A stretch of 59,919 nt of DNA, taken from the UHGV virus genome UHGV-0342645. One strand, written 5' to 3'. The position numbers and the translations under genes were made by a program. Numbering within the stretch: position 1 is the first letter of the stretch; each line of letters starts with the position of its first letter. This DNA is from a virus. The notes below the pieces were generated by a model. The model was not told the DNA's origin and did not search any database. It was given only the letters and a program-made list of their open reading frames with translations. Positions 1 to 59,919 of the stretch are shown piece after piece.

Positions 1-29
1 ACACTAATAGCTACAGAACTCTTTTTCAT
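1..29 (-). CDS. 5' end of head scaffolding gene, split by the window boundary (continues at 59919 if circular)
   Basis: ATG at 29-27 preceded by GGAG RBS; reading off the left edge and re-entering at 59919 is in frame, with no stop, with the scaffold ORF at 59876. Confidence 0.4.
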
Positions 30-124
30 TTCTTATCTCCGTTGTCACCCGTGTGACGTTTTTGGGGCTGAGCCGTCCCAGCCCCGTGTTCGTTAATATA
101 AACCAATCAATTTGGAAGTTGCAA

Positions 125-1621
125 CTATTCTTTATCGGAAGCGTCGTCTTCCTTAGGATCTTTGTTTACTTGCTGCTCTGCGTTTAAATCAGCTTTAGCA
201 TCATCGGGCAGAGGCCACTTCTTAAGCTCTTCTTCAAGAATTGCCATTTCTTCTTCAAAGCTTAGTGTGGTCAAGCCCTGATCAACAAGCCAGCCATGAA
301 TAGACTGCAAGCTGATCGGAGCCTTAAGGTTGCGTGCAGTAATAATTTGAACAAAGTCCTGACCGTTAAACATGCTCTTGGTAAATTCAAGATTAGGCTT
401 AACCACAACCTTCTCTGGATCAGCACCCATCCATTTAGCACAAACCTTCAGCAAGTTTTCCAAACCTGCCGCACCAGTATACGCAATTCGAATCAGGCTA
501 GCGGTACGCGCAGCAATACGCGTTTTCATAGCTTCGCCCGATTCCTGCGTGCTCTTGGTGTTGTTTACCATCTGCCCGGCTTTAATCTGAGCTTCTTGCT
601 TATCCGCTGCTAATGCGAGGCGTTGCTCGGACAAACCGTCACCGCTAACGCCTACATATTTAGCGTCACCACCAATAGCAACGTTAATGACCGCTCCAGG
701 ACCGATGCGCTGAGGGGCTTTATCTCCATTCTCCCCAGTACCGCCAACAACAACTAATGTGTCCTGCCCCTGCATATGCAGACTCTGACGGTAATCAGCA
801 TCACTTCGGTACATGCTTAGGCAGATGTTAGCTAGCCCCAATAATGGTGGCGCTTCCGGTGCTGGGGTAATATCTGTCGTATTAACAAACTGGAAAGGTA
901 TTTCGTCCAGCGTGTTACCTTTATAATAAGGAGCAATCATTTGCCCTTCATCATAATTGGTATTGTTGATAAACAAATGCTGGGAGTAGACCGCCCCACC
1001 TGCAACTTCATCTGTGTCCATCGGGCCTAATTGCAGGACGCGATAACGCTTCTCTTCTTTCCAGTCAAACTGATTGACACGTACAGGACCGCTTTCATCC
1101 AGAACAACCATGTTCAAGTTGATATTGCCTAATTCATCTTTACCATCATCCCAGTTGATAATGGATAAAGCATCATAAACGCTAATATAAGGTCTGTTAT
1201 TTACATCCTCACCTTTCGGCAAGTCCAGCAGCAGGCCCAAACGTCCATTTTTTAACTGCATTTCGTTGATGCGACGTAGCAGAGCAATAATGTCTTCACC
1301 GTCCGCAGTACACAGCTCCCGCATGTACTCCATTTCAGGAGGAAGCTGGATTGTAGGAGGCTTCTGGTGCAACAGACCTAAATTGTTTGTGACCGCACTT
1401 GAATAATCGTCAGGGAAGTTAGCACGCAGACGATAAGCAAGCCAACGTTGAAAGCCCAAATCATTAGGATTATTCATCCCATCAATAATCATGGAAGCTA
1501 AAGGTGGTAGATATTTAACACCTTCTTCCTTAATTTTATCTTCACCCTCATAGCAGTCGTTGCACTTAACCCATGCATCCTTCCACTTGTCATATAGCGG
1601 GTGAGTTGCATCAATACCCAT
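125..1621 (-). CDS. portal protein
   Basis: 498-aa ORF immediately downstream of the large terminase in a terS-terL-portal order; size typical of portals; no motif-level confirmation. Confidence 0.6.
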   Translation of the reverse strand: MGIDATHPLYDKWKDAWVKCNDCYEGEDKIKEEGVKYLPPLASMIIDGMNNPNDLGFQRWLAYRLRANFPDDYSSAVTNNLGLLHQKPPTIQLPPEMEYMRELCTADGEDIIALLRRINEMQLKNGRLGLLLDLPKGEDVNNRPYISVYDALSIINWDDGKDELGNINLNMVVLDESGPVRVNQFDWKEEKRYRVLQLGPMDTDEVAGGAVYSQHLFINNTNYDEGQMIAPYYKGNTLDEIPFQFVNTTDITPAPEAPPLLGLANICLSMYRSDADYRQSLHMQGQDTLVVVGGTGENGDKAPQRIGPGAVINVAIGGDAKYVGVSGDGLSEQRLALAADKQEAQIKAGQMVNNTKSTQESGEAMKTRIAARTASLIRIAYTGAAGLENLLKVCAKWMGADPEKVVVKPNLEFTKSMFNGQDFVQIITARNLKAPISLQSIHGWLVDQGLTTLSFEEEMAILEEELKKWPLPDDAKADLNAEQQVNKDPKEDDASDKE

Positions 1622-1632
1622 ATACCCTCCAG

Positions 1633-3192
1633 TTAAATACCGATAGTTTTACCAACACCTGTATAAACAGCTTGATCCAGAACCATATAACGTACTTCAT
1701 CCCCCATATGGTCTTCGCATTCCGTATCAACGTCGTCCTGATCTACTTCATCGCGCGGAAGACTTGGAACCAGCTCAAAGAAATAATTGCAATTATCGAA
1801 AACATACATTGCTGGATTTTCACGTGGTCCCGGCAAAGGTTTACCGTTTGCATCTTCCCGCAACGCGGCTTTAAGAAACTCACGCATTTTCTGCCATCCG
1901 CGTTTACGCGACCCAGCAGATTTATCACTTCTCTTCCAATGGATGCCGTTATACAGCTTGCCGTTGAGACGGATTTTCTTCGCCATTGTTGCAGCGGTGG
2001 AGTTATTGTTCTCCAGATCCCAAATAGAATTATCCGCAGGTCCAGGAACTACACGGTCGTGTATGCCCCAGGCCAATTCCCGCTCCAGTATACCGCTTGC
2101 AATCTCTGAGTCCAGCAAATGTAGACCTTCGTTTGTTTTACCGTTAGTGCCGTACCATTCGTTAATACGGAACAAGTCACCGCGTACAGTAGAGAATGTA
2201 GTACCGTCCTCACGTACAACATCCGAACCGTCACTAATAGCCCACCAGCCAACGGAGAATGGTTTTGAAGAACCCCAGTCGAAAGAACGTGTAATCTTCC
2301 AGCTTGATGGGATTGGGAATGGGCGTATTTTATGAACAGTGCTACGCCACAGATCATCGAACATACCGCCGGAGGTGATATCCCAGCTACCGCCTAACCA
2401 TGCAGCTCGTTTGTTCGGATCTGTGATGGACATAAGCTCTGCAATATATTTCGGGCTCAGGTTTTTGTTCTCGCGGTAAGATCCGAAGATATGGCATTGC
2501 GTCGTAACCACATCTTCCTCTTTCTGCGTCCGCGGGTTAAACACTCGCGTAGTTTTCCTGAGTATCTTACCCATCGGTGCAGCATCAATGAAGCGTTTCT
2601 TAACCCAGTTATGCCCCGCACCAAACGGGTTACTGGTAGCAAATACTTCCAGAGGAATGTCTGGTAAATATGTGACAGTACCGTCCGGATCGATAATTGG
2701 ATTATCTTCGGGTAGGAAGGATGAACGGTTACAGGACATCATTGCTTCAAACAAACGCCCGTCCGGATACTTTGTTAATTCGTTCCATCCGATAAACGGG
2801 TATTCGTGACCATGATAAGACCAATAATCCTTTTCTTTGCAAGCAACACGGAACAGCAATTCTTCCCCAGTGGGCCAAACCCATTTATAATCAGACTTCG
2901 AGCTAAGGAATTTAGCACCATCTTTAAATTCAGGGAACCAACGCTGTGATTTGGTTACAAGGTCATCAAGGTTTTTATATTCACGATCGAATATAATACC
3001 CTTCCAGAATTTACCGTACCCTACGCCAACATTCTTACGGAAACGCATAAGCTGGCAGTCCGTCTTTCCAGGACCGCGAGTACCGTGGTATAAAATGATA
3101 TCAGCAGGACAGGATAGAGCGAGTGTCTGTGAACCTGGATGTGGCTTCCAGACTACTCGCGGCATGTTATCAGGTTGTCGGTTTAGCTCCAT
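1633..3192 (-). CDS. terminase large subunit
   Basis: 519 aa; N-terminal P-loop-like GTRGPGKT; overlaps the small-subunit gene; followed by portal. Confidence 0.75.
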   Translation of the reverse strand: MELNRQPDNMPRVVWKPHPGSQTLALSCPADIILYHGTRGPGKTDCQLMRFRKNVGVGYGKFWKGIIFDREYKNLDDLVTKSQRWFPEFKDGAKFLSSKSDYKWVWPTGEELLFRVACKEKDYWSYHGHEYPFIGWNELTKYPDGRLFEAMMSCNRSSFLPEDNPIIDPDGTVTYLPDIPLEVFATSNPFGAGHNWVKKRFIDAAPMGKILRKTTRVFNPRTQKEEDVVTTQCHIFGSYRENKNLSPKYIAELMSITDPNKRAAWLGGSWDITSGGMFDDLWRSTVHKIRPFPIPSSWKITRSFDWGSSKPFSVGWWAISDGSDVVREDGTTFSTVRGDLFRINEWYGTNGKTNEGLHLLDSEIASGILERELAWGIHDRVVPGPADNSIWDLENNNSTAATMAKKIRLNGKLYNGIHWKRSDKSAGSRKRGWQKMREFLKAALREDANGKPLPGPRENPAMYVFDNCNYFFELVPSLPRDEVDQDDVDTECEDHMGDEVRYMVLDQAVYTGVGKTIGI

Positions 3193-3727
3193 CTTCAGTC
3201 TCTTTAACTAGTCGTTGTTGAGACTCGGATGCAGTTTTTTCCCATTCGTCAATATTTGCTACAGCAGGGACTATCATTACGCCGCCTCTGTTAGTAACAT
3301 CAATTTTAGCCTTCTTGGGAGCATCCAAATCATAAATTTGTGCAAGCTTGCCCAATGCGGCTACTCTAGCAGCTTGAGAAGATCCCGGTCCTGTATAATG
3401 AGCTTCACGTTTTAATGCTTCAATGATATGCTGACGCTCTAGGTCTGCTTCAATGTTAGCTTGCTCAGAAGTACGTTGAACACGGGATCTTTCAATCTCC
3501 TTGAGCTTCCATCGAACGTAACAGTCCGTGGCAAAGCGTTGGCCAAGCTCCTGTGCAAACATAGCATTGAACCCGCATCTCATGCAAGCGTTAGTCCAAT
3601 TGTAGTCGAACATATACTCAGCAACAACTTTGTCACGTATTGCCATCTCGTCAGCGGACAAGCTATTTGCATACTGGATATAGTTCGTCCAGTCACGATC
3701 ATATTGCTCTTGACTTGCCCCGTTCAT
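3170..3727 (-). CDS. terminase small subunit (putative)
   Basis: 185-aa ORF directly upstream of and overlapping terL; positional call. Confidence 0.45.
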   Translation of the reverse strand: MNGASQEQYDRDWTNYIQYANSLSADEMAIRDKVVAEYMFDYNWTNACMRCGFNAMFAQELGQRFATDCYVRWKLKEIERSRVQRTSEQANIEADLERQHIIEALKREAHYTGPGSSQAARVAALGKLAQIYDLDAPKKAKIDVTNRGGVMIVPAVANIDEWEKTASESQQRLVKETEDGAKPTT

Positions 3728-3747
3728 GGAAGCTCCCCTTCTTATTG

Positions 3748-4053
3748 CTATTTAGGCTGAATATAATTGCTTGATCCTACAAAATCAAGCGAAACATTTT
3801 CAGCTTCATAGCGTATGATTTCCTTAACCCTTAGCTTACATTCGGTCAGAGCAGTTTCTGTATCCTGTAAACGTCGGATAATATCTCTTGTGTAAACCAA
3901 AGGAATTTTCTCAACTTCCCGACATTCCACCAGTAGATGCGCGGGTAGTCTTACCTTCACTATCTGTGGAGCTGGGGGAGGTTGAGTCTGCGTCGAGCAA
4001 CCTGCGCAAATCATCAGGAATACGCTCGTTAAGATAAGCTTTGACGTCAGCAT
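3748..4053 (-). CDS. o-spanin (Rz1-like outer-membrane lipoprotein)
   Basis: Internal start MLTSKLILTSVFLMICAGCS gives signal peptide plus lipobox Cys; Pro-rich mature part; starts inside the i-spanin gene in another frame and extends past it. Confidence 0.55.
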   Translation of the reverse strand: MLTSKLILTSVFLMICAGCSTQTQPPPAPQIVKVRLPAHLLVECREVEKIPLVYTRDIIRRLQDTETALTECKLRVKEIIRYEAENVSLDFVGSSNYIQPK

Positions 4054-4387
4054 TGCTTTTCTCCAGTGTCTGCAACTTGTCCTGAAGCAACTTGTGGTTA
4101 TGTTGTTCATCTTGAATTGCAGAAGTTAGTTTCTTGAAAGAGTCCGTGTCCTTCTCCCTTTGTGCAGCAAGAAATACAACAGCCTCGCCCAGCTTTGCAT
4201 TGTCTTTCTCCACAACGGTTAAACGTTCTTCAGCCAAACTTAAATTTGATTTGTTAAGCTCGTTCTGTGACCACAGGTAGGCAGCCACCCCGCATAAAAA
4301 CACCACCGCGCCAATCATCAGGTACTCGATAAATAGACGCGGTTTAGCTTTTATAAAACTGAAGAAGTTATTTAGAATCATTTTCAT
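3911..4387 (-). CDS. i-spanin (Rz-like)
   Basis: 158 aa; N-terminal TM segment (LMIGAVVFLCGVAAYLW) then coiled-coil-like charged region; overlaps the embedded lipoprotein ORF; directly downstream of holin. Confidence 0.55.
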   Translation of the reverse strand: MKMILNNFFSFIKAKPRLFIEYLMIGAVVFLCGVAAYLWSQNELNKSNLSLAEERLTVVEKDNAKLGEAVVFLAAQREKDTDSFKKLTSAIQDEQHNHKLLQDKLQTLEKSNADVKAYLNERIPDDLRRLLDADSTSPSSTDSEGKTTRASTGGMSGS

Positions 4388-4712
4388 GTTTGCAGTCCTC
4401 TGAGTCGAGTTTGATCCCTGTCCGCGATGCTAGAAGCGACTTTAGAGCTTTTAGCGTAGCACGTGAACCCGCCCAAGCGAATAGGCCAGCAAGGCCAAAA
4501 GCGAACCAAAGGCTGATATTAAACTCCCTGTAGATCGCGTACATTATAACGCCGAAGAACGCGGCGGATAAGCCTTCAAGACATGCAATGCTTAACCGTA
4601 CTTTCTTACCAGCGTCAATTGTGCGCATGACGTAACCGAGAGCTCCCCCAATGAGGGAAATCAGAGCAAACCCCGCTAGAACTGCCCAATGTTCGTTTGA
4701 TGAGTTGAACAT
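4368..4712 (-). CDS. holin (putative)
   Basis: Internal start MFNSSNEHWAVLAGFALISLIGGALG with GGAGGG RBS; about 3 TM segments and charged C-terminus; sits between the putative endolysin and spanins. Confidence 0.5.
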   Translation of the reverse strand: MFNSSNEHWAVLAGFALISLIGGALGYVMRTIDAGKKVRLSIACLEGLSAAFFGVIMYAIYREFNISLWFAFGLAGLFAWAGSRATLKALKSLLASRTGIKLDSEDCKHENDSK

Positions 4713-4729
4713 GTTCCCTCCAATAAAAA

Positions 4730-4743
4730 GGGGCTGACGCCCC
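4730..4743 (-). terminator. short GC hairpin plus T-run between endolysin-like gene and holin RBS
   Basis: Minus strand GGGGC-GTCA-GCCCC followed by TTTTTATT, immediately upstream of the holin RBS; 5-bp stem only. Confidence 0.3.
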
Positions 4744-4748
4744 ATCAG

Positions 4749-5186
4749 TTAAATTACCATTGCAATAGCGCGGTCGATCACGTCATCAGTATAAGGCATC
4801 ATGCCATTTTCATGACGAATGATTGCTTTCACCAAACCTGACATTATCGTCTTGTCGAAGACATTAATTGGATCGTTGGGTTGAACACCAATTGCTTTGG
4901 CAACAGAACGAATATACGCTTCCGTATCGTTTTCATTAGGCGGAGCCCAGCGAGCGATAATTTCACGTACAGTGTCGATGTTTCTCTTACCCACATTGGG
5001 CAAGCCTTCACGTTTGGTGTAGTTTGTCAGGACTTTCGCCAGAGCGCGGATGCCGTAGATCGGTTGCGTAAATTGCGCAAAAGATTTGTCGGTCCGCTTA
5101 TCAACAGGGACCAATCCCTGCCAATTATCACCCCAGCGAATATTACCTGGATTGTTATTACGAATACCACGAGGTTGAAGCGCCAT
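4749..5186 (-). CDS. putative endolysin (fold unassigned)
   Basis: 146 aa from internal ATG with GGAGGAA RBS; conserved-looking RGIRNNNPGNIRWGDNWQG motif; positioned directly upstream of holin and spanins. Confidence 0.35.
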   Translation of the reverse strand: MALQPRGIRNNNPGNIRWGDNWQGLVPVDKRTDKSFAQFTQPIYGIRALAKVLTNYTKREGLPNVGKRNIDTVREIIARWAPPNENDTEAYIRSVAKAIGVQPNDPINVFDKTIMSGLVKAIIRHENGMMPYTDDVIDRAIAMVI

Positions 5187-5268
5187 ATCGAGTTCCTCCG
5201 CTTGACATGAACCACTCAAGGGTAACAGAGAAACTTGATACGGCGCAAGGAGAATTGATCTAAGAAGA

Positions 5269-5529
5269 TTACCCGTCAAACCACTCGCCAATGTACCAGC
5301 TAACAAGACCTTTTCCACCTTTATCGACCCCGTAGCTGGAGTAAAAAGTGAAGTTATCGGGTTCGTGTTGCAGGATAACCATAAAGTCATGCTGAGTGTT
5401 GTCAATAATTGCAATAGCGATTTCCTCGTTATCTGTGATAAAGATTTCGCCACCAATTACAACATGCGTCCCGTGGTCAACTACCTTACTATGATAAGCA
5501 GGTGGGATCAGGTGACTGAATGTAGTCAT
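5269..5529 (-). CDS. hypothetical protein
   Basis: 86-aa ORF tightly packed with neighbours on the early strand. Confidence 0.4.
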   Translation of the reverse strand: MTTFSHLIPPAYHSKVVDHGTHVVIGGEIFITDNEEIAIAIIDNTQHDFMVILQHEPDNFTFYSSYGVDKGGKGLVSWYIGEWFDG

Positions 5530-5994
5530 TTAAAAACCCTCAAATGATATTGTATCAACTCCCAGGAATGCGCATGTGGTGTGTTTAATTGCTAACTCAA
5601 TAGCTTCGCTCGCACTTGCACCAGCAGCTAACGCGCCAGCAGCAAACACACAACCGCTACCCTCAGATCCCCATCCATCCAGCATGGGTTTGCTCAAAGT
5701 ACCATCATTATAAATAAAATGGCAAGTACCTTCCGGAGTAACCGCAAGACCGCAAGTTTGCCCGTAATCATCATCTTTGCTGTAAAGTTTAATATCAGGG
5801 AACTTAACAGGTTCCGCGCTATTAAAATAACGCAACACCTGATCGGTAAATGCTGTAAGGCCGCACAATCCCAGTAAAAACCGTCCACGATGTCCATTTA
5901 CGCTATGAACTTTCTTATAAGCAGTCACAGCTTCCCCGCGCATAACTCCACGGTCCGCAGCTAATACTTTTCCATCAAACGCAATTGTGGTCAT
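5530..5994 (-). CDS. Ntn-hydrolase, HslV/proteasome beta-like protein
   Basis: N-terminus MTTIAFDGKVLAADRG (Thr right after Met, as in HslV TTIVSV) and C-terminal GSEGSGCVFAAGALAAGASASEAIELAIK resembling the HslV GSGG...A segment. Confidence 0.45.
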   Translation of the reverse strand: MTTIAFDGKVLAADRGVMRGEAVTAYKKVHSVNGHRGRFLLGLCGLTAFTDQVLRYFNSAEPVKFPDIKLYSKDDDYGQTCGLAVTPEGTCHFIYNDGTLSKPMLDGWGSEGSGCVFAAGALAAGASASEAIELAIKHTTCAFLGVDTISFEGF

Positions 5995-6176
5995 TTAATT
6001 TTCCTTTGGTCTTGGATAATAACAATGCATAAAACAAATAGAATAAGACAGATACAAAGCCCTGTACTTGCAAAGATTCGGATAACCGTGGAAGGTTGTT
6101 CGACTACTGTATAGGTATAAAGCCCAGCGAACATTAACGTCGCAAATAAAAACAATCCGGCGTATAGTTTGGTCAT
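5991..6176 (-). CDS. small membrane protein
   Basis: 61 aa with two hydrophobic segments. Confidence 0.3.
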   Translation of the reverse strand: MTKLYAGLFLFATLMFAGLYTYTVVEQPSTVIRIFASTGLCICLILFVLCIVIIQDQRKIK

Positions 6177-6238
6177 TGTGTACCCCTCTTATTCGATGGG
6201 TACACAATACAATGAAGGGTTATGTGATAGCAAGGTTT

Positions 6239-6661
6239 TTAATTAAGCACAATCTCAACGTCTTTAACCCAAGTATGAATGATAAATGCTCCTGGCTGTT
6301 CAGGATCTTGATCCGGGCCAACGTAGAACTTTTTACCTTCCCAACCTTTAATTGGGTCATGTACAATAAACTTGTGATTAGTTGTATCGATCACAACCTG
6401 ATGCAGTGCTCCAGGAACATTGAGACTTGGGACAGTGCACAAAAACAAACCACCCATGTATATAGTCTCACGCCCACCGCCTACAGAACAGATGTGGTCA
6501 ACATTGTTTTGTACTAAATATTCGGAAATTGTTATTTCCCAGTTGTTGTAATATCGATCATGAAATTCCGCAATTACTTCTTCTACAGGTCTATTAAGGA
6601 TCATTGCTAGACACGCAGAAACGCATGTATTTAAAGAAGGTTGCTTGACGTGTTTAATCAT
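6239..6661 (-). CDS. papain-like cysteine peptidase, C39-like domain protein
   Basis: QPSLNTCVSACLAMIL matches the C39 Q..(D/N)CG.ACL.MI catalytic-Cys motif; downstream His candidate in HQVVID. Confidence 0.45.
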   Translation of the reverse strand: MIKHVKQPSLNTCVSACLAMILNRPVEEVIAEFHDRYYNNWEITISEYLVQNNVDHICSVGGGRETIYMGGLFLCTVPSLNVPGALHQVVIDTTNHKFIVHDPIKGWEGKKFYVGPDQDPEQPGAFIIHTWVKDVEIVLN

Positions 6662-6662
6662 T

Positions 6663-7133
6663 TTACGCCTCGTATATGACTTCTGGCTCGTTATTATAAG
6701 GACGCAGCAGCAAACGCGCTACCAGCGACGTACGCTTGCTCAACCCTTGCGGATGCACAAACCCAACAAACTGGTAGTGACAACCGCGCAGGTGGTGCAA
6801 ACTCTTAGCACAATGACACGCTTCCAAACGAAGTGTCTCGCCCGACTGCCATTTAACCACAATAGTAGAGCCCGCGATCATGTTAATTTCTACGTCACCA
6901 ATATCTATTTGAAGACGTAAAAGATCTTCTACAACATTACGGACATAGACAAGGATCTGTGATGTGGGCATAACAATAAGCCCGTTCCAGTCTTTCCCGC
7001 GCCCCAAGCCGCAACGACGTGCGAATCTTGATATTAACTGAGTCTCTGTAACCTGTTTTACTTCAAACGACTTCTTCAGTTGGCAGTCTTTGGATTCGTC
7101 CATTGCATCAACAATAGTTTTAACGTCAGCCAT
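6663..7133 (-). CDS. hypothetical protein
   Basis: 156-aa ORF, no recognisable motif. Confidence 0.4.
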   Translation of the reverse strand: MADVKTIVDAMDESKDCQLKKSFEVKQVTETQLISRFARRCGLGRGKDWNGLIVMPTSQILVYVRNVVEDLLRLQIDIGDVEINMIAGSTIVVKWQSGETLRLEACHCAKSLHHLRGCHYQFVGFVHPQGLSKRTSLVARLLLRPYNNEPEVIYEA

Positions 7134-7136
7134 TAT

Positions 7137-7529
7137 TTACTCCGCTAATGTGTAAGGAATACCGGATGCTTTAATCTGTCTGTACATGTCCATAGTACCA
7201 GCTCCGCCCGGAAACACAATAGCGTGATCTGGTTTGGGATCAGTATCCAGCATTAATTGATTGCGGTAAGCGCCAGCTTGTGCATTATAAGCACCTCTGG
7301 CGTTATACCGTATCTTAGTATTCGGTAAGGAAAGATTGTCCCACGGCGCAGGAAACGCCTCCGTCTTAATACCGTTCCGCTCCGCCCAATGTGCGCAAAT
7401 GCGGTCAACACCGTCAGCGTCACCGTGGCGAAGTGTGGTTATCCTTCTTTGCATATGCAGCTTATCCAATTGAGCATAGATATACTCCACATTCTTAAAA
7501 TTACGACCTCCGGTAACAACTAATAGCAT
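7137..7529 (-). CDS. SLOG-superfamily protein (DUF2493/YpsA-like)
   Basis: LLVVTGGR N-terminus, HGDADGVD and FPGGAGT motifs typical of DUF2493-type Rossmann-like proteins. Confidence 0.4.
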   Translation of the reverse strand: MLLVVTGGRNFKNVEYIYAQLDKLHMQRRITTLRHGDADGVDRICAHWAERNGIKTEAFPAPWDNLSLPNTKIRYNARGAYNAQAGAYRNQLMLDTDPKPDHAIVFPGGAGTMDMYRQIKASGIPYTLAE

Positions 7530-7592
7530 TATTTCTTCTCCAATGGTTTCAACATTTCGTCAATAAAACCTTTCCAATATTTGATATTTTCT

Positions 7593-8066
7593 TCAATCAA
7601 CAATAATCTCCTTAAAACGGTTATACAAATCACGATAGAACAAAGGACCATTAGCATTGCGACGCAGGAAGTCCTTTGCTACAGCTTCCAGAGCTTCGCA
7701 GCGATCACGCAACTCTTGAGCCTTCTTCTCGGTATGCGCCCACACCTCTTCGCTGGTCACACCCGGCGGATTCATTGCACCAACAATTTGACGCAAACGA
7801 ATATAAGAATCGGATAAAGCGTGTTCAGCAGCACGCATGTCGACAAGGTTAGTTTCAGCATTTTCGGCACGTTCTTCCTGAGCTCGCCATTCTGCTTCTA
7901 GCTGGTCAATGCGCATATCACGATAACCCAGTTCCGCAGCAATATCACCTTTGCTGTGCAAACCTTCGGATGTCATTGCCATAACATGACGGGAGTAATA
8001 ACCTCCAGCTTGATCCAGTTCCCAAGCGTCGCGTTCTAAATCATAGCATTTATTTTTCTGTGACAT
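7593..8066 (-). CDS. hypothetical protein
   Basis: 157-aa ORF with coiled-coil-like charged stretches. Confidence 0.4.
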   Translation of the reverse strand: MSQKNKCYDLERDAWELDQAGGYYSRHVMAMTSEGLHSKGDIAAELGYRDMRIDQLEAEWRAQEERAENAETNLVDMRAAEHALSDSYIRLRQIVGAMNPPGVTSEEVWAHTEKKAQELRDRCEALEAVAKDFLRRNANGPLFYRDLYNRFKEIIVD

Positions 8067-8352
8067 ATGTAGTAATCTCCTTCAGCGTATCGCGCCAGTC
8101 CGCACCTTCAAGGTCAACTTCACCGCAGTAGCGACACTTATCACCATCATACAGCCATTCTTTAAGTTGTTCATATGCTTTAGGCTTACTATTATAACAG
8201 TGGACAACACCGTTAGCATCCACTGCAATGTGAGTAGCCCAAGGTGCCACAGGGATTTCCTGACCAAAAAACAGGACTTTGATTGCAGTTTTAGAATCGA
8301 CCGCAGGGATATCCGGTTTTTCTCGATTTAAATCCATTCCTAAATAAAGCAT
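8050..8352 (-). CDS. hypothetical protein (paralog of 29405..29659)
   Basis: C-terminal ...VDANGVVHCYNS...CGEVDLEGADWRDTLKEI resembles ...ADKDGKVCGYEV...YVDLEGLDWTQTLREV of the ORF at 29405. Confidence 0.45.
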   Translation of the reverse strand: MLYLGMDLNREKPDIPAVDSKTAIKVLFFGQEIPVAPWATHIAVDANGVVHCYNSKPKAYEQLKEWLYDGDKCRYCGEVDLEGADWRDTLKEITTYVTEK

Positions 8353-8403
8353 AACAACCTCCAGATAATTAAGGGCTCCGTAGAGCCCATTATAGATTGA
8401 TAA

Positions 8404-8682
8404 TTACACTTCCTCCAGGAAATTGGCGCCTACAAGACCAGTATAACTGATTTCGTAAGCATCCTCTTCTTCATCGTATTCATCGCTACCCTGGCTAACA
8501 ATTACAGTATGGTTCCACTGCCCGAAAAGGCTATGCAGATCAAACACCACCTTATTAACAGTAACAATAGAACCAGCTTTCAGTTCCCGGAACTCAACAC
8601 CATCGCCCGGAGCATACCCAACACCGCCAATATCAGTCAGTAAACGATACTCTTTACCTTCAACAATCTCTTCTACACGCAT
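8404..8682 (-). CDS. hypothetical acidic protein
   Basis: 92 aa, acidic C-terminal stretch DEYDEEEDAYE. Confidence 0.4.
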   Translation of the reverse strand: MRVEEIVEGKEYRLLTDIGGVGYAPGDGVEFRELKAGSIVTVNKVVFDLHSLFGQWNHTVIVSQGSDEYDEEEDAYEISYTGLVGANFLEEV

Positions 8683-8964
8683 TTAAGCCTCCGAACTAAC
8701 ATTAACTAAAGAATTTACCCAACGACCTTCTTCGAAAGGAAACTCGCCAATAAAGACGGATTTACCCGTATCCTCATACCATCTGTCGTAATCGTCGTAT
8801 CCGTCTATATAAGGCTCATTTTCATAAGCATAGAGCTCTTCACACTTATCAACCGCGAGCCAGTTAGCCCAGACAGGCACTACAACCCGAGTCCCGAAAT
8901 AGTTAACAACCTTTTCATCATATTCTACACGCATTCTTCTTTCCTCTATATATTTTTCTGCCAT
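8683..8964 (-). CDS. hypothetical acidic, aromatic-rich protein
   Basis: 93 aa, about 21 Asp/Glu versus about 9 Lys/Arg, many Tyr/Trp. Confidence 0.4.
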   Translation of the reverse strand: MAEKYIEERRMRVEYDEKVVNYFGTRVVVPVWANWLAVDKCEELYAYENEPYIDGYDDYDRWYEDTGKSVFIGEFPFEEGRWVNSLVNVSSEA

Positions 8965-9302
8965 TGACGAACAGTTTCTAACATAGATTTATAATCGTCA
9001 TCCCAATCATAATTCTCAACATCTTTTTGAAGTTTGGCGATCATTTCTTCAAGGCTGTTAGCTGGTAAGTAGCTTTCACCAAATGCAGCAAGACGTTTGT
9101 GATAATCGGGGCTTTGTTCATCCACCCAGCCAAATTCAGCTTCAAATGAATCACAACCCGAGCACGATCCATAAGAACCTTCACAAACCCCCAATACACC
9201 ATCTTTTCTTATCAGGGCAAGCCATTCACCCTGATAACAACCAAACTCAACAAAATCTAATACTTCGCATCCAGCAGCTTCTAATGCTAATTGATAAGAC
9301 AT
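8946..9302 (-). CDS. hypothetical protein
   Basis: 118 aa, Cys-containing, acidic. Confidence 0.4.
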   Translation of the reverse strand: MSYQLALEAAGCEVLDFVEFGCYQGEWLALIRKDGVLGVCEGSYGSCSGCDSFEAEFGWVDEQSPDYHKRLAAFGESYLPANSLEEMIAKLQKDVENYDWDDDYKSMLETVRQWQKNI

Positions 9303-9670
9303 TCTTCTTGCTCCTCTACATATTTAGTGACACATTTTTGAAAATTAAGAACGATATTTTTCTCTTTTACGGAGTGAAATTTAACACGTTCCGGGCAGAT
9401 AATCCAGCCTTCAAAACGTTGAGTAGCGTCATTCCATGCAGCACGACCATAATAGCCGCGATATGGACCTAATCGCATTGCATTTACCTCTGTAACCACA
9501 TTGCTGGAGGTGCTGGGTGTAGCGCTTACACTGGAGTCGCACATAATACCTCCTTGATGCTCTAAAAACAGGTGTGAATTGATAGAAATTGCTTGCATCC
9601 GCTTAAAGATGGTAGCTATGGAGCAGCTACAAGACGAATTATACGTTGACGACTCAGAATTTACTACCAA
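9287..9670 (-). CDS. hypothetical protein
   Basis: 127-aa ORF overlapping neighbours by a few codons. Confidence 0.35.
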   Translation of the reverse strand: MVVNSESSTYNSSCSCSIATIFKRMQAISINSHLFLEHQGGIMCDSSVSATPSTSSNVVTEVNAMRLGPYRGYYGRAAWNDATQRFEGWIICPERVKFHSVKEKNIVLNFQKCVTKYVEEQEECLIN

Positions 9671-9878
9671 AATCCATATATTTGACGGTTATAGTGAATA
9701 TGCCATGTTTAATATTGTCCGTGAGATACAAATTACTATCCAATTCCTCTTTAGTGTACAGATAAGCATTACTTACTTCATCTGTAAGTCCTTGCATCGG
9801 AGCAAGCAGCCACCAACCCCTCCAGTCAAACATAGGCGATTTATCAGACACTCTTAATATATAACGTTTATTATTCAA
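9654..9878 (-). CDS. hypothetical protein
   Basis: 74-aa ORF; track start is a TTG, true start uncertain. Confidence 0.3.
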   Translation of the reverse strand: MNNKRYILRVSDKSPMFDWRGWWLLAPMQGLTDEVSNAYLYTKEELDSNLYLTDNIKHGIFTITVKYMDFGSKF

Positions 9879-9898
9879 ACCAATACCTTGTCACCAGA

Positions 9899-9994
9899 CT
9901 AATTTCGCATTGCTAGTACAACAATTAGCACCATTAACATTGCTCCAGCTACCATACCGAGCACAAATACACTAGCTAATCCGATTAAACTCAT
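9899..9994 (-). CDS. small hydrophobic peptide (31 aa)
   Basis: GGAGAT RBS 6 nt before ATG; MSLIGLASVFVLGMVAGAMLMVLIVVLAMRN is a single TM helix; below the ORF-track size cutoff. Confidence 0.3.
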   Translation of the reverse strand: MSLIGLASVFVLGMVAGAMLMVLIVVLAMRN

Positions 9995-10199
9995 TTCAAT
10001 ATCTCCGATCAGTTTTATATCATCCATATTTTAACACTAAACCCAGTATATAGAAAGCGTGAAATACTCAAGGGTCCGTTTTTAAGGTAGGTGGGGTCAT
10101 GGATGTAGGTGGATAGTAAAGTGATGGGTGAGATTTAGACAAGGACTTACTATCAGGATGGACAGGGCACGCCCCAGCGCTCCAAGTACCTGGAAAAGG

Positions 10200-10320
10200 A
10201 TGGGTCGGGTTGCGCGGCTGGGCCTGCGTGGGTCGGTGTGCGCTGTGCGAGCTGTGCGCCACGCTGTGCGCCTGTTTCACCCGAGCTAATGCATTACCAT
10301 TGCCTATATGCATTAGCTCG
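10200..10320. repeat. GC-rich GCTGTGCG direct repeats followed by a 13-bp perfect palindrome
   Basis: gtgtgcgctgtgcgagctgtgcgccacgctgtgcg then CGAGCTAATGCAT-N13-ATGCATTAGCTCG (10282..10320) in a non-coding stretch. Confidence 0.6.
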
Positions 10321-10340
10321 CTAGCGTGGCGCTGTGTGTG

Positions 10341-10499
10341 TTATAGCGCCGCTCCTCCTTTGCGGGCTTTACGTGCTGCATAACGCTGTTCCCTTACTTC
10401 GTTGTATTGGCGATCCCATTTAGCATCCATTACTTCGGTTACGATCAGTGCTACCAGTGGACTTACTACTGCGATAACCATCATAATTAAAATTAACAT
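10341..10499 (-). CDS. small membrane protein (52 aa)
   Basis: GGAG RBS; MLILIMMVIAVVSPLVALIVTEV hydrophobic N-terminus and basic C-terminus; not in ORF track (<60 aa). Confidence 0.35.
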   Translation of the reverse strand: MLILIMMVIAVVSPLVALIVTEVMDAKWDRQYNEVREQRYAARKARKGGAAL

Positions 10500-10548
10500 T
10501 TTGTTTACTCCGTTATTTGGTTGATGTATGTAGTATCCACCAGACCGA

Positions 10549-10731
10549 TCACGATGTCCAGATGTTTTGGTCGATTAATTTTGCATAGAAGTCGCGCCCT
10601 GTCTGCATGGCTTGGGACCAGTTGGTTTCTTCCCATTCCATGCGCATAACCTGCAATAATAACGCGTGTTGTGCGCGGGTAAGTTTGTTTTTACTGGACA
10701 TAATATACCTCTGCATAGTTAAGTTAGCCAT
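10549..10731 (-). CDS. hypothetical small protein
   Basis: 60-aa ORF (or 50 aa from internal ATG with GAGG RBS); first gene downstream of the candidate leftward promoter. Confidence 0.35.
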   Translation of the reverse strand: MANLTMQRYIMSSKNKLTRAQHALLLQVMRMEWEETNWSQAMQTGRDFYAKLIDQNIWTS

Positions 10732-10782
10732 TTTGTGTACCCCTTTAAGTTAAGTTTTACTGTATTACCTTGCTATGTGTAT

Positions 10783-10811
10783 ATAGTAATGCTAGACCTA
10801 AAACTTGCCAA
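10783..10811 (-). promoter_or_regulatory. candidate sigma70-type promoter for the leftward early operon
   Basis: Minus strand TTGGCA-17 nt-TACTAT followed by an AT-rich leader to the ORF at 10731. Confidence 0.35.
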
Positions 10812-10948
10812 GTGTTTTTGCACTTTTTATAAAAATATTTTGGCACCTTTTATGCCTGCGTGTGCGTGCCCGCGCGTATAGTGCAATTCGTGTGATGTTA
10901 GTTAGGCCGTTTGTGCTAAACATGCAGGGCAAGCATAATTTTCACTAG

Positions 10949-11206
10949 ATGCAAAACAATATCAAAATAGCACTTTTGGCCTATTCAATATCACGATGCA
11001 AGGCTATTATTACTTCAACAAAGCAATACTGCTTAACCACATTAGGTAGCATCATGGAATTCAAATTAGTGGGACTCGAGTCCGGTAAAATAGCTGGTTA
11101 TGTATCTGCTCCAAGCTGGGAAGAGGCCGAAATCTTCTTAATGGGTCAGTTCGATATGTACATTAGCGAAATTTACAAAGAATACGATTTAGTCCAAATT
11201 AAGTGA
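10949..11206 (+). CDS. hypothetical protein
   Basis: 85-aa ORF; start uncertain (internal MEFKLVGLE possible). Confidence 0.25.
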   Translation: MQNNIKIALLAYSISRCKAIITSTKQYCLTTLGSIMEFKLVGLESGKIAGYVSAPSWEEAEIFLMGQFDMYISEIYKEYDLVQIK

Positions 11207-11274
11207 TTTATATCTTGCCTAGTTGATACGACTGGGCAATAATAAGTCAACTTAAACAAAACGAGGATTACATC

Positions 11275-11523
11275 ATGGCTACTTCTATCGTCACCAAATT
11301 TTTGGCACCAACTAACACCAAAGGCGCACGCATTGCAGTTAAAGGTTTTGGCAAGCGCAAAGTCTATAGCTGGGACTATGCACTCGACGTAACGCTTAAC
11401 CATAAAGCAGCGGTACAGCAGTTCCTCAAAGCGTTTAACGCCGAAAACGACACCGACTATGGCATCGTTGCTTTCGCAAGCATGGATATCGCAACCGCCG
11501 ATTTCGTAGCAATCGTGCAGTAA
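11275..11523 (+). CDS. hypothetical protein
   Basis: 82-aa ORF with GAGGA-like RBS. Confidence 0.4.
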   Translation: MATSIVTKFLAPTNTKGARIAVKGFGKRKVYSWDYALDVTLNHKAAVQQFLKAFNAENDTDYGIVAFASMDIATADFVAIVQ

Positions 11524-11596
11524 GTTTTCTTATACACTGCTCATCATTACGGTGGGCAGTAATAAGCAAACTAACATTAACGAAAGGAGATATACC

Positions 11597-12169
11597 ATGT
11601 CTAAAGTAACTCACCGCGAACAGGACAAAATGCGCTACACCATGAAAACGAATGCACGCCGCGCCCTTAAGACCCGTTGGGGCCAGGTTGCACGCGATGC
11701 ACACGAACAGTTAATCCATCAGGACGATATCGGTTTTTACATCGTCGAAAAGGAAGTCCTTCAGGTTCTGCGCGACCATGAAAAAGCTCAAAAGCCGGAG
11801 CAGAAAGTCCCAGCACCGACCGCCGCGCCAGCTGCCCGCGTCTCGGTACTGCGCCCGATGGTAAATCCGGAAATCGTCAAAAGCTGCCTCGAAGCTCTGG
11901 AGCAGGAGGAAGAGAAAGATATGAAACACGCAAAAGCTGCCGCACCAAAACAGGATGCAAAAGCTGCTCGCTGTGATTTCAAAAATGGCGCTCGCAAGCC
12001 GCTCAAAGGAAAAACTGCCGAAGTGTGGGCAATGGGTGACAAACTTCTGAAGGAACTGGGCCGCACGCCGGAGCTGAAAGAAATGAAAGCTGCAATGCCT
12101 TCTTACAACGGGACAACTGTTGCCATTCAGTTCTACGCCTGGCGCAAATATAACGACCTGGACGCATAA
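11597..12169 (+). CDS. hypothetical protein
   Basis: Internal ATG (MSKVTHREQ) preceded by AAGGAG RBS; 190 aa, basic, Ala/Lys-rich centre. Confidence 0.45.
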   Translation: MSKVTHREQDKMRYTMKTNARRALKTRWGQVARDAHEQLIHQDDIGFYIVEKEVLQVLRDHEKAQKPEQKVPAPTAAPAARVSVLRPMVNPEIVKSCLEALEQEEEKDMKHAKAAAPKQDAKAARCDFKNGARKPLKGKTAEVWAMGDKLLKELGRTPELKEMKAAMPSYNGTTVAIQFYAWRKYNDLDA

Positions 12170-12209
12170 TCTATAACCACACTGTTCACTGACGGCTTCT
12201 GCGGGAGCC

Positions 12210-12545
12210 CTATTTAAGATAAAGATTTTCAATCATATCGTTTTTCGGGTCGTTAATATACTTCCCGAAGACAGCTTTCTTACCCTGCGGCCCGTGGAAC
12301 ATTTCGTACACAATACGGGTCCGTAACACTTTACGGTTTTCCCCGCCACAAATTGGAGCAAGACTAATCCTAGCTTGCAGATGAGCAGCGCATATATCCT
12401 TAGCTTCGTCACCTTTAGTTATGCCATATTTTTTAAAAGACTTCTTCCAGAATAAATCCCCGTCGCGGTATTCAAAATATTTATTCCAATTAGGTTCCTT
12501 CTTCCACCAGTGCTTTTCATAATCCCATTCAAGGCTCATAGTCAC
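12210..12545 (-). CDS. HNH/NUMOD-like homing-endonuclease relic (degenerate)
   Basis: C-terminal RTRIVYEMFHGPQGKKAVFGKYINDPKNDMIENLYL follows the HNH_3 pattern (HRLV..F.GNP...VNHIDGNK.NN..NL) but lacks the catalytic His; opposite strand to flanking genes. Confidence 0.3.
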   Translation of the reverse strand: MTMSLEWDYEKHWWKKEPNWNKYFEYRDGDLFWKKSFKKYGITKGDEAKDICAAHLQARISLAPICGGENRKVLRTRIVYEMFHGPQGKKAVFGKYINDPKNDMIENLYLK

Positions 12546-12754
12546 TCCTCTTGATGATTTAATTTGCGCGCGCTACGTAAGACAGCCTCCTTAGACTTGT
12601 TATCGCGGCTGCGGCTACCCGTGTTACCGGACCGCTGCAATAACTCCTCTCTGCCTTAACGCAGATTATAGCTTGATATACCTTCCGATCACAATAGTTC
12701 AATAAATTTGCCTCAAAAGCACTTGACTTCTCGTTTTTGATCTGCATCCGTTCA

Positions 12755-13230
12755 GGTTTATGAAAGTTTATAGAGTTTATATTGTGAAGTATAAACAATC
12801 ACATAATACCAATAGGTACTATATACATTAATAATAAATCCTTATTTTATATATATTTATAGTTATTATTAATATTAGTTTAATTTGGTTTATTTTAGTT
12901 AGTTGACTGAAAGTTTATAAGTTTATAGGGGTATACTCCCAACTTTTTTCAGATAATTAATAGTATAGTAGTGATAGTGGTTTTTGCACGTTTTCACTAC
13001 TACTACTAATTATTTGTTTGAAAAGGGGGTAATAAGGGGAAACCGTAAACTTATAAACTTTGCTCTGTGTAAAAATAAAAAATTAGTGAATAGTGAGATA
13101 GTGGTTCATAGTGGCAAACTTTTACAAAGCGAGTAACGACGCACTATACACATTTTGCCCACTATGTACGCCACTAAGCACTATATTAAAACAATCCTTG
13201 CAAATAGCTAATGTCTGTTTTATAGTGGCT
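12755..13230. repeat. AT-rich iteron-like repeat region (GTTTATA and ATAGTG/CACTAT motifs)
   Basis: GTTTATA copies at ~12756, 12766, 12775, tandem AGTTTATAAGTTTATA at 12912-12927, inverted copy at 13047-13059; at least 8 ATAGTGG/CACTAT-type motifs between 12960 and 13230; no credible ORF. Confidence 0.6.
13198..13226 (+). promoter_or_regulatory. sigma70-type promoter for the rightward operon
   Basis: TTGCAA-17 nt-TATAGT, about 28 nt upstream of AGGAGG RBS and the ATG at 13254. Confidence 0.55.
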
Positions 13231-13253
13231 TCACCAGTTGACTAGGAGGATTT

Positions 13254-13982
13254 ATGAGCGAAGAAACTATTACGTCTAAAACTGTGGTTAAAGATTTGTG
13301 CTATGTTGCATGGGTTGCTCAAGCTTGCTCGCAGTTGCGCGGTGCACCAACCAAATCACAGGCGCTTGCTATGGTGGAGAATTACTTCAACGATGATTTG
13401 GAACAGCCAGTTAAAAAATCTGTAAGACCGAAAGCGGGAAAGCTGGATGCAGAACGGGCGACTTTTCTTGCATGGGTTAGCGATAAGCTGGGCCATGAAC
13501 TGGATGCCAAAGAGCTTCGCAGCTATACGGGCAAATTCAATTACCACACGGGCAAGGGTAACGACCCATATGAAGAAGCATTTAAGGTGAAAGAAGATAA
13601 GGGTAAGGTAGGGCGCAAGGAAAACGTCGAGCTTAAAGCATGGATAGAGCGCCAAGCTTTGCTCAAAGGGGATTCTCTGACAGATAAGGAAGCGGATAAA
13701 TTGACACATCGTTGGTACAGGATGCGCCGGAGCGGCGATATCCAGGACTGGGATAATCGCGGTCGCTGGCCTACCTGTTCCCTGCACCATTACGAAACCG
13801 CTACCGCTATCCGTGTCAAGCTTGGCGCTCATTGGGTAGACCTTGCAATATACAAGGATGCTGAGCAGGCTAAAAATATTCTTCCGAACATTGATAATTG
13901 GCTTATTAGCTTAAGACAGGGAAGGGAACCACAGGACGTTATGTTAGAAGTTGGTAACCATATTATCACAACTCCGCACTAA
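13254..13982 (+). CDS. hypothetical protein
   Basis: 242-aa ORF with AGGAGG RBS; first gene of the rightward arm. Confidence 0.55.
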   Translation: MSEETITSKTVVKDLCYVAWVAQACSQLRGAPTKSQALAMVENYFNDDLEQPVKKSVRPKAGKLDAERATFLAWVSDKLGHELDAKELRSYTGKFNYHTGKGNDPYEEAFKVKEDKGKVGRKENVELKAWIERQALLKGDSLTDKEADKLTHRWYRMRRSGDIQDWDNRGRWPTCSLHHYETATAIRVKLGAHWVDLAIYKDAEQAKNILPNIDNWLISLRQGREPQDVMLEVGNHIITTPH

Positions 13983-14047
13983 TGCAAAAATAGTTGCAAA
14001 GTAAGGCGTTACTGTGTATTGTGTGGACGGTTGTAACGGAGGGTATT

Positions 14048-14251
14048 ATGGATCACGAATCGGAATTTGATTTGAACTACATAACGGCGGCGGAAATCGA
14101 AGACCGTTATGGCATATCTAAGTTTAAGATGTCGCGCATACGTGATAGCATCCCGGGCGCTATCAGAATTGCTAACCAGTACATCTACAAACGTTCCTTA
14201 GCGGTGCCCGCCCTGGAAAAGATGCAAGGCGATAAGCGTCGGAGGTCATGA
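14048..14251 (+). CDS. small putative DNA-binding protein
   Basis: Internal ATG with GGAGGG RBS; ITAAEIEDRYGISKFKMSRIR is only loosely helix-turn-helix-like, so the DNA-binding call is tentative. Confidence 0.35.
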   Translation: MDHESEFDLNYITAAEIEDRYGISKFKMSRIRDSIPGAIRIANQYIYKRSLAVPALEKMQGDKRRRS

Positions 14252-14463
14252 TGGTACTTAGTGAAGTTGGACAAAATAAGCTTCGGGAGCAGGGTTGGTT
14301 TATTGGGCATTACATGCATTACCGCACAGCTTATATTATGGTTGCTGGGACTATTGTTTACCTTGGACATTATGAGAGCTATCTGGATGCAGAGAAAGTC
14401 ATCAACAAGACTAAGGAGCACTTATTAGTCGCCATCGGTTGCGCAATGGTTAGTTCTCAGTAA
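14248..14463 (+). CDS. hypothetical protein
   Basis: 71-aa ORF overlapping upstream stop (ATGA). Confidence 0.35.
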   Translation: MMVLSEVGQNKLREQGWFIGHYMHYRTAYIMVAGTIVYLGHYESYLDAEKVINKTKEHLLVAIGCAMVSSQ

Positions 14464-14474
14464 AAGGATAAATC

Positions 14475-16817
14475 ATGGAACTGTTTCCCGCTGAAATTAA
14501 AGCTTTCCCACAATGGGCGGTCGCTGATGCGGATAAAAAGCCGCTTGTATGGGACAACGATATCGGACGTTTGATGGCGGCGGACGTTACCGATCCGGAT
14601 ATGCTAATGACGTTTGAAGCTGCCAAAGGTTGCGCTGCTCATTTCAATAAACCTTATATTGGCTTCGTGCTTACTGCGCAAGACCCGTTCACCTGCATCG
14701 ACCTGGATGTAAAGAACGCAACCAATGAACCTGATCCCAAGAAGCACACGACGCCGGAACAGTTGCGCCGCTTCGAACAGATTATGACCGCGTTCGATAC
14801 TTACACCGAAGTAAGTCGCTCAGGATTGGGCGTCCACCTGTGGTTAAGAGGTAACATCGGTAAAGGTCGTCGGCGTGATGGTGTCGAGGTTTATAGTCAG
14901 GAGCGTTTTATTATCTGCACGGGTAATCCTGTCTATAACAAACCAGTTGCAGAACGTGATCATTATCTTACTATGCTTGTGAATGAAATTGATCTTCAGC
15001 GCAAGACATATGAAATTGAACTGGTAGAAAAAGATCCGGTAGAAGACGACGCAACTATTCACCAGCGTGCGCTTGAAGCAGACAACGGCGATAAGTATGC
15101 ACGCCTCTTCAATGGTGAATGGGTTGAAATGGGATTCCCTTCCCAGTCTGAAGCAGATCTTGCCCTTATTTCCATGTATGCATTCTACACAGAAAGTAAT
15201 GAGCAATGTCGTCGTCTCTTCCGTTACAGTGCACTGGGCAAACGTGAGAAGGCTAATAAGAACAATGTTCATATTGACCGTTGTTTACGCATGTGTCGTG
15301 GTCGCATGGAACGTGAGCGCATTGCTCAGGAAAACGTAGCGGCGCTGGCGCGGGATTACGCTGCCCGTATGCAAGCCGCACACAGTGCAATGCAGCAGGT
15401 AACAGAAATGCCTGTAACCGTCGAAACAACACAGGGGCAGACAGTAGTTGCAGAAAGCACATCCGTTGATGCAACAGCTATTGAATGGCCGCCGGGGCTT
15501 GCTGGTGAGCTTGCTAAATATATATACAAAGCATCCGTCAGACCAGTGAAAGAAATCTCTATTGTTACCTCGCTCGGATTTATGGCTGGGGTATGCGGGA
15601 AAGTATGGCAGATCCCGCAATCCGGTCTTAATGGATATTTTGTCTTAATTGCTCGTTCTGGTGTTGGTAAAGAGACGTTGAACAGTGGGCTGTCTAATAT
15701 AGTTAGCCAGATTCAGGACCAGTTTCCGCAGATTCATAGCTTTGTATCTTTTGATAGATGCGCTTCTGGATCTGCACTGCGTAAATCTTTTGCAGACAAA
15801 CAATCTTTTATCAACCTGAATGGTGAGTTCGGTAAGATTATCAAAGCAATGGCAACGGCTCCAGCAGGCTCGCCGATGCAAAGTTTCAAGAATGACCTTA
15901 CCGATGTTTATCAAAAGTCCGGTCAGATGTCTATCGTTGGTGGTATGTCTTATTCTGATAAGGCTAATAATACTGAAGCTCAACAAGGTGTGGCATATAG
16001 CATCATGGGCGAAACGACACCGGATACGTTCTTTGAAGCATTAACCCGTGAAATGATGGAGGATGGATTCTTATCCCGTTTCCATGTTGTACGCTATGAA
16101 GGTGATCGACCGCCTTTAAACAAAAATCAGCAGACTACAATGGATCAGCATTTGAAGGACATGGTGTGCCATCTTGTTAACCACACTTTAGTAACAATGG
16201 CAAAGCATCAGAGTATTGAAGTACAGTTTAGCCCGGATGCGGAAGCATTATGCGATCAGTTTAACGATGAATGTGATCGCAATATTAACGCAACCAAAGA
16301 CGAAGCAATCCGTCAGCCGTGGAACCGTGCTCACCTGAAGGTCTTGCGACTTTCTGCCTTGTTAGCCGTGGGTGAGAACTGGATCAATCCGGTGGTACAA
16401 ACCTATCATGTGCAATGGGCTTTGGACTTCGTGCGTCATGGGCAGGATATTATTATGAAGGAATGGCATAGCGGAGGCATTGGGACTAATGATGAAGCTC
16501 GTATCCGTACTATGTGTCAGGTCTGTGTGAATTATCTAACTAAAGACTGGGTGAAAGTTAAACGTGTAGATTTGCGCAAAGAAGGTATTATCACGCGAGG
16601 GGATATTACTACGCGTCTTGCAAGTAAGTCCGCGTTTAAAAACTATCATCACGGATTATCCGCTGCAATCGAGTCTACAATCAAGGAGATGGTTGCTATG
16701 GGTGCACTTGTTCCGGTAACACGGGAGGAGACTATTAAACTGGGATTTACTGGGGTAGCTTGGCGCATTACGCAAGATGTTGAAGGAATTATGGCAAACT
16801 TAGGTGAAGAGGAATAA
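14475..16817 (+). CDS. bifunctional primase-polymerase (AEP/Prim-Pol) with C-terminal NTPase-like domain
   Basis: Prim-Pol motifs CIDLDV (DxD), SRSGLGVHLW (sGxGxH) and VEVYSQERFIICTGN; C-terminal P-loop-like ARSGVGKET is non-canonical. Confidence 0.55.
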   Translation: MELFPAEIKAFPQWAVADADKKPLVWDNDIGRLMAADVTDPDMLMTFEAAKGCAAHFNKPYIGFVLTAQDPFTCIDLDVKNATNEPDPKKHTTPEQLRRFEQIMTAFDTYTEVSRSGLGVHLWLRGNIGKGRRRDGVEVYSQERFIICTGNPVYNKPVAERDHYLTMLVNEIDLQRKTYEIELVEKDPVEDDATIHQRALEADNGDKYARLFNGEWVEMGFPSQSEADLALISMYAFYTESNEQCRRLFRYSALGKREKANKNNVHIDRCLRMCRGRMERERIAQENVAALARDYAARMQAAHSAMQQVTEMPVTVETTQGQTVVAESTSVDATAIEWPPGLAGELAKYIYKASVRPVKEISIVTSLGFMAGVCGKVWQIPQSGLNGYFVLIARSGVGKETLNSGLSNIVSQIQDQFPQIHSFVSFDRCASGSALRKSFADKQSFINLNGEFGKIIKAMATAPAGSPMQSFKNDLTDVYQKSGQMSIVGGMSYSDKANNTEAQQGVAYSIMGETTPDTFFEALTREMMEDGFLSRFHVVRYEGDRPPLNKNQQTTMDQHLKDMVCHLVNHTLVTMAKHQSIEVQFSPDAEALCDQFNDECDRNINATKDEAIRQPWNRAHLKVLRLSALLAVGENWINPVVQTYHVQWALDFVRHGQDIIMKEWHSGGIGTNDEARIRTMCQVCVNYLTKDWVKVKRVDLRKEGIITRGDITTRLASKSAFKNYHHGLSAAIESTIKEMVAMGALVPVTREETIKLGFTGVAWRITQDVEGIMANLGEEE

Positions 16818-16818
16818 A

Positions 16819-16841
16819 TAAAGGGCCTTCCGGCCCTTTAT
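16819..16841. terminator. bidirectional rho-independent terminator
   Basis: AAGGGCC-TTCC-GGCCCTT flanked by A-run and T-run, between convergent genes ending at 16817 (+) and 16838 (-). Confidence 0.6.
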
Positions 16842-17068
16842 TGGTAGTTAAGATAGTAATCATGGATGTCGTACCTTGCCATAATTTCGGATGCTTCCGC
16901 CGCACTTTCCGCTTCTTCATAAGCTTGCTCAGCGTCGTCATAAGTACCGTAATACATCCAACCTTCACCCATTGGACGGATATATGCTTCAAATTTGCCA
17001 GTACGCGGGTGACGTACAACTTTATAATCTGCGCCCATTGTGCTATATACTTTATTCAGCATGACCAT
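16838..17068 (-). CDS. hypothetical acidic protein
   Basis: 76-aa ORF with GGAGGA RBS; lone minus-strand gene inside the plus arm. Confidence 0.45.
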   Translation of the reverse strand: MVMLNKVYSTMGADYKVVRHPRTGKFEAYIRPMGEGWMYYGTYDDAEQAYEEAESAAEASEIMARYDIHDYYLNYQ

Positions 17069-17171
17069 TTTGTAATCCTCCGTTTTGCTTATGAGTTAAT
17101 AGTACAGTTAGACTGATCAGATGTAAAGGCAAATCGTGCTATTTTATAGATGCATTTCAAGTCTAAAGTTG

Positions 17172-17199
17172 TTGCATACATCTCAAGTCCTGCTATACT
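17172..17199 (+). promoter_or_regulatory. sigma70-type promoter
   Basis: TTGCAT-16 nt-TATACT upstream of a GGAGGG RBS. Confidence 0.5.
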
Positions 17200-17226
17200 T
17201 ACAGCATAAAGTTAACGGAGGGAACA

Positions 17227-17301
17227 ATGTTCGAGCTTTTAAAATTATTTGCGGGTGCTATTTTCGTAGCTGGTTATTTCTGGTTTATGTATATATTATG
17301 A
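17227..17301 (+). CDS. small hydrophobic peptide (24 aa)
   Basis: GGAGGG RBS 5 nt before ATG; MFELLKLFAGAIFVAGYFWFMYIL; stop overlaps the RBS of the next gene. Confidence 0.3.
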   Translation: MFELLKLFAGAIFVAGYFWFMYIL

Positions 17302-17309
17302 GGTGTGAA

Positions 17310-17618
17310 ATGAAAAAGTTAACAACCGTATTAATGTTTACGACTGCTTTTATGTTTTCTGCTAGCTGCATTAGCGCAACTAAGGATTGCCAAAAAGCGG
17401 TCACTGAGTTTCAGTCAAAGTTGCAACTTAAACGAACTGAATTGCAGACTAGCAACGACATTGCATTTTGTACAACTATTCAGCGTAAAGCTCAGCACGC
17501 AACAGTTGATGAAATTATGGAACCATTGAAAAACTTTAAAAACCCGGAACGTAAGTACTATGTGTCTATTGCCACTTATGCTTTCGTAACACGGTCTTTA
17601 GCGGAGGATTTAAAATGA
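17310..17618 (+). CDS. secreted or periplasmic small protein
   Basis: MKKLTTVLMFTTAFMFSASCISA looks like a signal peptide; GAGGTG RBS; 102 aa. Confidence 0.45.
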   Translation: MKKLTTVLMFTTAFMFSASCISATKDCQKAVTEFQSKLQLKRTELQTSNDIAFCTTIQRKAQHATVDEIMEPLKNFKNPERKYYVSIATYAFVTRSLAEDLK

Positions 17619-17920
17619 GCATTGTAAATACTATCTGCGAAGCAATCTATGCAGAGCTTATCCGTGAAAACGTAAATAATGAGGACAATAACCAAATCCA
17701 AAAGATTTTGGTTGATCATAAAACTTATGCAGAGATTCGTCACGACAATGCTTTTCCTCATTGGTGTCATATTTATTATCCGCGTCGTGAGGATGAATCT
17801 ATTGTACTTACAATCATGGGCTATGCTATTGTTCCAACTTATGAAGTACAAGGTTTTGAAATACTTCTAAGAGGTGGTACTTTAGCACCAAAAGCGGCAA
17901 AGGGAACCGCGCAAAATTGA
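17615..17920 (+). CDS. hypothetical protein
   Basis: 101-aa ORF overlapping upstream stop (ATGA). Confidence 0.4.
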   Translation: MSIVNTICEAIYAELIRENVNNEDNNQIQKILVDHKTYAEIRHDNAFPHWCHIYYPRREDESIVLTIMGYAIVPTYEVQGFEILLRGGTLAPKAAKGTAQN

Positions 17921-18232
17921 AGCTTGCCATTCAAGACTGCATCCTTTAAGATAACCACAGTTAACGAGGTTTAACAATTTAACAACATTAACTTAGTGAA
18001 CGATGCTTAACTCAAGCCCTTGAAAGTGGTAGCTGTACCTCCTTACAGCAACTACTTTCGCTGGGCTTCCTGGAGCGGACAGGGTAAACCCGCAACTTAC
18101 TGAACGATGTGAACGATGTTTAACGCGACGGCGCCAGATGTACCAAACCGTCACCAGCCTTTGGCGAGGCTGTACAAGTAGGCCAGGATAGACGAAGACG
18201 GCAGTCAAAGTAAGCTATCCGACAATCAAGAG

Positions 18233-18264
18233 AGCCCAGGAATCCTTATGCCTGGGCTTTTTTG
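18233..18264 (+). terminator. rho-independent terminator
   Basis: GCCCAGG-loop-CCTGGGC followed by TTTTTTG. Confidence 0.6.
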
Positions 18265-18337
18265 TTCCTTGAGATCAACAGAACTTCAATATAAAATTCT
18301 TTATGAAGTGTTTTACATTAAAGTTATGGAGACAAAC

Positions 18338-18805
18338 ATGGCAGTAAATATTCGCGCTAAAGGTCAACGCGGTGAGCGGGAAGTATGCGATTTCTTTAAT
18401 GCAATTTATGCCGAAATCTACGCAGAGCTGGGGATGCAGTTACCGGAAAAACCTATTGCTCAGCGTAACCAGAATCAAAGTGCGGTCGGTGGTTGCGACA
18501 TTAGCAATACGTGTCACCATGCGGTTGAAGTAAAAAACCATGCTACGCCACAAGTAAACACATGGTGGAAGCAGACTGTTCAATCTGCTAAAGAACTTGG
18601 CAGATATCCAGTTCTCATGTATAAAATAGAACGGAAAGGATGGAAGGTTGTTCTACCGCTCAATCCAGTTGTCTTTAGCAATGGTGAGTGGCAGTGGTAC
18701 GAAGTTAAAGATTCCATCCGCGCGGAGATTAGTCTTGATGACTATCGCATTATTTTTAAAGCTCACGCGAAACAATGGTTAATTGATCGCGGTTCAATTC
18801 AATAA
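18338..18805 (+). CDS. PD-(D/E)xK-type nuclease (possible junction resolvase)
   Basis: GGAG RBS before MAVNIRAKGQRGEREV; GGCDIS...HAVEVKN fits a D...E.K nuclease core. Confidence 0.35.
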   Translation: MAVNIRAKGQRGEREVCDFFNAIYAEIYAELGMQLPEKPIAQRNQNQSAVGGCDISNTCHHAVEVKNHATPQVNTWWKQTVQSAKELGRYPVLMYKIERKGWKVVLPLNPVVFSNGEWQWYEVKDSIRAEISLDDYRIIFKAHAKQWLIDRGSIQ

Positions 18806-18814
18806 GGTGAAATT

Positions 18815-19417
18815 ATGACTGACGTATTAAATAACATGCACACTATTTCTATAACTGATTCTAGCGTAACTGATTCTAGCGTAACTGTTACACCCTTTGC
18901 GCCAACTCTTCTCGGGGTGAAGCGGTTAACTGATACGGCAATTCTACCAGCGTTCGCTACTGCTGGGGCAGCTTGCTTTGACCTGCACGCGGATCTCAAA
19001 AGTGAAGACGGTTGTGAACAAATCATTTTCTCTTACGAGCACATATTCCGCACAGGGTTGGCGTTTGATATCCCTAAAGGGTATGCGCTTATGGTCTATT
19101 CCCGTAGTGGACACGGATTCAAAAATGACGTGCGTTTGGCAAACTGCGTGGGCGTTATTGATAGCGATTACACTGGCGAAGTTAAAGTTAAGCTTACTAT
19201 TGATCATGATGGTAGTTTTACCGTTAGTCATGGTGATCGTATTGCGCAAGCTATGCTTATTAAGGTGCCTTGCGTGCAACTGGTAGAAGTAGACGAGCTT
19301 AAGACTACTGAGCGCGGTGCTAATGGCTTCGGGTCCACTGGTACGTCTGCCAATGTGGTTACAGCAGAGGAAGAAGCTGCTACGCATCCAATTATAACTT
19401 CCCGCTATTTGAAATAG
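18815..19417 (+). CDS. dut: dUTP diphosphatase
   Basis: dUTPase motifs RSGHGFK, VIDSDYTGEV and GDRIAQ; N-terminal tandem SSVTDSSVT from a 15-nt direct repeat. Confidence 0.8.
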   Translation: MTDVLNNMHTISITDSSVTDSSVTVTPFAPTLLGVKRLTDTAILPAFATAGAACFDLHADLKSEDGCEQIIFSYEHIFRTGLAFDIPKGYALMVYSRSGHGFKNDVRLANCVGVIDSDYTGEVKVKLTIDHDGSFTVSHGDRIAQAMLIKVPCVQLVEVDELKTTERGANGFGSTGTSANVVTAEEEAATHPIITSRYLK

Positions 19418-19658
19418 GTTATTTATGGGTAAACGGAAGAAAAAGTTATCAAAGCAAGTAATATCTGACATGGAACCCTATACACCTTGTCAGATACCTG
19501 AAGCGTATAAGCCTTCACCATTAATGGAGGATGCTGAATGGAGGAAGGTTGCTAGATTACTAATCCGTTTAAAAAGATTAATTGATACGAATTGAGTCTT
19601 GCCCTGCCACATGGATGTGCTATTATACATACATCGAAACACAACAGAGGACAGAAAA

Positions 19659-20069
19659 ATGTTCGACGCAGATAAAGCAGTACAAGCAACAGAAGCAGAT
19701 GTAATTGAGTGGTATAAAACTAAAGCGGAATTGCAGAAGCTGCAAGCTCGTGAGCGAGCACTCCGTGATAAGATTATTAAGTCCTATTTTCCAGCGCCGT
19801 CTGAGGGGACTAATAAAGTTGAAATTACTGGCGGGGTTATGAAGATGACCCACAAGATTGATCGTAAGATTGATCTTCCAAGCCTTAACGGAATCCTGGG
19901 CGATCTGATTAAAGTTGGTGTTAACGTTGATCAGCTTGTGGAAAATAAACCTGTATTGAAAGTTGCAGCTTGGCGTAAACTTACAGCGGAGCAAGCCGCA
20001 GTCTTCAACCAGTGTGTTGAATCTAAAGTTGGATCTGCGTCACTGGAAATTGTTCCAAATAAAGCTTAA
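19659..20069 (+). CDS. hypothetical protein
   Basis: Internal ATG MFDADKAVQ; 136 aa. Confidence 0.4.
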   Translation: MFDADKAVQATEADVIEWYKTKAELQKLQARERALRDKIIKSYFPAPSEGTNKVEITGGVMKMTHKIDRKIDLPSLNGILGDLIKVGVNVDQLVENKPVLKVAAWRKLTAEQAAVFNQCVESKVGSASLEIVPNKA

Positions 20070-20110
20070 CCACATTAACGGGCGGTTGATCCGCCCGAGA
20101 GGAAACTAAA

Positions 20111-20902
20111 ATGCGTAAAGAATCTCAGAAAGCTTATCATGCCCTGTTAAAAGGTGTTGTAACTGTCAAAGTTAAGTTTGAAGCAGGTGGTCGTCTTTAT
20201 ACCTACCGTGCTTTGGAAAGCGACGAATTACAGCCGGGCGATACTGTTGTAATTCAATATAACGGCAAGTTCTTTACTACGGAAGTAGTAGAAGTGGATC
20301 AGTATCCGGACTTCAGCAAGGATGTTGAATATAAATGGATTGTGTGCAAAGTGGACGAAGAACGCTATGCCCACTTCCTGGAACAGGAACACATGTTCGA
20401 ACAACAGATGTTGGCTTTGTCCGCAAACAAAGAAGCAGAAGCGACCAAGAAAGAACTGATCGAGTTGTACGGTGAAGAAAATGTCGGTTATTTAGCAGGT
20501 ATTGCTCAGGGTAAAGTAATGGTCCCGACATTGAATGACGTTATTGAAACTATGCTACACAACTTTGCGGATGGTACAGATCTTAACGGTAGTGTTGTTG
20601 AGTTTAAAACCGGACCTTATAATGACGAAGCTGTACAACGTCAGAAAGATTTATATGTACAGGTGCTTGGTCGCGGCTTACGCACAATGGAAGGTCCGCG
20701 TGTAGACTGGGAAAGCCGTTACAATAAACACATTGCAAACATGTATACTCTGAACGGTTTCACATGGCATGACTTTATGGCACCGGGCGCAAATAAGGAG
20801 AATAAAGAGGAGGTGAAAGCTGCTAAGATTTTGTTTGATCGTTTCAAACGCAAACAGTACCCGATTGAGAAATATATCGAAGAGTTCAAAGACAAATTAT
20901 AA
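20111..20902 (+). CDS. hypothetical protein
   Basis: 263-aa ORF followed by a strong terminator. Confidence 0.5.
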   Translation: MRKESQKAYHALLKGVVTVKVKFEAGGRLYTYRALESDELQPGDTVVIQYNGKFFTTEVVEVDQYPDFSKDVEYKWIVCKVDEERYAHFLEQEHMFEQQMLALSANKEAEATKKELIELYGEENVGYLAGIAQGKVMVPTLNDVIETMLHNFADGTDLNGSVVEFKTGPYNDEAVQRQKDLYVQVLGRGLRTMEGPRVDWESRYNKHIANMYTLNGFTWHDFMAPGANKENKEEVKAAKILFDRFKRKQYPIEKYIEEFKDKL

Positions 20903-20908
20903 TAAACT

Positions 20909-20932
20909 AAAGGGGGAGCAAGCCCCCTTTTT
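20909..20932 (+). terminator. rho-independent terminator
   Basis: AAAGGGGG-AGCAAG-CCCCCTTTTT. Confidence 0.65.
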
Positions 20933-20942
20933 AACAGGAGTT

Positions 20943-21590
20943 ATTATGAGAGTAACAATTATTTCTGATGCAAGTTTTTGTCCAAATACAAAAGCCGCAG
21001 GCTATGGTGGATGGGTAGTTTGCAACCGCGGAAGTAATGCTAATGGTGGTCCATTACGCGGCGCTCCGGATAACAATGCAGCCGAAACAATGGCAATTTG
21101 CAATGTTATTTGGGAAGGATTCAAAGCTAACTTAATTCATTCTGGTGATCATTTAGTTGTCCAGACAGATTGTTCAACTGCTATTAAAGTGTACAAGGAA
21201 GCAAGTTGGAAAAGCGAGCAAGAAGGTGTCGCTTTCAAGTGGTTGAACGATCAACTTCGTAAATATAACCTTACTATTGAGTTTCGTCATGTTAAAGGTC
21301 ATACGAGTAATCAGGACCAACGTAGCAAAGCTCAAAGATTCTGCGATGAACGTGCGCGTTCTGCTATGCGGCTGGAAAGAAGCAAAATTCGTTTGCAGGA
21401 ATGCAAAGAGCTTATTTCCGAAGCAAAGAAAAAGGAAAATAGACCTAAAAAGGGCAGCGGGCATTTACGTCGCAATACTCGCCTAAACCAGAAAGCAGAA
21501 ACCGTTTGGCGGCGTTCTATGGGTAAAGGTATGGGTGTAAATTCAATTACAACTCGCTCGGACTGGTCAGACTTTGACTATGAAATGTAA
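20943..21590 (+). CDS. ribonuclease H
   Basis: AGGAG RBS; IISDASF...AAGYGGWV, AETMAI, VQTDC and HVKGHT match the RNase H-like D-E-D-H/D arrangement. Confidence 0.6.
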   Translation: MMRVTIISDASFCPNTKAAGYGGWVVCNRGSNANGGPLRGAPDNNAAETMAICNVIWEGFKANLIHSGDHLVVQTDCSTAIKVYKEASWKSEQEGVAFKWLNDQLRKYNLTIEFRHVKGHTSNQDQRSKAQRFCDERARSAMRLERSKIRLQECKELISEAKKKENRPKKGSGHLRRNTRLNQKAETVWRRSMGKGMGVNSITTRSDWSDFDYEM

Positions 21591-21599
21591 GGAGGGGAT

Positions 21600-22514
21600 A
21601 TGGCATTCAAGCCACATTTAGCAACTGACGCGGTTGAAGAAAAGATTAAGTTTCCGTGCTGCATACTGCCTAAAATCGACGGTGTGCGCGGTTTAAATCC
21701 GGATGGGCAAATAGTAGGGCGCAGCTTAAAGCTGTTTAAAAACCGCCATACAAGCGCAATTTTCAGCGGTCCTCAATACATGGGCTATGACGGTGAGCTT
21801 GCAGCAGGAGTTGAAACGGACCCGGATCTGTGCCGTAAAACAACCAGTGCGGTAAATACAATTGAAGGTGAGCCATTCCTGAAATGGCACATCTTTGATC
21901 TGTGCGCGGAAAGTGTTGCAGAGCTGGGCTATGAAGCACGCTACAACATGATGAAAGACTTTATAACCACACAGCACGCGAAAGGTGAACTGCTCGATCT
22001 GCAAGTTGTGCCGATGTATGTGGTTAAGTCTTTGCAAGAGCTGCTCTACTGGGAAAACATCTGGCTTGATATGGGCTATGAAGGTATTATTATCCGCGAT
22101 CCTGAAAAGCCTTATAAGCATGGGCGCGGTACAGTTCGTGAAGGCGGATATCTTCGTATTAAACGCTTTATTCAGGAAGACGCTATTGTCCTCGATATTA
22201 TTGAGGGTGAAACTAATCTTAATGAAGTTACTGTTAACGAGCTGGGAAGGACTACACGATCTTCACATCAGGAAAATAAAGTTCCTAACGGTATGATCGG
22301 GACGCTTGTTTGTAAAGACGTCAAGACTGGCAATACAATCAACGTTAGTCCTGGTAAACTAACGCAAGAGGATAAGATTTATTATTGGAATAACCCTGAC
22401 AAGATTAAAGGTCGGACTATTTCATATAAACACTTTCCTCATGGCGTTAAAGATAAACCGCGTTTTGCTAACTTTATGCATTTCCGCGATGAAACTGATC
22501 AGGCTTTAGATTAA
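21600..22514 (+). CDS. ATP-dependent DNA ligase
   Basis: Adenylation motif I KIDGVRG (KxDG), EGIIIR motif and overall size of small phage ligases. Confidence 0.8.
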   Translation: MAFKPHLATDAVEEKIKFPCCILPKIDGVRGLNPDGQIVGRSLKLFKNRHTSAIFSGPQYMGYDGELAAGVETDPDLCRKTTSAVNTIEGEPFLKWHIFDLCAESVAELGYEARYNMMKDFITTQHAKGELLDLQVVPMYVVKSLQELLYWENIWLDMGYEGIIIRDPEKPYKHGRGTVREGGYLRIKRFIQEDAIVLDIIEGETNLNEVTVNELGRTTRSSHQENKVPNGMIGTLVCKDVKTGNTINVSPGKLTQEDKIYYWNNPDKIKGRTISYKHFPHGVKDKPRFANFMHFRDETDQALD

Positions 22515-22579
22515 AAAGTAATTGAGGGTTCAAAGTATATTACGTTACAATGAGCACGAACTTAAAAGAGAGGCGTTAA

Positions 22580-23308
22580 ATGGCCATTGAAATTAAAATG
22601 TCTTCACAAGTAGTGCAAGACACAGGCGTTAAAATTCTGGTTTACGGTGAAGCGGGTATGGGTAAAACCAGCCTTGTAGCGACGCTACCTAAACCAATTT
22701 TGATCAGCGCAGAGTCCGGTCTGTTATCTATTGCAGCGGAAAACCTTAATCGCGTTTATGGTAACATGGGATTGCCGATCGTTTATGATATCCCAGTTAT
22801 TGAAGTTAAATGTCTGGAGAACGTTGAAGCTGCTTATCAGTGGTGTGTAACTCCAGCTAACCAGCAGTATTTCGATTCTATTGCGCTTGACAGCTTGAGC
22901 GAAATTGCTGAACAATGTTTAAATAATGCGAAAAAAGGAACAAAAGATCCTCGTCAAGCTTATGGTACTTTGCTTGAAAAGATGCAAGATCTGATCCGTA
23001 AATTTCGCGATATTCCTGGCAAACATGTTTATATGTCTGCTAAAATGGGCAAAGACAAAGATGAAGTCTCCGGTGTTACCGCGTATGCTCCATCTATGCC
23101 TGGGTCCAAATTGGGGCAAATGCTCCCTTATTTCTTCGACGAAGTGTTTCGTCTGAATGTAAATAAGGATCAGCAAGGTAACTCGTATCGTTACTTGCAA
23201 ACTCAACCGGACTTTAATACAATCGCTAAGGATCGTTCGGGACGTTTAGATGCGGTTGAAGTCCCACACTTAGGTTCTGTTATCAACAAAATGAAAGGTA
23301 TCAACTAA
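22580..23308 (+). CDS. RecA-like ATPase (Sak4-like recombination protein)
   Basis: Walker A VYGEAGMGKTSL in a roughly 240-aa protein directly upstream of an SSB-like gene. Confidence 0.5.
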   Translation: MAIEIKMSSQVVQDTGVKILVYGEAGMGKTSLVATLPKPILISAESGLLSIAAENLNRVYGNMGLPIVYDIPVIEVKCLENVEAAYQWCVTPANQQYFDSIALDSLSEIAEQCLNNAKKGTKDPRQAYGTLLEKMQDLIRKFRDIPGKHVYMSAKMGKDKDEVSGVTAYAPSMPGSKLGQMLPYFFDEVFRLNVNKDQQGNSYRYLQTQPDFNTIAKDRSGRLDAVEVPHLGSVINKMKGIN

Positions 23309-24192
23309 TGACTATGCCAACTAATTTCCACTTTGACGCGAGCAGCTATCAAGCACCTTCTTACGGCGCATTGCCGAAAGGTTGGTATAAAGCAGTAATT
23401 GAAGCATCTGAATTTAAACCGACCAAAAATGGCGGTATGGCAATCCAGGTAACGTTTAGCATCATTGACGGTTTTGCTAAAGGTCGTAAAATCTTTGCTC
23501 GTTATAACGTCATTAACGACAACGAAGATACTGTACGCATCGCTTACGAGCAGTTGGGCGCTCTTTCCCACGCTGTAGGCGTAATTCGCTGGGATACTCC
23601 TGCTCAATTGCATAACATTCCGCTGAACCTGCGTCTGAAAGTTCGTTCTCAGGAAGGTTATGAAGACAGCAACGAGCCTAACGGTTACGCTAACATTAAC
23701 GATCCGGTTAAATATGCGGAAAAAGCAGCAGAGGCTCCATCAATGGGTGCTCCAGCAGTAGCTAACCCGTTTGGTGCAGGTGCGCCAGCACAGCAGCCAA
23801 CTTTCCCGGGCGCAGCGCCACAGCAGCCAGCAGCTAACCCGTTTGCTCAGCAACAGCAAGCACCTGTACAACAGCAAGCTCCGGTGCAGCAACAGCAGCC
23901 AGTTCAGCAGCCTGTGCAGCAGCAACCAGCACCGCAGCAGGGCACAGCAGCTCAACCGTGGCAGAATGCCGCACCGCAGCCGTGGGATAACCCTGCTCAA
24001 AACGCAGCGCTACAGCAGCCAGTTCAGCAAGCTCCGGTACAACAGCCAGTAGCGCCGGAAGCAGCTCAGCAACCGTGGGCGCAGCAGGTAGCGCAGCCGG
24101 GTCAGGCAGCGGCACCGCAGCAGCAAGCGCAGCCACAGCAGCAAGCTGAACCGCATCCGGCACAAGCCGCAGTCCCGCCGTGGCAGCAGTAA
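23308..24192 (+). CDS. ssDNA-binding-like protein with Gln/Pro/Ala-rich C-terminal tail
   Basis: About 130-aa globular N-domain followed by about 150 aa of PVQQQ/AAPQQ low-complexity repeats; start overlaps upstream stop. Confidence 0.4.
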   Translation: MTMPTNFHFDASSYQAPSYGALPKGWYKAVIEASEFKPTKNGGMAIQVTFSIIDGFAKGRKIFARYNVINDNEDTVRIAYEQLGALSHAVGVIRWDTPAQLHNIPLNLRLKVRSQEGYEDSNEPNGYANINDPVKYAEKAAEAPSMGAPAVANPFGAGAPAQQPTFPGAAPQQPAANPFAQQQQAPVQQQAPVQQQQPVQQPVQQQPAPQQGTAAQPWQNAAPQPWDNPAQNAALQQPVQQAPVQQPVAPEAAQQPWAQQVAQPGQAAAPQQQAQPQQQAEPHPAQAAVPPWQQ

Positions 24193-24218
24193 GTTAACCC
24201 TCCCTCTGTAGTGTCCCT

Positions 24219-24246
24219 AAGCCGTCGAAAGACGGCTTATTTTTCT
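24219..24246 (+). terminator. rho-independent terminator
   Basis: GCCGTC-GAAA-GACGGC followed by TTATTTTTCT. Confidence 0.6.
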
Positions 24247-24257
24247 AAGGTACTCCA

Positions 24258-25166
24258 ATGGCTATTTATATTGCAGAAAAAACACTTCAAGCAATCAATG
24301 ACGGTGTGCAAAAAGATCAGGGCGGGACTTACCGTAAATATCTCGGCGTAGTTATTCCTACAATTGAAGACGCATATCGTCCTGAAAGCGGAAACCGCAG
24401 CCACTTAGGCGCTTCCCTTATTGGACAACAATGTGCTCGCAAGCTGTTCTACGGATATCGCTGGGCTACGCGTAAAGAGTTTGATGGACGCCAGCTTCGA
24501 TTGTTTAACCGCGGACATCTGGAAGAAGCGCGCTTTATTGCTATGCTTCTTGCGGCAGGTATGCAGGTCTACCAGCAGGATGAAAACGGACACCAGTTCC
24601 GTATTAGCGAAGCTGGCGGACACTTTGGTGGTTCCTGTGATGGTGTGGTTATAGGTTGTCCGGATGTTCAGCCTGGGATGCCTGTGCTTACTGAAATGAA
24701 GACCCACAACGATAAGTCTTTCAAGAAACTGAAAGCTAAAGGTGTCAAAGAAGCTAAACCTGAGCACTATGTGCAGATGAACGTGTATATGCGAAAGCTT
24801 GGACTTGGTGCAGCGTTATATCTTGCTGTAAACAAGAACGATGATGAAGTTTACGCAGAAATTATTCCATTTGATCCGGTCACTGCGGACATGTATATTG
24901 ATCGTGGTGTGCAGATTGCTATTGCTACGGATATTCCTGACCGTGCATTCAAAGACTCTACCTTCTTCGAATGCAAATGGTGCGACCACTCCTCATTGTG
25001 CTGGCGTAAAACTATGCCGGAAGTAAACTGTCGTACATGTCAATTTCTTGAGCCAAAAGATGATGGAACATGGTATTGCAATTTCCATTCCGTTGCAGTA
25101 GATACGCAGGGTCAAAAAGTTGGTTGTCAAAACTATCAAGTAGCTAACTATTACGGGAAAGATTGA
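24258..25166 (+). CDS. Cas4/RecB-like PD-(D/E)xK exonuclease with C-terminal Cys cluster
   Basis: N-terminal GASLIGQQCARKLFYGYR, central D/E/K residues, C-terminal CKWCDHSSLC...CRTC...C cluster. Confidence 0.45.
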   Translation: MAIYIAEKTLQAINDGVQKDQGGTYRKYLGVVIPTIEDAYRPESGNRSHLGASLIGQQCARKLFYGYRWATRKEFDGRQLRLFNRGHLEEARFIAMLLAAGMQVYQQDENGHQFRISEAGGHFGGSCDGVVIGCPDVQPGMPVLTEMKTHNDKSFKKLKAKGVKEAKPEHYVQMNVYMRKLGLGAALYLAVNKNDDEVYAEIIPFDPVTADMYIDRGVQIAIATDIPDRAFKDSTFFECKWCDHSSLCWRKTMPEVNCRTCQFLEPKDDGTWYCNFHSVAVDTQGQKVGCQNYQVANYYGKD

Positions 25167-27145
25167 TTATGCATCTCCGCGATTATCAACAGGAAGCAGT
25201 TTATAGCGTATTCCGCTATTTTGATGCCGAAAAGGGTAACGCGGGGAACCCTTTGATCCTGTTACCAACAGGGACAGGAAAATCGCTCGTTATCGCGGGG
25301 TTCCTCGATCTGCTTTATAAATGGTATCCAAACCAGCGCGTAATGATGTTAACTCACGTCAAAGAGTTGATCGCGCAAAACTATGATAAATTAATGAAAG
25401 TCTGGCCTGAAGCGCCAGCAGGTATTTACAGCGCTGGTTTGAAGCGTAAAGAAGTTTATAATCTTATCACATTTGCGGGGGTTGCATCTGTTGCTAAGCA
25501 TCCTAAAAAGTTTGGCAAGGTTGATCTAATCTTTGTGGATGAAGCGCACCTTATTAGTCCTCGTGATGCAACAATGTATAAGAAGTTCTTTGCAGCATTG
25601 CGTGAAGTTAACCCGTATTTAAAAATTATCGGTCTTACCGCTACACCTTATCGACTGGGTTACGGCTCAATTGTTAAGGAAAACGAAGACGATGATGCTT
25701 TATTTGATAAAGTAACGTTTGATGCAACTACCCCTGAAGCCTTTAACTGGTTCCTGGAGCAAGGCTATTTGCTTCCGGTTGTGCCAAAGCGTACAAAGAT
25801 GGAACTGGACCTCAATGGTGTAGGGAAACGCGGCGGTGAGTTTATTCAGAGTGAGCTGCAAAGTGCGGTAAACCGCAACGACGCAACACTCCGCGCACTT
25901 GAGGAAGCCATTGAATGCGGTGAAGACCGTCAAAGCTGGCTTATATTTTGTTCTGGCATTGAACACGCTAAAGATGCGTGTGACATGCTGAACGATATGG
26001 GTATTAGTTGCGGATGTATTCACTCAAAGCTTGATGCAAAAGAGCGTGATGAAATTATTGAAAAGTTCAAGCGCGGGGAGTTTCGAGCATTAACGAACAA
26101 CAACGTCTTAACCACAGGTTTCGACCATCCGATGCTCGATCTAATTATTATGCTCCGCCCAACTGCCTCGGCGGTGCTATGGGTTCAGATGTTGGGTCGC
26201 GGTACGCGTCCGGTATACGCGGAAGGCTTTGATCTTTCCACGCAGGAAGGCCGCTTGCAAGCTATTGCAGCAAGCCCTAAGCAAAACTGTCTTGTACTGG
26301 ATTTCAGCGGTAATACGCGTCGTTTGGGCCCTATTAACGACCCTGTTAAACCCAAGCGCCCGGGCGAAAAAGGTGCTGGCACTGCTCCGGTTAAAGAATG
26401 CGATGTGTGCGGGTCGTATAATCATGCATCTGCTCGCTATTGCGGTGGCTTTGCACCAATTCCTATGGACAGCGTTACACAGGAACAAGTTCAACAATTA
26501 TATTTGAAGGGATTCAGACTACGTGGAACGGATTATGTTAAAGAAGGATTTTGCGGTCATGAGTTTAAGTTCCAGACCAAACTTAAAAAGGCAGCAAGTA
26601 CCGAAGCATTGATCAAGCAGGACATTCCTGTAGTTGAAGACTTTAAAGTTACGCATGTTACTTATGCGAAGCACACTAAACGCAATGACAGCTCTAAACC
26701 TCCAACAATGAAGGTGACTTATTATTGCGGTAGTAAAATATTCAGCGAATGGGTAGCTCTGCTTCATGGTGACTGGGCAGGTCGTAAAGCGGTTGCATGG
26801 TGGAAGAAAAGGACGCATCTACCTTTACCACAAACTATTGAAGAAGCTCTTGATGTTGCTGCAATGCTCAAAACGCCGAAATACATCAAAGTTCATACCA
26901 ATAAGAAATGGCCTGAGATATTGAACTATGATTATGATGGTACGTGTTTCGGTAAGTTTGAAGCACCACAGGAAGACGAAGCTATTCAAGTTAAAGTATA
27001 CGGGCAAGATGGAACAACCGAAGGTCCAAGCTATAACGATGATGTGAGCTGGGATGATATTGTTTCGCAGAATACGCAAGGTATAACAGTGAACAATGTG
27101 GTTAACCCTGTACAAGTAGATGATCCGGATTACGTTCCGTTCTAA
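25163..27145 (+). CDS. SF2 DEAD/DEAH-box DNA helicase
   Basis: Motif I LLPTGTGKS, motif II FVDEAHLIS, later GRGTR-type motif; C-terminal Cys/His-rich region. Confidence 0.7.
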   Translation: MIMHLRDYQQEAVYSVFRYFDAEKGNAGNPLILLPTGTGKSLVIAGFLDLLYKWYPNQRVMMLTHVKELIAQNYDKLMKVWPEAPAGIYSAGLKRKEVYNLITFAGVASVAKHPKKFGKVDLIFVDEAHLISPRDATMYKKFFAALREVNPYLKIIGLTATPYRLGYGSIVKENEDDDALFDKVTFDATTPEAFNWFLEQGYLLPVVPKRTKMELDLNGVGKRGGEFIQSELQSAVNRNDATLRALEEAIECGEDRQSWLIFCSGIEHAKDACDMLNDMGISCGCIHSKLDAKERDEIIEKFKRGEFRALTNNNVLTTGFDHPMLDLIIMLRPTASAVLWVQMLGRGTRPVYAEGFDLSTQEGRLQAIAASPKQNCLVLDFSGNTRRLGPINDPVKPKRPGEKGAGTAPVKECDVCGSYNHASARYCGGFAPIPMDSVTQEQVQQLYLKGFRLRGTDYVKEGFCGHEFKFQTKLKKAASTEALIKQDIPVVEDFKVTHVTYAKHTKRNDSSKPPTMKVTYYCGSKIFSEWVALLHGDWAGRKAVAWWKKRTHLPLPQTIEEALDVAAMLKTPKYIKVHTNKKWPEILNYDYDGTCFGKFEAPQEDEAIQVKVYGQDGTTEGPSYNDDVSWDDIVSQNTQGITVNNVVNPVQVDDPDYVPF

Positions 27146-27160
27146 TTGACTTCAACATCT

Positions 27161-27192
27161 AATGCCCCTACTATTGGGGCATTACTTATTTA
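27161..27192 (+). terminator. rho-independent terminator
   Basis: AATGCCCC-TACTATT-GGGGCATT followed by a T-rich tract. Confidence 0.5.
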
Positions 27193-27204
27193 TAGGGGAT
27201 TGCA

Positions 27205-27699
27205 ATGTACGTCCTGATTGATACAGATAAATTTGAACTCTTGGCAAAGCATCCCAATTGGCTGACACTACACCAACTTGGAATTATTTGTTGCCCTGAG
27301 TCAACACTGGTAACACCAGTAGACGATTTACACGATCTTGAAGATGTTGATCTTCAAATGCTTTATATTAACTTGACAGAAAACTTAGGAGCTGCACCTT
27401 ATGAACGGGAAATCGTTGAGCGCATTTTGTTTGATTACTTTACGCAACTTCCAGAAACAATCCTGGATCACGCCCAAATCAGCGCACAAGCCGAATTCTG
27501 TGTGGAATACGATATCCAAGGCTTTTGCTCACCTCAAATTGGGCAATACGTTCCGTCAATGGATGAAGGACTTTGGAAACCTGCCCGTGTCAAATACGAT
27601 GCTGAACGGGAGGGTGGTATTATTTCCGGTGCCAGGGTCGTTTGTGAGCAACCCGCATTGCAAGCTGCATGGACGCCGGGCAGAGGGGCAAAGAGCTAG
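27205..27699 (+). CDS. hypothetical protein
   Basis: 164-aa acidic ORF. Confidence 0.45.
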   Translation: MYVLIDTDKFELLAKHPNWLTLHQLGIICCPESTLVTPVDDLHDLEDVDLQMLYINLTENLGAAPYEREIVERILFDYFTQLPETILDHAQISAQAEFCVEYDIQGFCSPQIGQYVPSMDEGLWKPARVKYDAEREGGIISGARVVCEQPALQAAWTPGRGAKS

Positions 27700-27827
27700 T
27701 AAGTTCTAAGCTTGATCAAAAAATATTTTTAAAAATGTTCAGATAAGGGGTTGCGTGTCACAAAATCCTTTGGTACATTTAACCCCGTTGGTAACAAACG
27801 AACCCATAACAATTCGGAGTGAAGAGA

Positions 27828-28628
27828 ATGAGCAACATTGAAGACAAAAAAGCTGCCGCCGCAGCCGCCGCTGCCGCTGCAAAATCTGCTAAACCTGCAA
27901 AGAAAGAAGCTACTGTGAATGATGCAGAAGCTAAGAAAGCCGCTGCCGCTGAAGCTGCACGCGTAGCAAAAGAGAAAAAAGAAGCAGAGAAAAAAGCTGC
28001 CGCTGAAAAGAAACAAGCTGAAATCCGCACTGAAGCGGAAAACAAATTTACCGCTCTTTCCCAGGCAGTTGAAACCGTGAAGTTTGCTTTATCTGGTATT
28101 ACCGATGAAAGCACTGTTGAACAGATTACGGAAGCAGAATCTAAGGGTTCTGAACAGCTGAAGCATTTAAAGAATGCTCTGAAAGAGCTGAAAGCAGTTG
28201 TTAAAAAATCCAAAGGTGAAGATCTGTCCGGTGCAGTGACTGCTGCTCAGAGCATGGTAGACGAACTGGATTCGTCTATTAAAGGCTTCAAAGACAAGAT
28301 CCGTGCTGCAAAACAGGCAGAAAAAGAAGCGGAAAAAGCACGCGCTAAAGAGCTCCGCGAGAAAGAAAAAGAAGCTAATCGTATGCCGGAACAGAACGGT
28401 GTTCGTCGTCCGCAACCGGAAACTTCCTGCGGTCGTGCCTGGGCTCTGATGGACCAGATTAGCGCTACGCTGGGTCAGCCTGCTCCGATCTCTTATGTTC
28501 TGAATCTGGCTGGTCGCCAGGGGCTGAACGAAGATACCGTTAAAACCCAGTATGCACGCTGGAAGAAATTTAATGGTGTAACTGGTCGCGTACCTGTACC
28601 AGTACCGGAAGCCCTGAACGGCTTGTAA
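27828..28628 (+). CDS. Ala/Lys-rich histone-H1-like protein
   Basis: GGAG RBS; N-terminal KKAAAAAAAAAAKSAKPAKK and KEKKEAEKKAAAEKK tracts; globular C-terminal region. Confidence 0.5.
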   Translation: MSNIEDKKAAAAAAAAAAKSAKPAKKEATVNDAEAKKAAAAEAARVAKEKKEAEKKAAAEKKQAEIRTEAENKFTALSQAVETVKFALSGITDESTVEQITEAESKGSEQLKHLKNALKELKAVVKKSKGEDLSGAVTAAQSMVDELDSSIKGFKDKIRAAKQAEKEAEKARAKELREKEKEANRMPEQNGVRRPQPETSCGRAWALMDQISATLGQPAPISYVLNLAGRQGLNEDTVKTQYARWKKFNGVTGRVPVPVPEALNGL

Positions 28629-28655
28629 TATCAAAACATATCACGTTATAATGAA

Positions 28656-28682
28656 GGCGCCCAATGAGGCGCTTTCTTTTTC
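28656..28682 (+). terminator. rho-independent terminator
   Basis: GGCGCC-CAATGA-GGCGC followed by TTTCTTTTT. Confidence 0.55.
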
Positions 28683-28697
28683 ACTAGAGGATTTAAG

Positions 28698-29405
28698 ATG
28701 AATATTAATCAACAAGCTCCCGAGTCTCGTTCTAAAGAAAACGATATGTATTTAGACGTGCATTCGGTATTCTCTACCATTCAGGGTGAAGGTCCGTTCT
28801 GCGGCCAGCCTGCTGTATTTGTGCGCCTTGCTGGATGTAACCTGCAATGCCCAGGCTGCGACACGGATTATACTGTTGGTCGTTCTCTTTACCACATTGT
28901 TGATATCATGCGTTTAATCGAAAGCCGTAAGCTGGAATCAGGCAATAGCACCTCACTTGTGGTTATTACTGGGGGTGAACCGTTCCGTCAGCAAATTAAC
29001 CCGCTTATTGAACAACTGTTATCGCGGGGCTATTTGGTGCAAATCGAAACTAATGGGTCTATGCCTTTACCTAAGAACTTTTCCCAGTTGCCTGTGATTG
29101 TATGTAGCCCCAAGACCTCAAAGATTCATCCTTCTGTGCTTTACCGCGCTAATGCATTTAAATATGTACTTAAAGCGTGCTGTGTAAACGTGGAAGATGG
29201 TTTACCCCTTCAAGCATTAGATCATCAAGCTACGCCATTTATCGCTAGACCTCCGAAGGGGTTCAAGGGTAAGATATATTTACAGCCAATGGACGAGCAG
29301 GATGAAGACCTTAACCACAGTAACATCCAAGCGGTTGTCCAAAGCTGTATGAAACACGGATACACGTTGCAGCTTCAGGTTCACAAATATATCGGGGTGG
29401 AATAA
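28698..29405 (+). CDS. queE: 7-carboxy-7-deazaguanine synthase (radical SAM)
   Basis: GEGPFCGQPAVFVRLAGCNLQCPGCDTDY matches the QueE Cx14CxxC radical-SAM region; GAGGA RBS. Confidence 0.8.
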   Translation: MNINQQAPESRSKENDMYLDVHSVFSTIQGEGPFCGQPAVFVRLAGCNLQCPGCDTDYTVGRSLYHIVDIMRLIESRKLESGNSTSLVVITGGEPFRQQINPLIEQLLSRGYLVQIETNGSMPLPKNFSQLPVIVCSPKTSKIHPSVLYRANAFKYVLKACCVNVEDGLPLQALDHQATPFIARPPKGFKGKIYLQPMDEQDEDLNHSNIQAVVQSCMKHGYTLQLQVHKYIGVE

Positions 29406-29659
29406 TGCGTGTGTTAAGTCGGGTTGTGCATACTAAAGATGTTAATTTTTATGGTGTCACTTTAACCGTTCCAAGTCGAGTTGATTATCTGGCAGCTGAC
29501 AAGGATGGAAAGGTTTGTGGGTATGAAGTAGCTCCTCCAGAACTCAGTCATCGATTTGATAGATGGCTGCCAGCAGATCCGGGAGCTTACGAGTACGATG
29601 AAATAGCTTATGTAGACCTTGAAGGCTTAGACTGGACTCAAACATTAAGGGAGGTTTAA
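29405..29659 (+). CDS. hypothetical protein (paralog of 8050..8352)
   Basis: 84 aa; shares a DxDGxVxGY...VDLEGxDWxxTLxE signature with the early-arm ORF. Confidence 0.45.
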   Translation: MRVLSRVVHTKDVNFYGVTLTVPSRVDYLAADKDGKVCGYEVAPPELSHRFDRWLPADPGAYEYDEIAYVDLEGLDWTQTLREV

Positions 29660-29872
29660 ATGATCACTTTAGAAGAAGCGAAACAGCATCAGGAAATGAT
29701 CACTGAGATTGTAGAAAAACTTAATTCTGCAATTGCTCACGCTACTATGCAGGGTGTACATGTTGAATTAGATATTAACCACGTTAGCACAATCGGAGCA
29801 CGCAATCATCCGATTGTGCTGTCAAATGTAACAATTAATCCTTGTGATATTAAAGGTGTAGAAGATGAATGA
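29660..29872 (+). CDS. hypothetical small protein (tandem paralog A)
   Basis: 70 aa; AIAHATMQGVHVELDINHV resembles AICRAASKNIHSELEIHQR of the next ORF. Confidence 0.4.
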   Translation: MITLEEAKQHQEMITEIVEKLNSAIAHATMQGVHVELDINHVSTIGARNHPIVLSNVTINPCDIKGVEDE

Positions 29873-30053
29873 AGAAACTGTAATTCTTATGCAGAAAATT
29901 CAACGTTTACAGGACGAGTTGAATGACGCTATTTGCCGCGCTGCATCCAAGAACATACATTCGGAGCTTGAAATACACCAGCGTAAGGTAACATCTGAAG
30001 CGGTGGTGGAACAAGTAGTCATTAACCTCAATATTAGTCTTAAAGGTTTCTAA
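29865..30053 (+). CDS. hypothetical small protein (tandem paralog B)
   Basis: 62 aa; similar to the preceding ORF; overlaps it by 8 nt. Confidence 0.4.
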   Translation: MNEETVILMQKIQRLQDELNDAICRAASKNIHSELEIHQRKVTSEAVVEQVVINLNISLKGF

Positions 30054-30054
30054 A

Positions 30055-30762
30055 ATGAATAAATTAGATAAACTGGTATTCCCTGTAAAAAATCATAACT
30101 CCGCCGTTGTAGTCCTGTCTGGCGGCCAGGACAGTGTGACCTGTTTAGGTCTTGCACTTAATAACTATGATAAGGTTTACGCTATTGGTTTTGCATACGG
30201 TCAACGTCATAACATTGAGCTGGCTTGTGCTAATCAAATTTGTAAAGAGCACGATGTCCCATTTGTTGTCTTTGAATTACCTGCTTTGAAACAGATTGGG
30301 AATAGCGCTTTAATCGGGGATGAAGGTGATGTTAACGAACATCACGAACAGCACAACAACCTTCCGGCAAGCTTTGTGCCAAACCGTAATGCTCTTTTCC
30401 TCACTACCGCGCACGCTTACGCACAGAAAGTTGGCGCTCGATATGTGGTTACGGGCGTTTGTGAAACAGACTATAGCGGTTATCCGGATTGCCGCCAGCA
30501 GTTTGTAAACTTGCTTGAAGCTACATTAAACGTTGGATATGAAACTGATATCCATTTTGTTACACCGCTTATGCGTTTAAATAAAGCGGAAACGTTTGAA
30601 CTGGCGGATAAGGTTGGTTTCTTAACCACAGTAATTGAACAGTCCCATACTTGCTATAACGGTGTCCGTCGCACTCTGCATGACTGGGGCTATGGTTGCG
30701 GTGAATGCCCTGCGTGCAAACTGCGTGCTAAAGGGTACAGCGAATTTATTAGCAAAGCTTAA
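30055..30762 (+). CDS. queC: 7-cyano-7-deazaguanine synthase
   Basis: PP-loop VVLSGGQDSVTC, GVCETDYSGYPDCR and C-terminal CYNG...GCGECPAC zinc-binding motif; 235 aa with no fused amidotransferase domain. Confidence 0.85.
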   Translation: MNKLDKLVFPVKNHNSAVVVLSGGQDSVTCLGLALNNYDKVYAIGFAYGQRHNIELACANQICKEHDVPFVVFELPALKQIGNSALIGDEGDVNEHHEQHNNLPASFVPNRNALFLTTAHAYAQKVGARYVVTGVCETDYSGYPDCRQQFVNLLEATLNVGYETDIHFVTPLMRLNKAETFELADKVGFLTTVIEQSHTCYNGVRRTLHDWGYGCGECPACKLRAKGYSEFISKA

Positions 30763-30882
30763 TCTTACCGCGAAAACCGCACCGCTAGCGCATTGTTTAG
30801 GGTGCGGGAACCCAACTATACTACTAAAGCTTTTAAACCCAACAACCAGCGAATACCGCTGTTAAAACTGGAGAACAAAAGT

Positions 30883-31362
30883 ATGAAATTTATCGTCGCT
30901 TATTTGGCTGCAATTACATTCGTAAATCTGGGCTTTTCCTACCTCCCAATGCTTAACACGCCTCTTGGCGTAGTCCCCATGATGGCTTTCTTTGTAGGTA
31001 TTATCTTTGTGTTGCGTGACTACGCACAGCGTAACGCTGGCAAAGGCGTTATCCCTGCAATGATTGTGGGTTGCATCCTTAGCTGGGTATTTGGGGACCC
31101 TGCTGTTGTAGTTGCATCCGTTGCATCCTTTGCTCTTAGCGAGTTTGCGGACTATGCGGTATACACGATTACTAAGAAGCCGTTTCATCAACGTGTATTT
31201 ATCAGCTCTTTGGTAGCTGTACCAATTGACTCCATTGTGTTCTTAAGTATTATAGGTATTGTTAATCCGGGATCAATGGTAGCAATGAGCTTAAGTAAGT
31301 TCACAGCATCTGCCATCCTTTGGGTTGTTTACGAAGTTCATTCACGTACAGCGAGAGCGTAA
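30883..31362 (+). CDS. yhhQ: queuosine-precursor transporter-like membrane protein (YhhQ family, putative)
   Basis: 159-aa polytopic membrane protein with VLRDYAQRN and SEFADYAVY motifs reminiscent of YhhQ; located between queC and queD. Confidence 0.45.
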   Translation: MKFIVAYLAAITFVNLGFSYLPMLNTPLGVVPMMAFFVGIIFVLRDYAQRNAGKGVIPAMIVGCILSWVFGDPAVVVASVASFALSEFADYAVYTITKKPFHQRVFISSLVAVPIDSIVFLSIIGIVNPGSMVAMSLSKFTASAILWVVYEVHSRTARA

Positions 31363-31363
31363 A

Positions 31364-31954
31364 ATGAAAGATAATTTGAATAAAATTTGGCATCAACACG
31401 ACGGTAAAGGAATGCCTATTTTTCTTCGTAATGAGAAGTTTGAAGTTCGTTTGCGCAACGGCACACACGTTAAGAATCTATTACATGGATGGGATTGGGC
31501 TATGGAAGGGCGTTCAGCTATGGATGAGAATAGCCCTTATAAAGTTCAAGATATTATAGCCTGGCGATATATTGTTGCGGATGATTACGTCAAACAAGCC
31601 GGCGAAAACACTCGCTCCGGAGTGTGCCATCAATCTTCTTCTGGAATAAGCATAAGTAATACATTTAATGGTGCAGTTTTTACGAAATATGAACCATCTA
31701 AAATTCCCATGAATAAATATCAGAAAATTATTTATGGTAAAGATCAAAACGGCAATGTTGTAAAATGCATCGTGGACGTGTATGATGTCTTGGAAGCTTG
31801 GAAAACGACTAACCCAGCTTTACAACATTTGATTAAAAAGGCGTTGCAGCCTGGCGAACGCGGTCATAAAAGTCTGGTAGAAGACTTGAAAGATATTATT
31901 GCATCTGCACAGCGTGCGTTAGAAATTGAACAGTCTAAAGAGGTGTTAAAATGA
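31364..31954 (+). CDS. uncharacterised protein inside the 7-deazaguanine cluster
   Basis: 196-aa soluble ORF between the yhhQ-like gene and queD; start 1 nt after upstream stop, stop overlaps the queD start; no motif recognised. Confidence 0.5.
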   Translation: MKDNLNKIWHQHDGKGMPIFLRNEKFEVRLRNGTHVKNLLHGWDWAMEGRSAMDENSPYKVQDIIAWRYIVADDYVKQAGENTRSGVCHQSSSGISISNTFNGAVFTKYEPSKIPMNKYQKIIYGKDQNGNVVKCIVDVYDVLEAWKTTNPALQHLIKKALQPGERGHKSLVEDLKDIIASAQRALEIEQSKEVLK

Positions 31955-32484
31955 GCTATACAGTAATTCGTTCACATGAAATTTGTGCTGGACATCGTGT
32001 TGTAGGACATGAAAGCAAGTGTCGTCATCTTCACGGTCACAACTATAAGTTTCACTTTAAGGTTGCACCGAAGCGCGTAGAAAGCGAAAACTACATCCCG
32101 GGCGCGAAAGGTTTCTCCGTTGAAGGTAAACTGGACGATGTCGGGCGCGTTATTGATTTTAGTGTGGTTAAGACTACGCTCTGTCAGTGGCTGGAAGACA
32201 ACTGGGATCACAAGTTCCTGCACTGGGAAAATGATCCTCTCATTAAAGGCCTCGATGCTCTTTTACGTCACGACGCTGCTATAGGGTATGACGTGGTAGA
32301 GCAAGAGGACGGATCCCATTTCTTTGACTCACTGGTAGCGCTACCGTTCAACCCAACTGCGGAGAACTTAGCTGCATATATGGTTAACGTAATTGGACCG
32401 CAACTACTTGACGGACATGGTGTTCAACTTGTAGAATGCACCATCGAAGAAACTTCGAAATGCCACGTAAATTATAGCCTGTAA
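31951..32484 (+). CDS. queD: 6-carboxy-5,6,7,8-tetrahydropterin synthase
   Basis: EICAGHRVVGHESKCRHLHGHNYKFHF matches the QueD/PTPS Cys and HGH zinc-binding motif. Confidence 0.75.
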   Translation: MSYTVIRSHEICAGHRVVGHESKCRHLHGHNYKFHFKVAPKRVESENYIPGAKGFSVEGKLDDVGRVIDFSVVKTTLCQWLEDNWDHKFLHWENDPLIKGLDALLRHDAAIGYDVVEQEDGSHFFDSLVALPFNPTAENLAAYMVNVIGPQLLDGHGVQLVECTIEETSKCHVNYSL

Positions 32485-32519
32485 TATGACCACATTAACA
32501 AACAAGGAAACTGCAAACC

Positions 32520-33101
32520 ATGCGTAAAGATACTGTAAAAATTGCTATTAGTTCATTACTTTTAAATATTGAAGGTTCAACAGAACTCCGTCCTGGGTTG
32601 GAAGAGACTCCTGAACGTGTCGCTAAAGCATACCAGACGTGGTTCGGCGGTTACGATGTAGATATCGCTGGATTGTTTAAAACCTTTGAGGATGGGGCTG
32701 AAAACACCAATGAAATGGTCATTGCCCGTGATATTCCTGTATACAGTCATTGTGAGCATCACATGGCTCCTATTATCGGTCATGCTGTTGTGGGTTATGT
32801 TCCCAATGGGAAGATCGTTGGGCTCAGTAAACTGTCTCGCGTAGTTGATGCTTTTAGCCGTCGCTTGCAAGTCCAAGAGCGTCTAACTAACCAGATTGCA
32901 GACGCTATCCAGGAGCATTTAAACCCGAAAGCTGTATGCGTTTATATTGACGCCAAACATATGTGCATGGAGTCGCGCGGTGTTAAGCAGGTATGCGGCA
33001 GCTCTACCATTACCAAAGCGTTCCGGGGCGCTACAGAACTGGAGCATGGTAGCGATATTGGTAAAGAATGGCGCCGGGAGTTCCTTGAAGCTTGTAAATA
33101 A
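32520..33101 (+). CDS. folE: GTP cyclohydrolase I
   Basis: CEHHMAPIIGHAVVGYVPNGKIVGLSKLSRVVDAFSRRLQVQERLTNQIA is nearly collinear with the FolE active-site region. Confidence 0.85.
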   Translation: MRKDTVKIAISSLLLNIEGSTELRPGLEETPERVAKAYQTWFGGYDVDIAGLFKTFEDGAENTNEMVIARDIPVYSHCEHHMAPIIGHAVVGYVPNGKIVGLSKLSRVVDAFSRRLQVQERLTNQIADAIQEHLNPKAVCVYIDAKHMCMESRGVKQVCGSSTITKAFRGATELEHGSDIGKEWRREFLEACK

Positions 33102-33171
33102 TAGATAGCTTTACAGATCAAGCCCATATCGGTCATAATACTGGTATGGGCTTTTTAGTTGGTATAAGACA

Positions 33172-33729
33172 ATGGAAATTATCACAAGAGCTGAAGCAAA
33201 AGAAAGAGGTTTGAAATATTATTTTACTGGTAAGCCTTGTGCGAAAGGTCATCTTTCTGAAAGAAAGACTGTAGATGGCTATTGCATTACTTGTGACAGA
33301 GAAGCACGAAAGAAAAGAATGCGTATTTACAATAAAACAGAAGCTGCAAGGAATGCTATTAAGAGATATCATAAGTCACAGAAAGGAAAAGAAGCCCTTC
33401 AACGTTCAAAAGCTGCTTATAATTCTACTGAGAAAGGTAAAGAACAAAATAAAGAAAGGCTGAAACGCTGGGCTAAGACAGATTACGGTAAAGCTAGATC
33501 AAGATTACATTCCCTTGAAGTGCATAAGAAAAGGTCTTTAAGAATCCCTGCGTGGTCTGAAAAAGAACAAATTGAATTGTTCTACGCTAACTGCCCGGAT
33601 GGGATGGAGGTTGATCATATTATACCTCTTTGCGGTAAAAGAGTTAGTGGACTTCACGTCCTTAGTAACCTACAATACTTATCTATTGAAGAAAACAGAT
33701 CTAAGCGTAATAAATTTGAGGTGGAATAA
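33172..33729 (+). CDS. HNH homing endonuclease
   Basis: C-terminal MEVDHIIPLCGKRVSGLHVLSNLQYLSIEENRSKRNK HNH motif; N-terminal Cys/His cluster; AT-rich with AGA/AGG Arg codons unlike the flanking genes. Confidence 0.7.
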   Translation: MEIITRAEAKERGLKYYFTGKPCAKGHLSERKTVDGYCITCDREARKKRMRIYNKTEAARNAIKRYHKSQKGKEALQRSKAAYNSTEKGKEQNKERLKRWAKTDYGKARSRLHSLEVHKKRSLRIPAWSEKEQIELFYANCPDGMEVDHIIPLCGKRVSGLHVLSNLQYLSIEENRSKRNKFEVE

Positions 33730-34649
33730 TGCATCTGTTTGTTGCTGCGGTATATACCAACGGCTATAAAGCTGGTCAACAACGATATGAAAAGTTAAAC
33801 GATCGGGAAAAGGACATCGTTAATAGCCTACCAAATATTTTGGAATCATACCACTACGTTGGACGTCAGAAGTATGTTGATCAAATGCGTGCGGACGGGG
33901 CTAAAGTGTTTCTCGACTCCGGAGCATTCTCCGCGCACTCGTTAGGTGCTCACATTGATATTGTCGAATATTGCGAATACATCAAACGCAATAAAGATAT
34001 CCTGCGCGTAGAAGATGGTGCTGTAATGGCGTCAGTGCTTGATGGTATCGGTGATCCACTGCAAACCTACCGTAACCAGCTTGAAATGGAAGCACGCGGT
34101 GCTAAACCGTTACCTTGCTTTCACTTTGGGGAGGACTTCCGCTATCTCGAATATTACATGAAGAACTACGAATATATCACCATCGGGGGCATGGTAGGGC
34201 GTTCCACGGACACGCTTAAAACTTGGCTTGACCGCATGTGGGATAAATATATTTGCGATGGTAGCGGTCGCCCTAAGATTAAGCTTCATGCATTTGGTAT
34301 TACGTCCACTACCATTATGGAACGTTACCCGTGGTATAGCTGTGACTCATCCTCCTGGATTCAAGCGGCAGCGTTTGGAAGTGTGGTTACTCCTCCGTGG
34401 GGCCCGATGCGCGTATCTGACAAGTCACCGGACCGACACCATTTCGGTAAGCACGTTTCAACGCTAACTGAAATTGAACAAGACGCTGTCCTTAAATACC
34501 TTGAGCAAAACGGTTTCACTTACGAACGTTTATCAACAATCTATGAATCACGTGCTGCCTTCAACTTATGGGCGTATGGTGTAATTGCTGCAAACATTAA
34601 CGCTACCCATGACGGCACATTCCGTGATCGTGTAATGGAGTTGTTCTGA
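33729..34649 (+). CDS. dpdA: DpdA-like DNA-guanine transglycosylase (TGT family)
   Basis: KVFLDSGAFS and ITIGGMVGRS segments typical of DpdA/TGT TIM-barrel proteins; 306 aa; embedded in the que cluster. Confidence 0.65.
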   Translation: MHLFVAAVYTNGYKAGQQRYEKLNDREKDIVNSLPNILESYHYVGRQKYVDQMRADGAKVFLDSGAFSAHSLGAHIDIVEYCEYIKRNKDILRVEDGAVMASVLDGIGDPLQTYRNQLEMEARGAKPLPCFHFGEDFRYLEYYMKNYEYITIGGMVGRSTDTLKTWLDRMWDKYICDGSGRPKIKLHAFGITSTTIMERYPWYSCDSSSWIQAAAFGSVVTPPWGPMRVSDKSPDRHHFGKHVSTLTEIEQDAVLKYLEQNGFTYERLSTIYESRAAFNLWAYGVIAANINATHDGTFRDRVMELF

Positions 34650-34876
34650 TGGCTAACTTAAGAAGACCAAAAGGTAAACGTAAATATACTCACACAGGCG
34701 TAAGAATTAATTACTACGGTGAAAACAGAGTAGTATTCCTCCACAAGACACCTAAGCAGTGGCAGGATCCGTCAGGCACATGGTTTAATGCACAAGGGAA
34801 ACAAATGGGACTTTATGGATACCCTCCAACCTGTGAATTAGATTTAACCACAATTAGAGCAATCGAGGATCGCTAA
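34649..34876 (+). CDS. hypothetical basic protein
   Basis: 75-aa ORF translationally coupled to dpdA (ATGA overlap). Confidence 0.4.
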   Translation: MANLRRPKGKRKYTHTGVRINYYGENRVVFLHKTPKQWQDPSGTWFNAQGKQMGLYGYPPTCELDLTTIRAIEDR

Positions 34877-35829
34877 TGTTAGACGCTCTTAAATTTGTTC
34901 AAGGCTCCGTTGCTAAAAAGGAACTGGTAGAAGGGCTTACCAGTTTTCTTATTCGTGACGGCCAAGTACAGGGCTTTAACGGTGTTATCGCACTGGGTAG
35001 CCCTATTGAGTTGGATATTGATTGCAAGCCCGAAGCTGGACCTATGATCAAAGCTATTTCAAACTGTGATGAAACAGTGCAGTTAACAATGATGGCTAAC
35101 GGTAAGCTGAATATCAAGTCAGGTCCGTTTCGTGTTGCTATACGCTGCATTGATAAAGAAACGCCGCACGTATTCCCTGAAGGCGATTTGTACGAAATAG
35201 ACGGTGCTCGCTTTGTTCATGGTGTGAAGTCCGTTGCTCCATTTGTAGGCTCCGATGCTTCCCGTCCGTGGGCTTGCGGTATCCTGATTAATAACGGTAG
35301 CCTGTTTGCTACAAATAACGTCACTATTGCGGAATACTGGTTTGGTAATCAATTCCCTATCGATTGCATAATACCTTCCGTTGCAATTAAAGAAATACTG
35401 CGTATTAAAGCTAACCCGACGCATATTCAGGTCAGTAAAAATAACGTAACGTTTCATTATTCGGAAGGTCGCTGGTTGCGCACACAGCTTATTGATGCAG
35501 AGTGGCCCGATATACGTCGTATTTTAAATGTTCAATGCAATGCACATCCTGTTGATCCAGGTCTTTTTGAAGGCTTGCATAAAATTAAACCGTTCGCAGA
35601 AGACCGACCGCGTGTATATATTGAAAACGGTCTAGCCCGTACTCACTATGATGATGCGGAAGGTGCAAGCTTTGTATTACAGGACCGCACAATAACGGGA
35701 GTGTACAATATTGACATCCTGCTATTGCTTGAAAATGTGGTTAAGACTGCGGACTTTAGTTTATATCCGCAACCTTGCGCATTCTTTGGGGAAAATCTTC
35801 GCGGTGTATTAATTGGAGAACGTGTCTAA
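34876..35829 (+). CDS. DNA polymerase sliding clamp, beta-clamp-like (putative)
   Basis: N-terminus MLDALKFVQGS and LNIKSGPFRVAIRCIDKETPHVFPE resemble the DnaN segment around SGRSRF...DFP; directly upstream of the polymerase. Confidence 0.4.
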   Translation: MLDALKFVQGSVAKKELVEGLTSFLIRDGQVQGFNGVIALGSPIELDIDCKPEAGPMIKAISNCDETVQLTMMANGKLNIKSGPFRVAIRCIDKETPHVFPEGDLYEIDGARFVHGVKSVAPFVGSDASRPWACGILINNGSLFATNNVTIAEYWFGNQFPIDCIIPSVAIKEILRIKANPTHIQVSKNNVTFHYSEGRWLRTQLIDAEWPDIRRILNVQCNAHPVDPGLFEGLHKIKPFAEDRPRVYIENGLARTHYDDAEGASFVLQDRTITGVYNIDILLLLENVVKTADFSLYPQPCAFFGENLRGVLIGERV

Positions 35830-37814
35830 TGCGGACAGATGCTATTGGTTTCTTTTGGCAGGACTTACCGCCTGAGCCAAAAGCAAAGAAAGAAAAAGTT
35901 AAACGTTTACCGCCGGAGCGCACTTGGGAGCGCCCGGATTATTTGCCCAATCTTGAGGAAGCGCGGAACTTCCAATACAACCTGTATACGCAGGACGAAC
36001 TTATTCAAGCATGGATTAACCGCGAACCGCTTGTATACGATATTGAATGTTATCCAAATTATTTCTTAATCGCGTTTCGCGGAGTACGGACTAAGAAAGT
36101 CGTCTACTTCGAAATGTATCACGGTTGTAGTTTGAATTGCTTGTTACTTAACTGGGTAATGACAAACTTCCTTATCGTAAGCTTTAACGGTAACGGGTAC
36201 GATATGCCCATTGCTACGCTTGCGCTTAACGGCTGCTCTAATGCTCAGCTTAAAGATGCAACCGATAAAATAATCGTGGAAGACTGGCGACCTTCCGATG
36301 TGTTGAAGAGTTACCGGCTTAAGCGTATGCAGAATGTTAACCACATTGATATTATGGAAGTTCTGCCTGGGTCCGGTGGTTTGAAACAATATGGCGGACG
36401 TGTACATACTCGCCGTATGCAGGATTTACCATTTAAGCCAAATACAATGTTGACGCAGGACCAGATGTTGATTGTACGCTGGTACTGTATTAACGACCTT
36501 GTACAGACAGAAGAATGTTTTATCGCATTACAAGAACCTTTGCACCTTCGTGAAATTATGTCGCAAGAATACGGTGTGGATCTGCGTTCACGTTCCGATG
36601 CACAGATCGCAGAAGACGTAATTAAGCACGAAATCCAAGCGTTAACTGGTGTGCGTCCGCAGCGCCCCCAAGTTTATCCTGGAACAAAGTATGCATACAA
36701 CATACCGGACTTCATTCGTTTTCAAACACCTCTAATGAATAGTGTTTTGGATATTGTTCGGGACTGTCGTTTTATTGTTAGCGATAACGGTGGTGTTAGC
36801 CTACCCCCAGCGTTAACAGGGCTTGAGATTAAGATCGCGGACGGTGTCTACCGTATGGGTATTGGCGGTTTGCACAGCTCTGAAGAATGTGCTGGTCACG
36901 GTAAAGAGCCAGGTATTAAGAAGCGGGACATTGACGTAACGTCCTATTACCCTTCTATTATTCTTAATCAGGGCTTGTATCCTGAGCAGTTGGGGCCAGC
37001 GTTTCTTCGTGTTTATAAAAGCATTGTAGACCGACGTATTGCAGCTAAGCACTCAGGGGACAAGAACACAGCCAATACGCTGAAGATCGTAATCAACGGA
37101 TCGTTCGGTAAATTGGGCTCAATGTGGTCCGTACTGTACGCTCCGCAATTATTGATACAAGTTACATTAACTGGACAGTTATCACTGTTGATGCTTATTG
37201 AAGCGTTTGAACTGAACGGCGTTAAAGTAATTTCAGCTAACACGGATGGTATTGTGGTTAAGTACCCTGACCACATGCAGGACTTCGTTGATAACATGAT
37301 CAAGTGGTGGGAGTCCGTGACAGGCTTTGAAATGGAATCCAACTACTATGACAAGCTGTACAGTGCTAACGTCAATAACTATGTTGCAGTAAAAGAACCT
37401 GATGAGGAAGGAAATGTTGAAATCAAACGTAAAGGCTGGTTCGCAAAAACAGGGCTTCAAAAGAACTGTACTGGTGAAATTATTATGGAAGCTGTATGTG
37501 AATGTTTGGCCCACGGTACGCCTGTTTCTCGTACTATACGCAATTGCAACGATATTAGAAAATTCATTATCCTACGTGCGGTGAAAGGCGGCGCAGTATG
37601 GAATGGCGAATTTTTGGGTAAGGTTGTACGCTGGTACTTAAGCACTAATGAAGAAACACCTGAAATAATCTATGCTAACTCGGGCAACCGTGTAGCTGGT
37701 AGTGCTGGAGGCGTACCGATCATGACGTTACCGGATAAAGTGCCGGACGATATAGATTATGACGCTTACATAGCTAAGGCTGAAAAGTATCTCGAAGACA
37801 TGGGATACGCCTAA
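35829..37814 (+). CDS. family B DNA polymerase
   Basis: Exonuclease motifs YDIECYP, NGYDMPIA, YCINDL; polymerase motifs DVTSYYPSIIL (motif A), KIVINGSFGKLG (motif B), ISANTDGIVV (motif C). Confidence 0.75.
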   Translation: MRTDAIGFFWQDLPPEPKAKKEKVKRLPPERTWERPDYLPNLEEARNFQYNLYTQDELIQAWINREPLVYDIECYPNYFLIAFRGVRTKKVVYFEMYHGCSLNCLLLNWVMTNFLIVSFNGNGYDMPIATLALNGCSNAQLKDATDKIIVEDWRPSDVLKSYRLKRMQNVNHIDIMEVLPGSGGLKQYGGRVHTRRMQDLPFKPNTMLTQDQMLIVRWYCINDLVQTEECFIALQEPLHLREIMSQEYGVDLRSRSDAQIAEDVIKHEIQALTGVRPQRPQVYPGTKYAYNIPDFIRFQTPLMNSVLDIVRDCRFIVSDNGGVSLPPALTGLEIKIADGVYRMGIGGLHSSEECAGHGKEPGIKKRDIDVTSYYPSIILNQGLYPEQLGPAFLRVYKSIVDRRIAAKHSGDKNTANTLKIVINGSFGKLGSMWSVLYAPQLLIQVTLTGQLSLLMLIEAFELNGVKVISANTDGIVVKYPDHMQDFVDNMIKWWESVTGFEMESNYYDKLYSANVNNYVAVKEPDEEGNVEIKRKGWFAKTGLQKNCTGEIIMEAVCECLAHGTPVSRTIRNCNDIRKFIILRAVKGGAVWNGEFLGKVVRWYLSTNEETPEIIYANSGNRVAGSAGGVPIMTLPDKVPDDIDYDAYIAKAEKYLEDMGYA

Positions 37815-37824
37815 ATTCTACTTG

Positions 37825-37850
37825 CAGACCCTTCGCGGGTCTGTTTTAAT
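37825..37850 (+). terminator. rho-independent terminator
   Basis: CAGACCC-TTCGC-GGGTCTG followed by TTTTAAT. Confidence 0.6.
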
Positions 37851-37878
37851 ATATGCATACAACAAGAGGAGATACAAA

Positions 37879-38163
37879 ATGAGCTTAGTAGACGATTACA
37901 ATAAAGGTAAAATTGATGCTGTGGAACTTAACCGTCAGCTTAATAAACAAAATGAAGAACGCAAACAAGGTAAATACCTTACAATGATTGTTGCGCTTAT
38001 CTTCACTGTTATTGGTGGATGTGTTTACGGCTACATTAACCACACTGTTGAAGTCGGCAACGAATGTCGCGCTAAATATCCAATTCACGTTGGTGTAACT
38101 CCACAGGAAGACATTGATGCGCTTCTTGAACTTCAAGCCTTATGTCGTAAAGGAAAAGCATAA
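37879..38163 (+). CDS. small membrane protein
   Basis: GGAG RBS; internal ATG MSLVDDY; one TM segment LTMIVALIFTVIGGCVYGYI. Confidence 0.4.
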   Translation: MSLVDDYNKGKIDAVELNRQLNKQNEERKQGKYLTMIVALIFTVIGGCVYGYINHTVEVGNECRAKYPIHVGVTPQEDIDALLELQALCRKGKA

Positions 38164-38456
38164 TGAAACGTTTATTACTCGTAACTTTGATGATAGCGCC
38201 TACGGTCCAAGCTGTAGACTTAAAGGAAGCAACAAAGAAATTATGCCAAGACCATCCTATTAGGGTACAATGTGAACAACTTGTATCCAGTATGTTGACG
38301 CATTCTTACGTGATGGGTCAAACTCAAATTGGATGTGAGTTAGGTATTATTGATGCGTGCAAAGCGGCGCGTACCAATAAACATTTTGAAAAGAACGCAC
38401 GTTGGCTGGAGCAGCGCATTAGAGCCCTTGATCATAGGGGTACTTTTGGGGGTTAG
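38163..38456 (+). CDS. secreted protein
   Basis: N-terminal signal peptide MKRLLLVTLMIAPTVQA; four Cys in the mature part. Confidence 0.45.
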   Translation: MKRLLLVTLMIAPTVQAVDLKEATKKLCQDHPIRVQCEQLVSSMLTHSYVMGQTQIGCELGIIDACKAARTNKHFEKNARWLEQRIRALDHRGTFGG

Positions 38457-38488
38457 CCGCGTGTAAAACCTTAAAGGGGTACATTAGC

Positions 38489-38695
38489 ATGGCTGGTAAA
38501 GAAAAGAGCGTAGCAAGCGATTTAGGTGCGGATGTAGTAGGTCGCGAACCGTGGCAACATGGTGACAAACCAGTAGTTTACATTCACGTCTATTACTGGA
38601 ATAATATGACCGCGGAGCAACAAGAAGCGTTAAAGGTTTTAGCCGACGTTATTGTTGTTCCAGATGAGGTATCACCGGAAACACCGGAAGCGTAA
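38489..38695 (+). CDS. hypothetical protein
   Basis: 68-aa acidic ORF. Confidence 0.35.
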   Translation: MAGKEKSVASDLGADVVGREPWQHGDKPVVYIHVYYWNNMTAEQQEALKVLADVIVVPDEVSPETPEA

Positions 38696-38702
38696 TAAAA
38701 TA

Positions 38703-38724
38703 ATACCCGCGTTCGCGCGGGTAT
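38703..38724 (+). terminator. weak rho-independent terminator
   Basis: ACCCGCG-TTCG-CGCGGGT followed by a short ATTT tract. Confidence 0.35.
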
Positions 38725-38737
38725 TTAAGGAGTGAAT

Positions 38738-38926
38738 ATGGCTAGAGCAGCAAAAGGTTACAGACAGACTTTTAAGCTAATTGGTGGACCGTGGGACGGG
38801 CAAAAGGTGCAACTATATAGCGCCGGAACGCTGGAGTTCTCAGTGAAAAGCTTCGATCCACGTCCAGGGCGCTATGTATCCGCGGGTAATGCTTATAATC
38901 TAATTTGGGAGTTTACCGATGAGTGA
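38738..38926 (+). CDS. hypothetical protein
   Basis: AAGGAG RBS 8 nt before ATG (MARAAKGY); 62 aa. Confidence 0.4.
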   Translation: MARAAKGYRQTFKLIGGPWDGQKVQLYSAGTLEFSVKSFDPRPGRYVSAGNAYNLIWEFTDE

Positions 38927-39125
38927 GTATGTGGTTATGTATTTTGTAATTGGCGCAATTGTTGCAGCAATGACTTATTGCTTCTGTTGGGATAACTATG
39001 ATTATGCAATAGCTCATAAGAAACGTTGGGAGAAGATTGTAAGTCTTCTATGTATACTCGCTTGCTGGCCGGTCACTATTATTGCGACTGCTTATGATCA
39101 ATACATGTACAGGAGACGCAAATGA
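38919..39125 (+). CDS. small membrane protein (2 TM)
   Basis: MSEYVVMYFVIGAIVAAMTYCF and LLCILACWPVTIIATAY hydrophobic segments. Confidence 0.4.
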   Translation: MSEYVVMYFVIGAIVAAMTYCFCWDNYDYAIAHKKRWEKIVSLLCILACWPVTIIATAYDQYMYRRRK

Positions 39126-39403
39126 TGGAATATCTATTAGTTGTCGTTGCGCTATTTCTAATCATTGTTGTTATAATGACCGGAGATAGTAATGAGAAGG
39201 GCTTTACAGCAATGAGCAGGGCGTTATTACGCGCCCTTGCTGTTGCACTGCTTGGGACAAGTTTTGCTATGGCGTTTGGGGTTGTGGAGATCCCTAGCAC
39301 CTATTACGGTTTTGTTAAAGTTCAACATCAACTCACTTATGCTACCGTCGTCGGATTGGGTGCTGTAACACTTGCAATCCTGTCAGCTTTTCATAAGCGT
39401 TAA
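39122..39403 (+). CDS. membrane protein
   Basis: 93 aa with three hydrophobic segments; last gene of the plus arm. Confidence 0.4.
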   Translation: MMEYLLVVVALFLIIVVIMTGDSNEKGFTAMSRALLRALAVALLGTSFAMAFGVVEIPSTYYGFVKVQHQLTYATVVGLGAVTLAILSAFHKR

Positions 39404-39404
39404 A

Positions 39405-39428
39405 GAAAGGGCGTTTGCCCCTTTTCTC
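39405..39428. terminator. weak bidirectional terminator at the convergence point of both arms
   Basis: GGGC-GTTT-GCCC flanked by A-rich and T-rich tracts, between the last plus gene (39403) and the last minus gene (39432). Confidence 0.35.
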
Positions 39429-39431
39429 TTC

Positions 39432-39635
39432 TTAGAATATACGAAAGAAAGAACCGTATGGGTATACGCCAAAAGTATTGAAAACAGGCGGTGCAAAAGC
39501 ATTCACAAACACAGGAGTTGGCGCTACTGGTTGAAAAGTTTTGCAATTACACGCCGCTTGAGCCAATTGTCCCTGAAGTATACCTGCTTGTGTTGCAGGA
39601 CTGCCTAGACAGCAACGGTTAGTATTACCACACAT
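39432..39635 (-). CDS. small Cys-rich protein
   Basis: AGGAGG RBS 7 nt upstream overlapping the upstream stop; MCGNTNRCCLGSP...CNC; Pro/Phe-rich C-terminus. Confidence 0.35.
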   Translation of the reverse strand: MCGNTNRCCLGSPATQAGILQGQLAQAACNCKTFQPVAPTPVFVNAFAPPVFNTFGVYPYGSFFRIF

Positions 39636-39646
39636 AGTAGACCTCC

Positions 39647-39931
39647 TTAAAGGTCGCTTTCGTTATCCTGCTTGGAACTGGGCTTTTCAGATTCAATCAT
39701 TCCAAGTACCGCAATAACTTTAACAGCAATACGCTGAGCCAGACTGATTTGCTGCTGGGTTAATTTTCCGGTCGACACCACAGTCATTAACCCGCTCAAG
39801 TTTCCAAGAGACTTGAAATCGCTGAATGCTGATTTCATAATACTAAGTTGATCATGACCTTCATCAGCTATAACATGAGCACGAATAGAAAGTCCTTCAA
39901 CAACTTTATCAATACCTTCATTCTTCGTCAT
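39647..39931 (-). CDS. hypothetical protein
   Basis: 94-aa ORF. Confidence 0.4.
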   Translation of the reverse strand: MTKNEGIDKVVEGLSIRAHVIADEGHDQLSIMKSAFSDFKSLGNLSGLMTVVSTGKLTQQQISLAQRIAVKVIAVLGMIESEKPSSKQDNESDL

Positions 39932-40448
39932 TTGGTTTTACCTTCTGCTCCGGTTTCTGAGGGACCGTTTGAGCGGTCTTTGGCTGCAACACTTCCTGAT
40001 CAATCATTGGTGGCCACGGACTAATATGTTCCCGGGCTTCTACAGGTTGCTCCGGTTGCACGCCAAGAAACTTATTAATAAAATCACCTGCAAAGTCTGT
40101 ACCATCGCTGACATAAACGTGCATACGATCAAGATCAGACTGACTAATGGAGTTTGGAGCGATCGTGATTTTAAACTGGTGGAAGCCGACATACATCACA
40201 TTCACGGGTCGTTCGATAGTGCCCGGCGTAGGCGGTATCACTCCCATAATCCAACAGTAATGAACCCTTCCATCACCCATAGGTTCACAGCCAGCATTAA
40301 GCCAGCTAACCTTCTGGTGTGGGAACATGGTAGTTGAATCGGTAGCGTCCCGACGTAACGTCCAATCAACACCGCCCATGTTGATGGAGTTTTTCGGTTT
40401 CATCCCGTTGAACTGGGTTACGCCCATTCCTGCGTTTACGTTTTGCAT
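39918..40448 (-). CDS. hypothetical protein
   Basis: 176-aa ORF. Confidence 0.4.
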   Translation of the reverse strand: MQNVNAGMGVTQFNGMKPKNSINMGGVDWTLRRDATDSTTMFPHQKVSWLNAGCEPMGDGRVHYCWIMGVIPPTPGTIERPVNVMYVGFHQFKITIAPNSISQSDLDRMHVYVSDGTDFAGDFINKFLGVQPEQPVEAREHISPWPPMIDQEVLQPKTAQTVPQKPEQKVKPNDEE

Positions 40449-40463
40449 GTCGGCTTCCTATTA

Positions 40464-40832
40464 TTACATATCTTTCATTTTTTGAAGAGCGCAAGTACAA
40501 GCTGCGGCAAGATCAGTCAACTCTTTCATGATCCCTGCGCGGTCGCCTTCTTTCTTACACTCCATTAATTCGCGGTATTCCATTTCAACAATGGACATCA
40601 TACCGCCGGGCTTGTCGTGGTACGCCGCCCACGTATGCGGAGGTTCTTCCATCCGGTCAAGAACATTTGACATAGCTGCCATATGTTCATGATCTCGAGC
40701 ATAAGAGTGAGCATGTTTATATTCCTCTTTCTCATGTTCATGGTGGTGCTCACCTACGCTAATTCGAGGTAAAGCAACCTTAGGCAATTTGACCCGTGGC
40801 ATTCCCATCGTTGCAATTTTAATGTGGCTCAT
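40464..40832 (-). CDS. His-rich protein, possible MazG-like nucleotide pyrophosphohydrolase
   Basis: N-terminal HHHEHEKEEYKHAHSYARDHEH; C-terminal EMEYRELMECKKEGDRAGIMKELTDLAAA loosely resembles the all-alpha NTP-PPase EExxE...DL pattern. Confidence 0.25.
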   Translation of the reverse strand: MSHIKIATMGMPRVKLPKVALPRISVGEHHHEHEKEEYKHAHSYARDHEHMAAMSNVLDRMEEPPHTWAAYHDKPGGMMSIVEMEYRELMECKKEGDRAGIMKELTDLAAACTCALQKMKDM

Positions 40833-40903
40833 GATAGTACCTCTGTTAAAAGCGCCCCAAGCGGAGGAGCGAAAGGCGCTTTAGTTTAACCACACTTCAA
40901 CGA

Positions 40904-41611
40904 TTAGCAGCAGCCAGTCGGAGGAGTCGGAGGGGTTGGCAGCTTAAAATTGACCAGATCATAAACCTGATCAATTTCGCAGCGAAGCTTAGCGGTCTGT
41001 GCCAGCTGGGAGTTCTGGAAGCGCGATTCCTGCAACTGAGACTTCAGGTCGCAGATAAGAACTGCTTGCGCCTGTGCGTGCTGGTCACGGATCAGCGCAC
41101 GGGTAGCTTCAGCTTGACGCTCGATGTTCAGGTTGGTTTCGCAGCAACACTTCTGAGCTTCTAACTGTGCTTGGAAAGAACGGGTGATGTTAGCCGCTTC
41201 GTTGCTACACAGAGCCGCGAGCACTTGGCTGGTGCCACCCTGAATCTGAGTGTTCAGACCGGCAAAGCCCTGAACGGAAGCCAGCAGGTTCTGAGTGTTC
41301 TGCTGAGTGATGCCATTATAGGTAGAAGCAGCGGAGCGCTCAACAGTCAGGTTAGTACCGTTCTGCCCCTGAATGGTCTGAAGAATGCCGTTGTTGATAG
41401 CTTGCAGAATTGCGTTGGTGTCAACAGAAGCTTGCACTTCTACCGGACCAGCGAAGTTACCGCGACCACCCCAACCACCATTGCCACCCCAACCATTACC
41501 GATCCAGGAACCAATTAAGCCACCGATGGCGCCACCGATACCAGCCGCACCAGCTTCACCGCCGAAGCCATCGCCACCGAGATTAGTAGGTAAAAGAGTC
41601 ATGTCAGACAT
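40904..41611 (-). CDS. glycine-rich protein with Cys-rich C-terminus
   Basis: GGAGAT RBS before MSDMTLLP; GGDGFGGEAGAAGIGGAIGGLIGSWIGNGWGGNGGWGGRGNF then Gln/Asn-rich region with CCC and terminal GCC. Confidence 0.45.
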   Translation of the reverse strand: MSDMTLLPTNLGGDGFGGEAGAAGIGGAIGGLIGSWIGNGWGGNGGWGGRGNFAGPVEVQASVDTNAILQAINNGILQTIQGQNGTNLTVERSAASTYNGITQQNTQNLLASVQGFAGLNTQIQGGTSQVLAALCSNEAANITRSFQAQLEAQKCCCETNLNIERQAEATRALIRDQHAQAQAVLICDLKSQLQESRFQNSQLAQTAKLRCEIDQVYDLVNFKLPTPPTPPTGCC

Positions 41612-41746
41612 AGGAAAATCTCCATATATGGATTTGTTAAGCGGATGTAACCAACTGGTTACGAAGTAAAGCATACCCCTTAACATGCTTTTTACAATGA
41701 TCCATATGTAAAGATTTTGTAAATTAGGATTGACAGCCAATAAAAA

Positions 41747-41775
41747 GCGCGCCCGAAGACGCGCTGTTGAAGTCA
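41747..41775 (-). terminator. rho-independent terminator
   Basis: Minus strand AGCGCG-TCTTCGGG-CGCGCT followed by TTTTTATT, just downstream of the fibre gene stop at 41783. Confidence 0.55.
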
Positions 41776-41782
41776 GATGTGG

Positions 41783-42763
41783 TTATGGGAGAAGTTGCTC
41801 CGGTTGCTTGTTAATGAGCGTTGCTACTAGTTTTTTAAGATCTTCAACTTCTGTCTCAAGCTTAGTAATGCGATCGTCAGTTTCACGACATACCTGAACA
41901 AGCAGACCAACAATACCAGAATAGTTAACGGTAAGATAACGCGTCCCTATTTCCTTATCTTCTTCAGTGTAAACTGTCATCCCACCAACTGCTTCCGGCA
42001 ATGCTTCCATAACCTCTTGTGCGATCACACCAGAATAAGGCATTCTATCAGATTTAAGGGTATATGTGTATCCGTACATCTTGCGCAGCTTTTCGGTGGC
42101 ATTAGCGATGATTTCAATATCGGTTTTCAAGTCTCGGTCAGATCCCGCACTTACGTTATTTGCTATAATATTTCCATTTACATGAAACTCTCTTGAATTA
42201 TCACTATTACGCTGCATATAGAAGCCATAACCATTACTCCAGCTGTATTCAAATACGTCCGCACGTGTCCCGGAACCCCACATATTCAAACGACCATCCA
42301 TTGACGCTGTGCCATCATTTGCAATACGAAAACGTCTTGTGCTAAGATTTTGTTTCGGCGGAATTACAATTTCGCCATTATCATTAAAATCGTAATATAT
42401 TGAGTCACCGGCAGCGTTAACAACATTAATACGCGCGTTTATAACTCCGTCAGATCTAACCCGCACCATTTCCAGTGACGAAGCATATGTTTTTCCATCA
42501 ATATCTATACCTTGAGAGATTAATTTATAACCTGTCCCGAAGTTGCTAGATGAATCGGTCTGCTGATTCTGCGGTCGCTGTGCTGTCCAATCAGTATTCA
42601 CAATCTCCCGTGTTTCCAAGTTACCAACTTCGGACTTTAGAGTTGACACATCGGACTTCAACGTGGAGGTATCTTGCGTTAATGTTGATACTTCTCCGTT
42701 TATTGCTTCAACGTCAGTTTTAAGTTTGGTTATATCTGTTGGTATAACGGTCTTAGTCACCAT
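41783..42763 (-). CDS. tail fibre/spike protein with C-terminal intramolecular chaperone (peptidase S74-like) domain
   Basis: C-terminal SDRDLKTDIEII...YGYTY...GVIAQEVMEALPEAV...coiled-coil end matches the self-cleaving chaperone domain pattern. Confidence 0.55.
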   Translation of the reverse strand: MVTKTVIPTDITKLKTDVEAINGEVSTLTQDTSTLKSDVSTLKSEVGNLETREIVNTDWTAQRPQNQQTDSSSNFGTGYKLISQGIDIDGKTYASSLEMVRVRSDGVINARINVVNAAGDSIYYDFNDNGEIVIPPKQNLSTRRFRIANDGTASMDGRLNMWGSGTRADVFEYSWSNGYGFYMQRNSDNSREFHVNGNIIANNVSAGSDRDLKTDIEIIANATEKLRKMYGYTYTLKSDRMPYSGVIAQEVMEALPEAVGGMTVYTEEDKEIGTRYLTVNYSGIVGLLVQVCRETDDRITKLETEVEDLKKLVATLINKQPEQLLP

Positions 42764-42772
42764 AACTACTCC

Positions 42773-43048
42773 TTAAGCCCATTCTCTTAGAGGTTGATCA
42801 AGAATAACACTGTGGTTACTGTACTGGGTAAAATCAAATGAGTCATCAATAACTCTTACGTTTACATAATATCCTTCATTTTGAATATATGTTGGTTCGT
42901 CTGATAGACTTTCAACTTCTGTATAGGTGTAGCCTATTACGTCAAGTAAAATCTGGTTTTGCAAAGTTTCATTGTATTCCCAATCAATAACCACAAGGAA
43001 ATCTTCAAATGCTTTCTTATCCTTAAATTTCATCGTTAAGTCTTTCAT
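42773..43048 (-). CDS. hypothetical protein
   Basis: 91-aa acidic ORF between the two fibre genes. Confidence 0.4.
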   Translation of the reverse strand: MKDLTMKFKDKKAFEDFLVVIDWEYNETLQNQILLDVIGYTYTEVESLSDEPTYIQNEGYYVNVRVIDDSFDFTQYSNHSVILDQPLREWA

Positions 43049-45183
43049 ACAGACTCCTTCATTTGACGATCTGTTAATTCTTTATGCCAGATTCTAAAGT
43101 TACGAATGTGACCGAAAAGATGACGTAGGCCGCTATTATTCTGCCCGCCAATCCTGAAGAAATAACCAGATTTAACACCGACATGATCCGTGGTTTTAGG
43201 AGTCCCATGCTGGGCATTGCTAACGAAATGCACATTACCAGATTCATTTAAAACAAATCCAAGAACAGATTTTTGTTCAAATAATACTGGCGATACGGCA
43301 ACTACTGTACTACCGTCTTTATTGTACATCGTAACACTAGGAAATAATGTTGAACTAATAGCAACACTTATATATTGACCCGGAGTTGTGCTCCCACCAC
43401 TGGTATCAAAAATTCGTGGTGCTGCATTTGGCGTTTCGTTCCAGTTTGTATGAACTTCAGCTAGAAATGTTAAAGGTGGTGTACCGATATTGTTATTTGT
43501 TGGTATATTCACCATATCACTGGCTCTTGTGACTGGCGTTTCCTCAGTAATAATAAACGAAGAAGCGCACGAACCGCCTTCGAGCTGAGGAGTTGCAACA
43601 TAAATATAATCATCTGCGCCAGTGCTTCCCCCTTTTGGTGGTGCATATTGCACCATCGCACCGATCATATTTTCTGTATCAAGTGCCTTAATTGTTGCCT
43701 CAAAGAAAATCCATTTGCTTGCTTCATTTTTAACAGCCCTTGCAGTAATACGACTTGCATCGCCGCCAGTTTTATCAATCGATAAATCTGTCATATTTAA
43801 GAAAGCATCACCCACGAATTTGTGGGTAGATCCATCATATTCTTCAAATCGTAATCGACATCTTAAATTTGGAGTCCCACTTTGTACCCTGCATGAGATA
43901 GTTACATACTTTTCATCGCCGGTAACATCATATCCTTTGCTTCCAGATACTGTGACAATAGAAAGGGATGAGGTTTGCCCCACCATTTCTGGTTTTAATG
44001 TGAATTTTGCGTACTGGAAACCAAAATCATCTACACCTGATGTATTTAAAATCATATTTGATGACTTGTTCCACTTTGATGGATTTGTGCTATTTATTAA
44101 CAGGTTTGTACGCTGCCCTTCAATCAGCAATCCATACTTTTCAAAGCGAGGTTCATCGATTGCAGCCTCTGTCAGCACACCAGATTTATTAATGTAAGTT
44201 GCTTTTGATGCACGTTTAAACTTAACAATCTTGTCACCAGGCATTGTAATTTCATCGTCATCAATTACAATCTTTTTATATGAAGGCGAAAAGCCCGTAA
44301 TCATATCTAGAGAATCGTTAAACGGTATCCACACATCAGGTAACGGCTGAATTTCTGGTGCATTGTTGGCAGCAGATTCCGCACGGTCAGCTTCCGTCTT
44401 TGCACGGTCCGCGTCGTTTTTAGCTGCGGTTGCGCTTGTGCTTGCGTTACCTGCTTGTTTTCCGGCTTCGGTAGCACTATTACCCGCTTCCGTAGCAGAA
44501 GCAGCGGCAGCGTCTTTTAAAGCGGTAGTTTCGGACACAGCGGCATCTTTAATTGCTTGCGTCTCACTTACTGCATTGTTCTTAATAGTCTGTGTATTGG
44601 ACTTTAACTTTTCAACATCCTTTTTGAGATTTGTTATTGTGGTTACAGCTTGTGTTGCAGTGTTGGCGGAACCAGCAGCACCTGCTTGTGCTTGTTTAGC
44701 TGCATCCGCGTTGGCCTTAGAATCATTCTTGTAAGTTAATGCTTGACTTGCTGAGGTTGCAGCCGCCGCTTTACTGTTACGTGCGTCCGTAGCGTCTGCG
44801 TTTGCTGCCGCAGCAGAACGTCCAGCTTGTAACGCATATTCCTCAGAGTTAGCCACAAGTCGCTGGACTTGCTTAATAACGTCCGGTGTCAACTGTTCCG
44901 GAGCCCAGTTAATCAAATAGCCGTTGAGCGAACCTTCAGGACTATCGCCATAAATAACAATTTCACCCGCTTTATAAGGCTCAATACCCTGCGGACCAAT
45001 GATCACCTTATAATGGCCTGTTTGTACGGTTACATTGTACGCACCTTCCCCGTCTGTGCGGAATATTGCTTCACTTCCGTTCAATACCGTAATTGTATTT
45101 CCTTTTGCAATAAGCGCAACCGTAGCGTTGATAATTGGCTTATTCAAACCATCCAGCAAGATACCGTGCAAGCGCGTAGCCAT
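43045..45183 (-). CDS. tail fibre protein
   Basis: ATG with GGGAGA RBS (track start is GTG at 45195); about 712 aa; Ala-rich coiled-coil region (AKQAQAGAAGSANTATQ...) and beta-rich C-terminal domain. Confidence 0.55.
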   Translation of the reverse strand: MATRLHGILLDGLNKPIINATVALIAKGNTITVLNGSEAIFRTDGEGAYNVTVQTGHYKVIIGPQGIEPYKAGEIVIYGDSPEGSLNGYLINWAPEQLTPDVIKQVQRLVANSEEYALQAGRSAAAANADATDARNSKAAAATSASQALTYKNDSKANADAAKQAQAGAAGSANTATQAVTTITNLKKDVEKLKSNTQTIKNNAVSETQAIKDAAVSETTALKDAAAASATEAGNSATEAGKQAGNASTSATAAKNDADRAKTEADRAESAANNAPEIQPLPDVWIPFNDSLDMITGFSPSYKKIVIDDDEITMPGDKIVKFKRASKATYINKSGVLTEAAIDEPRFEKYGLLIEGQRTNLLINSTNPSKWNKSSNMILNTSGVDDFGFQYAKFTLKPEMVGQTSSLSIVTVSGSKGYDVTGDEKYVTISCRVQSGTPNLRCRLRFEEYDGSTHKFVGDAFLNMTDLSIDKTGGDASRITARAVKNEASKWIFFEATIKALDTENMIGAMVQYAPPKGGSTGADDYIYVATPQLEGGSCASSFIITEETPVTRASDMVNIPTNNNIGTPPLTFLAEVHTNWNETPNAAPRIFDTSGGSTTPGQYISVAISSTLFPSVTMYNKDGSTVVAVSPVLFEQKSVLGFVLNESGNVHFVSNAQHGTPKTTDHVGVKSGYFFRIGGQNNSGLRHLFGHIRNFRIWHKELTDRQMKESV

Positions 45184-45201
45184 AATTTCTCCCACATTTA
45201 A

Positions 45202-45229
45202 TTGACTTACTCAACCTAACAAGTATATT
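45202..45229 (+). promoter_or_regulatory. sigma70-type promoter of the lipoprotein moron
   Basis: TTGACT-16 nt-TATATT about 38 nt upstream of the lipoprotein ATG. Confidence 0.5.
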
Positions 45230-45266
45230 AAACTTGAACCTTGACAACAACCTAAAAGGAGTCCCG

Positions 45267-45500
45267 ATGAAACGTTCTATTGTAATTTTAGCATTAACAT
45301 TTCTGTTAGCTGCTTGCGGTACTGGTCTGGACACAGGAAAGCCTAATTCCGGTGTTATTCCAAAACCTTTAGACCGTGACGGTAACGGTTCTTTAATCTA
45401 TGATACCGAAAAACTTCCAATGACTGGGCAATGGTGTCATGAGATTGATCACGAGTACCGACGAATTGGTAGTCCTTCCAACTGTGTTATAGATTACTAA
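45267..45500 (+). CDS. cor/llp-like lipoprotein (candidate superinfection-exclusion protein)
   Basis: AAGGAG RBS; MKRSIVILALTFLLAACGTG is a signal peptide with lipobox LAAC; 77 aa; plus strand between minus-strand fibre and tail-tip genes. Confidence 0.55.
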   Translation: MKRSIVILALTFLLAACGTGLDTGKPNSGVIPKPLDRDGNGSLIYDTEKLPMTGQWCHEIDHEYRRIGSPSNCVIDY

Positions 45501-45506
45501 AAATTA

Positions 45507-45530
45507 CCCCGCATTAGCGGGGTTTTGTTT
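45507..45530 (+). terminator. rho-independent terminator of the lipoprotein moron
   Basis: CCCCGC-ATTA-GCGGGG followed by TTTTGTTT. Confidence 0.6.
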
Positions 45531-48492
45531 AACCAGTGAATGAACCGGATCCGTGCGAAACAATAATAGTAGGCGAGGCTATATACGCCCCTCTATTGTT
45601 CTGAGCGGAAATTGTAATTCTTACCGTAACGTTTGGACCAGTTACAACAGCAGAATGCATAATAAGTCGTTCTATATCCTGTACTCTGGAAGAGCCCTCA
45701 GATCCGTTAATATTTATCGTACCTGCACCATTCCCACTCACGTTTGCTATAACACAGACGTGTCTTGCGTGACCTGAGGAGGATGAATCTGTGTATGTCA
45801 TTACCTTTTCCAGTACACCGTTATTCGTTCGACTTACATTCGTCCCAGTATGCATGTTTGCAATATCGCCAATAAAGCTTTGAGCTTCAACAGTTCCGGT
45901 AAACTTACCATTAGTTGCATACACGGTCCCTCTAAACTCACCGTTGGTTGCGTAAATAGTCCCTCTTGCAATTATGTTGTTAACGTGGAAATAACCGTCT
46001 TTAGTAATTGCCCAACCTTGATCGTCACCGTTCCAGTTATAGGATTGAATAATATTACCAATTTTTGCGTTATTGATAGAACCGTCTTCAATGAAGCCTT
46101 CACGAATAAAGGTTTGACCGTTCTTAATAACAAACGCTAAGCTTGCAGCCCCCGCTACCGGATTATAAACAGCAAAGTTGTCCGCACTTACCATCCAGTA
46201 TGATTGATATTGCCCACCCTGCCCTTCCACGCCCATCTGCATACCAGCAACGTATTTATTTCCGTTGTTGTCAATCTGAACCTTCTGCCCCCATTGTGCG
46301 GATAATTTACCGTTTAAATCAGCAAACGCGGAAGCTTGTTGTTGTACAGTAGCGCTAACATTGCCCACACTGCTCTGGACTGAGTTGATCTGCTCCGTAT
46401 ATTTAGTGTCATTTTCCTCTATAGTTGTTTGAAGGGATGTCACACCATCTTCAACTTCTTTAACCGTTGCAACAAGATTTTTATATGATTCAGTTTGCGA
46501 TAACGTGTCTTCTACAAAGTCAATCAGCTGTCCAGTTTCTGCATGAACTACAGCCGCAACTTCCACGAATGCGGACGAACCAAATGCGTTTATCGAACGG
46601 ACGTACCAGTAATAAGTGTGGTCATTCTTAAGGTTTTGGTCGGTCCATGTTGTACCCATCCCTTTTCTTGTTGCTTGCGCTTCAACAATTTCGGTTGCAT
46701 AAGATGGTAATTTTGTTTCACCGGATGTCCAGAAATCAAATTGCGTACTAACGCTAGTCAAATCTTTAATACGCGGAATTAACGTTATAGCAAAATACCC
46801 ATTTTGGACTTCTACATTGGACGGAGGTGGCGGTGCCTGAATGTTAAATTCCAAATAGGCTTCAGGCGACACAGCACCATTATAGCCAACAGCTTGCACA
46901 TGAGCGGTATAACCGCCGCGCAATAGCCCAGTTACACGCACGTTCTGCCCAGGAACCTGTGCGGTCCATATCGTTTGCCCGTTCTGCTTAATTGCAACAC
47001 GGTTATATGAAAAAGATCCTATATTGCTCCACGTTAATACACCTTGTACAACGTCGCTAATCTGCAACACCTGATACTGCAAATTCTGAGGTTGGGGGAT
47101 TCCACCAGTAGGAAGATCGACAAGATCCGGACGCTCTATTGGTTTACCGATAGCATCATCCCACATCTCAAGGAAGTCCTGACGTAATGTAAGGTTAACA
47201 CCTCCTTTAGGATCAAAAGACCATTTAGTTACACGCATTTCAACATCGCGCATACCAATCTGTGGGATTGATACTTTTAAGTACATGCCTGGGCGGAATT
47301 TATACCCCTTCATATTACAAGGAATTTCAAGCGTTCTGCCTACACGTTTACGACGTAAAATAATATTTGCAAGACGCTGGGCTTGGTATGGACTTACAAC
47401 GAAGCGGTATTCCATATCCTGCGTGATTTCCCCTCCATCTTTCTCCACCCATTCCTTAACCACAACTGAGGGGAAGTCTGCTTCTGTATAGTTTTGTTCC
47501 GGATCGATGAATGTACCTGTGATGGTGTTAGTACGGTCTTTATATGATGTCTCCGGTACTATTTTAATATCACCAGCAATACAACTTTCGTCCAACGTCA
47601 TTGTTGCAGGGCCGTAATAAGCGCCAACAAGCAAGCCGTGTTTACCCCCAATATATGTTAGTTCACCGCCGCAAGCTTCCAGCATTGCATCGAGTATTTT
47701 GGACGGGGCCTCTTCAACCTCAAACTCGCCATTAATGCGATAGCGGCGTTCAGATGTACCATCTGCGTTATTTATGATTTCATCACAAATATTGGCAGCT
47801 TCAATAAACTGATCCCAGTTTATGCTGGAGTCTTTACGATTTAAGTACACACGAAAATAATCCAATATCACTAACGCAGCGTTATCGCTAAAGACTTCTG
47901 TCCCTGAACGCGGGTCGTACACCCTTCTACCTTTCTTTAAAACTTTAACGTTAGGTAAACCAGAAGGGAACTTTTCAGCATCAAACTTATAGGTCAGTCT
48001 TAGCCATGCTAAACCTTTACCAATCATGTCCTCCTTCCACGAAGGACAATTATTCAACATATAGGGGTCAACTGTTTGACGGTCGTTATGAAACTCCCAC
48101 GATACCAAATCCCCAAAAGTTTCAATAGCATCGTCGCCAAGCCATATTGGTCCTATCCCTTCTAGCCTATGGGATGCAAGGACAAGCACCATATTTAGAA
48201 TTTCTTTATCATCCTGATCACCAGCTTGTTCCTCTGCAAAGGATAATAGACCGGATGAAACAGTTGTACCGTAGACAACAACTCTTGAAGAGGCAGCGGA
48301 CCGCAAAACTTGTTTACGTTCTTGCTGACCTTTAAAGGCGTTGAAATCAAATTTAGGCGTTTTGGTAAGCAAAGCACCCGCTGCGGTTGCAGCCATGCCT
48401 ATCACTAAAGCGGTTGTAACGGAAATAATACTAGCAGCCGCGGCAGCGGACGCGCCTAGTGCAATTGCTGCTCCAATTATTGCTGGTGGCAT
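45529..48492 (-). CDS. tail tip / host-specificity protein (J-like central fibre)
   Basis: 987-aa ORF directly after the K/L-like minor tail genes; size and order as in the lambda tail module. Confidence 0.6.
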   Translation of the reverse strand: MPPAIIGAAIALGASAAAAASIISVTTALVIGMAATAAGALLTKTPKFDFNAFKGQQERKQVLRSAASSRVVVYGTTVSSGLLSFAEEQAGDQDDKEILNMVLVLASHRLEGIGPIWLGDDAIETFGDLVSWEFHNDRQTVDPYMLNNCPSWKEDMIGKGLAWLRLTYKFDAEKFPSGLPNVKVLKKGRRVYDPRSGTEVFSDNAALVILDYFRVYLNRKDSSINWDQFIEAANICDEIINNADGTSERRYRINGEFEVEEAPSKILDAMLEACGGELTYIGGKHGLLVGAYYGPATMTLDESCIAGDIKIVPETSYKDRTNTITGTFIDPEQNYTEADFPSVVVKEWVEKDGGEITQDMEYRFVVSPYQAQRLANIILRRKRVGRTLEIPCNMKGYKFRPGMYLKVSIPQIGMRDVEMRVTKWSFDPKGGVNLTLRQDFLEMWDDAIGKPIERPDLVDLPTGGIPQPQNLQYQVLQISDVVQGVLTWSNIGSFSYNRVAIKQNGQTIWTAQVPGQNVRVTGLLRGGYTAHVQAVGYNGAVSPEAYLEFNIQAPPPPSNVEVQNGYFAITLIPRIKDLTSVSTQFDFWTSGETKLPSYATEIVEAQATRKGMGTTWTDQNLKNDHTYYWYVRSINAFGSSAFVEVAAVVHAETGQLIDFVEDTLSQTESYKNLVATVKEVEDGVTSLQTTIEENDTKYTEQINSVQSSVGNVSATVQQQASAFADLNGKLSAQWGQKVQIDNNGNKYVAGMQMGVEGQGGQYQSYWMVSADNFAVYNPVAGAASLAFVIKNGQTFIREGFIEDGSINNAKIGNIIQSYNWNGDDQGWAITKDGYFHVNNIIARGTIYATNGEFRGTVYATNGKFTGTVEAQSFIGDIANMHTGTNVSRTNNGVLEKVMTYTDSSSSGHARHVCVIANVSGNGAGTININGSEGSSRVQDIERLIMHSAVVTGPNVTVRITISAQNNRGAYIASPTIIVSHGSGSFTG

Positions 48493-48909
48493 TTACATCC
48501 TCCAAATGTCGGTAATTTCAATCTTACTTAATGGAAAAGTTTCAACACCGTTTGGACCCATAGCCCAAACAACACCCGACCATAATACGCCAGCGGTTAA
48601 ACCTAAGTCACCATTAAATGTAACCACATCTCCGCGCTGCGCATATTTCTTATCGACACGCTGCGTGATGTATACATCCAACATTGTAGGCAAATACGTG
48701 CTCTTGGCTTTTTCCAGCATAAATCTCTTGCTTCCAAGCTCTGTGCTGTACTGACCAATTATCCCGTCTGCAATACTAGTCCCGTATTGTGCGTCTAAAC
48801 ATTTAGCGACAAATATACAGCAATCATTTTGCCCCCAAACAAAAGGGACTTCCTTTAGCTCGTTTACTGTGGTTAATAGGCGTGTCTGCCACCCTGCGGT
48901 TTTATTCAT
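48493..48909 (-). CDS. minor tail protein (K-like, NlpC/P60-like Cys)
   Basis: Internal start MNKTAGW overlapping the upstream stop; WGQNDCCIF...motif; position before the J-like gene. Confidence 0.4.
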   Translation of the reverse strand: MNKTAGWQTRLLTTVNELKEVPFVWGQNDCCIFVAKCLDAQYGTSIADGIIGQYSTELGSKRFMLEKAKSTYLPTMLDVYITQRVDKKYAQRGDVVTFNGDLGLTAGVLWSGVVWAMGPNGVETFPLSKIEITDIWRM

Positions 48910-49486
48910 AGTAGAATCCCGGCGCATCTTTCTTACTTCCCCAAAAGATTGAACGTTCTGCCATTTGTGCAACATATCTAAAAAAGCGGTCCCCTGGATG
49001 TAACCGCTGTTGACTTTCATCCGTGTAGCGGTCAGGCAATCCCTGCGACCATCTTTCAAATACGTTAGCAACAACATAACTTAATGCGTTCTGTTGACCC
49101 GCTTGCATTGCAGTATCTGTAATAAAACCTTCAAAGAGAACGTTAGCACCAGTTACAACACCTTGACTATTTAATACCGCAATGTAGCATATAACTGTAC
49201 ATCCGATTACTTCTTCGTTCAACGTCTCACCAACAAGACTCATATCAAGTCCGTTAAGTGTCATAGACATGGTACTTGAACTTGTGCTGTTTTCTTCAGT
49301 AACCGAGCCAACGTCCCCTAACGTTCCAACTCCAAGAAACGTTTGACCGTCAATAACAACAACTCCGGTCCCTGTATGGACTCTAGTTATACCAGAAGGG
49401 AAATGTATTTCCGCAGCAAGGACAAGCTTAACATCCGGTTGATCCATGGCAGTTAAAACACTATTGCTAAAAGGGCTGAACAGCAT
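48902..49486 (-). CDS. minor tail protein (L-like)
   Basis: 194-aa ORF in the TMP to J interval; TAATG overlap with the upstream gene. Confidence 0.45.
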   Translation of the reverse strand: MLFSPFSNSVLTAMDQPDVKLVLAAEIHFPSGITRVHTGTGVVVIDGQTFLGVGTLGDVGSVTEENSTSSSTMSMTLNGLDMSLVGETLNEEVIGCTVICYIAVLNSQGVVTGANVLFEGFITDTAMQAGQQNALSYVVANVFERWSQGLPDRYTDESQQRLHPGDRFFRYVAQMAERSIFWGSKKDAPGFYYE

Positions 49487-50070
49487 TAGAAAGCCTCCGA
49501 AAACTTTAAAGTAAATGAGTTGTTGAAAGCTGGTTGACGTTTGACGCCGTTGGTATTGTCGGATAAGCGAAAGGCGCCTTGTGGTTTCTGCGTTTCAACT
49601 TTAGCACCATTGGGGGGAATAGTTCTCAGCATTGGCGCAATATTTAAGATAACGTTACCAGCACCATCGCTCCATGCGTCCTCAGTGACCATCTTTAACT
49701 CACCGTTCACGGTAATATAGTCCCCTTCCCATAAGACTTTTCTGTTAGGTGTCCAACCTTTAGTCGCCAATGTAGTTCCTGTGTTGCTTGCACCATTAAC
49801 CACAGGTGTTCCCATAGGAGGTCTGCCCCAACGTCCAAAATCTTGAAGCATAATACGACCAGATTTACCATCCAGCTTAACTAGAGTGGATTCTAATTTT
49901 CTAGATTGCCAATCGTTTAAATTGTTAAAAGATAAAGTTGCCTCCCATCTAGACCCAGGATAGGAGACAGTTTGTGTAGCCCCATTGAAGGGGCTAGTGA
50001 ATTCCACGGAGTTAGATACCAGATACCACTCCATCGAAGATGGTCTAAGTTCCTCAGGCCAGTCAAGCAT
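49486..50070 (-). CDS. minor tail protein (M-like)
   Basis: 194-aa ORF immediately downstream of the tape measure gene. Confidence 0.45.
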   Translation of the reverse strand: MLDWPEELRPSSMEWYLVSNSVEFTSPFNGATQTVSYPGSRWEATLSFNNLNDWQSRKLESTLVKLDGKSGRIMLQDFGRWGRPPMGTPVVNGASNTGTTLATKGWTPNRKVLWEGDYITVNGELKMVTEDAWSDGAGNVILNIAPMLRTIPPNGAKVETQKPQGAFRLSDNTNGVKRQPAFNNSFTLKFSEAF

Positions 50071-50073
50071 ATG

Positions 50074-53000
50074 TTACCCCATTGCAGTTCTACGAATTGT
50101 TCCTCGGGAAGCAAAGTCTGCAAGAACCTTGTTATATCCCTGCTCTGCACCATCACGAGCGGCTTGCTGCATTGCTTGCTTGAGCGCTGCATCGCCGTTC
50201 CCTTGTACAGTAATATTCTGAATAATGGTAACACCGCCTGACATATTCACGCCACCTTGTTGCGAAGCTTGGCTATCCAGGAAGCGATTTAACTTGTCAT
50301 TAGACGGAGCATTAAGCACACGTTCACCTTTATCCAATAACCATGTACCTTCGCGCGGAACATTATCAATACCGTCATGTGCCATACCAGCGATTGCTAA
50401 GCCACCCACGGTAGCGGCTGACGCATAACCCATAGCTTTCACTATACCCGCCATAGCTGCGCCCATTGTAGCACCGCCTTGCTGTGTACCCCACGCAAGC
50501 GCTGCTGATGCCGCTGTCTCCGTGTTAGCAAGGATTGATGGGATCTGCATTGCTTTCTGTGCTGCAAACATTGCCTTATAAATAAAGTTCTGTTTACTAA
50601 CACCTTCTTCCAGCCCTGACAAGATAATACCCAATGATTCCTGAGAAAAGGATATCATTCGGTTCATAAGAACTTTATCCAGGTTTTCCCTTTCCATGCT
50701 TGCTTTCTTCAGAACTTGAGTTTTGGCATCCTCATAAAGTTGATAATAAGCTAGGTCATCCGCTCGCTGTTTTGCATTAAGCTCTGTAATCTTTGTATTT
50801 TGCTCGTACGCGATTTTTTCATAGTCTGTCATACCTTCATCTAACAGACCCTCAGCAAACTTACGATTCTTCTTACGCTCGTCCAGTTTCTTTTGAGCTT
50901 CTTCTGCATCGTAAATTGCAGCAGCAAGACTAACGACTTCTGCTTTTTCCGCAGCAGTTGCAGACGCATTGAGCTTATTGAGGGCGGCAGCTTGGGCTTT
51001 CGCTTTGGCGTTTTCCTTAACCCCTGTGGTTACTTCGTTAAGCTTGTTTCGTAAATTGTCAATAACCTTAGCGTTTTGTTGATCCGCCCTAATAGCGTCT
51101 TTTGTAGCTTTGGTTCGGTTTCTCTCCGCTTCCTCAAGATCGTAGTTCTTGCCAAGAGCTTGGGCTAAATCTTGAGCATATTTAACAAGCTCTTTAGCGG
51201 ATTCGCTTGTTGCCTCTGAGCTAACGTCCTGACCCATAGCTACTTTGCGAATTAGACTTCCGTAGGTGTCCGCATCCTTACCTAAAGTTTGATACAACCC
51301 TTTAAGTATTTCAGCTTGACGCGCATTACCCGCACCTTTAACAGTATTAACATCAATTTCACGGTTAACGTCACCTAACTGGCCTTTAAAACGATCAAGG
51401 ACATTTTTGTCAATAATTGGTCCGGTGTTAACGTTAAGCACAGCCTTCATATCGGCAGCAAGCTGACGAGCTAACGGAATTATCTTCTCGATAGCGGGGC
51501 TTGTCATTTCCAATACGTTATTGTAACGACGTTGCGCTTCTTCCGCACGCTCAGCAGCAAGCTTGACATTATCCGTAGCAATTTGTAAGTTCTTCTCAGC
51601 ACTAGCAGTATCTCGACCGGATGCAGCTCGACGCTTCAATTGTGCTTCATAGAACTTCTGCGTTTCCGTTGCAGATTTAAGAGCGGTTTGCTCGCGCTTC
51701 ATTTGCTCTTCAAGTTCCGGAAGTATTGCTCTAGCTTTAACAGCATTAGCCGCAAGCTGAGCTTCCGTCATTTGCATCAATTTATCGCGTACTGTGTCAA
51801 CGCTATCTGCAAATTGATTATTTTCAGCACGACCCGCTTCCAGCGACGCTTTATAAGAGTAAATTGCACCCGCTGCCAGCATTGCTACACCAACAGGACC
51901 GCCAATTAACCCCATAGCACCGCGCAGCACGCTCATTGCTGTAGCTGCTCGGCTTGCGGCTGGTACAGTTGCGTTAAGCGCAGCATTGAGCGCTTGCCGC
52001 GCTTGCACGTCCGCCACAATTGCCGCAGAATGCGCACGGGTAGCATTGATAAGCGCAAGACGAGCACCTGCTTCCGCTGCCGTACCCTTAGCAACCGCTA
52101 AGGACCCTCGAGCAACCTGTAACGCTGCAAGCGAAGCCGCACGATCCGCAGCCGCTTTCTGTGCGGTAACGCCAATAGAGCTTCGCATCACCGCCGTAGT
52201 TGCCGCAGTTTGTGCAGCCTCCATCTGAGATGCTTTTGCAGCAGCTATAGACGCTTTAGTCTTAGCAAGCATTGCCGTAATGATACGGGCGGTGATTACT
52301 GTGGCTAAAGCTGAACTAACCGTTACAACCGTTCCTAAGTTTTCGGATAATGCAACAAACGTCTGCCCCAATGCAGCGACCGCACCTTGAGTCTTTTGGG
52401 ATTCGCCCATAAACTTAGTCAGGTTGTTTGTTGCGATCGTCCATTGCTGTTTGAACGTTGGCATAGTGCGGCTAAATTCTTTATCAATTGTATCCGCAGC
52501 AGCAGACAACGATTTGATAACCACATCGGCTGTTAACTTGCCGCTGTACGCCAGCTCACGCAATTGTCCAATGGTAACGCCTAAAGAATCGGACATGATT
52601 TGAGTTAAGCGCGGAGCTTGTTCTGCAACAGAGCGGAATTCATCCCCGCGCAAAACACCGGATGCCATCGCTTGCGAAAACTGAATAAGAGCAGCACTTG
52701 CTTCGTTGGACGTTGCACCAGAAACGATCATTGCTTTGTTAATTGTTTCCGTGATGCGCCCGAGCTCCATAGCTGTCATACCAGTATTCTTCATTACACG
52801 CTGGAGGCGGGAGTACAGAGTTGCAGTCGCTTCTAAGCTTGTACGTGACCGCTGGGCAATATCAAACACGCGTTGCTGCGCATCCGCAACGGTTTCATTA
52901 CCCGTACGAGCCAGTTCAAGTTTGTTGGTGAGGATAGTCCAGGAGTCCGATAGCGAAATAACACGGTTAATGGTGTCGACGCTAATCATTCCTACAATTG

Positions 53001-53190
53001 CAGCATCTAAACGACTTGTGACAGTTGCAAGTTCGTTAGATGTGTTAGACAATGTTTTATAGCTGGAGGTAACACGTTGAGCAGACCGCTCCGCTGTGTC
53101 ACCTGTACGCGCTAAGTTCCGCAACATAGAGTCCGCGGTACTAATCCCTCTCGCGTCAACTCTGATTACTAGCGAAGCGGTTTCGGCCAT
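50074..53190 (-). CDS. tail tape measure protein
   Basis: 1038 aa, Ala-rich coiled-coil, preceded by a frameshifted chaperone pair; AAGGAG RBS. Confidence 0.8.
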   Translation of the reverse strand: MAETASLVIRVDARGISTADSMLRNLARTGDTAERSAQRVTSSYKTLSNTSNELATVTSRLDAAIVGMISVDTINRVISLSDSWTILTNKLELARTGNETVADAQQRVFDIAQRSRTSLEATATLYSRLQRVMKNTGMTAMELGRITETINKAMIVSGATSNEASAALIQFSQAMASGVLRGDEFRSVAEQAPRLTQIMSDSLGVTIGQLRELAYSGKLTADVVIKSLSAAADTIDKEFSRTMPTFKQQWTIATNNLTKFMGESQKTQGAVAALGQTFVALSENLGTVVTVSSALATVITARIITAMLAKTKASIAAAKASQMEAAQTAATTAVMRSSIGVTAQKAAADRAASLAALQVARGSLAVAKGTAAEAGARLALINATRAHSAAIVADVQARQALNAALNATVPAASRAATAMSVLRGAMGLIGGPVGVAMLAAGAIYSYKASLEAGRAENNQFADSVDTVRDKLMQMTEAQLAANAVKARAILPELEEQMKREQTALKSATETQKFYEAQLKRRAASGRDTASAEKNLQIATDNVKLAAERAEEAQRRYNNVLEMTSPAIEKIIPLARQLAADMKAVLNVNTGPIIDKNVLDRFKGQLGDVNREIDVNTVKGAGNARQAEILKGLYQTLGKDADTYGSLIRKVAMGQDVSSEATSESAKELVKYAQDLAQALGKNYDLEEAERNRTKATKDAIRADQQNAKVIDNLRNKLNEVTTGVKENAKAKAQAAALNKLNASATAAEKAEVVSLAAAIYDAEEAQKKLDERKKNRKFAEGLLDEGMTDYEKIAYEQNTKITELNAKQRADDLAYYQLYEDAKTQVLKKASMERENLDKVLMNRMISFSQESLGIILSGLEEGVSKQNFIYKAMFAAQKAMQIPSILANTETAASAALAWGTQQGGATMGAAMAGIVKAMGYASAATVGGLAIAGMAHDGIDNVPREGTWLLDKGERVLNAPSNDKLNRFLDSQASQQGGVNMSGGVTIIQNITVQGNGDAALKQAMQQAARDGAEQGYNKVLADFASRGTIRRTAMG

Positions 53191-53597
53191 TATCTTCTCC
53201 TTTTTCTTCTACCTTTATTTTGATTTTGCATTTGACTTTCCATGAGTTTAGCATTTTGTTCAGCTTCTGACACGCGCTTTTCAAGCCATAGCTGCCGCAG
53301 TATTTCGCATTCGTACGGTTGAAGATGTAAGCCCATTGTCACTTGATAGCTGTGCAATTCTGTATAACTAAAATCTCCTCCAGTGTAGATATCATCAAAT
53401 AAAGTAGATAGATATTCGAAGCAAAGCGGTATTTCCTTTTCCCGATATTCTTTAAGCTTAGGTGGCGTCTTACCAGACTGTTCCTCAACCTTTTGCAGTT
53501 GCGATAATAAAGAAGATCCCCCGCCGGGGACTTTACTATTTAGTTCCCATTGGAGGATCTTCTTATCAATTAACTGTCTGCGCGCTTTTAGAAAAAA
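53190..53597 (-). CDS. -1 frame extension (T-like part) of the tail assembly chaperone
   Basis: Slippery T_TTT_TTC heptamer at 53597..53591 just before the chaperone stop; the -1 frame stays open for about 133 codons and ends at TAA overlapping the tape-measure ATG (TAATG). Confidence 0.6.
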   Translation of the reverse strand, partial: FFLKARRQLIDKKILQWELNSKVPGGGSSLLSQLQKVEEQSGKTPPKLKEYREKEIPLCFEYLSTLFDDIYTGGDFSYTELHSYQVTMGLHLQPYECEILRQLWLEKRVSEAEQNAKLMESQMQNQNKGRRKRRR

Positions 53598-53995
53598 TTA
53601 CTATCTTTAGCGGCAAATACGTTAAGGTCTTCTCGGACAGTTGGGTTCTCCGTTAAGAACTCAAACACGTTGTCAACGGTTGGAGGCTCGTCAAACGTCC
53701 AACCTGCTACAAGATTACACAGTGAACGGGTAAGGATGTCTTCCTTCATAGCATCCGTTACTTCCCCGTCTTTACCCTGCATAAGTGCCAACAGTTGACG
53801 TTGTGCTTTCAATTCTGCGTCACGATACTCTGTGCAGTAACGGCTACGAATGTAGAGTTTTTCGCCAGTGTCGCCTACACCAGGAATAACCACATTCATA
53901 GGCTTAGTGTTTGCCGGATCATTTGCCCGGCTCACAGTTTTAAAATCACGGAAGCTTTTAGCTACTGCAACTTTGGCTTTTTTGGTGTCGGTCAT
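53588..53995 (-). CDS. tail assembly chaperone (G-like)
   Basis: 135-aa acidic ORF between the major tail protein and tape measure, ending in the slippery site. Confidence 0.6.
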   Translation of the reverse strand: MTDTKKAKVAVAKSFRDFKTVSRANDPANTKPMNVVIPGVGDTGEKLYIRSRYCTEYRDAELKAQRQLLALMQGKDGEVTDAMKEDILTRSLCNLVAGWTFDEPPTVDNVFEFLTENPTVREDLNVFAAKDSNFF

Positions 53996-54004
53996 TTCTT
54001 ATCC

Positions 54005-54928
54005 TTATGCTCCCGCTAAAACGCGGGTAATTTTGATAGAACTTGCGCTTGTTGGGTCCAGCAATCCGCGGTAGCCCATATTAAGCATGATATCGCCTTC
54101 ACCGTCAATAGGACGCGGAGCCTCAGTGAATTTCACGCGAGGGATTTCCACAGTGTATTTTTGTTGCGGATTGCTTGGGTCAATCAGATCAAACTTGATT
54201 GAAGTTTCCACTTCATCCAGATACTTCTTACGCAGTTTGTTATCCAGGAAGTAAACGTTAGCTGTACCAGTTACAGCACGGCGACCAGCAGACGGTTCAA
54301 TGGAGAACTTCGAGCCAACAACGAAGCGCGGAGTGATATCGTTTTCAACGGTAAGACCGATTTCCGTAATAACGCTAATTTCCTGACCGCCTTCCAGCAA
54401 GCGACCGGAGAAGCCGTCCATCGGTGAAGAAGTTGTACGAGCTTTGATGGAAGCACCAGCAGGAAGTGATTCAGCAATTTCCATCGAGCGACCAACAATG
54501 CCGAACTCTACTGTGGTCATGTTTTCAGCAGACAATGAGAAAGTCATGCTGTTAACTTCACAACCGCGATAGATTGTGTATTTACCTGATGGCAGATCTG
54601 CGTTATAGTCTACAAAAGTAAATGACTGGCGAACAATACCACCTTTAAGGACGTTGTCCTGCCATTCACCGCGCAGTGCTGCCGCAATGAGGTCGTCAAA
54701 CGTACCGAAGGACATTTCGCCTGTTACCGTACCTTCAACGCTTCGAGCGCCAAGACGGAAGTCTGCGGTTTCTGCGTCATCACGCAGTTCTTCAGACTCC
54801 AGCGTCGCAATGTTAATATCCAGACCGGAACTCGTTACACGAAACGGGGTAAACTTCGCGCTTGCTGGAGTTGTGTTGCTCACATCTTCTTTGACGTAAT
54901 AACACGAATAACGTGAACCTGTAGCCAT
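54005..54928 (-). CDS. major tail protein
   Basis: 307-aa ORF directly upstream of chaperone and tape measure; Thr/Ser-rich. Confidence 0.55.
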   Translation of the reverse strand: MATGSRYSCYYVKEDVSNTTPASAKFTPFRVTSSGLDINIATLESEELRDDAETADFRLGARSVEGTVTGEMSFGTFDDLIAAALRGEWQDNVLKGGIVRQSFTFVDYNADLPSGKYTIYRGCEVNSMTFSLSAENMTTVEFGIVGRSMEIAESLPAGASIKARTTSSPMDGFSGRLLEGGQEISVITEIGLTVENDITPRFVVGSKFSIEPSAGRRAVTGTANVYFLDNKLRKKYLDEVETSIKFDLIDPSNPQQKYTVEIPRVKFTEAPRPIDGEGDIMLNMGYRGLLDPTSASSIKITRVLAGA

Positions 54929-54942
54929 ATTTAGATCCTCTC

Positions 54943-55392
54943 TTACCTCGGCTCACGAGCCGACCAATAGATTGTAATAAAGTTAACGTCCCAGTTGTCT
55001 TCAACCCCGCCTCTGGTAAAATCATTCAGCGAAGTTTGTCCACCCTGCGAAAAGTCTAAGCTGACAATTCGTATCGTGTGGTCATCCGGGCACGGGATAC
55101 GCAAGCCCAGTTTAAACTTTTTCCGAATGGAATCCAAGATTTGATTCTGTTTAGACGTTCCAGTGTTTAACGGACTGTACACTGTAACTTGATAGAATCC
55201 TGGAATTTCATTCAGACCGTTGTCACCTAACGTTGCCGCGTATGTAGATGCAGGTGCATTGATTGCCTTTAACCACATCTGATTCGCTTTAGGTGTAAAC
55301 TTCTTGTTCTTCCACGCTATACCTATATCCGGTCCAACGGCTTCGCGTAGCATCTTATTAAATGCGTCATTGATAAAATCGTATCCCAGCAT
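54943..55392 (-). CDS. tail terminator / tail completion protein (putative)
   Basis: 149-aa ORF directly upstream of the major tail gene; positional call. Confidence 0.4.
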   Translation of the reverse strand: MLGYDFINDAFNKMLREAVGPDIGIAWKNKKFTPKANQMWLKAINAPASTYAATLGDNGLNEIPGFYQVTVYSPLNTGTSKQNQILDSIRKKFKLGLRIPCPDDHTIRIVSLDFSQGGQTSLNDFTRGGVEDNWDVNFITIYWSAREPR

Positions 55393-55799
55393 TATAGTTT
55401 TCCTTCTACAATAGCTTGGCGTATCAACATTGGAAGCTTCGCTACGTTAATACGCACCATGCCATTTGGCGCTTGCTGCGACCAACCAAGATATTCAAGT
55501 TTCGGAGCATACGGGGTTAAATTGCTAAAGTAGAAAGTCCAGTCTTTATCATCTGGCAACTGTCTTATAATAACCCTAGCTTCCGCTTTAGCTAACTCCC
55601 CAGTAGGATCGAGGCGGATAGTTTCCGTCGCATATGGTGTACCAATGGATGAACGCCAACCGCCTTTTGTACGTCCGGTCTTAACAGGAGTATCCTGAAT
55701 TACATTCTCCGTGAACTTGACAACAACCTTTTTGGCTTGCTCCCCAGTCTGGACAAGCACCTTTTGACTTGCACGCCGTATATCCGCCCCGAATCCCAT
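55392..55799 (-). CDS. head-tail joining protein (putative)
   Basis: 135-aa ORF with ATGA overlap to neighbours. Confidence 0.4.
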   Translation of the reverse strand: MGFGADIRRASQKVLVQTGEQAKKVVVKFTENVIQDTPVKTGRTKGGWRSSIGTPYATETIRLDPTGELAKAEARVIIRQLPDDKDWTFYFSNLTPYAPKLEYLGWSQQAPNGMVRINVAKLPMLIRQAIVEGKL

Positions 55800-56179
55800 T
55801 ATCGCGTCACCTTGAAAGTATAAAGAACAGAAACATTAGCAGGTCTTGTATCAACAAACTCATTTATGGTCCACACTTCCAACTCACCATCAGGAGACAT
55901 ACGCTCAATGCGTGCAGTCATTGCTTTATCTCGTGTCAATGGTGGAGTCATTGGATAGGTTAAGACTTTCAATTCGCCAGTAGCAACAAGGCTCCCACCG
56001 ATCATTTTTTCCTTCGGGGAAAGAAAAGCTCCGATAAATGGGTAGCGTTTTTCAACACTAGGATCGTCCCACTCATCTTGACCTTCTCCTTTTTCCATGA
56101 CCACAAGGGTACAGTTCACGCCAGCGTCGTTGATCATTTGCTTTGCAGCTTCAACTAACTGCTCATAAGGAAAGCTCAT
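55799..56179 (-). CDS. head closure / head-tail adaptor protein (putative)
   Basis: 126-aa ORF in the connector gene block. Confidence 0.4.
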   Translation of the reverse strand: MSFPYEQLVEAAKQMINDAGVNCTLVVMEKGEGQDEWDDPSVEKRYPFIGAFLSPKEKMIGGSLVATGELKVLTYPMTPPLTRDKAMTARIERMSPDGELEVWTINEFVDTRPANVSVLYTFKVTR

Positions 56180-56182
56180 AAC

Positions 56183-56689
56183 TCACCGTATTAATCTGTT
56201 ACCCATTTGATAACCCAGCAAAGGTGATAAAAACGTCATAGCTTTATCATATGTTTTTGCTGGACCTGACTGTGCTGTGCTACCAGTTGCATATTCAATC
56301 TCAAGACCTTCTACTTTAGTTCTTTTGACTGCATATGCAGTAGTTTTCCCATTAAGAGGACCGCCAGTAGCTGAGTCCGCTGTAAGCTGGCAAACAGCGT
56401 TTATAAGCGCCTTTGGCAAAGGGCTTTGGGGTAGCTCGAACCCATCCACAAACACCCCGTAGCGTGGCCAATTTAGGGGTTGCTGTGGGTCCATTTTATA
56501 ACCCTTAAACCGTTGGCCGTATCCTTCCACAAAATCCATAGCGTCGAAGATCTTTGTCTTTAGATCTTCATCTTCACTTGGAAGTACAATACCTCGCATT
56601 GCGGCATACATCCGGACTTGTTCAATGGTCACATAACTGTTGGCGTCCGGTACACCAGTACCATCTTCAACTATCAGTGGAATCTCCAT
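56183..56689 (-). CDS. head-tail connector protein (putative)
   Basis: 168-aa ORF, first of the small connector genes after the head genes. Confidence 0.4.
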   Translation of the reverse strand: MEIPLIVEDGTGVPDANSYVTIEQVRMYAAMRGIVLPSEDEDLKTKIFDAMDFVEGYGQRFKGYKMDPQQPLNWPRYGVFVDGFELPQSPLPKALINAVCQLTADSATGGPLNGKTTAYAVKRTKVEGLEIEYATGSTAQSGPAKTYDKAMTFLSPLLGYQMGNRLIR

Positions 56690-56827
56690 CTTTCTTCCTC
56701 ATTGCGATGGTTGTAGGGATAAGTGGCGGGAGCTCTTCTTCAGGAACAGAAACGGCGTCTTCTTGACGCCGTTTTCTATTACGTCGGAGGAGCCACAACA
56801 CATATTGTCTATGGCTCATTTCCATGA

Positions 56828-57481
56828 TTAACCTCGACGCATCATATTACGTGCAACCATACGGGCAACCGGATCGTCAATAGGGTTCTGGAAGCGATGG
56901 TCAGAAAGCATGTCTTCCGGTTTACGTTTTTTCTGCGCTTCAAGATACATCTGAGTTGCAGTAAGACCGGACTTAGGACGACGACTTTCCTGCTCAACAA
57001 TAATCTTATCCAGATCCGCTTGAACGTCTGCAATAGCAAGCTCCAGCGCGTGCTTAGTGTCAGCAATCTCTTTAACCACATTGCTAAGCTTTTCACGCTT
57101 CGCTTTCAGTTCTTCATCGGTTAAGCTGGAAGTGTCACCGATTTTTTCCGGCTCCAGAAGAGCACGCAGTGCTTCGCTAATCTTAACTTCGATTTGCATC
57201 GTTGCAACCGCGACTTTCTTTTGTTCTTCATGAGCTTTCTCCTGTTTGACAGCTTCATGTAAAACTGGATCAGCAGATTTAACAGGTTCCACTGGCTCTG
57301 GCTCTTCCAGCACGCGGTTATCGCGGGTAAACAGCGGAGCAGCAGTTGTAATATCGTCGCGGGTTAAAGACGGGTTAGCGGTAGCGAAACGCAGAGCGTC
57401 AACTTTAGGTAAGCCATCGCTGGTCCAATGATTCGGGTTATCCGGATCAAGTTCTAACAATGCTTCAATTAATGTCTTCAT
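56828..57481 (-). CDS. hypothetical structural-module protein
   Basis: 217-aa acidic, coiled-coil-like ORF between the Ig-like and connector genes. Confidence 0.4.
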   Translation of the reverse strand: MKTLIEALLELDPDNPNHWTSDGLPKVDALRFATANPSLTRDDITTAAPLFTRDNRVLEEPEPVEPVKSADPVLHEAVKQEKAHEEQKKVAVATMQIEVKISEALRALLEPEKIGDTSSLTDEELKAKREKLSNVVKEIADTKHALELAIADVQADLDKIIVEQESRRPKSGLTATQMYLEAQKKRKPEDMLSDHRFQNPIDDPVARMVARNMMRRG

Positions 57482-57498
57482 TGTTTAATCCTTATTTT

Positions 57499-57822
57499 TT
57501 AGGTCACATTAATAACACATGTACCAGTAACACTATCCTTTGCCTTGGACGTTACTGTCAAGTTTGAAGTACCACTGCTTGCGGTTGTGGTCACGGTAAT
57601 TGTACCGTCCCCGTTGTCTTTAATTGTAGCAGAGGAACCGTCAACTGACGCGCTATACGCTTTGTTTGTAGTTCCGCCTGGGACAAAGTTTATTTTAACA
57701 GTAACCGTCTTTACTTCTGAAGTTGTGGTGTCAATCTTAGCAGGATCGAGAGTAATCGAAATTGGCTCCACCTGCAACGATTTTTCCATCAAGTCATGTC
57801 GTTCATAACGTTGATAACGCAT
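57499..57822 (-). CDS. Ig-like (Big_2-type) domain protein, probable capsid decoration
   Basis: 107 aa; TVKINFVPGGTTNKAYSASVDGSSATIKDNGDGTITVTTTASSGTSNLTVTSKAKDSVTGTCVINVT beta-strand Ig-like pattern; AGGAGA RBS; follows the capsid gene. Confidence 0.5.
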   Translation of the reverse strand: MRYQRYERHDLMEKSLQVEPISITLDPAKIDTTTSEVKTVTVKINFVPGGTTNKAYSASVDGSSATIKDNGDGTITVTTTASSGTSNLTVTSKAKDSVTGTCVINVT

Positions 57823-57834
57823 GGTTGTTCTCCT

Positions 57835-57860
57835 AAAAAAGAGGGGACATAAATGTCCCC
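57835..57860 (-). terminator. rho-independent terminator after the major capsid gene
   Basis: Minus strand GGGGACA-TTTA-TGTCCCC followed by TCTTTTTT, then the RBS of the Ig-like gene. Confidence 0.65.
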
Positions 57861-57891
57861 AAAATACTACAGCGCGGCGTTGAGTGAAGCC

Positions 57892-58953
57892 TTAGGAACC
57901 CTGATACTCACGAGTGATCAGGCGTGCGACTTTAAGCTGCTTGCGCTCAAGGAACGCACGACGCCAGGAATCTTCATGGGCCAGGTTGTTAGTGGTAGCA
58001 GCGTTAGACGGACCACCTTTAGCAGTTTGGGCAGCAGCCCAAGCATGACCGACCGGATGCAGAATCCATTCAACACGGTTGTGAAGAACTTCTTCACCAG
58101 CACCATTGTTAGCAGCTTCGTCACGAACCACAGCGGTCGGAACTTTTGGTGAACCAGCACCCATTGCAGTCGCGCCCGGGCCGAACAGCCAGCTTTCAAA
58201 GATACCAGTAGACGGATCGTGCGGCATGGAGTCGTCTTCAATAATACGCAAACCCTGATAATACTCGAACTGAGTTTCACCGCGAGCATCCGGAATGAAG
58301 TCGATCAGGTTCAGCTGACGCATACGATTACGAACGGTAGAGTGTACCATAATCATGGTCAGACCACGAGCAGCATCACCCATCGTTGCAGTTGCGTTGA
58401 TGAAGTTAGACGCGGTAAAGTTGGTCTGGTTGTTTACAAATGAAGAACCGGAAATATCGAACGTCAGATCGTCCGAATGGGATTTCTTGGCATTAGCAAA
58501 TACACCTTTCCAGGTTGCAATGTATGCAGCTTGCAGACGGCGAACCCACCACGCAGACACGCGATTACCGATAGCGGTCATTGGGTCGTTACCAATCAAA
58601 GCAGATACCAGATCCGCAGAACCCCAGGATTTTGAGCGACTCATACGAACCTGAACTTCAGATCCGGTAGTGATGTTTGACGGTTTGGACGGAGCACCTT
58701 TATCGATCGCAATATCTTCGTCTTCGTCTTTCAGGTCATTATAGAACGGCTCGTTAAAAGTCAAACCTGCACCAGCAAGGTTAGCAGATAAACGCTCGTC
58801 CATTACAACTGCACCGGATTGAATCAGAGCAGAAAGTTCAGCGGTCTGCGTCTGCACATAACCAGTGAAGATTTCAGGGACGATCACGTCAGCCAAACGA
58901 GTCAGGTCACTGTCACCACGACCAAATGGCAGAATAATTTTAGATTTAGACAT
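57892..58953 (-). CDS. major capsid protein
   Basis: 353-aa ORF between scaffold and the capsid-proximal terminator; followed by decoration and connector genes. Confidence 0.65.
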   Translation of the reverse strand: MSKSKIILPFGRGDSDLTRLADVIVPEIFTGYVQTQTAELSALIQSGAVVMDERLSANLAGAGLTFNEPFYNDLKDEDEDIAIDKGAPSKPSNITTGSEVQVRMSRSKSWGSADLVSALIGNDPMTAIGNRVSAWWVRRLQAAYIATWKGVFANAKKSHSDDLTFDISGSSFVNNQTNFTASNFINATATMGDAARGLTMIMVHSTVRNRMRQLNLIDFIPDARGETQFEYYQGLRIIEDDSMPHDPSTGIFESWLFGPGATAMGAGSPKVPTAVVRDEAANNGAGEEVLHNRVEWILHPVGHAWAAAQTAKGGPSNAATTNNLAHEDSWRRAFLERKQLKVARLITREYQGS

Positions 58954-59075
58954 ACTTGTCTCCAGGAAAAGGATTGATTTGTTTACTGTTGGTAGCCTTT
59001 CCCCGTGGAAGGCTGTTTAGGAACCCGTGTCCCTGATGTGTTGAAACTTAACATCAGGGACGTCGGGATGTCAAC

Positions 59076-59876
59076 TTATTTCTTAGCAGGACGTACAGGC
59101 TTCAGTGGGTCTACGCCATTCTTTTCAGCTAAACGTTTAGCTAAAGATTGGTTAGTTTTCCAGAGATTCATCTGCTTAGAGATGTTCCAACCGTCGTGAC
59201 TGTATGGATCTTCACCGTGATGGCCACCCGCGCCCGGACCAGATGCACCACCACCAGCAGATCCTTCAACCCAGTGCGGACGTTTCGGAAGGATTTCGTT
59301 CAGCCAGTCCGCCGGAGTTAGGTAAGGAGTTACACCAGCCCCATCTTTCGTAACCACATTACCGTTCTCGTCGACAGTCATTTGCAACTGCGCATAAGTT
59401 ACAGCGTCTTCGATAGCAGATGGACGCAATTTAGCACCAGAAGCAGCGGCAATAACTGCATCTTTAATCTTCGCTTTAGTTTCGCGAGTGCGGTAGCCTT
59501 CAATTTCCTGCTTAACCGTGTCACGCTCGGCGATAACAGTTTGCAATTGACGCTCGAGCGGCGCAAGACGGGCTTTGACCATCTTCTCAATGTCTTCCGG
59601 ATTGCCTTTACCGTTAGCAGCAGCTTCCAGCTCAGGGATACGATCCAAATCCGCCAGGACTTCTTCAACTGGACGCCCCAGTGCGCTAATTTGTTGTTTC
59701 ACCTGACGATGATCGTTACGCTCTTTTGCTAACGCACTTTCCAGACGACGAACGCTATCAGCAGGTGCTACACCTTTGACTTTTGCAAGAACGTATTTAC
59801 CGCCCTGCTCTGCGTAAAGAGTTGCAAATTCCGCTGGGATTTCTTCCGCAGATGCGTACTCGTATTGTAATTCCAC
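59076..59876 (-). CDS. head scaffolding protein (5' end lies across the window junction at 29..1)
   Basis: Acidic coiled-coil-rich ORF directly upstream of the capsid gene; track start is a GTG, in frame with ATG at 29. Confidence 0.5.
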   Translation of the reverse strand: MELQYEYASAEEIPAEFATLYAEQGGKYVLAKVKGVAPADSVRRLESALAKERNDHRQVKQQISALGRPVEEVLADLDRIPELEAAANGKGNPEDIEKMVKARLAPLERQLQTVIAERDTVKQEIEGYRTRETKAKIKDAVIAAASGAKLRPSAIEDAVTYAQLQMTVDENGNVVTKDGAGVTPYLTPADWLNEILPKRPHWVEGSAGGGASGPGAGGHHGEDPYSHDGWNISKQMNLWKTNQSLAKRLAEKNGVDPLKPVRPAKK

Positions 59877-59919
59877 ATCACCTTCACCGCGAGCGCGTGG
59901 ATTAATTAAAGCAAAACCA

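Follow-up and report, generated by a model that had tools for sequence, protein, structure and literature searches.

Positions 28698-35829 of the window, by which we mean the whole 59,919-nt stretch of viral DNA analysed here, very probably carry the module by which a Seuratvirus phage modifies its DNA with the 7-deazaguanine dPreQ0. Seuratvirus coliphages replace between roughly a quarter and a third of their DNA guanines with preQ0 to resist restriction enzymes. Such a cluster is ordinary for the genus, is its defining feature and has already been dissected experimentally; what is new lies in the detail, namely an HNH gene with a linked divergence at the 5' end of dpdA, and a conserved hairpin after folE. 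The initial annotation had proposed a DpdA-centred 7-deazaguanine cluster within the replication module, and this proposal is supported by its match to published Seuratvirus biology.

The window comprises a complete genome of the genus Seuratvirus (Queuovirinae), has ~93% nucleotide identity to phages ECP2304 and WildeMaa, and is collinear with phage CAjan over its whole length. A public metagenome contig matches it at 100%, the genome being metagenome-assembled. The cluster region is matched by 33 Seuratvirus genomes (84-93% of its length aligned, at ~93% nucleotide identity), and the same genes are named in their annotations.

Gene content of the cluster

The interval runs from the queE start to the stop of the clamp-like gene, exactly as first delimited. 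Its 13 genes, all on the plus strand, comprise six for the pathway, the clamp, and a further six ORFs of 84, 70, 62, 196, 185 and 75 aa (Table 1). All cluster ORFs are intact. The earlier description of seven contiguous genes does not hold, the pathway genes being interspersed with the six other ORFs; the placement of the cluster between replication genes, with a beta-clamp-like gene and then a family B polymerase (start at 35829) immediately downstream, was correct.

Table 1. Genes and signals of the cluster and its borders, with predicted products
Feature	Position	Strand	Size	Predicted product or character
promoter-like site	28623-28652	+		TTGTAA-18-TATAAT; precedes the hairpin at 28653..28676; pattern match only
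terminator-like hairpin	28653..28676	+		9-bp stem, T-run; just 5' of queE; pattern match only
queE	28698..29405	+	235 aa	CDG (7-carboxy-7-deazaguanine) synthase, radical SAM
orf84	29405..29659	+	84 aa	small protein, phrog_1972; variable accessory gene
orf70	29660..29872	+	70 aa	conserved small protein, phrog_26258
orf62	29865..30053	+	62 aa	conserved small protein, phrog_24420
queC	30055..30762	+	235 aa	7-cyano-7-deazaguanine (preQ0) synthase
yhhQ-like	30883..31362	+	159 aa	small membrane protein, putative preQ0/queuosine-precursor transporter; start codon at 30883
orf196	31364..31954	+	196 aa	two-domain protein, phrog_23361
queD	31951..32484	+	177 aa	6-carboxy-5,6,7,8-tetrahydropterin synthase, PTPS fold
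folE	32520..33101	+	193 aa	GTP cyclohydrolase I (type 1)
terminator-like hairpin	33120..33153	+		14-bp stem, 6 G-C pairs, T-run; directly 3' of folE
HNH-type (endonuclease VII-like) gene	33172..33729	+	185 aa	between folE and dpdA
dpdA	33729..34649	+	306 aa	putative phage DpdA1-type TGT-fold DNA guanine transglycosylase
orf75	34649..34876	+	75 aa	small conserved protein, phrog_38388
clamp gene	34876..35829	+	317 aa	DNA polymerase III beta-like sliding clamp, processivity factor
family B DNA polymerase	35829..37814	+	661 aa	phrog_1252, E 3.5e-228
terminator-like hairpin	37824..37844	+		after polB; pattern match only

Gene identities, folds and near-identity to a characterised system were established directly. 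[quoted passage not shown] QueC combines the PP-loop SGGQDS with the C-terminal Cys cluster CGECPAC, scores 251 bits against Pfam QueC (above the cut-off) and 242 bits against TIGR00364 (cut-off 150.3), matches PDB 2pg3 and 3bl5 over its full length (E 3e-57) and is 96.6% identical to CAjan QueC. FolE (CEHH, GLSKL, QVQERLT; 87% identity to CAjan FolE) reaches 210 bits in Pfam and 188.8 bits against TIGR00063 (cut-off 181.6). QueD (CRHLHGH) scores 78 bits against Pfam PTPS (cut-off 22.4) and 63 bits against the TIGR03367 QueD model, below its cut-off of 89, and is 78% and 77% identical to its counterparts in CAjan and 9g, respectively. The QueE assignment stands as well: the translation contains AGCNLQCPGCDTDY and the CX3CX2C cluster motif (C47, C51, C54), its five top NCBIfam matches are all QueE equivalogs (E 4e-28 to 4e-21, below curated cut-offs), its only PDB matches are three solved QueE enzymes (4njg, 6nhl, 5tgs), and it shares 99.1% amino acid identity with CAjan QueE.

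The TGT-family assignment of DpdA is borne out by its match to phrog_887 (E 1e-94) and by structure search: the top 35 Foldseek PDB matches of its AF2 model (pLDDT 74) are all ArcTGT/TGT, the best being 1j2b (E 3.9e-5). Its FLDSGAFS motif aligns weakly to the active-site TDSGGFQ of E. coli TGT, and the invariant residues D63, D105 and D206 are retained. The Pfam TGT profile does not match this DpdA, which scores 17 bits against the bacterial DpdA model NF041059 (cut-off 200); its identity is 95.4% to CAjan DpdA, 68% to that of 9g and ~70% to those of Pseudomonas Queuovirinae. For the YhhQ-like protein, whose start was corrected to 30883, the original assignment is upheld in part: it is 98.8% identical to the CAjan 'putative preQ0 transporter', but its profile matches are weak (Pfam Vut_1 E 2e-5 and 25.4 bits, below the cut-off of 27.2; TIGR00697 21 bits, below 51).

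Downstream, the clamp matches phrog_947 (E 8.5e-82) and, below cut-off in both cases, dnaN TIGR00663 (E 1e-8) and Pfam DNA_pol3_beta_2 (E 9e-5). The polymerase has only weak family B matches (NF004419 E 1.5e-9; PDB 1s5j E 1.9e-5; E. coli Pol II), and the motifs DIECYP, DVTSYYPSI, KIVINGSFG and NTDG can be read in its translation.

Comparison with characterised systems and predicted product

CAjan (Seuratvirus cajan), of the same genus, has a 12-gene cluster with the window's order and flanks (helicase ... queE-queC-yhhQ-queD-folE-dpdA-clamp-polB), the clamp and PolB being 99.4% and 99.5% identical at the amino acid level. Unlike CAjan, the window has orf84 after queE, the HNH gene before dpdA where CAjan has a 68-aa ORF, and a dpdA whose first 120 nt diverge. 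Missing from the window is the 107-aa ORF that precedes queD in CAjan, and orf196 is only 55% identical between the two. Experiments on CAjan used LC-MS/MS, deletions and nanopore sequencing, and placed dPreQ0 in GA and GGC motifs (PMC6884629, PMC7544227). Its DNA contains 70,628 dPreQ0 per 1e6 nt (~32% of dG), with other deazaguanines at <6 per 1e6 (dADG, dG+ and dPreQ1 below detection); deletion of dpdA abolishes the modification and leaves the DNA sensitive to restriction (PMC6884629). The modification requires folE, queC and dpdA, and deletion of yhhQ is without effect (PMC7544227). Furthermore, Seuratvirus phages of the BASEL collection resist type I and type II restriction-modification in vivo (PMC8594841).

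We infer the enzyme activities and their order from homology and from what is established for the queuosine/archaeosine pathway. FolE would convert GTP to dihydroneopterin triphosphate, QueD would yield 6-carboxy-tetrahydropterin and the radical-SAM enzyme QueE 7-carboxy-7-deazaguanine, from which QueC would make preQ0, a nitrile, with the amide ADG as intermediate. As a transglycosylase with the TGT fold, DpdA would then replace guanine with preQ0 in already-synthesised phage DNA. The YhhQ-like protein would probably salvage external preQ0 and be dispensable. DNA modified in this way would be expected to resist many type I and type II restriction enzymes.

The initial annotation predicted a preQ0/ADG-type base because QueC is not fused to an amidotransferase and QueF is missing. 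Both premises agree with our searches: the window QueC has no amidotransferase domain, the Gat half of the 9g Gat-QueC protein matches nothing anywhere in the window, and QueF, ArcS, GATase and methyltransferase families find no match among the ORFs of those regions that blastn leaves unaligned to CAjan. From the lack of a Gat domain and of a detectable QueF or ArcS, we predict that the base is dPreQ0 rather than dADG or dG+; the preQ0 part of the earlier prediction is thus kept and the dADG part dropped. Given the near-identity to CAjan DpdA, modification is expected at GA and GGC sites, which take in 28.5% of G in the window vs 28.1% in CAjan, and we would expect ~28% of dG to be modified, or ~6.3e4 dPreQ0 per 1e6 nt.

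Enterobacteria phage 9g (Nonagvirus, same subfamily) shares the order queE ... queD-folE-dpdA-clamp-pol after a helicase (82% identity in FolE, 63% in QueE), but its cluster makes dG+ (2'-deoxyarchaeosine). It encodes a 471-aa Gat-QueC fusion that carries preQ0 on to G+, against a 235-aa QueC here, and only the QueC half of the fusion (residues 241-457) finds a match in the window, at 29% identity; 9g also lacks the yhhQ gene whose counterpart the window has. Pseudomonas phage iggy and its relatives, likewise Queuovirinae, carry dPreQ0, the base predicted here; iggy DpdA acts at GA only (16.5% of dG), whereas the CAjan type also modifies GGC, and iggy has a queC unrelated in sequence and no yhhQ (PMC10484667). 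In the bacterial Dpd system (DpdA/DpdB/DpdC, Salmonella Montevideo), a TGT-family DpdA likewise base-exchanges preQ0 into DNA (PMC10164549). The DpdB ATPase, DpdC (preQ0 to ADG) and the restriction genes dpdD-K of that system are not seen in the window, and the role of the phage system is anti-restriction rather than the self/non-self discrimination of bacterial Dpd.

Alternative explanations

Many relatives are annotated with 'queuine/queuosine tRNA-ribosyltransferase' and 'queuosine biosynthesis', and older annotations imply that these genes serve tRNA modification, boosting or hijacking host queuosine synthesis with the 'TGT' acting on tRNA. The four synthesis enzymes are indeed common to the tRNA queuosine pathway. 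We give this explanation almost no credence, however: DpdA misses the Pfam TGT profile and belongs to the phage DpdA group, its gene sits between replication genes, the window has no queA, queG, queH, queF or tRNA genes, and it is from DNA that dPreQ0 disappears when the CAjan dpdA is deleted (PMC6884629). A different 7-deazaguanine end product (dADG, dG+, dPreQ1 or a further-decorated base) would be made if QueC stopped at the amide or if one of orf84, orf70, orf62, orf196 and orf75 encoded an undescribed tailoring enzyme. Yet QueC lies above the preQ0-synthase equivalog cut-off and closely resembles that of CAjan, a phage with homologs of orf70, orf62, orf196 and orf75 in which only dPreQ0 was found (PMC6884629). 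Tailoring gains some plausibility from the five cluster ORFs lacking an assigned function, from the absence of orf84 in CAjan, from a protein with the orf196 C-terminal module that is also kept in the 9g cluster, and from the new tailoring enzymes DpdL, DpdM and DpdN, which came from other phage clusters (PMC10516641). Against this, the orf84 family has copies far from the cluster, the orf196 module occurs mostly in phages without DpdA, and none of the five ORFs matches an enzyme family, and we regard another base as very unlikely.

It is very unlikely that the cluster is partly decayed, for instance through an inactivating effect of the HNH-linked change in the first 36 residues of DpdA, leaving the DNA unmodified or modified at a low level. 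Such decay could be read into the 13 substitutions relative to CAjan that are concentrated in residues 2-36, and the genome comes from an assembly rather than from a propagated phage. The ORFs are nonetheless intact, the three invariant aspartates are kept, and the N-terminal strand and helices of DpdA are modelled confidently. Moreover, at least four independent contigs, 5-7% apart in nucleotide sequence elsewhere, carry the same DpdA with the HNH gene upstream, and the DpdA of phage isolate ECP2304 is 99.7% identical; the sharing of this allele implies that it is maintained by selection.

Accessory genes

Within the dPreQ0 module, one of the five ORFs first listed as unassignable, the 185-aa ORF, proved to be of HNH type (phrog_1035 'endonuclease VII', E 5e-16; a weak Pfam HNH match; EVDHIIP...N...N in the translation), and five small ORFs remain unassigned. 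The 185-aa ORF is a selfish, sporadically inserted putative HNH homing endonuclease outside the pathway. Of 42 matching phage records, 5 carry it (98.5-99.1% identity), and it lies upstream of dpdA in every contig carrying a DpdA identical to this one; the first 120 nt of dpdA form a strongly divergent tract linked to the insertion.

No enzyme family among the PHROG and Pfam profiles was matched by orf84, orf70, orf62, orf196 or orf75, and none of them is needed to explain the chemistry. The orf84 family has two further copies in this genome. For orf70, 94% identical to its CAjan counterpart, the CAjan annotation 'radical SAM domain-containing' is unsupported here (no Pfam match); orf62 is its weak tandem paralog. 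The orf196 protein begins with a small beta domain, continues with a disordered, variable linker and ends in a module that is highly conserved (residues 115-196; a beta hairpin and three helices; AF2 pLDDT 75-86). This C-terminal module recurs in 9g gp07 and in 758 phage records, most of them from Salmonella and Escherichia phages; weak fold matches are with proteins described as 'SaV-like' and as T7-type 'nucleotide kinase'. The start and stop codons of orf75 overlap dpdA and the clamp gene, and its product is 100% identical in CAjan, WildeMaa and ECP2304.

Transcription signals

Terminators and promoters were called by consensus scans, and the transcription units are drawn solely from these. 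The terminator-like hairpins suggest two units, queE..folE for precursor synthesis and dpdA-orf75-clamp-polB. The hairpin and promoter-like site 5' of queE probably mark the boundary of the former, and the hairpin after polB is the probable end of the latter. The hairpin directly 3' of folE, which appears to split the cluster in two, lies within 58 nt (33102-33159) that >30 related phages share at 100% identity, and a 'terminator' is annotated at the same place in phage Seurat. A dpdA-orf75-clamp-polB unit would couple preQ0 insertion to replication.

A characterised modification system in a metagenome-assembled Seuratvirus

Here we find that the cluster at 28698-35829 (+), running from queE through a clamp-like gene, repeats a known system, one previously characterised in a phage of the same genus. 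Sequence comparison shows the window to be the complete genome of a Seuratvirus, assembled from a metagenome: the cluster region shares 90-94% nucleotide identity with 33 Seuratvirus genomes across at least 80% of its length, the window is collinear throughout with the reference Escherichia phage CAjan once the map of the latter is reverse-complemented and circularly permuted (51.4 kb out of 59.9 kb align by blastn), and 27729-40649 matches, at 100% identity, a contig of 59,949 bp that was assembled from run SRR6060213. In translation, the region holds 13 densely packed ORFs whose stop and start codons often overlap. The initial annotation had described a DpdA-centred 7-deazaguanine DNA-modification cluster; that observation is confirmed, with every motif it quoted recovered in the translations, and its interpretation is supported by core proteins 95-99% identical to those of a chemically and genetically characterised phage of the same genus.

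Genes of the cluster and its surroundings, with amino-acid identity of their products to CAjan (orf names give the length in residues)
Feature	Coordinates	Strand	Position	Identity to CAjan
Superfamily II helicase	25163-27145		upstream of cluster
queE	28698-29405	+		99.1%
orf84	29405-29659	+		not in CAjan
orf70	29660-29872	+
orf62	29865-30053	+
queC	30055-30762	+		96.6%
yhhQ-like	30883-31362	+		98.8%
orf196	31364-31954	+		55%
queD	31951-32484	+		78%
folE	32520-33101	+		87%
HNH-type ORF (185 aa)	33172-33729	+		not in CAjan
dpdA	33729-34649	+		95.4%
orf75	34649-34876	+		100%
Clamp-like gene	34876-35829	+		99.4%
Polymerase gene (PolB)	35829-37814		after clamp-like gene	99.5%

The CAjan '7-deazaguanine modification gene cluster' comprises twelve genes (PMC7544227), and its assignable genes are the same six as in the window. 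Modification by 7-deazaguanines is among the important means by which phages counter restriction enzymes and, in vitro, Cas9; the BASEL study describes deazaguanine modification as a signature feature of Queuovirinae, whose members resist type I and type II restriction-modification in vivo (PMC8594841). This exact cluster defines Seuratvirus and Queuovirinae; in CAjan it has been taken apart with mass spectrometry, deletion of genes and motif mapping by nanopore, and another Seuratvirus carrying it adds one more member rather than a new concept. As far as the literature shows, the sole parts apparently not yet described are an HNH insertion with its dpdA 5' tract and the variable small ORFs.

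Pathway enzymes, clamp and polymerase

Profile searches bore out the proposed gene assignments to differing degrees. QueC scores 242 bits against TIGR00364 (equivalog cut-off 150.3), carries both the PP-loop SGGQDS and the C-terminal Cys cluster, and aligns over its full length to the solved QueC structures 2pg3 and 3bl5 (E 3e-57), features that mark it as a preQ0 synthase with no amidotransferase fusion. FolE likewise exceeds its equivalog cut-off (TIGR00063, 188.8 bits against 181.6), with 210 bits in Pfam and the zinc motif CEHH, as predicted for a GTP cyclohydrolase I of type 1. QueD was recovered by the Pfam PTPS profile (78 bits, cut-off 22.4) but fell short with the NCBIfam QueD model TIGR03367 (63 bits, equivalog cut-off 89). 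The Cys of the CxxxHGH motif tells QueD from PTPS; CRHLHGH, GHR and the PTPS match mark the protein as a 6-carboxytetrahydropterin synthase. QueE scores under every curated NCBIfam equivalog cut-off, yet its best matches are to QueE: the top five models are all QueE (E 4e-28 to 4e-21), followed by NrdG2 at 1e-10, and in PDB it matches nothing but the three QueE enzymes of solved structure, E. coli QueE 6nhl over residues 14-234. Together with the radical-SAM Cys triad CNLQCPGC, this QueE-specific similarity points to a CDG synthase. DpdA lacks a Pfam TGT match but has a predicted TGT fold, as discussed below.

The 159-aa YhhQ-like protein falls just under the cut-off of Vut_1, the family of queuosine-precursor transporters (25.4 bits against 27.2; the match is confined to positions 58-140 of a 152-position profile), and further under that of TIGR00697 (21 bits against 51). 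In CAjan, deletion of folE or queC lowers modification about 12-fold, and deletion of yhhQ has no effect (PMC7544227). Protein P0181, encoded on a 23.9-kb metagenome contig, fuses the first ~50 YhhQ-like residues, in frame, with the C-terminal portion of an orf196 homolog; it looks like a natural deletion that took out most of yhhQ, as would fit a dispensable gene. An inverted repeat, CCGCACC ... GGTGCGG, lies in the 120 nt that separate queC from yhhQ (30763-30882), a spacer with neither an Rfam match nor a preQ1-riboswitch signal; a riboswitch/Rfam scan of 27000-38500 matched no family other than one sRNA at chance level, and the window contains no tRNA genes.

The clamp-like protein belongs to phrog_947 (E 8.5e-82), with dnaN matches below threshold. 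For the polymerase, the initial 'family B' call stands, since its matches, although all far under cut-offs, are confined to family B models and structures (NF004419, E 1.5e-9; 1s5j, E 1.9e-5; Pol II 3k57, E 0.009), and since the family B signatures of Exo I and motifs A, B and C are present (DIECYP, DVTSYYPSI, KIVINGSFG and NTDG).

Predicted base and extent of modification

The absence of a fused amidotransferase, already noted in the initial annotation, is upheld: the Pfam QueC profile (251 bits) is matched over positions 2-208 of 210 and fills the 235-aa protein. Gat-QueC of phage 9g, a Nonagvirus with a dG+ cluster, aligns to the window only through residues 241-457, its Gat half remaining unmatched anywhere in the window. 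The expectation of a 'preQ0/ADG-type' base therefore holds for its preQ0 part and can be narrowed to dPreQ0, because in addition to the unmatched Gat half, the ORFs located where blastn gives no alignment to CAjan are without a match to any QueF, ArcS, GATase or methyltransferase family. The BASEL study assigns dPreQ0 to Seuratvirus and dG+, via the Gat-QueC fusion, to Nonagvirus (PMC8594841). CAjan DNA itself contains 70,628 dPreQ0 per 1e6 nt, or ~32% of dG, with dADG, dG+, dPreQ1 and dQ under detection (PMC6884629), and nanopore mapping locates its modified G at GA and GGC (PMC7544227). These sites make up 24.4% (GA) and 4.1% (GGC) of all G in the window, compared to 24.1% and 4.0% in CAjan; from these shares we predict that ~28% of dG, or ~6.3e4 per 1e6 nt, would be modified.

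DpdA as a phage-type enzyme with a predicted transglycosylase fold

DpdA matches the phage family phrog_887 (E 1e-94), and is 99.7% identical to its counterpart in the related Seuratvirus ECP2304, 95.4% to those of CAjan and the related phage Seurat, ~70% to those of Pseudomonas Queuovirinae and 68.3% to that of 9g, the CAjan and 9g values being over the full length. Homologs were found by tblastn in 236 phage records, just 3 of them from Salmonella phages. Insertion of preQ0 into DNA is the shown function of the CAjan and 9g DpdAs, and deletion of dpdA in CAjan abolishes modification and leaves the DNA fully restriction sensitive (PMC6884629). By its close relation to these characterised proteins, the DpdA of the window is assigned to the phage DpdA1 subfamily of the CAjan/9g type. 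The protein is not a bacterial-type DpdA: the model NF041059 matches only residues 147-212 and scores 17 bits, where its cut-off is 200 (E 0.002).

Sequence searches returned no match to Pfam, including TGT PF01702, even at E up to 5, nor to PDB chains at E up to 1, and the link between DpdA and TGT is therefore drawn from predicted structure. Modeled by AlphaFold2 with 46 homologs (pLDDT 74, pTM 0.75), DpdA retrieved archaeosine/queuine tRNA-guanine transglycosylases in each of the first 35 places of a Foldseek search of PDB, led by 1j2b (E 3.9e-5, prob 1.00, TM 0.46-0.52). DpdA is thus predicted to adopt a TGT-like TIM-barrel, and in these comparisons its relationship to TGT is visible at the level of the modeled fold only. 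Three aspartates, D63 (in FLDSGAFS), D105 and D206 (in CDSSSW), are invariant across the 46 homologs. An hhalign comparison of the DpdA alignment with E. coli Tgt placed FLDSGAFS on the active-site TDSGGFQ (Asp89), weakly (E 0.027, probability 1.8%); with the DSG motif alone aligned and such poor statistics, we do not take the match to prove that the catalytic residues are equivalent.

A putative homing endonuclease beside dpdA

The 185-aa ORF between folE and dpdA matches phrog_1035 (E 5e-16) and harbors the motif DHIIP...N...N; its Pfam HNH match reaches only E 0.22, and its sequence has no match in PDB. It occurs sporadically, in 5/42 matching phage records, at 98.5-99.1% identity within a flanking region of ~93%; the isolates ECP2304 and KS_A3 both have it. 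The adjoining dpdA is altered at its start: of the first 120 nt, 42 are mismatched to the HNH-less phages CAjan and WildeMaa (another related Seuratvirus), against 4 to the HNH-bearing ECP2304, while the remainder of the gene shows 0-8 differences per 60 nt to all three alike. Owing to this HNH-linked tract, which together with the HNH gene spans 33172-33848, 13 of the 14 amino-acid differences between DpdA and its CAjan counterpart fall within residues 2-36. Furthermore, all four contigs encoding exactly the same DpdA have the HNH gene upstream. Motif, distribution and altered flank together identify the ORF as a putative HNH homing endonuclease, and the combination with the dpdA tract is what one would expect if the flank of such an endonuclease had been co-converted, or were immune to cleavage. 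A second HNH-like ORF, at 12210-12545 (-) (phrog_99, E 2.5e-6), and a 242-aa ORF at 13254-13982 (phrog_27223; within 13004-14474) each lie in a stretch without a CAjan counterpart.

Such natural variation within the cluster, namely an HNH gene beside a dpdA with an apparently converted 5' end and accessory ORFs that vary among relatives, is where the modest added value of this genome lies. With these variants one could explore what in DpdA determines the choice of target sequence, as well as the way in which a homing endonuclease handles target DNA that is itself dPreQ0-modified.

Accessory ORFs and a possible alteration of DpdA

orf84 belongs to phrog_1972 and has paralogs at 8050-8352 (-) and 8683-8964 (-), far off in the early region of the genome; it seems to be a small gene that comes and goes among relatives and not a part of the pathway, and we rejected a role as tailoring enzyme because it matches no enzyme family, is absent from CAjan and has these two paralogs. 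The adjacent, overlapping orf70 and orf62, both kept in CAjan, are probably tandem paralogs, given their weak similarity (38% over 26 residues, E 8e-5). The label 'radical SAM domain-containing' carried by the CAjan homolog of orf70 was unsupported by every search on orf70 here.

orf196 begins with a small beta domain, continues in a linker that is disordered and differs among relatives, and ends in a beta hairpin with three helices. This very strongly conserved C-terminal module of ~80 residues (115-196; 31706-31954), with invariant KY, DVYD and H..KKAL..G.RGHK, is 40-79% identical across very different phages, in which it is joined to many different N-terminal domains; a fold search of orf196 in BFVD gave weak matches only, to 'SaV-like' and T7-type 'nucleotide kinase' proteins. 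The module is found in 758 phage records, mostly of Salmonella and Escherichia phages, and also forms the C-terminus of 9g gp07. We rejected orf196 as a pathway-specific accessory: with 758 carriers against 236 records with DpdA, most carriers are without DpdA, and a deazaguanine-specific role is thus unlikely.

It is conceivable, if very improbable, that the HNH-linked dpdA allele, through its 13 substitutions in residues 2-36, or else orf196 or orf75, alters how DpdA works. orf196 is a candidate in that its C-terminal module is kept inside the 9g cluster, and orf75 in that it is 100% conserved and translationally coupled to both dpdA and the clamp-like gene. Were DpdA altered, another target motif or density, or a base exchange coupled to the replisome, would be possible, and the lineage would differ functionally from CAjan. 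We favor the reading of the cluster as another copy of the CAjan system.

Terminator-like hairpins and possible transcription units

A terminator-like hairpin with a 14-bp stem lies 3' of folE (33120-33153), within a 58-nt stretch (33102-33159) shared at 100% identity by more than 30 relatives, whereas the flanking genes are only 84-93% identical. The record of phage Seurat annotates a 'terminator' at the same place after folE. A pattern scan located similar hairpins at 28653-28676 and 37824-37844, and the three hairpins, as read from pattern scans only, suggest two units: queE through folE for synthesis, and dpdA-orf75-clamp-polB.

Outside the cluster, the part of the window most divergent from CAjan is the tail-fibre region at 41789-46552, where one ORF (41783-42763) encodes a Peptidase_S74 chaperone domain and another (43045-45195) a phage_tail_N domain. 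This divergence is consistent with exchange of receptor-binding modules between relatives.

Follow-up and report, generated by a model that had tools for sequence, protein, structure and literature searches.

A short YhhQ-like membrane protein recurrently associated with DpdA in phages: putative importer of a 7-deazaguanine base

The gene situated directly downstream of queC in virus genome UHGV-0342645 most likely encodes a compact importer of a 7-deazaguanine base, which would feed the DNA guanine transglycosylase DpdA encoded in the same cluster. We give this reading a probability of about 0.68, and we infer the substrate, the direction and the energy source of the transporter from sequence comparisons. 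The strongest functional evidence for it is the comparative genomic context with DpdA. GenBank annotations and at least three papers already contain the gene, its name and the salvage hypothesis; the identification is thus a correct rediscovery and, since annotation and hypothesis precede it, has little weight as a discovery. Our additions are the recognition of a separate short, mainly viral branch of the family, the quantification of its adjacency to DpdA, the mismatch between selection and deletion phenotype, and the indication that a published deletion of the orthologue in phage CAjan probably truncates a second gene, gp40.

Gene, start site and cluster

In the window, i.e. the whole stretch of 59,919 nucleotides analysed here, the genes of the cluster lie on the same strand in the order queE, three small ORFs, queC, transporter gene, 196-aa ORF, queD, folE, 185-aa ORF and dpdA (Table 1). 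DpdA presumably consumes the base that is transported. An earlier note on this DNA had described a 159-aa ORF between queC and queD. The ORF was found as described, on the plus strand with an ATG and an upstream GGAG. Concerning its position, queC is indeed upstream and queD downstream, but the 196-aa ORF separates the transporter gene from queD. This ORF begins 1 nt past the transporter stop codon (TAA-A-ATG), and it had no match in Pfam, NCBIfam or PDB. An alternative TTG start at 30793 would extend the transporter to 189 aa. This longer version is unlikely because homologues share the MKF... N-terminus that begins at the ATG, and the ATG at 30883 is therefore the likely start.

Table 1. Features of the 7-deazaguanine cluster in the window
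Feature	Coordinates	Strand	Basis and remarks
Terminator-like hairpin, 5′ of queE	28653..28676	+	Consensus scan only
queE (7-carboxy-7-deazaguanine synthase, radical SAM)	28698..29405	+	NCBIfam QueE models E 4e-28; Pfam Radical_SAM
Three small ORFs (84, 70, 62 aa), queE-queC gap	29405-30053	+	84-aa ORF is phrog_1972
queC (7-cyano-7-deazaguanine, i.e. preQ0, synthase), directly 5′ of transporter gene	30055..30762	+	Pfam QueC 251 bits; TIGR00364 242 bits
GGAG, Shine-Dalgarno-like	30870..30873	+	9 nt 5′ of the ATG; read from sequence
Putative transporter ORF	30883..31362	+	ATG start, 159 aa; short VUT/QPTR (YhhQ-like, PF02592) inner membrane protein, putative 7-deazaguanine (preQ0) importer
196-aa ORF, CAjan gp40 orthologue	31364..31954	+	phrog_23361 E 4e-101; CAjan annotation
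queD (6-carboxytetrahydropterin synthase), long 177-aa form	31951..32484	+	Pfam PTPS 78 bits; TIGR03367
folE (GTP cyclohydrolase I)	32520..33101	+	Pfam GTP_cyclohydroI 210 bits
Terminator-like hairpin, 3′ of folE	33120..33153	+	14-bp stem then T run; consensus scan only
185-aa ORF, folE-dpdA gap	33172-33729	+	H-N-H-looking C-terminal motif by eye
dpdA (DNA guanine transglycosylase, inserts preQ0 into DNA)	33729..34649	+	phrog_887 E 1.2e-94; 95-99.7% identical to DpdA of Seuratvirus-type phages

The scan for promoters and terminators returned site counts equal to the chance expectation. The hairpins at 28653 and 33120 could possibly bracket queE to folE as one transcription unit, on the basis of this consensus scan with its chance-level site count. 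Many bacterial QPTR/YhhQ members, though not all, are preceded by a preQ1 riboswitch, which is not required. None was found upstream of the phage gene, where an Rfam scan of positions 30600-31000 at E≤10 gave only a chance match to a snoRNA. The 120-nt spacer 5′ of the gene shows modest folding (z = -2.0).

Several neighbouring genes call for separate remarks. The queD product is unusually long, the 121-position PTPS model being stretched across residues 5-175 of the 177 aa. Moreover, queD nucleotide identity to relatives is 76-78% with gaps, the neighbouring genes reaching 91-95% there, which suggests a mosaic or exchanged segment. The 84-aa ORF of the queE-queC gap is missing or truncated in some relatives. 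CAjan carries only a 68-aa ORF where the window has the 185-aa ORF; the latter had no match in Pfam, NCBIfam or PDB and may be a mobile endonuclease insertion.

Family membership and predicted topology

The single transporter sequence matches Pfam Vut_1 (PF02592, DUF165) over residues 66-145 with 25.5 bits (E 1.9e-5), 1.7 bits under the gathering score of 27.2 bits. All 54 aligned relatives match the same model at E≤1e-3, the best at 3.3e-11. The match to TIGR00697, 'queuosine precursor transporter', covers only residues 70-128 and its 21.7 bits lie far below the equivalog cutoff of 50.95 bits. The protein also belongs to PHROG 4899 (E 4.4e-48), a family labelled 'unknown function'. Among 5.8 billion proteins searched, we found 118 relatives, most of them 153-190 aa long and many with a precomputed PF02592 assignment. 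Among them is a bacterial group of 187-201 aa whose source name is 'queuosine precursor transporter'.

E. coli YhhQ gives no significant BLASTP match (E=1.3), and homology is therefore argued via profiles. In collinear order, the profile built from the 54 relatives aligns its residues 6-72 with 18-87 and its residues 74-134 with 109-171 of E. coli YhhQ (16.6 bits), and hhalign against enterobacterial YhhQ gives Prob 52% and E 1.5e-4. Several motifs correspond in this alignment: D46/R50/G53 of the phage protein to D57/R61/G64 of YhhQ, S86-E87-x-x-D90 to G-Q-x-x-D126, and D116-S-x-x-F120 to D154-T-x-x-F. The likeness to YhhQ put forward in the earlier note is thus upheld by a family match that is sub-threshold for the single sequence but present in every aligned relative, and by collinearity with TM1-TM5 of the E. 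coli protein. A profile of the short branch found just 2,032 matches among 1.84 billion representatives, and we consider it therefore as a distinct short, mainly viral branch. On sequence grounds, the transporter is a member of this short VUT/QPTR branch, and E. coli YhhQ is not its orthologue. Given this distance, substrate specificity is not safely transferable from one to the other.

QueT/QrtT is the other known family of Q-precursor transporters. It was unmatched, the Pfam scan of the transporter protein at E≤0.01 giving Vut_1 alone. Domain fusions among longer family members, used as a Rosetta-stone test, revealed nothing informative (one RseA_N and one weak HD-like match), and these longer members are probably mis-called ORFs.

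The hydropathy profile displays six peaks, at about residues 3-21, 28-44, 55-71, 73-96, 104-126 and 130-150. Averaged over the 54 sequences, K+R residues are concentrated in four segments, namely the N-terminus (1.2), loop 45-54 (2.3), loop 97-104 (3.0) and the C-tail (2.7), and are practically missing from loops 21-27 (0.00), 71-73 (0.02) and 125-130 (0.00). This positive-inside pattern most likely reflects six TM helices with both termini inside (N-in/C-in), in agreement with published statements on YhhQ (PMC5372724). The protein is polytopic, as the earlier note had stated, and its six hydrophobic segments, with charges that fit 6 TM, are not fewer than a transporter core needs.

The two AF2 models (pLDDT 79 and 80), the second obtained with a deeper alignment, show helices 2-20, 38-70, 73/76-96, 101-124 and 129-158 with a small hairpin at 23-32. 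Both runs draw 38-70 as one helix and not as a TM2-turn-TM3 hairpin. This helix crosses the kink-prone stretch G53-K-G55-x-x-P58 and conflicts with the charge-based turn at 45-54, which makes the difference between 5 and 6 TM. Foldseek comparison of the AF2 model with the PDB gave nothing significant, TM-scores to S-components being 0.42-0.45, and the family profile, run against the PDB sequences, found no relative with a solved structure. Against BFVD, Foldseek returned one good unnamed match, and a 244-aa 'putative vitamin uptake transporter' at E 0.19.

Invariant residues of the family are mostly polar and located within or at the ends of hydrophobic segments (N15, R45, D46, Q49, E87, D90, S108 and D116), a disposition typical of a ligand site. 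These residues bear on the idea that the protein does not transport at all and acts, for example, in superinfection exclusion, in lysis timing or in anchoring the modification or replication machinery to the membrane. Such a role would suit a small and very hydrophobic protein, as well as the PHROG label and the unchanged modification of a CAjan deletion mutant. It fits poorly with the homology to a transporter family, with the position of invariant N15, D46, Q49, E87, D90 and D116 inside hydrophobic segments, as in a binding site, with the consistent partnership with a base-exchanging enzyme, and with the location of the gene in an early/metabolic module and not in the lysis module. We consider a non-transport role extremely improbable.

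Association with DpdA and nature of the substrate

Annotated phage records include the transporter gene in 75 cases and a DpdA homologue in 242. Rhizobium phages are present in both lists (14 and 14), as is Aminobacter phage Erebus. All 56 Mycobacterium and all 34 Pseudomonas DpdA records fall outside the 75 transporter records, among which is found at most 1 of the 8 'Enterobacteria phage' (Nonagvirus-type) DpdA records.

A scan of IMG/VR, using local iterative HMMs for DpdA and the synthesis genes, gave 80 loci that represent 26 clusters at 70% identity. A DpdA-type ORF is located within 10 kb of the transporter gene in 67 of the 80. It lies immediately downstream on the same strand in 48 loci (9 clusters), where none of the four synthesis genes occurs in the flanks examined. 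In another 19 loci (12 clusters) DpdA is found 1.5-9 kb downstream, and 18 of these 19 carry all four synthesis genes. The other 13 loci have no DpdA in the sequence examined. Among 10 representatives of the adjacent DpdA-type ORFs, 7 belong to phrog_887, as does the DpdA of the window, and 3 to phrog_15826.

Similar arrangements exist in named phages. In Vibrio phages K392 and PS25B.1, dpdA (phrog_887) overlaps the transporter gene. The order in Arthrobacter phage Aoka is Vut, QueF-like, 'DpdA-like', and the neighbour of the transporter in Roseobacter phage CRP-701 is 49% identical to the DpdA-like protein of Aoka. QueC, QueE, QueD and FolE were not detected in these four complete genomes. 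The QueF-like protein of Aoka, gp39 (L004 5486-5815), is annotated as 'hypothetical protein' and matches Pfam QueF-like with 29.5 bits, above the cutoff of 27.3. A QueF-like enzyme would consume preQ0.

The phrog_15826 proteins, of about 200 aa, occupy the usual DpdA position beside the short transporter (L004 5820-6446, L006 3721-4320, L011 8468-9091), and ORFs of this type also adjoin it at L049, L073 and L086. They are annotated 'DpdA-like' in Aoka versus 'ssDNA-binding protein' in CRP-701. Comparison of phrog_15826 with DpdA by hhalign gives Prob 47% and E 1.9e-4, with the DNGCF/DSGAFS and IGG motifs aligned. On this alignment, phrog_15826 may be a miniature DpdA.

Outside typical phage genomes, an integrase-bearing element of Shewanella displays the order helicase-TGT(PF01702)-Vut, in which TGT and Vut overlap. 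On a bacterial metagenome contig (L010 5274-6576), which carries the closest cellular branch, a gene for a 255-aa QueC runs into the beginning of a 191-aa Vut_1 gene; the syntenic locus (L009) is without QueC. No queuosine genes were found near another bacterial relative (P0108), and no DpdA is in view on a T4-like contig that carries a further relative (P0059).

The substrate is the weakest link in the argument, because specificity varies among family members. The protein could be a transporter of the same fold for another compound, such as CDG, preQ1, queuine or an unrelated purine or vitamin, the name 'preQ0 transporter' then being a mislabel taken from E. coli YhhQ. The remote similarity to YhhQ, far below the equivalog cutoff, would allow this, and the position right after queC in the window and on the bacterial contig would fit import of CDG, the QueC substrate, too. 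Another substrate is also favoured by the replication-module setting, beside SSB and nuclease genes, observed in Rhizobium phages, Vibrio phage 1.207.B and CRP-701. However, the recurrent partner is DpdA, often without QueC, which points to a base usable by DpdA itself or by a QueF-like enzyme together with DpdA, and the DNA of CAjan-type phages contains dPreQ0. Another substrate is therefore rather unlikely in our estimation, and a base that feeds DpdA remains the preferred reading.

Selection, the CAjan deletion and known systems

The window is the DNA of a Seuratvirus-type (Queuovirinae) E. coli phage, and its cluster region has 91-94% nucleotide identity with other phages of this type, for instance ECP2304, Seurat, CAjan, Greed and CSP1. 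An identical protein (100%) occurs in CSP1C, WildeMaa, Seurat and others, and CAjan gp41 shares 98.7% of its residues. Several of these records, including CAjan gp41, are annotated 'putative preQ0 transporter', a term also used for the CAjan orthologue in the literature (PMC7544227, PMC6884629, PMC8310023). The salvage of preQ0 which the earlier note had proposed, and which our analysis supports, is thus the interpretation already published for this orthologue. Kot et al. 2020 named the CAjan gene yhhQ, one of six assignable genes in a 12-gene cluster (PMC7544227). YhhQ homologues in some phages were reported by Hutinet et al. 2019 (PMC6884629), and the EC151 paper discusses the same protein and gives its tree (PMC8310023).

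CAjan DNA carries about 44 dPreQ0 per 1000 nt (PMC7544227). Deletion of folE or queC leaves about 1/12 of the modification, which is host-supplied, whereas deletion of yhhQ keeps the wild-type modification in BHI, a rich medium (PMC7544227). Import is thus not needed under laboratory conditions. The ΔyhhQ genome is described as lacking 550 bp, and 31,850 is given as the position of the deletion (Table 1 of PMC7544227). In the CAjan record NC_028776, the yhhQ CDS occupies 32,084-32,563 and gp40 31,513-32,082. Comparison of these coordinates with the deletion position indicates that ΔyhhQ probably truncates gp40 too, and the reported lack of phenotype may consequently apply to both genes.

In comparison with three close relatives, the transporter gene of the window shows 26-40 synonymous and 1-3 non-synonymous differences (dN/dS 0.010-0.030). 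The corresponding ratios are 0.03-0.04 for queE, 0.02-0.03 for queC, 0.016 for folE and 0-0.05 for dpdA; the small ORFs between queE and queC have higher values, 0.05-0.30, than the transporter and the enzymes. The gene is real and under strong purifying selection, as constrained as the pathway enzymes. That the ORF would not be a real gene is ruled out by these ratios and by the 118 homologues. An enzyme-like constraint without any effect of deletion in rich medium implies that the selective value of the gene lies in conditions not yet tried.

At 44 dPreQ0 per 1000 nt, a 60-kb dsDNA genome would demand about 5,000 bases. External pools in the nanomolar range would hardly suffice for an entire burst, and salvage could therefore only top up de novo synthesis in this phage, which is consistent with the CAjan deletion. 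This demand, far above any plausible external supply, could also be taken as a sign that the protein works in retention or outward, recapturing leaked preQ0 or exporting a deazapurine intermediate without scavenging from the environment. The host has its own yhhQ, which makes simple salvage look redundant, and the strong purifying selection despite the silent deletion in rich medium could be explained in the same way. On the other hand, cassettes of DpdA and transporter without synthesis genes need net import or a host-made base, not export. A role mainly in retention or export seems to us very improbable, and we keep import towards DpdA as the explanation.

According to this explanation, the protein would be a compact inner membrane transporter of the VUT/QPTR group (COG1738), most likely built of six TM helices with cytoplasmic N- and C-termini, and resembling a solitary ECF S-component. 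It would be made during infection together with QueE, QueC, QueD, FolE and DpdA, and would bring preQ0 or a near relative (CDG, preQ1), either external or leaked from the cell, into the cytoplasm, where DpdA would exchange the imported base for guanine in phage DNA. Since DpdA insertion is irreversible, we suppose that it acts as metabolic trapping and pulls uptake without an ATPase module. Without YhhQ, E. coli does not salvage preQ0 or preQ1 supplied at 10 nM, and this species has no ECF module (PMC5372724). As the energising module is missing there, the transporter would act alone or as an oligomer. In phages with the full pathway, such as that of the window, it would be auxiliary and supplement de novo synthesis; in phages having only DpdA and the transporter, supply of the base would depend on it as a dedicated route.

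A broader proposal can be made, which we hold tentatively and somewhat below even odds. The short branch (about 150-190 aa) could be a virus-specialised partner of DpdA, forming with it a two-gene 'import-and-insert' cassette by which phages without preQ0 synthesis genes would use scavenged 7-deazaguanine bases to hypermodify their DNA. For Seuratviruses with the full pathway, the transporter would then matter only outside rich-medium conditions, where the base may come from leakage, lysed neighbours or the microbiota, and its specificity may differ from that of E. coli YhhQ. If the DpdA-transporter pair is functional, hypermodification in the many uncultured phages that carry it without synthesis genes nearby would depend on deazapurines which the host or the surrounding community produces. 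If true, this would link phage anti-restriction defence to the exchange of queuosine precursors in microbiomes.

Among known systems, the nearest are CAjan gp41 'yhhQ' (NC_028776, 32084-32563) and the orthologues of Seuratvirus-type phages and Enterobacter phage EC151, with the same queC-queD position in the same 7-deazaguanine cluster. Between CAjan and the window there is essentially no difference except in neighbouring ORFs. Solitary ECF S-components (BtuM, BioY, RibU) are more distant, with 8-17% identity to the phage protein, whose AF2 model is without the TM2/TM3 hairpin. Specificity differs within the family, E. coli QPTR taking preQ0 and preQ1 and the Chlamydia protein queuine only (PMC11130926). 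The Chlamydia trachomatis QPTR, likened here from its literature description, thus belongs to the same superfamily but transports queuine and not preQ0/preQ1. E. coli YhhQ/QPTR (COG1738, TIGR00697) shares with the phage protein the Vut_1 domain, the collinearity of TM1-TM5, and the D..R..G, S/G-E/Q-x-x-D and D-S/T-x-x-F motifs. Six TM helices and a cytoplasmic C-terminus are predicted for YhhQ, with which the charge pattern of the phage family would agree, and YhhQ is linked to queuosine/deazaguanine genes as is the phage branch. The phage protein is shorter, as the earlier note had remarked, with 159 aa versus 221 aa. The 62 missing residues correspond to the N-terminal extension of YhhQ, a stretch of about 21 residues that separates TM3 from TM4, the long loop joining TM5 to TM6, and the C-tail; these are extensions and loops, and all the helices of the E. 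coli transporter are probably kept in the phage protein.

Follow-up and report, generated by a model that had tools for sequence, protein, structure and literature searches.

What is a 185-codon open reading frame doing between folE and dpdA, in the 7-deazaguanine cluster of an Escherichia coli phage, and how did it come to be there? The window, meaning the whole stretch of DNA analysed here, is 59,919 nucleotides long and represents nearly the whole genome of a Seuratvirus (subfamily Queuovirinae; CAjan/Seurat-like siphoviruses of E. coli), and 35 Seuratvirus records match its positions 32400–34800 with 88–95% nucleotide identity. The reading frame probably encodes a free-standing HNH homing endonuclease, carried as a cassette at the Queuovirinae folE-terminator/dpdA slot, with a predicted cleavage activity and a putative target.

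The 7-deazaguanine cluster of the window is followed by replication genes. It contains queE (28698–29405), queC (30055–30762), a Vut_1-like transporter, queD (31951–32484) and folE, encoding GTP cyclohydrolase I (32520–33101, plus strand; Pfam PF01227, E = 1.8e-62; named FolE in relatives). The 3' end of folE forms part of the left homology region of the cassette, and a terminator scan detected a terminator-like hairpin 3' of the gene (33120–33153, plus strand; 14 pairs, then TTTAGT) leading into a T-run. The frame of interest (33172–33729, plus strand) extends from an ATG at 33172 to a TAA at 33729, confirming the coordinates, the length of 185 residues and the position between folE and dpdA given by an earlier sequence-only reading of this locus. 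Its assignment as a predicted homing-type HNH (HNN-variant) endonuclease is based on ORF calls, PHROG 1035, an AlphaFold2 model, and profile and Foldseek matches. Downstream lies dpdA, encoding the 7-deazaguanine DNA transglycosylase (33729–34649, plus strand; PHROG 887, E = 1.2e-94; named DpdA or tRNA-ribosyltransferase in relatives), followed by a 75-aa ORF, the sliding clamp and a B-family DNA polymerase.

Several features of this neighbourhood were recorded along the way. The window DpdA matches no Pfam family, and reaches the NCBIfam and PADLOC DpdA models at E of about 0.001–0.002 (16–17 bits, with a cut-off of 200). The 75-aa ORF in the dpdA-clamp interval (34649–34876; phrog_38388) is kept in all Seuratviruses examined. 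The mechanical call for the DNA polymerase (35775–37814) begins at a TTG within the clamp gene; the polymerase start in relatives coincides with the clamp stop codon, so the start in the window is probably near 35829. Further mosaic patches, with 45–70% identity to all compared Seuratviruses, lie at 31400–31700, 32000–32300 and 32500–32600, and fall in ORF 31325–31954 (phrog_23361), in the middle of queD and at the FolE N-terminus. The latter reads MRKDTVKIAISS… in the window and MNKTILEANIIS… in CAjan, and of the Seuratviruses compared only OddieOddie has the window version.

The architecture of the protein was examined by scoring residue conservation over an alignment of 72 homologues. Residues 15–44 (33214–33303, plus strand) form a CHCC zinc-knuckle-like module, presumed to bind DNA, with the pattern Y-F-T-G-K-P-C-x2-G-H...C-x2-C, in which C23, H27, C38 and C41 are invariant, confirming the N-terminal Cys/His cluster seen in the sequence-only reading. 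PHROG 1081 (67 positions) matches residues 1–50 (E = 1.9e-18). A Lys/Arg-rich helical linker follows (residues 45–122; 33304–33537, plus strand), and is the region of greatest length variation among homologues, which span 147–191 residues. The C-terminal domain (33538–33726, plus strand), a predicted catalytic domain of the beta-beta-alpha-metal (HNH) type, ends with EVDHIIPLCGKRVSGLHVLSNLQYLSIEENRSKRNK and contains the conserved block P-x-W...F-Y-x-N-C-P-x-G-x-E-V-D-H-I-I-P-L-x-G-x2-V-S-G-L-H-V-x2-N-L-Q-Y-L-x3-E-N-x2-K-x-N. D148 and H149 (codons at 33613–33618) are invariant, and N166 and N175, located further 3', are nearly so. The corresponding HNN residues of SpCas9 are D839/H840/N854/N863.

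The AlphaFold2 model built with the 72-homologue alignment (pLDDT 93.4) contains long helices at residues 39–122 and a beta-beta-alpha unit at 145–178, with strands at 145–149 and 167–171 and a helix at 172–178. A PDB sequence search with the single protein gave no match; only the family profile of 72 sequences reached Cas9 HNH domains, aligning with that of SaCas9 over YEVDHIIP...N...EEN-KKGN (E = 0.004). The top Foldseek matches in the PDB are likewise HNH domains, those of type I-F_HNH Cascade, Cas9 and the Gme nicking enzyme, with probability up to 0.97 and, owing to the small size of the unit, E of about 0.1. The modelled unit carries the hallmarks of the superfamily, an Asp before a putative catalytic His, a structural Asn and a metal-binding Asn. 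Together, the conserved residues, the modelled fold, and the SaCas9 profile and Foldseek matches assign the protein to the HNN variant of HNH nucleases lacking Cys4 zinc sites, and we infer that the 185-residue protein has nuclease activity.

The canonical HNH motif proposed for the C-terminus therefore stands as a conserved nuclease motif, but as an H-N-N variant without flanking Cys pairs that scores below the Pfam HNH gathering cut-off (PF01844; 12.2 bits against 21.4, E = 0.22). Homologues also score weakly in Pfam (NP1, E = 0.02; JenP1 against HNH_4, E = 0.17). A search of NCBIfam with the endonuclease returned nothing, the PADLOC defence-system models gave no family at E up to 1, and no paralogue was found within the window at E < 0.1.

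The base composition of the frame is unusual. Its GC content of 0.366 is the second lowest, and its GC3 of 0.26 among the three lowest, of the 87 ORFs with at least 60 codons, confirming that it is visibly more AT-rich than folE (0.457) and dpdA (0.463). The reported use of AGA/AGG for arginine, unlike the flanking genes, was also borne out: these codons account for 14 of its 19 Arg codons, compared with 0/12 in folE, 0/19 in dpdA and 151/933 (16%) in the remaining genome (Fisher p = 7e-8). A CAI-like index over all codons, computed leave-one-out, does not deviate (z = -0.01), and as a test of foreignness such a whole-gene index does not discriminate. The claim of foreign codon usage is thus correct for arginine codons and GC3 but not for codon adaptation as a whole, and the foreign signal is limited to these two features. 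The Lys/Glu/Arg-rich composition of the protein adds to the low GC content. Elsewhere, the 75-aa ORF 3' of dpdA also prefers AGA/AGG (5/7 Arg codons), and small AT-rich ORFs at 17136–17920 and 42773–43048 (GC 0.33–0.38, GC3 0.26–0.36) are candidate recently exchanged modules; 17136–17618 has no PHROG assignment, while the others belong to phrog_25787 and phrog_1361.

Homologues of about 50% identity that occupy the same slot in other lineages are also AT-rich relative to their neighbours. JenP1 has an endonuclease GC of 0.346 with 14/17 AGA/AGG arginines (neighbours 0.43–0.45), and L014, a Seuratvirus-like contig from Logan SRR26954478, has 0.349 with 16/28 (neighbours 0.45–0.46). GC3 is 0.565 in NP1 (neighbours 0.74–0.77) and 0.564 in the metagenomic lineage L015 (neighbours 0.70–0.72); in GC-rich hosts the bias is only partly ameliorated. 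Because these diverged homologues share it, the AT-rich composition is best read as a persistent trait of the endonuclease lineage, and composition alone, as these comparisons suggest, does not prove recent arrival. The bias could result from weak selection on a selfish gene or from codons suited to low expression. Of the proposal that the compositional pattern marks a recently acquired element, the recency finds support in the horizontal spread of the cassette described below, but is not proved by the composition itself.

The distribution of the gene was determined by tblastn. Within the phage collection, a gene encoding a 97.3–99.5% identical protein occurs at the same place in only five Seuratviruses (KS_A3, KS_S4, SHIN8, ECP2304 and STP-SP5), and all five copies are named "hypothetical protein" in GenBank. 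Close relatives that are about 94% identical to the window downstream of the cassette lack the gene. In CAjan, Seurat and OddieOddie, the slot is filled by an unrelated 68-aa ORF (phrog_20065; L001 2284–2490, L004 2302–2508 and L010 3274–3480, respectively); the match span fits this allele in about 25 Seuratvirus records, some 20 of them beyond these phages, and the allele itself was checked in three. This ORF makes use of the Shine-Dalgarno of dpdA, whose start it overlaps, and the absence of the ORF from SA80RD and slur01 indicates that it is itself an insertion polymorphism. It was suspected to be a truncated remnant of the endonuclease, given the PHROG 1081 match to residues 1–50, and this was rejected, as it belongs to another family and aligns at chance level. 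SA80RD has a truly empty site, consisting of the terminator, CATTGGAGGTTTATTTAAGAT and the dpdA ATG. In slur01 (L003), a different endonuclease with HNH_3 and NUMOD3 domains (phrog_1872; 2247–2705) lies directly 3' of folE (1619–2245) and upstream of the terminator; the folE-dpdA interval is therefore a hot spot shared by two or more families of endonuclease. The C-terminus of slur01 FolE also differs, ending in …TNYQRIR, compared with …EFLEACK.

The same pattern of presence and absence was observed in two other genera. In Nonagvirus, four or five carriers (JenP1, SE1/SE1Kor, SP8 and FritzHoffmann) contrast with nine phages without the gene (9g, ChristophMerian, BRET, JenP2, JenK1, HdK1, HdSG1, ESCO3 and PD328). 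In Nipunavirus, the gene is present in NP1, PaMx25, JG012, PAB2 and Sew_P3, and absent from eight others (DoCa3, PAJD-1, Quinobequin-P09, TIVP-H6, VPv62, BL5, pPA-3099-2aT.3 and JG054). Two metagenomic Queuovirinae-like lineages, L015 and L100, carry a homologue in the same folE-dpdA slot. These same-slot homologues are about 50% identical to the window protein, and the lineages at the slot share about 45–57% identity with one another. In three genera, close relatives thus differ in whether they carry the gene at a single conserved site, and the comparison with related phages that the sequence-only reading had proposed came out in its favour: it had named an insert shared by all relatives with native codon usage as the result that would count against it, and most relatives lack the gene.

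More distant homologues are found in other settings. A 42%-identical homologue on a Logan contig from SRR32119632 (L099, 2501–3001) lies upstream of queD rather than dpdA, in the order queE, queC, orf162, HNH, queD, x, folE, dpdA-like. Remoter relatives occur in unrelated contexts, in a dNMP kinase/primase interval (41% identity to the query; L101), on a 177-kb contig (43%; L018) and in T7-like early regions (about 31%). A scan of IMG/VR gave 80 loci with distant relatives, of which none adjoins dpdA or folE, and added no close relatives. Such a scatter of remote homologues (30–41% identity) over unrelated contexts in many phages would be expected of mobile endonucleases.

The boundaries of the insert were defined by comparing alleles. 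The cassette spans about 680 bp (~33157–33834), from the folE terminator to about nucleotide 106 of dpdA. To its left, filled, empty (SA80RD) and 68-aa-ORF (CAjan) alleles are identical up to TTTTTAGT, and divergence from endonuclease-free alleles starts at 33157, directly after the terminator T-run. Alignments with CAjan, SA80RD and L014 define a cassette-specific leader, TGGTATAAGACA..., with a weak ribosome-binding site (33157–33171, plus strand). At the other end of the gene, the sequence reveals a GAGGTGG Shine-Dalgarno for dpdA within the 3' end of the endonuclease, together with a TAATG stop/start overlap (33718–33731, plus strand), and this segment is unchanged in L014 despite a 51%-identical endonuclease core. 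The cassette always has the same position, framed by the folE terminator on one side and the start of dpdA on the other. In all three genera, the insertion point is either the ribosome-binding site or the start codon of dpdA, and the start of dpdA is rebuilt in overlap with the stop codon of the endonuclease. In Nipunavirus, 440 bp separate the dpdA GGAGG Shine-Dalgarno from its ATG; the endonuclease is served by this Shine-Dalgarno and ends in a TGA that overlaps the ATG of dpdA. In Nonagvirus, the dpdA ATGCACA start is taken over by the endonuclease, whose 3' end makes a new dpdA start.

The cassette breaks no ORF, sits downstream of the terminator hairpin, and supplies the Shine-Dalgarno and start codon of dpdA. 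The description of a selfish insert splitting a biosynthetic operon is therefore right about its place between folE and dpdA, but overstates the disruption. A search of the cassette ends revealed no terminal inverted repeats or target duplication, only short chance repeats off the boundaries; the cassette is thus not a transposon, and an insertion sequence was rejected on the same grounds.

The right boundary lies within dpdA. Mismatch profiles against non-carriers delimit a divergent block covering codons 1–36 (33729–33834, plus strand), which is a candidate co-conversion tract and self-immunity allele. Between the window and OddieOddie, dpdA has 42 mismatches in nucleotides 1–106 and 6 in the next 110, and DpdA has 13 amino acid changes in residues 1–36 and 1 in the other 270. 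More generally, carriers and non-carriers differ by 10–13 mismatches per 30 nt over the first ~120 nt of dpdA in Seuratvirus and ~150 nt in Nonagvirus, followed by an abrupt drop to 0–3 per 30 nt. This sharply bounded block, about 40% divergent, separates carriers from non-carriers in both genera; it stops at the conserved ILESYHYVG codons, and its variant form is nearly identical among all carriers. The mobile HNH gene at this slot is thus not the simple insertion first described, but part of a replacement cassette that includes the divergent first ~106 nt of dpdA. The signal is weaker in Nipunavirus, where a pair otherwise 98.6% identical, and identical over the 122 nt left of the insert, shows silent changes clustered within the first ~180 nt. 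These few silent differences could represent plain co-conversion from a slightly diverged donor rather than an immunity allele, and no positions that consistently differ between carrier and non-carrier dpdA formed a signature shared by all three genera.

Comparison of the cassette with its background indicates horizontal spread. The window and the carrier STP-SP5 are 81.5% identical on the left (31200–33156), 98.1% within the cassette (33157–33834) and 83.3% on the right (33835–36200). For the non-carrier OddieOddie, the corresponding values are 84.8%, 58.2% and 94.0%, so that it is nearer to the window than the carrier is, mainly downstream of the cassette. A profile in steps of 100 nt against STP-SP5 shows a plateau of 95–100% exactly at 33100–33899. 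Carriers thus do not form a backbone clade, and the cassette has moved recently relative to backbone divergence; its conservation above background, together with its linked flank, indicates that it spread horizontally. The contig L014 carries another endonuclease allele (4001–4576; 51% amino acid identity to the window), which is near-identical to that of the window in the first ~95 nt and last ~25 nt of the ORF and in the variant dpdA block. These shared ends around a diverged core indicate that the endonuclease core has been exchanged between fixed cassette ends. Within Nonagvirus, the JenP1 and FritzHoffmann endonucleases are 57% identical.

The same data bear on the alternative that the gene is an ancestral, vertically inherited and non-mobile accessory of the Queuovirinae 7-deazaguanine cluster that has been lost many times. 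Same-slot homologues in no fewer than five lineages (Seuratvirus, Nonagvirus, Nipunavirus, L015 and L100), with a pairwise identity of about 50% that resembles the 45–54% of the neighbouring sliding clamp, are in keeping with such a history, and old lineages at one site with about 45–57% identity would also fit long residence with repeated loss. We nevertheless regard this explanation as improbable: backbones with no more than about 82% identity share a cassette that is 98% identical, the window has a non-carrier relative nearer to it than one of the carriers, one genus contains two 51%-identical alleles with identical ends, and JenP1 and FritzHoffmann diverge to 57% within another. Loss alone also leaves the sharply bounded divergent dpdA block unexplained.

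Alternatively, the protein may be a domesticated nuclease serving DpdA or the modification pathway, nicking DNA for base exchange, degrading unmodified DNA or cutting the dpdA of rivals in co-infection. Its tight, recurrent linkage and translational coupling to dpdA, the presence of one relative elsewhere in the same que cluster and the enrichment of its closest relatives in 7-deazaguanine clusters agree with such a role. Modification with dPreQ0 and dG+ has been demonstrated in CAjan and 9g, as stated in PMC8594841 citing Hutinet et al.; these reference phages lack the gene, so modification does not require it. In every genus, the majority of members are likewise without it, and no defence-system model was matched, making domestication an equally poor prospect.

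Two further identities are very improbable. The PHROG label of the family, "endonuclease VII" (PHROG 1035, E = 5e-16), which several GenBank homologues also bear as a name, would suggest a T4 endonuclease VII-type resolvase or an F-CphI/DHHRN-family enzyme. Members of that family have a central DHDH, zinc ligands CX2-4C at the N-terminal and CX2C at the C-terminal side, and conserved Arg and Asn residues (PMC6083498). Here the motif is VDHII without conserved Cys pairs around it, Pfam Endonuclease_7 gives no match even at E up to 10, and most relatives would not be able to do without a resolvase. A packaging role as an HNH factor associated with terminase (HK97 gp74 type; many HNH proteins of phages assist terminase), or a state of inactivity and decay, for which the weak ribosome-binding site might speak, is hardly credible for an intact ORF that keeps all invariant residues, is 97–99.5% identical among carriers, is missing from most relatives and does not adjoin terminase genes.

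The preferred reading is thus a homing endonuclease, as the sequence-only reading had proposed in calling it a selfish HNH element; its sporadic presence, single junction and 98.1% identical cassette between flanks of 81–83% all agree. In intronless homing by free-standing phage endonucleases, the site of cleavage does not coincide with that of insertion, and the intervening sequence is obligatorily co-converted (PMC2988022). Presence/absence polymorphism, a shared junction, a co-converted flank and horizontal spread, taken together, constitute the signature of this process. In the proposed pathway, a carrier phage and a non-carrier relative would infect one cell, where the endonuclease would bind DNA via the CHCC knuckle and the basic helical linker. 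The beta-beta-alpha-metal site (D148/H149/N166/N175) would then cut or nick the non-carrier genome. The target gene is presumably dpdA, and we infer that the target lies within its 5' ~100–150 nt, with the cut falling in or near this segment. Repair by recombination would bring the endonuclease gene into the cut genome along with the divergent 5' block of the carrier's dpdA, and the block would in turn shield carriers from self-cleavage, acting as a putative immunity allele. The cost to the phage may be low, with only the dpdA leader replaced, a new Shine-Dalgarno supplied and translational coupling to dpdA established.

The arrangement resembles that of the T-even endonucleases MobA, MobE and Seg (SegF, SegG), which are free-standing intergenic genes, sporadic among close relatives, with co-conversion of the flanking gene and presumed cleavage in a neighbouring conserved gene, offset from the insertion (PMC2988022, PMC2790892). 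In T4 Mob proteins the HNH domain leads and is followed by a distinct C-terminal region, whereas here a CHCC knuckle and basic helical linker precede a C-terminal HNN domain, and no sequence relationship between the two is detectable. Unlike for Mob and Seg, the DNA of the host phage is modified with 7-deazaguanine, and the activity of the window endonuclease is a predicted one. The Cas9 and type I-F_HNH Cascade HNH domains, its best PDB profile and fold matches, share the D-H...N...N variant without Cys4 zinc sites, but the likeness spans only the catalytic unit of about 60 residues; the window protein has no RNA guide, and its DNA-binding modules are entirely different. The slur01 gene, of the I-HmuI/HNH_3 + NUMOD3 type, is likewise a phage homing-type HNH in the folE-dpdA interval, but belongs to an unrelated subfamily and is inserted upstream of the terminator, where it replaces the C-terminal end of FolE. 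The closest named counterpart is the "homing endonuclease" of Pseudomonas phage NP1 (AND74885.1), with about 50% amino acid identity and the same folE-HNH-dpdA position, and an "HNH homing endonuclease" box has been drawn in que-tgt clusters in Fig. 4 of the Vid5 paper (PMC6266253). Both are annotations only, and beyond that figure label the literature searched yielded no study of the junctions, of the polymorphism or of the dpdA block linked to the gene.

Apart from its dpdA-linked features, the cassette is a textbook selfish element. A bolder and rather doubtful extension is that these proteins form a homing endonuclease clade that specialises in the dpdA 5' end, has tracked the 7-deazaguanine cluster since before the Queuovirinae genera split and has swapped catalytic and recognition cores between fixed ends. 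Such enzymes would have to tolerate, avoid or exploit modified DNA, as the substrate genome would have about 1/4–1/3 of its G replaced by 7-deazaguanines, and cutting the dpdA of a rival would be a weapon in inter-phage competition.

The finding also exposes an annotation gap, since Pfam, NCBIfam and PADLOC all miss this endonuclease family. For the Queuovirinae, the cassette explains a recombination hot spot in the best-studied phage 7-deazaguanine modification cluster, and the 13 substitutions in residues 1–36 of carrier DpdA are accounted for by the dpdA block hitch-hiking with the endonuclease. If its target is in dpdA, the enzyme could be used to select or engineer Queuovirinae phages, and could serve to study the way in which a protein nuclease deals with 7-deazaguanine DNA.

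Follow-up and report, generated by a model that had tools for sequence, protein, structure and literature searches.

The superinfection exclusion genes gp15 of HK97 and cor of T1, phi80 and N15 are found at the far end of the tail gene block, where they have a promoter-like site and terminators of their own. They code for proteins with a hydrophobic N-terminal segment, can be dispensed with in the laboratory and have spread horizontally among unrelated phages. An N-terminal hydrophobic segment is also present in the T4 holin T and in the lambda i-spanin Rz, together with a large helical domain with cysteines. Rz dimers contain intermolecular disulfides, and the T4 gene t adjoins the tail fibre genes, a placement that is shared by gene 17.5 in T7. 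The H protein of PhiX174, which is essential and of which about 10-12 copies are packaged, combines a Gly-rich N-terminal membrane segment with a long Gln/Asn-rich helix that has a periodicity of about 3.67 residues. The motif GxxxGxxxG, placed in a weakly hydrophobic Gly/Ala/Ile/Leu segment, is found in glycine-zipper envelope proteins such as the SlyB/OsmB-type lipoproteins and microcins. Finally, T4 Hoc and Soc, the phi29 head fibre gp8.5 and T4 fibritin are abundant, late, non-essential and elongated proteins, some of them made from small transcription units of their own.

The gene described here (gene A, coding for protein A) is carried by a stretch of viral DNA of 59,919 nucleotides (UHGV virus genome UHGV-0342645, hereafter the window) and has features in common with each of these systems. 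It shares with gp15 and cor the location at the far end of the tail gene block, the promoter-like site and terminators of its own, the hydrophobic N-terminal segment, the dispensability in the laboratory and the horizontal spread. Nonetheless, there is no sequence similarity to them, the expression signals of gene A are far stronger, its presence in E. coli is limited to virulent phages, and it travels with two to four further genes. With holin T and Rz, it shares the single N-terminal hydrophobic segment, the large helical Cys-bearing domain and, in the case of T4, the location next to tail fibre genes, but it is not homologous to either, is non-essential and extends to monoderm hosts. The Rz-type architecture is compatible with that predicted for protein A; however, gene A lies outside the lysis cassette with no o-spanin partner adjoining, residues 136-220 are without heptads, and the charges weakly favour a cytoplasmic C-terminal domain. 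The apparent likeness to PhiX174 H is one of architecture, with no detectable homology, and whereas H is essential, gene A is dispensable and its product apparently made in capsid-protein amounts. Protein A differs from the glycine-zipper envelope proteins in that it has no Pfam Gly-zipper match at E <= 1, has no lipobox or signal peptide, and has a helical domain of ~185 residues attached. Hoc, Soc, gp8.5 and fibritin each bind one specific capsid lattice, whereas gene A is nearly unchanged across unrelated virions and the N-terminus of its product is membrane-like. Gene A represents a new, uncharacterised family, for which the closest analogues are the autonomous accessory membrane genes of phages. 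What is new here is the capsid-level codon adaptation of this gene, the mobile cassette to which it belongs, and its inactivation on at least six independent occasions.

Genomic setting and expression signals

The region of ~3 kb around gene A is 93-97% identical to Seuratvirus (Queuovirinae) phages such as CAjan, KS_A8, KurtStettler and SA126VB, and synteny with the annotation of KurtStettler indicates that the window is a nearly complete Seuratvirus genome. By this synteny, gene A comes on the minus strand after the terminase, the head and tail genes, a gene for a J-like tip protein and two genes for lateral tail fibres, while the plus strand carries the replication and 7-deazaguanine genes. 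The cassette of endolysin, holin, i-spanin and o-spanin adjoins the terminase gene, ~36 kb from gene A; a LydA-type holin was confirmed in the window at 4371-4745. The gene located 5' of gene A (41783-42763) codes for a tail fibre protein with a Peptidase_S74 chaperone domain, that is, an S74-type lateral tail fibre. Among the open reading frames of the window, no lipoprotein gene is embedded in gene A or adjacent to it. The features of the locus are collected in Table 1. The late-strand protein of 235 residues that had been proposed from the sequence alone corresponds exactly to an open reading frame, and its translation matches the sequence that had been quoted.

Table 1. Features of the gene A locus. 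Coordinates are those of the window and residue numbers are those of protein A.
Feature	Coordinates	Strand	Description
Fibre gene terminator	41746..41765	-	Intrinsic terminator (hairpin and U-run) that ends the S74-type lateral tail fibre gene
Candidate promoter	41670..41697	-	Weak, sigma-70-like, TTGTAA-16 nt-TATGCT; upstream alignment and direct reading
Palindrome GTAACCAGTTGGTTAC	41647..41662	-	At the predicted transcript start; mRNA hairpin or operator candidate
Shine-Dalgarno GGAG	41620..41623	-	Direct reading
Gene A	40904..41611	-	235 aa; ATG 41611-41609, stop 40906-40904; glycine-zipper, Gln/Asn-rich, Cys-bearing; PHROG 9288
Uncharged Gly/Ala/Ile/Leu/Trp stretch, residues 20-49	41465..41554	-	Candidate membrane-interacting anchor
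Predicted single long alpha-helix, residues 65-220	40952..41419	-	AlphaFold2, pLDDT about 50-76
Codons Cys155-Cys156-Cys157	41141..41149	-	Sole invariant triplet family-wide
C-terminal tail PTPPTPPTGCC	40907..40939	-	Pro/Thr tail common across the family
Likely gene A terminator	40849..40882	-	3' of gene A; 10-bp hairpin, then UUUU
Gene B	40464..40832	-	122 aa, His-rich N-terminus; PHROG 9157 without assigned function
Gene C	39918..40448	-	176 aa; PHROG 8329 without assigned function
Gene D	39647..39931	-	94 aa; PHROG 7239 without assigned function; overlaps the end of gene C
Gene E	39432..39635	-	67 aa, Cys-rich (MCGNTNRCC...); PHROG 25697

The ATG at 41611 is the true start of gene A, given that GGAG is found 8 nt upstream, that the homologues from other genera all start with MSDMTL, and that the DNA 5' of this ATG aligns as promoter-like or regulatory sequence and not as coding sequence. 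A longer, TTG-initiated open reading frame of 278 aa is unsupported. The candidate promoter scores under the cut-off of the promoter scan. Its -10 element is kept 5' of the homologues in four of the five other aligned phages; across five genera the -10-like variants are TATGCT or TATACT, with CATACT in JakobBernoulli, and a weak -35 is also common to the alignments. The palindrome, which is unique within the window, folds as RNA with -7.3 kcal/mol (z = -2.8). It takes the form GTAAY-N6-RTTRC in Sasha, JakobBernoulli, vaffelhjerte and eiAU, where it is found directly downstream of the promoter-like element and where the variants retain G.U-compatible pairing. The palindrome may be either a hairpin at the 5' end of the mRNA or else an operator.

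The proposal that gene A occupies a separate small transcription unit after the fibre terminator is borne out by the hairpins that flank it. The hairpin of the fibre terminator has a folding energy of -14.1 kcal/mol (z = -3.4), and the one 3' of gene A lies at the place that matches an annotated terminator in SA126VB. The presence of terminator hairpins on both sides makes gene A an insulated, probably monocistronic unit and, as in the autonomous units of moron-type genes, they are accompanied by a conserved promoter-like region. In the Firmicutes branch of the family, the homologue of gene A is located inside a head-gene operon and has neither a promoter nor a terminator to itself.

The codon adaptation index of gene A, computed with E. 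coli weights, is 0.553, versus 0.556 for the major capsid protein and 0.445 for the tail tube protein. The median for 86 open reading frames is 0.29, which places gene A in the top three. In JakobBernoulli, Yersinia X1, Sasha and eiAU, the homologue has the highest or second-highest index among the neighbouring genes. Taken together, the codon usage, the promoter-like site, the ribosome-binding site and the terminators suggest that the output of gene A is very high and separately controlled. If this holds, gene A would be among the most strongly expressed genes of several widely used coliphage groups, BASEL members included, yet it is functionally unassigned.

Architecture of protein A

The long Gly-rich start and the Gln/Asn-rich region that had been noticed from the sequence are both real. 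Glycine accounts for 22 of the first 55 residues, and the remainder of the protein, also rich in Ala, Leu and Thr, holds all 25 Gln and 15 of the 19 Asn. The first nine residues (MSDMTLLPT) are near-invariant in close relatives and can still be recognised in distant ones as M-[DSE]-x-M-x-L-[LIV]-P. The uncharged stretch of residues 20-49 contains an extended glycine zipper, G26-G30-G34-G38-G42, which corresponds to four successive GxxxG motifs, and in an alignment of 27 diverse family members (A2) both G30 and G34 are invariant. All 29 family members examined have such an uncharged stretch, with a length of 18-39 residues. In these, the N-terminal tail is acidic, with a mean of 2.3 Asp or Glu versus 0.3 Lys or Arg, and the first charge after the stretch is Arg or Lys in 21 of the 29. 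This distribution of charges weakly favours a cytoplasmic location for the C-terminal domain of protein A.

The description of protein A as membrane-inserting or fibrous, put forward in the sequence-only reading, is a fair one of its architecture, given the zipper and the predicted elongated helix, but insertion itself stays putative because the zipper of the enteric members is weakly hydrophobic. The Kyte-Doolittle maximum over 19 residues is 1.27 for the stretch of protein A and 0.9-1.5 among enteric members, which is below the usual membrane-helix threshold of 1.6, while the Firmicutes branch reaches 1.5-2.05. Membrane association gains support from this branch, because an ordinary hydrophobic segment, WFWIIILAFLFCG, takes the position of the glycine zipper.

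Downstream of the zipper, the AlphaFold2 model, obtained with an alignment of 21 sequences, consists of one helix that follows a disordered region (residues 1-64). The mean pLDDT is 56, with 65-76 in the C-terminal half, and a model made of one low-confidence helix is therefore unsuitable for fold searching. The family-averaged hydropathy of residues 64-135 has a period that peaks at 3.65-3.67 residues. For residues 136-220, the same analysis gives no clean heptad signal, and a canonical heptad coiled coil is unsupported for this part on the basis of its periodicity. In distant homologues, the first half of the helical body is expanded into 22-residue QGFxGLN repeats.

Protein A has eight cysteines, at positions 135, 155-157, 187, 211 and 234-235. 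The residues that are invariant family-wide are G30, G34, C155-C156-C157 and R171, with QGFxGLN, T170 (the Thr of the TR motif) and L173 being near-invariant and LCDAK strongly conserved. The protein had been described as ending in CCC...GCC, and both motifs are indeed present here. Of the two, the internal CCC is the one that is invariant, while the terminal GCC, or GCCGC, is found in only part of the family. The very distant Firmicutes branch has a duplicated CCC motif, PTPKP, and a GCC near the C-terminus.

Distribution, co-inheritance and loss of gene A

Protein A matches PHROG 9288 from end to end with E = 1.5e-127, and this PHROG has no assigned function. Together with the 170 proteins found at E <= 1e-3 by a word-indexed search with the single sequence, and with the 180 phage records in which tblastn locates the gene, this demonstrates that gene A is real and not a chance open reading frame. 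A profile search gave ~456 family clusters at 90% identity, none of which (0 of 456) has a functional name, and an exhaustive profile search of 1.84 billion representative proteins gave 111 clusters, none of known function. Searches of Pfam and NCBIfam with protein A returned nothing at E <= 1 beyond noise, and no Gly-zipper, holin or spanin family model. No relative was found in the PDB with the single sequence or with a profile. PADLOC gave no match at E <= 1 for the products of genes A to E or for two distant homologues of gene A. Full-text literature searches, accession numbers included, found no paper on the family. Given that no homologue has a known function, a role as an ordinary fibre component with structural homologues, which the sequence-only reading had set against its own proposal, is so far unsupported.

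The phages that carry gene A include Seuratvirus, Nonagvirus, Sashavirus, Nonanavirus, the T1-like Hanrivervirus and its relatives, the T5-like Epseptimavirus, PY100-like Yersinia myoviruses and Edwardsiella eiAU. Metagenomic relatives are found in a T4-like contig (with gp32, gp59 and Gp10_C) and in other phage contigs, and a very distant branch occurs in the head-gene operon of Firmicutes prophages, for example in an isolate of Coprococcus comes. Among 5,426 complete E. coli genomes and the PLSDB plasmids, none has a copy and, therefore, gene A is in E. coli a gene of virulent phages. More than 80 phages of other genera and morphotypes, myoviruses among them, carry a protein that is 60-85% identical to protein A, also in its N-terminal part. 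Beyond 35 near-identical records (>=95%), the major capsid protein exceeds 60% identity in just one record.

A widespread mobile cassette, A-(B)-C-D(-E), begins with gene A and occurs in Queuovirinae and in T1-, T4-, T5-, 9NA- and PY100-like phages. Related loci were collected with a subset of the alignment (A5), given that A2 was too diverse as a query. Outside the Firmicutes branch, gene A is followed by homologues of genes C and D in about 20 of ~35 such loci, a total that includes several on short contigs or pseudogenised. Gene D is co-inherited with A and C, gene B is often located between A and C and is missing from some cassettes, and gene E is found 3' in Seuratvirus and in 9NA (gp15). 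The PHROGs of genes B, C, D and E have no known function, and none of the four has a match in Pfam or PADLOC; for gene B, the label in BASEL is 'putative pyrophosphatase'. The AlphaFold2 model of the gene C product combines a beta-sheet with a helix, and no structure matches it significantly. On reading, B, C and D have no obvious export signal, which would fit a cytoplasmic rod. The possibility that gene E is a paralogue of the C-terminus of gene A was rejected (BLASTP E = 2.3).

The cassette usually follows the last tail fibre gene irrespective of the type of fibre, which is S74 in four lineages and tail-collar or Gly_rich_2 elsewhere. A specific tie to S74-type fibres was considered and rejected, since this domain is found in only 4 of ~10 upstream fibre genes, and the cassette is therefore associated more generally with the place where the tail fibre module ends. 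In 9NA-like phages, the cassette is located between the terminase and portal genes, adjoining a homing-endonuclease-like gene, and in Yersinia X1 it is isolated, with leftward gene blocks on both sides.

At least six independent events have inactivated gene A. In KurtStettler, a deletion has fused gene A, from codon 20 on, with the S74 fibre gene. VogelGryff has lost everything past residue ~182 together with genes B-E, and in SHIN8 the N-terminus of the first fibre gene is fused to residues 166-235 of protein A. The classical laboratory phage 9NA retains only the first 45 codons and has lost the remainder of A, the whole of B and the beginning of C. JakobBernoulli has an in-frame stop at codon 79, and among T5-like phages the gene of vaffelhjerte contains five stops. 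Given that all of these phages are viable, gene A is dispensable for plaque formation on laboratory hosts, where it may well be costly considering its apparent level of expression. The loss could partly be a by-product, because most of the deletions in laboratory phages take lateral tail fibre DNA with them, and this DNA, too, is dispensable on K-12.

If the proposed high output and role hold, gene A has been silently lost during laboratory propagation, and standard laboratory phages would lack a function that is relevant in nature. This would have consequences for phage therapy stocks and for studies of host range and of competition between phages.

Possible roles of gene A and its cassette

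The reading that we favour, with a probability of roughly 0.35, is that protein A forms a helical rod, abundant and non-essential, that is anchored in the membrane and acts on the envelope of the infected cell and not on the virion. It is favoured because the N-terminus is membrane-like, because the acidic tail is followed by Arg or Lys after the uncharged stretch, and because the gene is an autonomous unit that is dispensable in culture. The conservation of protein A among phages with unrelated virions is not what would be expected if it docked on a particular capsid or tail lattice, and the common denominator of its carriers is the host cell. The insulated unit, with its weak promoter-like site, its hairpin or operator, a good ribosome-binding site and capsid-grade codons, would give a very high output. 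The acidic N-terminal tail and the 30-residue glycine zipper would then associate with the cytoplasmic membrane, or insert into it, and drive oligomerisation, while the Gln/Asn-rich helical body of ~155 residues would form an elongated bundle, held at the invariant CCC and the other cysteines through disulfides or a bound metal. The gene order suggests that protein A acts jointly with C and D, the soluble proteins with which it is co-inherited, whether or not B and E take part. How the complex would alter the behaviour of the envelope is a matter of speculation, and the benefit may be one that pays in nature only, such as the exclusion of competitor phages or the control of lysis and progeny release. 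Superinfection exclusion and the control of lysis or release are the most plausible candidates for the role of gene A. A benefit restricted to nature would explain the repeated deletion of the gene in phages that are grown alone on laboratory strains.

A more elaborate version, which we consider doubtful, takes A, C and D together as an unrecognised and very highly expressed phage envelope device: a zipper-anchored, Gln/Asn-rich helical assembly locked by the Cys triplet, with a fitness function for natural hosts and counter-selected in laboratory culture. The product of gene C would be its dedicated chaperone-like partner, with a weak likeness to the PsbP/Eag fold. Queuovirinae and T1-, T4-, T5-, 9NA- and PY100-like phages would have this device in common, and Firmicutes prophages would carry a related version of it. 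The glycine zipper and the invariant CCC, the partners C and D, and the promoter-proximal palindrome are testable handles that the family offers.

Some observations count against an action of protein A on the envelope. No experiment or homology backs a specific function, and capsid-level expression is unusual for proteins of exclusion or lysis control and would suit a structural protein. The low hydrophobicity of the enteric zipper, the low mean pLDDT of the model and the lack of clean heptads in residues 136-220 weigh on the same side, as does the position of the Firmicutes gene within a head-gene operon with no signals of its own.

The main rival to the envelope model is that protein A is a non-essential component of the virion, namely an abundant decoration fibre or whisker of the head or tail, made of a helical oligomer whose cysteines are cross-linked after release. 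The codon adaptation, on par with that of the capsid protein, is what would be expected in this case, and so are the elongated helical shape predicted by AlphaFold2 and the dispensability in culture, which is also known for decoration proteins. Furthermore, gene A is always located inside a block of structural genes or at its border. It follows the last tail fibre gene in Seuratvirus, Hanrivervirus, T5-like phages, eiAU and the loci L019 and L109, while in 9NA-like phages and the Firmicutes branch it is found between terminase and portal or among the head genes. Nonetheless, binding to a specific lattice is hard to square with a protein that keeps 60-85% identity in phages with unrelated capsids and tails, myoviruses included, and whose relatives have a hydrophobic, membrane-like N-terminus. 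No homologue is found in the PDB or in any PHROG annotated as structural, and in the accessible literature on virion proteomics no paper was found that covers a phage with gene A or its family. We regard a place in the virion as unlikely.

A role in lysis, in which protein A would be a holin-T-like protein, an antiholin or a spanin-like protein that tunes the timing of lysis or the disruption of the envelope, appears less probable still. Phages that have lost gene A still form plaques, and the window has its own LydA-type holin as well as, by synteny with KurtStettler, an endolysin and an i-/o-spanin pair beside the terminase gene. Lysis proteins do not typically reach capsid-level codon adaptation, there is no Pfam match to any holin or spanin family, and the family reaches prophages of monoderm Firmicutes, which rules out a role that is specific to the outer membrane. 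What recalls T4 holin T and the i-spanin Rz is the arrangement, in which a short N-terminus and a single hydrophobic segment precede a large helical Cys-bearing C-terminal domain, as well as the position of the gene directly after the tail fibre genes, like that of t in T4 and of 17.5 in T7. In three distant lineages (L017, L026 and L108), gene A is also within ~3 kb of an endolysin gene.

It is very improbable that protein A is delivered by the virion as a membrane-inserting conduit or pilot protein, comparable to PhiX174 H or to the hydrophobic segments of tape-measure proteins, with the gene C product acting as a chaperone that shields the zipper before packaging. The proposal that protein A is a bacteriocin-like precursor with a double-glycine leader, cut by a C39-type peptidase and exported, is largely refuted: the Gly-Gly at residues 12-13 and a Gly-rich hydrophobic segment superficially like that of microcins or colicin V speak for it, but no Peptidase_C39 or ABC exporter is found among 27 window proteins compared with Pfam or in the annotation of KurtStettler and other annotated relatives, the mature part would have 222 aa versus the usual <100 aa, there is no LSxxELxxIxGG leader consensus, and NLGG (residues 10-13) is missing from most homologues, the conserved element being the N-terminal nine residues and not a cleavage site.

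Loss of gene A in laboratory phages

Phages that were isolated in the laboratory, or propagated there, have lost gene A, which encodes the 235-aa glycine-zipper protein, through deletions, gene fusions or nonsense mutations that arose independently, and adjacent fibre or cassette genes were often removed along with it. The 'putative lateral tail fiber chaperone' of KurtStettler is a chimera of gene A and the tail fibre gene that carries the Peptidase_S74 chaperone domain.

Coordinates of the features and loci considered
Feature	Position	Strand	Remark
Palindrome GTAACCAGTTGGTTAC	window 41647-41662	minus	directly 3' of a TATGCT -10-like box
Gene B	window 40464-40832	minus	N-terminal part strikingly His-rich (GEHHHEHEKEEYKHAHSYARDHEH)
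Gene E	window 39432-39635	minus	67-aa Cys-rich ORF, last gene of the cassette
Gene A loss, KurtStettler	L001 6905-8437		
Gene A loss, 9NA gp12	L105 5959-6147		
Gene A loss, VogelGryff	L106		
Gene A loss, SHIN8	L107		
Gene A loss, JakobBernoulli	L005		
Sasha gp06	L008 3133-4683	opposite to cassette	516 aa, adjoins cassette
269-aa ORF	window 27819-28628	plus	
ORF in place of KurtStettler 'putative endolysin'	window 4752-5456	minus	
LydA-type holin	window 4371-4745		adjoins the preceding ORF

Palindrome upstream of gene A

The palindrome is kept in the form GTAAY-N6-RTTRC 5' of the gene A homologues of five phage genera, including those of Sasha, JakobBernoulli and the related loci L006 and L009, and its substitutions between genera are G.U-compatible. 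The window holds a single copy of it. This element could be a 5'-terminal hairpin that stabilises the mRNA, or else an operator for an unidentified regulator.

Cassette partners and a Firmicutes branch

The sequence of gene E, MCGNTNRCCLGS...CNC..., ends in an aromatic and Pro-rich C-terminus; it belongs to PHROG 25697, of unknown function, and 9NA gp15 (MCCRTSCC...) is its homologue. Gene B is labelled 'putative pyrophosphatase' in the BASEL annotation, and no Pfam model matched it at E <= 0.01. Sasha gp06 has DUF723 and treble-clef zinc-finger matches, as would be expected of a homing endonuclease, and its position next to the cassette fits with mobility of the latter.

A distant relative of gene A is carried by a very abundant lineage of Firmicutes phages or prophages (L036-L095, IMG/VR gut viral contigs; L096, Coprococcus comes). 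It is flanked by the scaffold gene and a gene that resembles SPP1 gp7, its QCCC motifs are duplicated, and its N-terminal segment is a conventional hydrophobic one.

Other ORFs of the window

The ORF occupying the place of the KurtStettler 'putative endolysin' gave no Pfam match at E <= 0.01, and the adjoining LydA-type holin was confirmed. The 269-aa ORF has the highest codon adaptation of the genome (0.558) and only weak, sub-threshold Pfam matches (SMBP, Baculo_PEP_C); it is a further protein of unknown function, with what is apparently very high expression.
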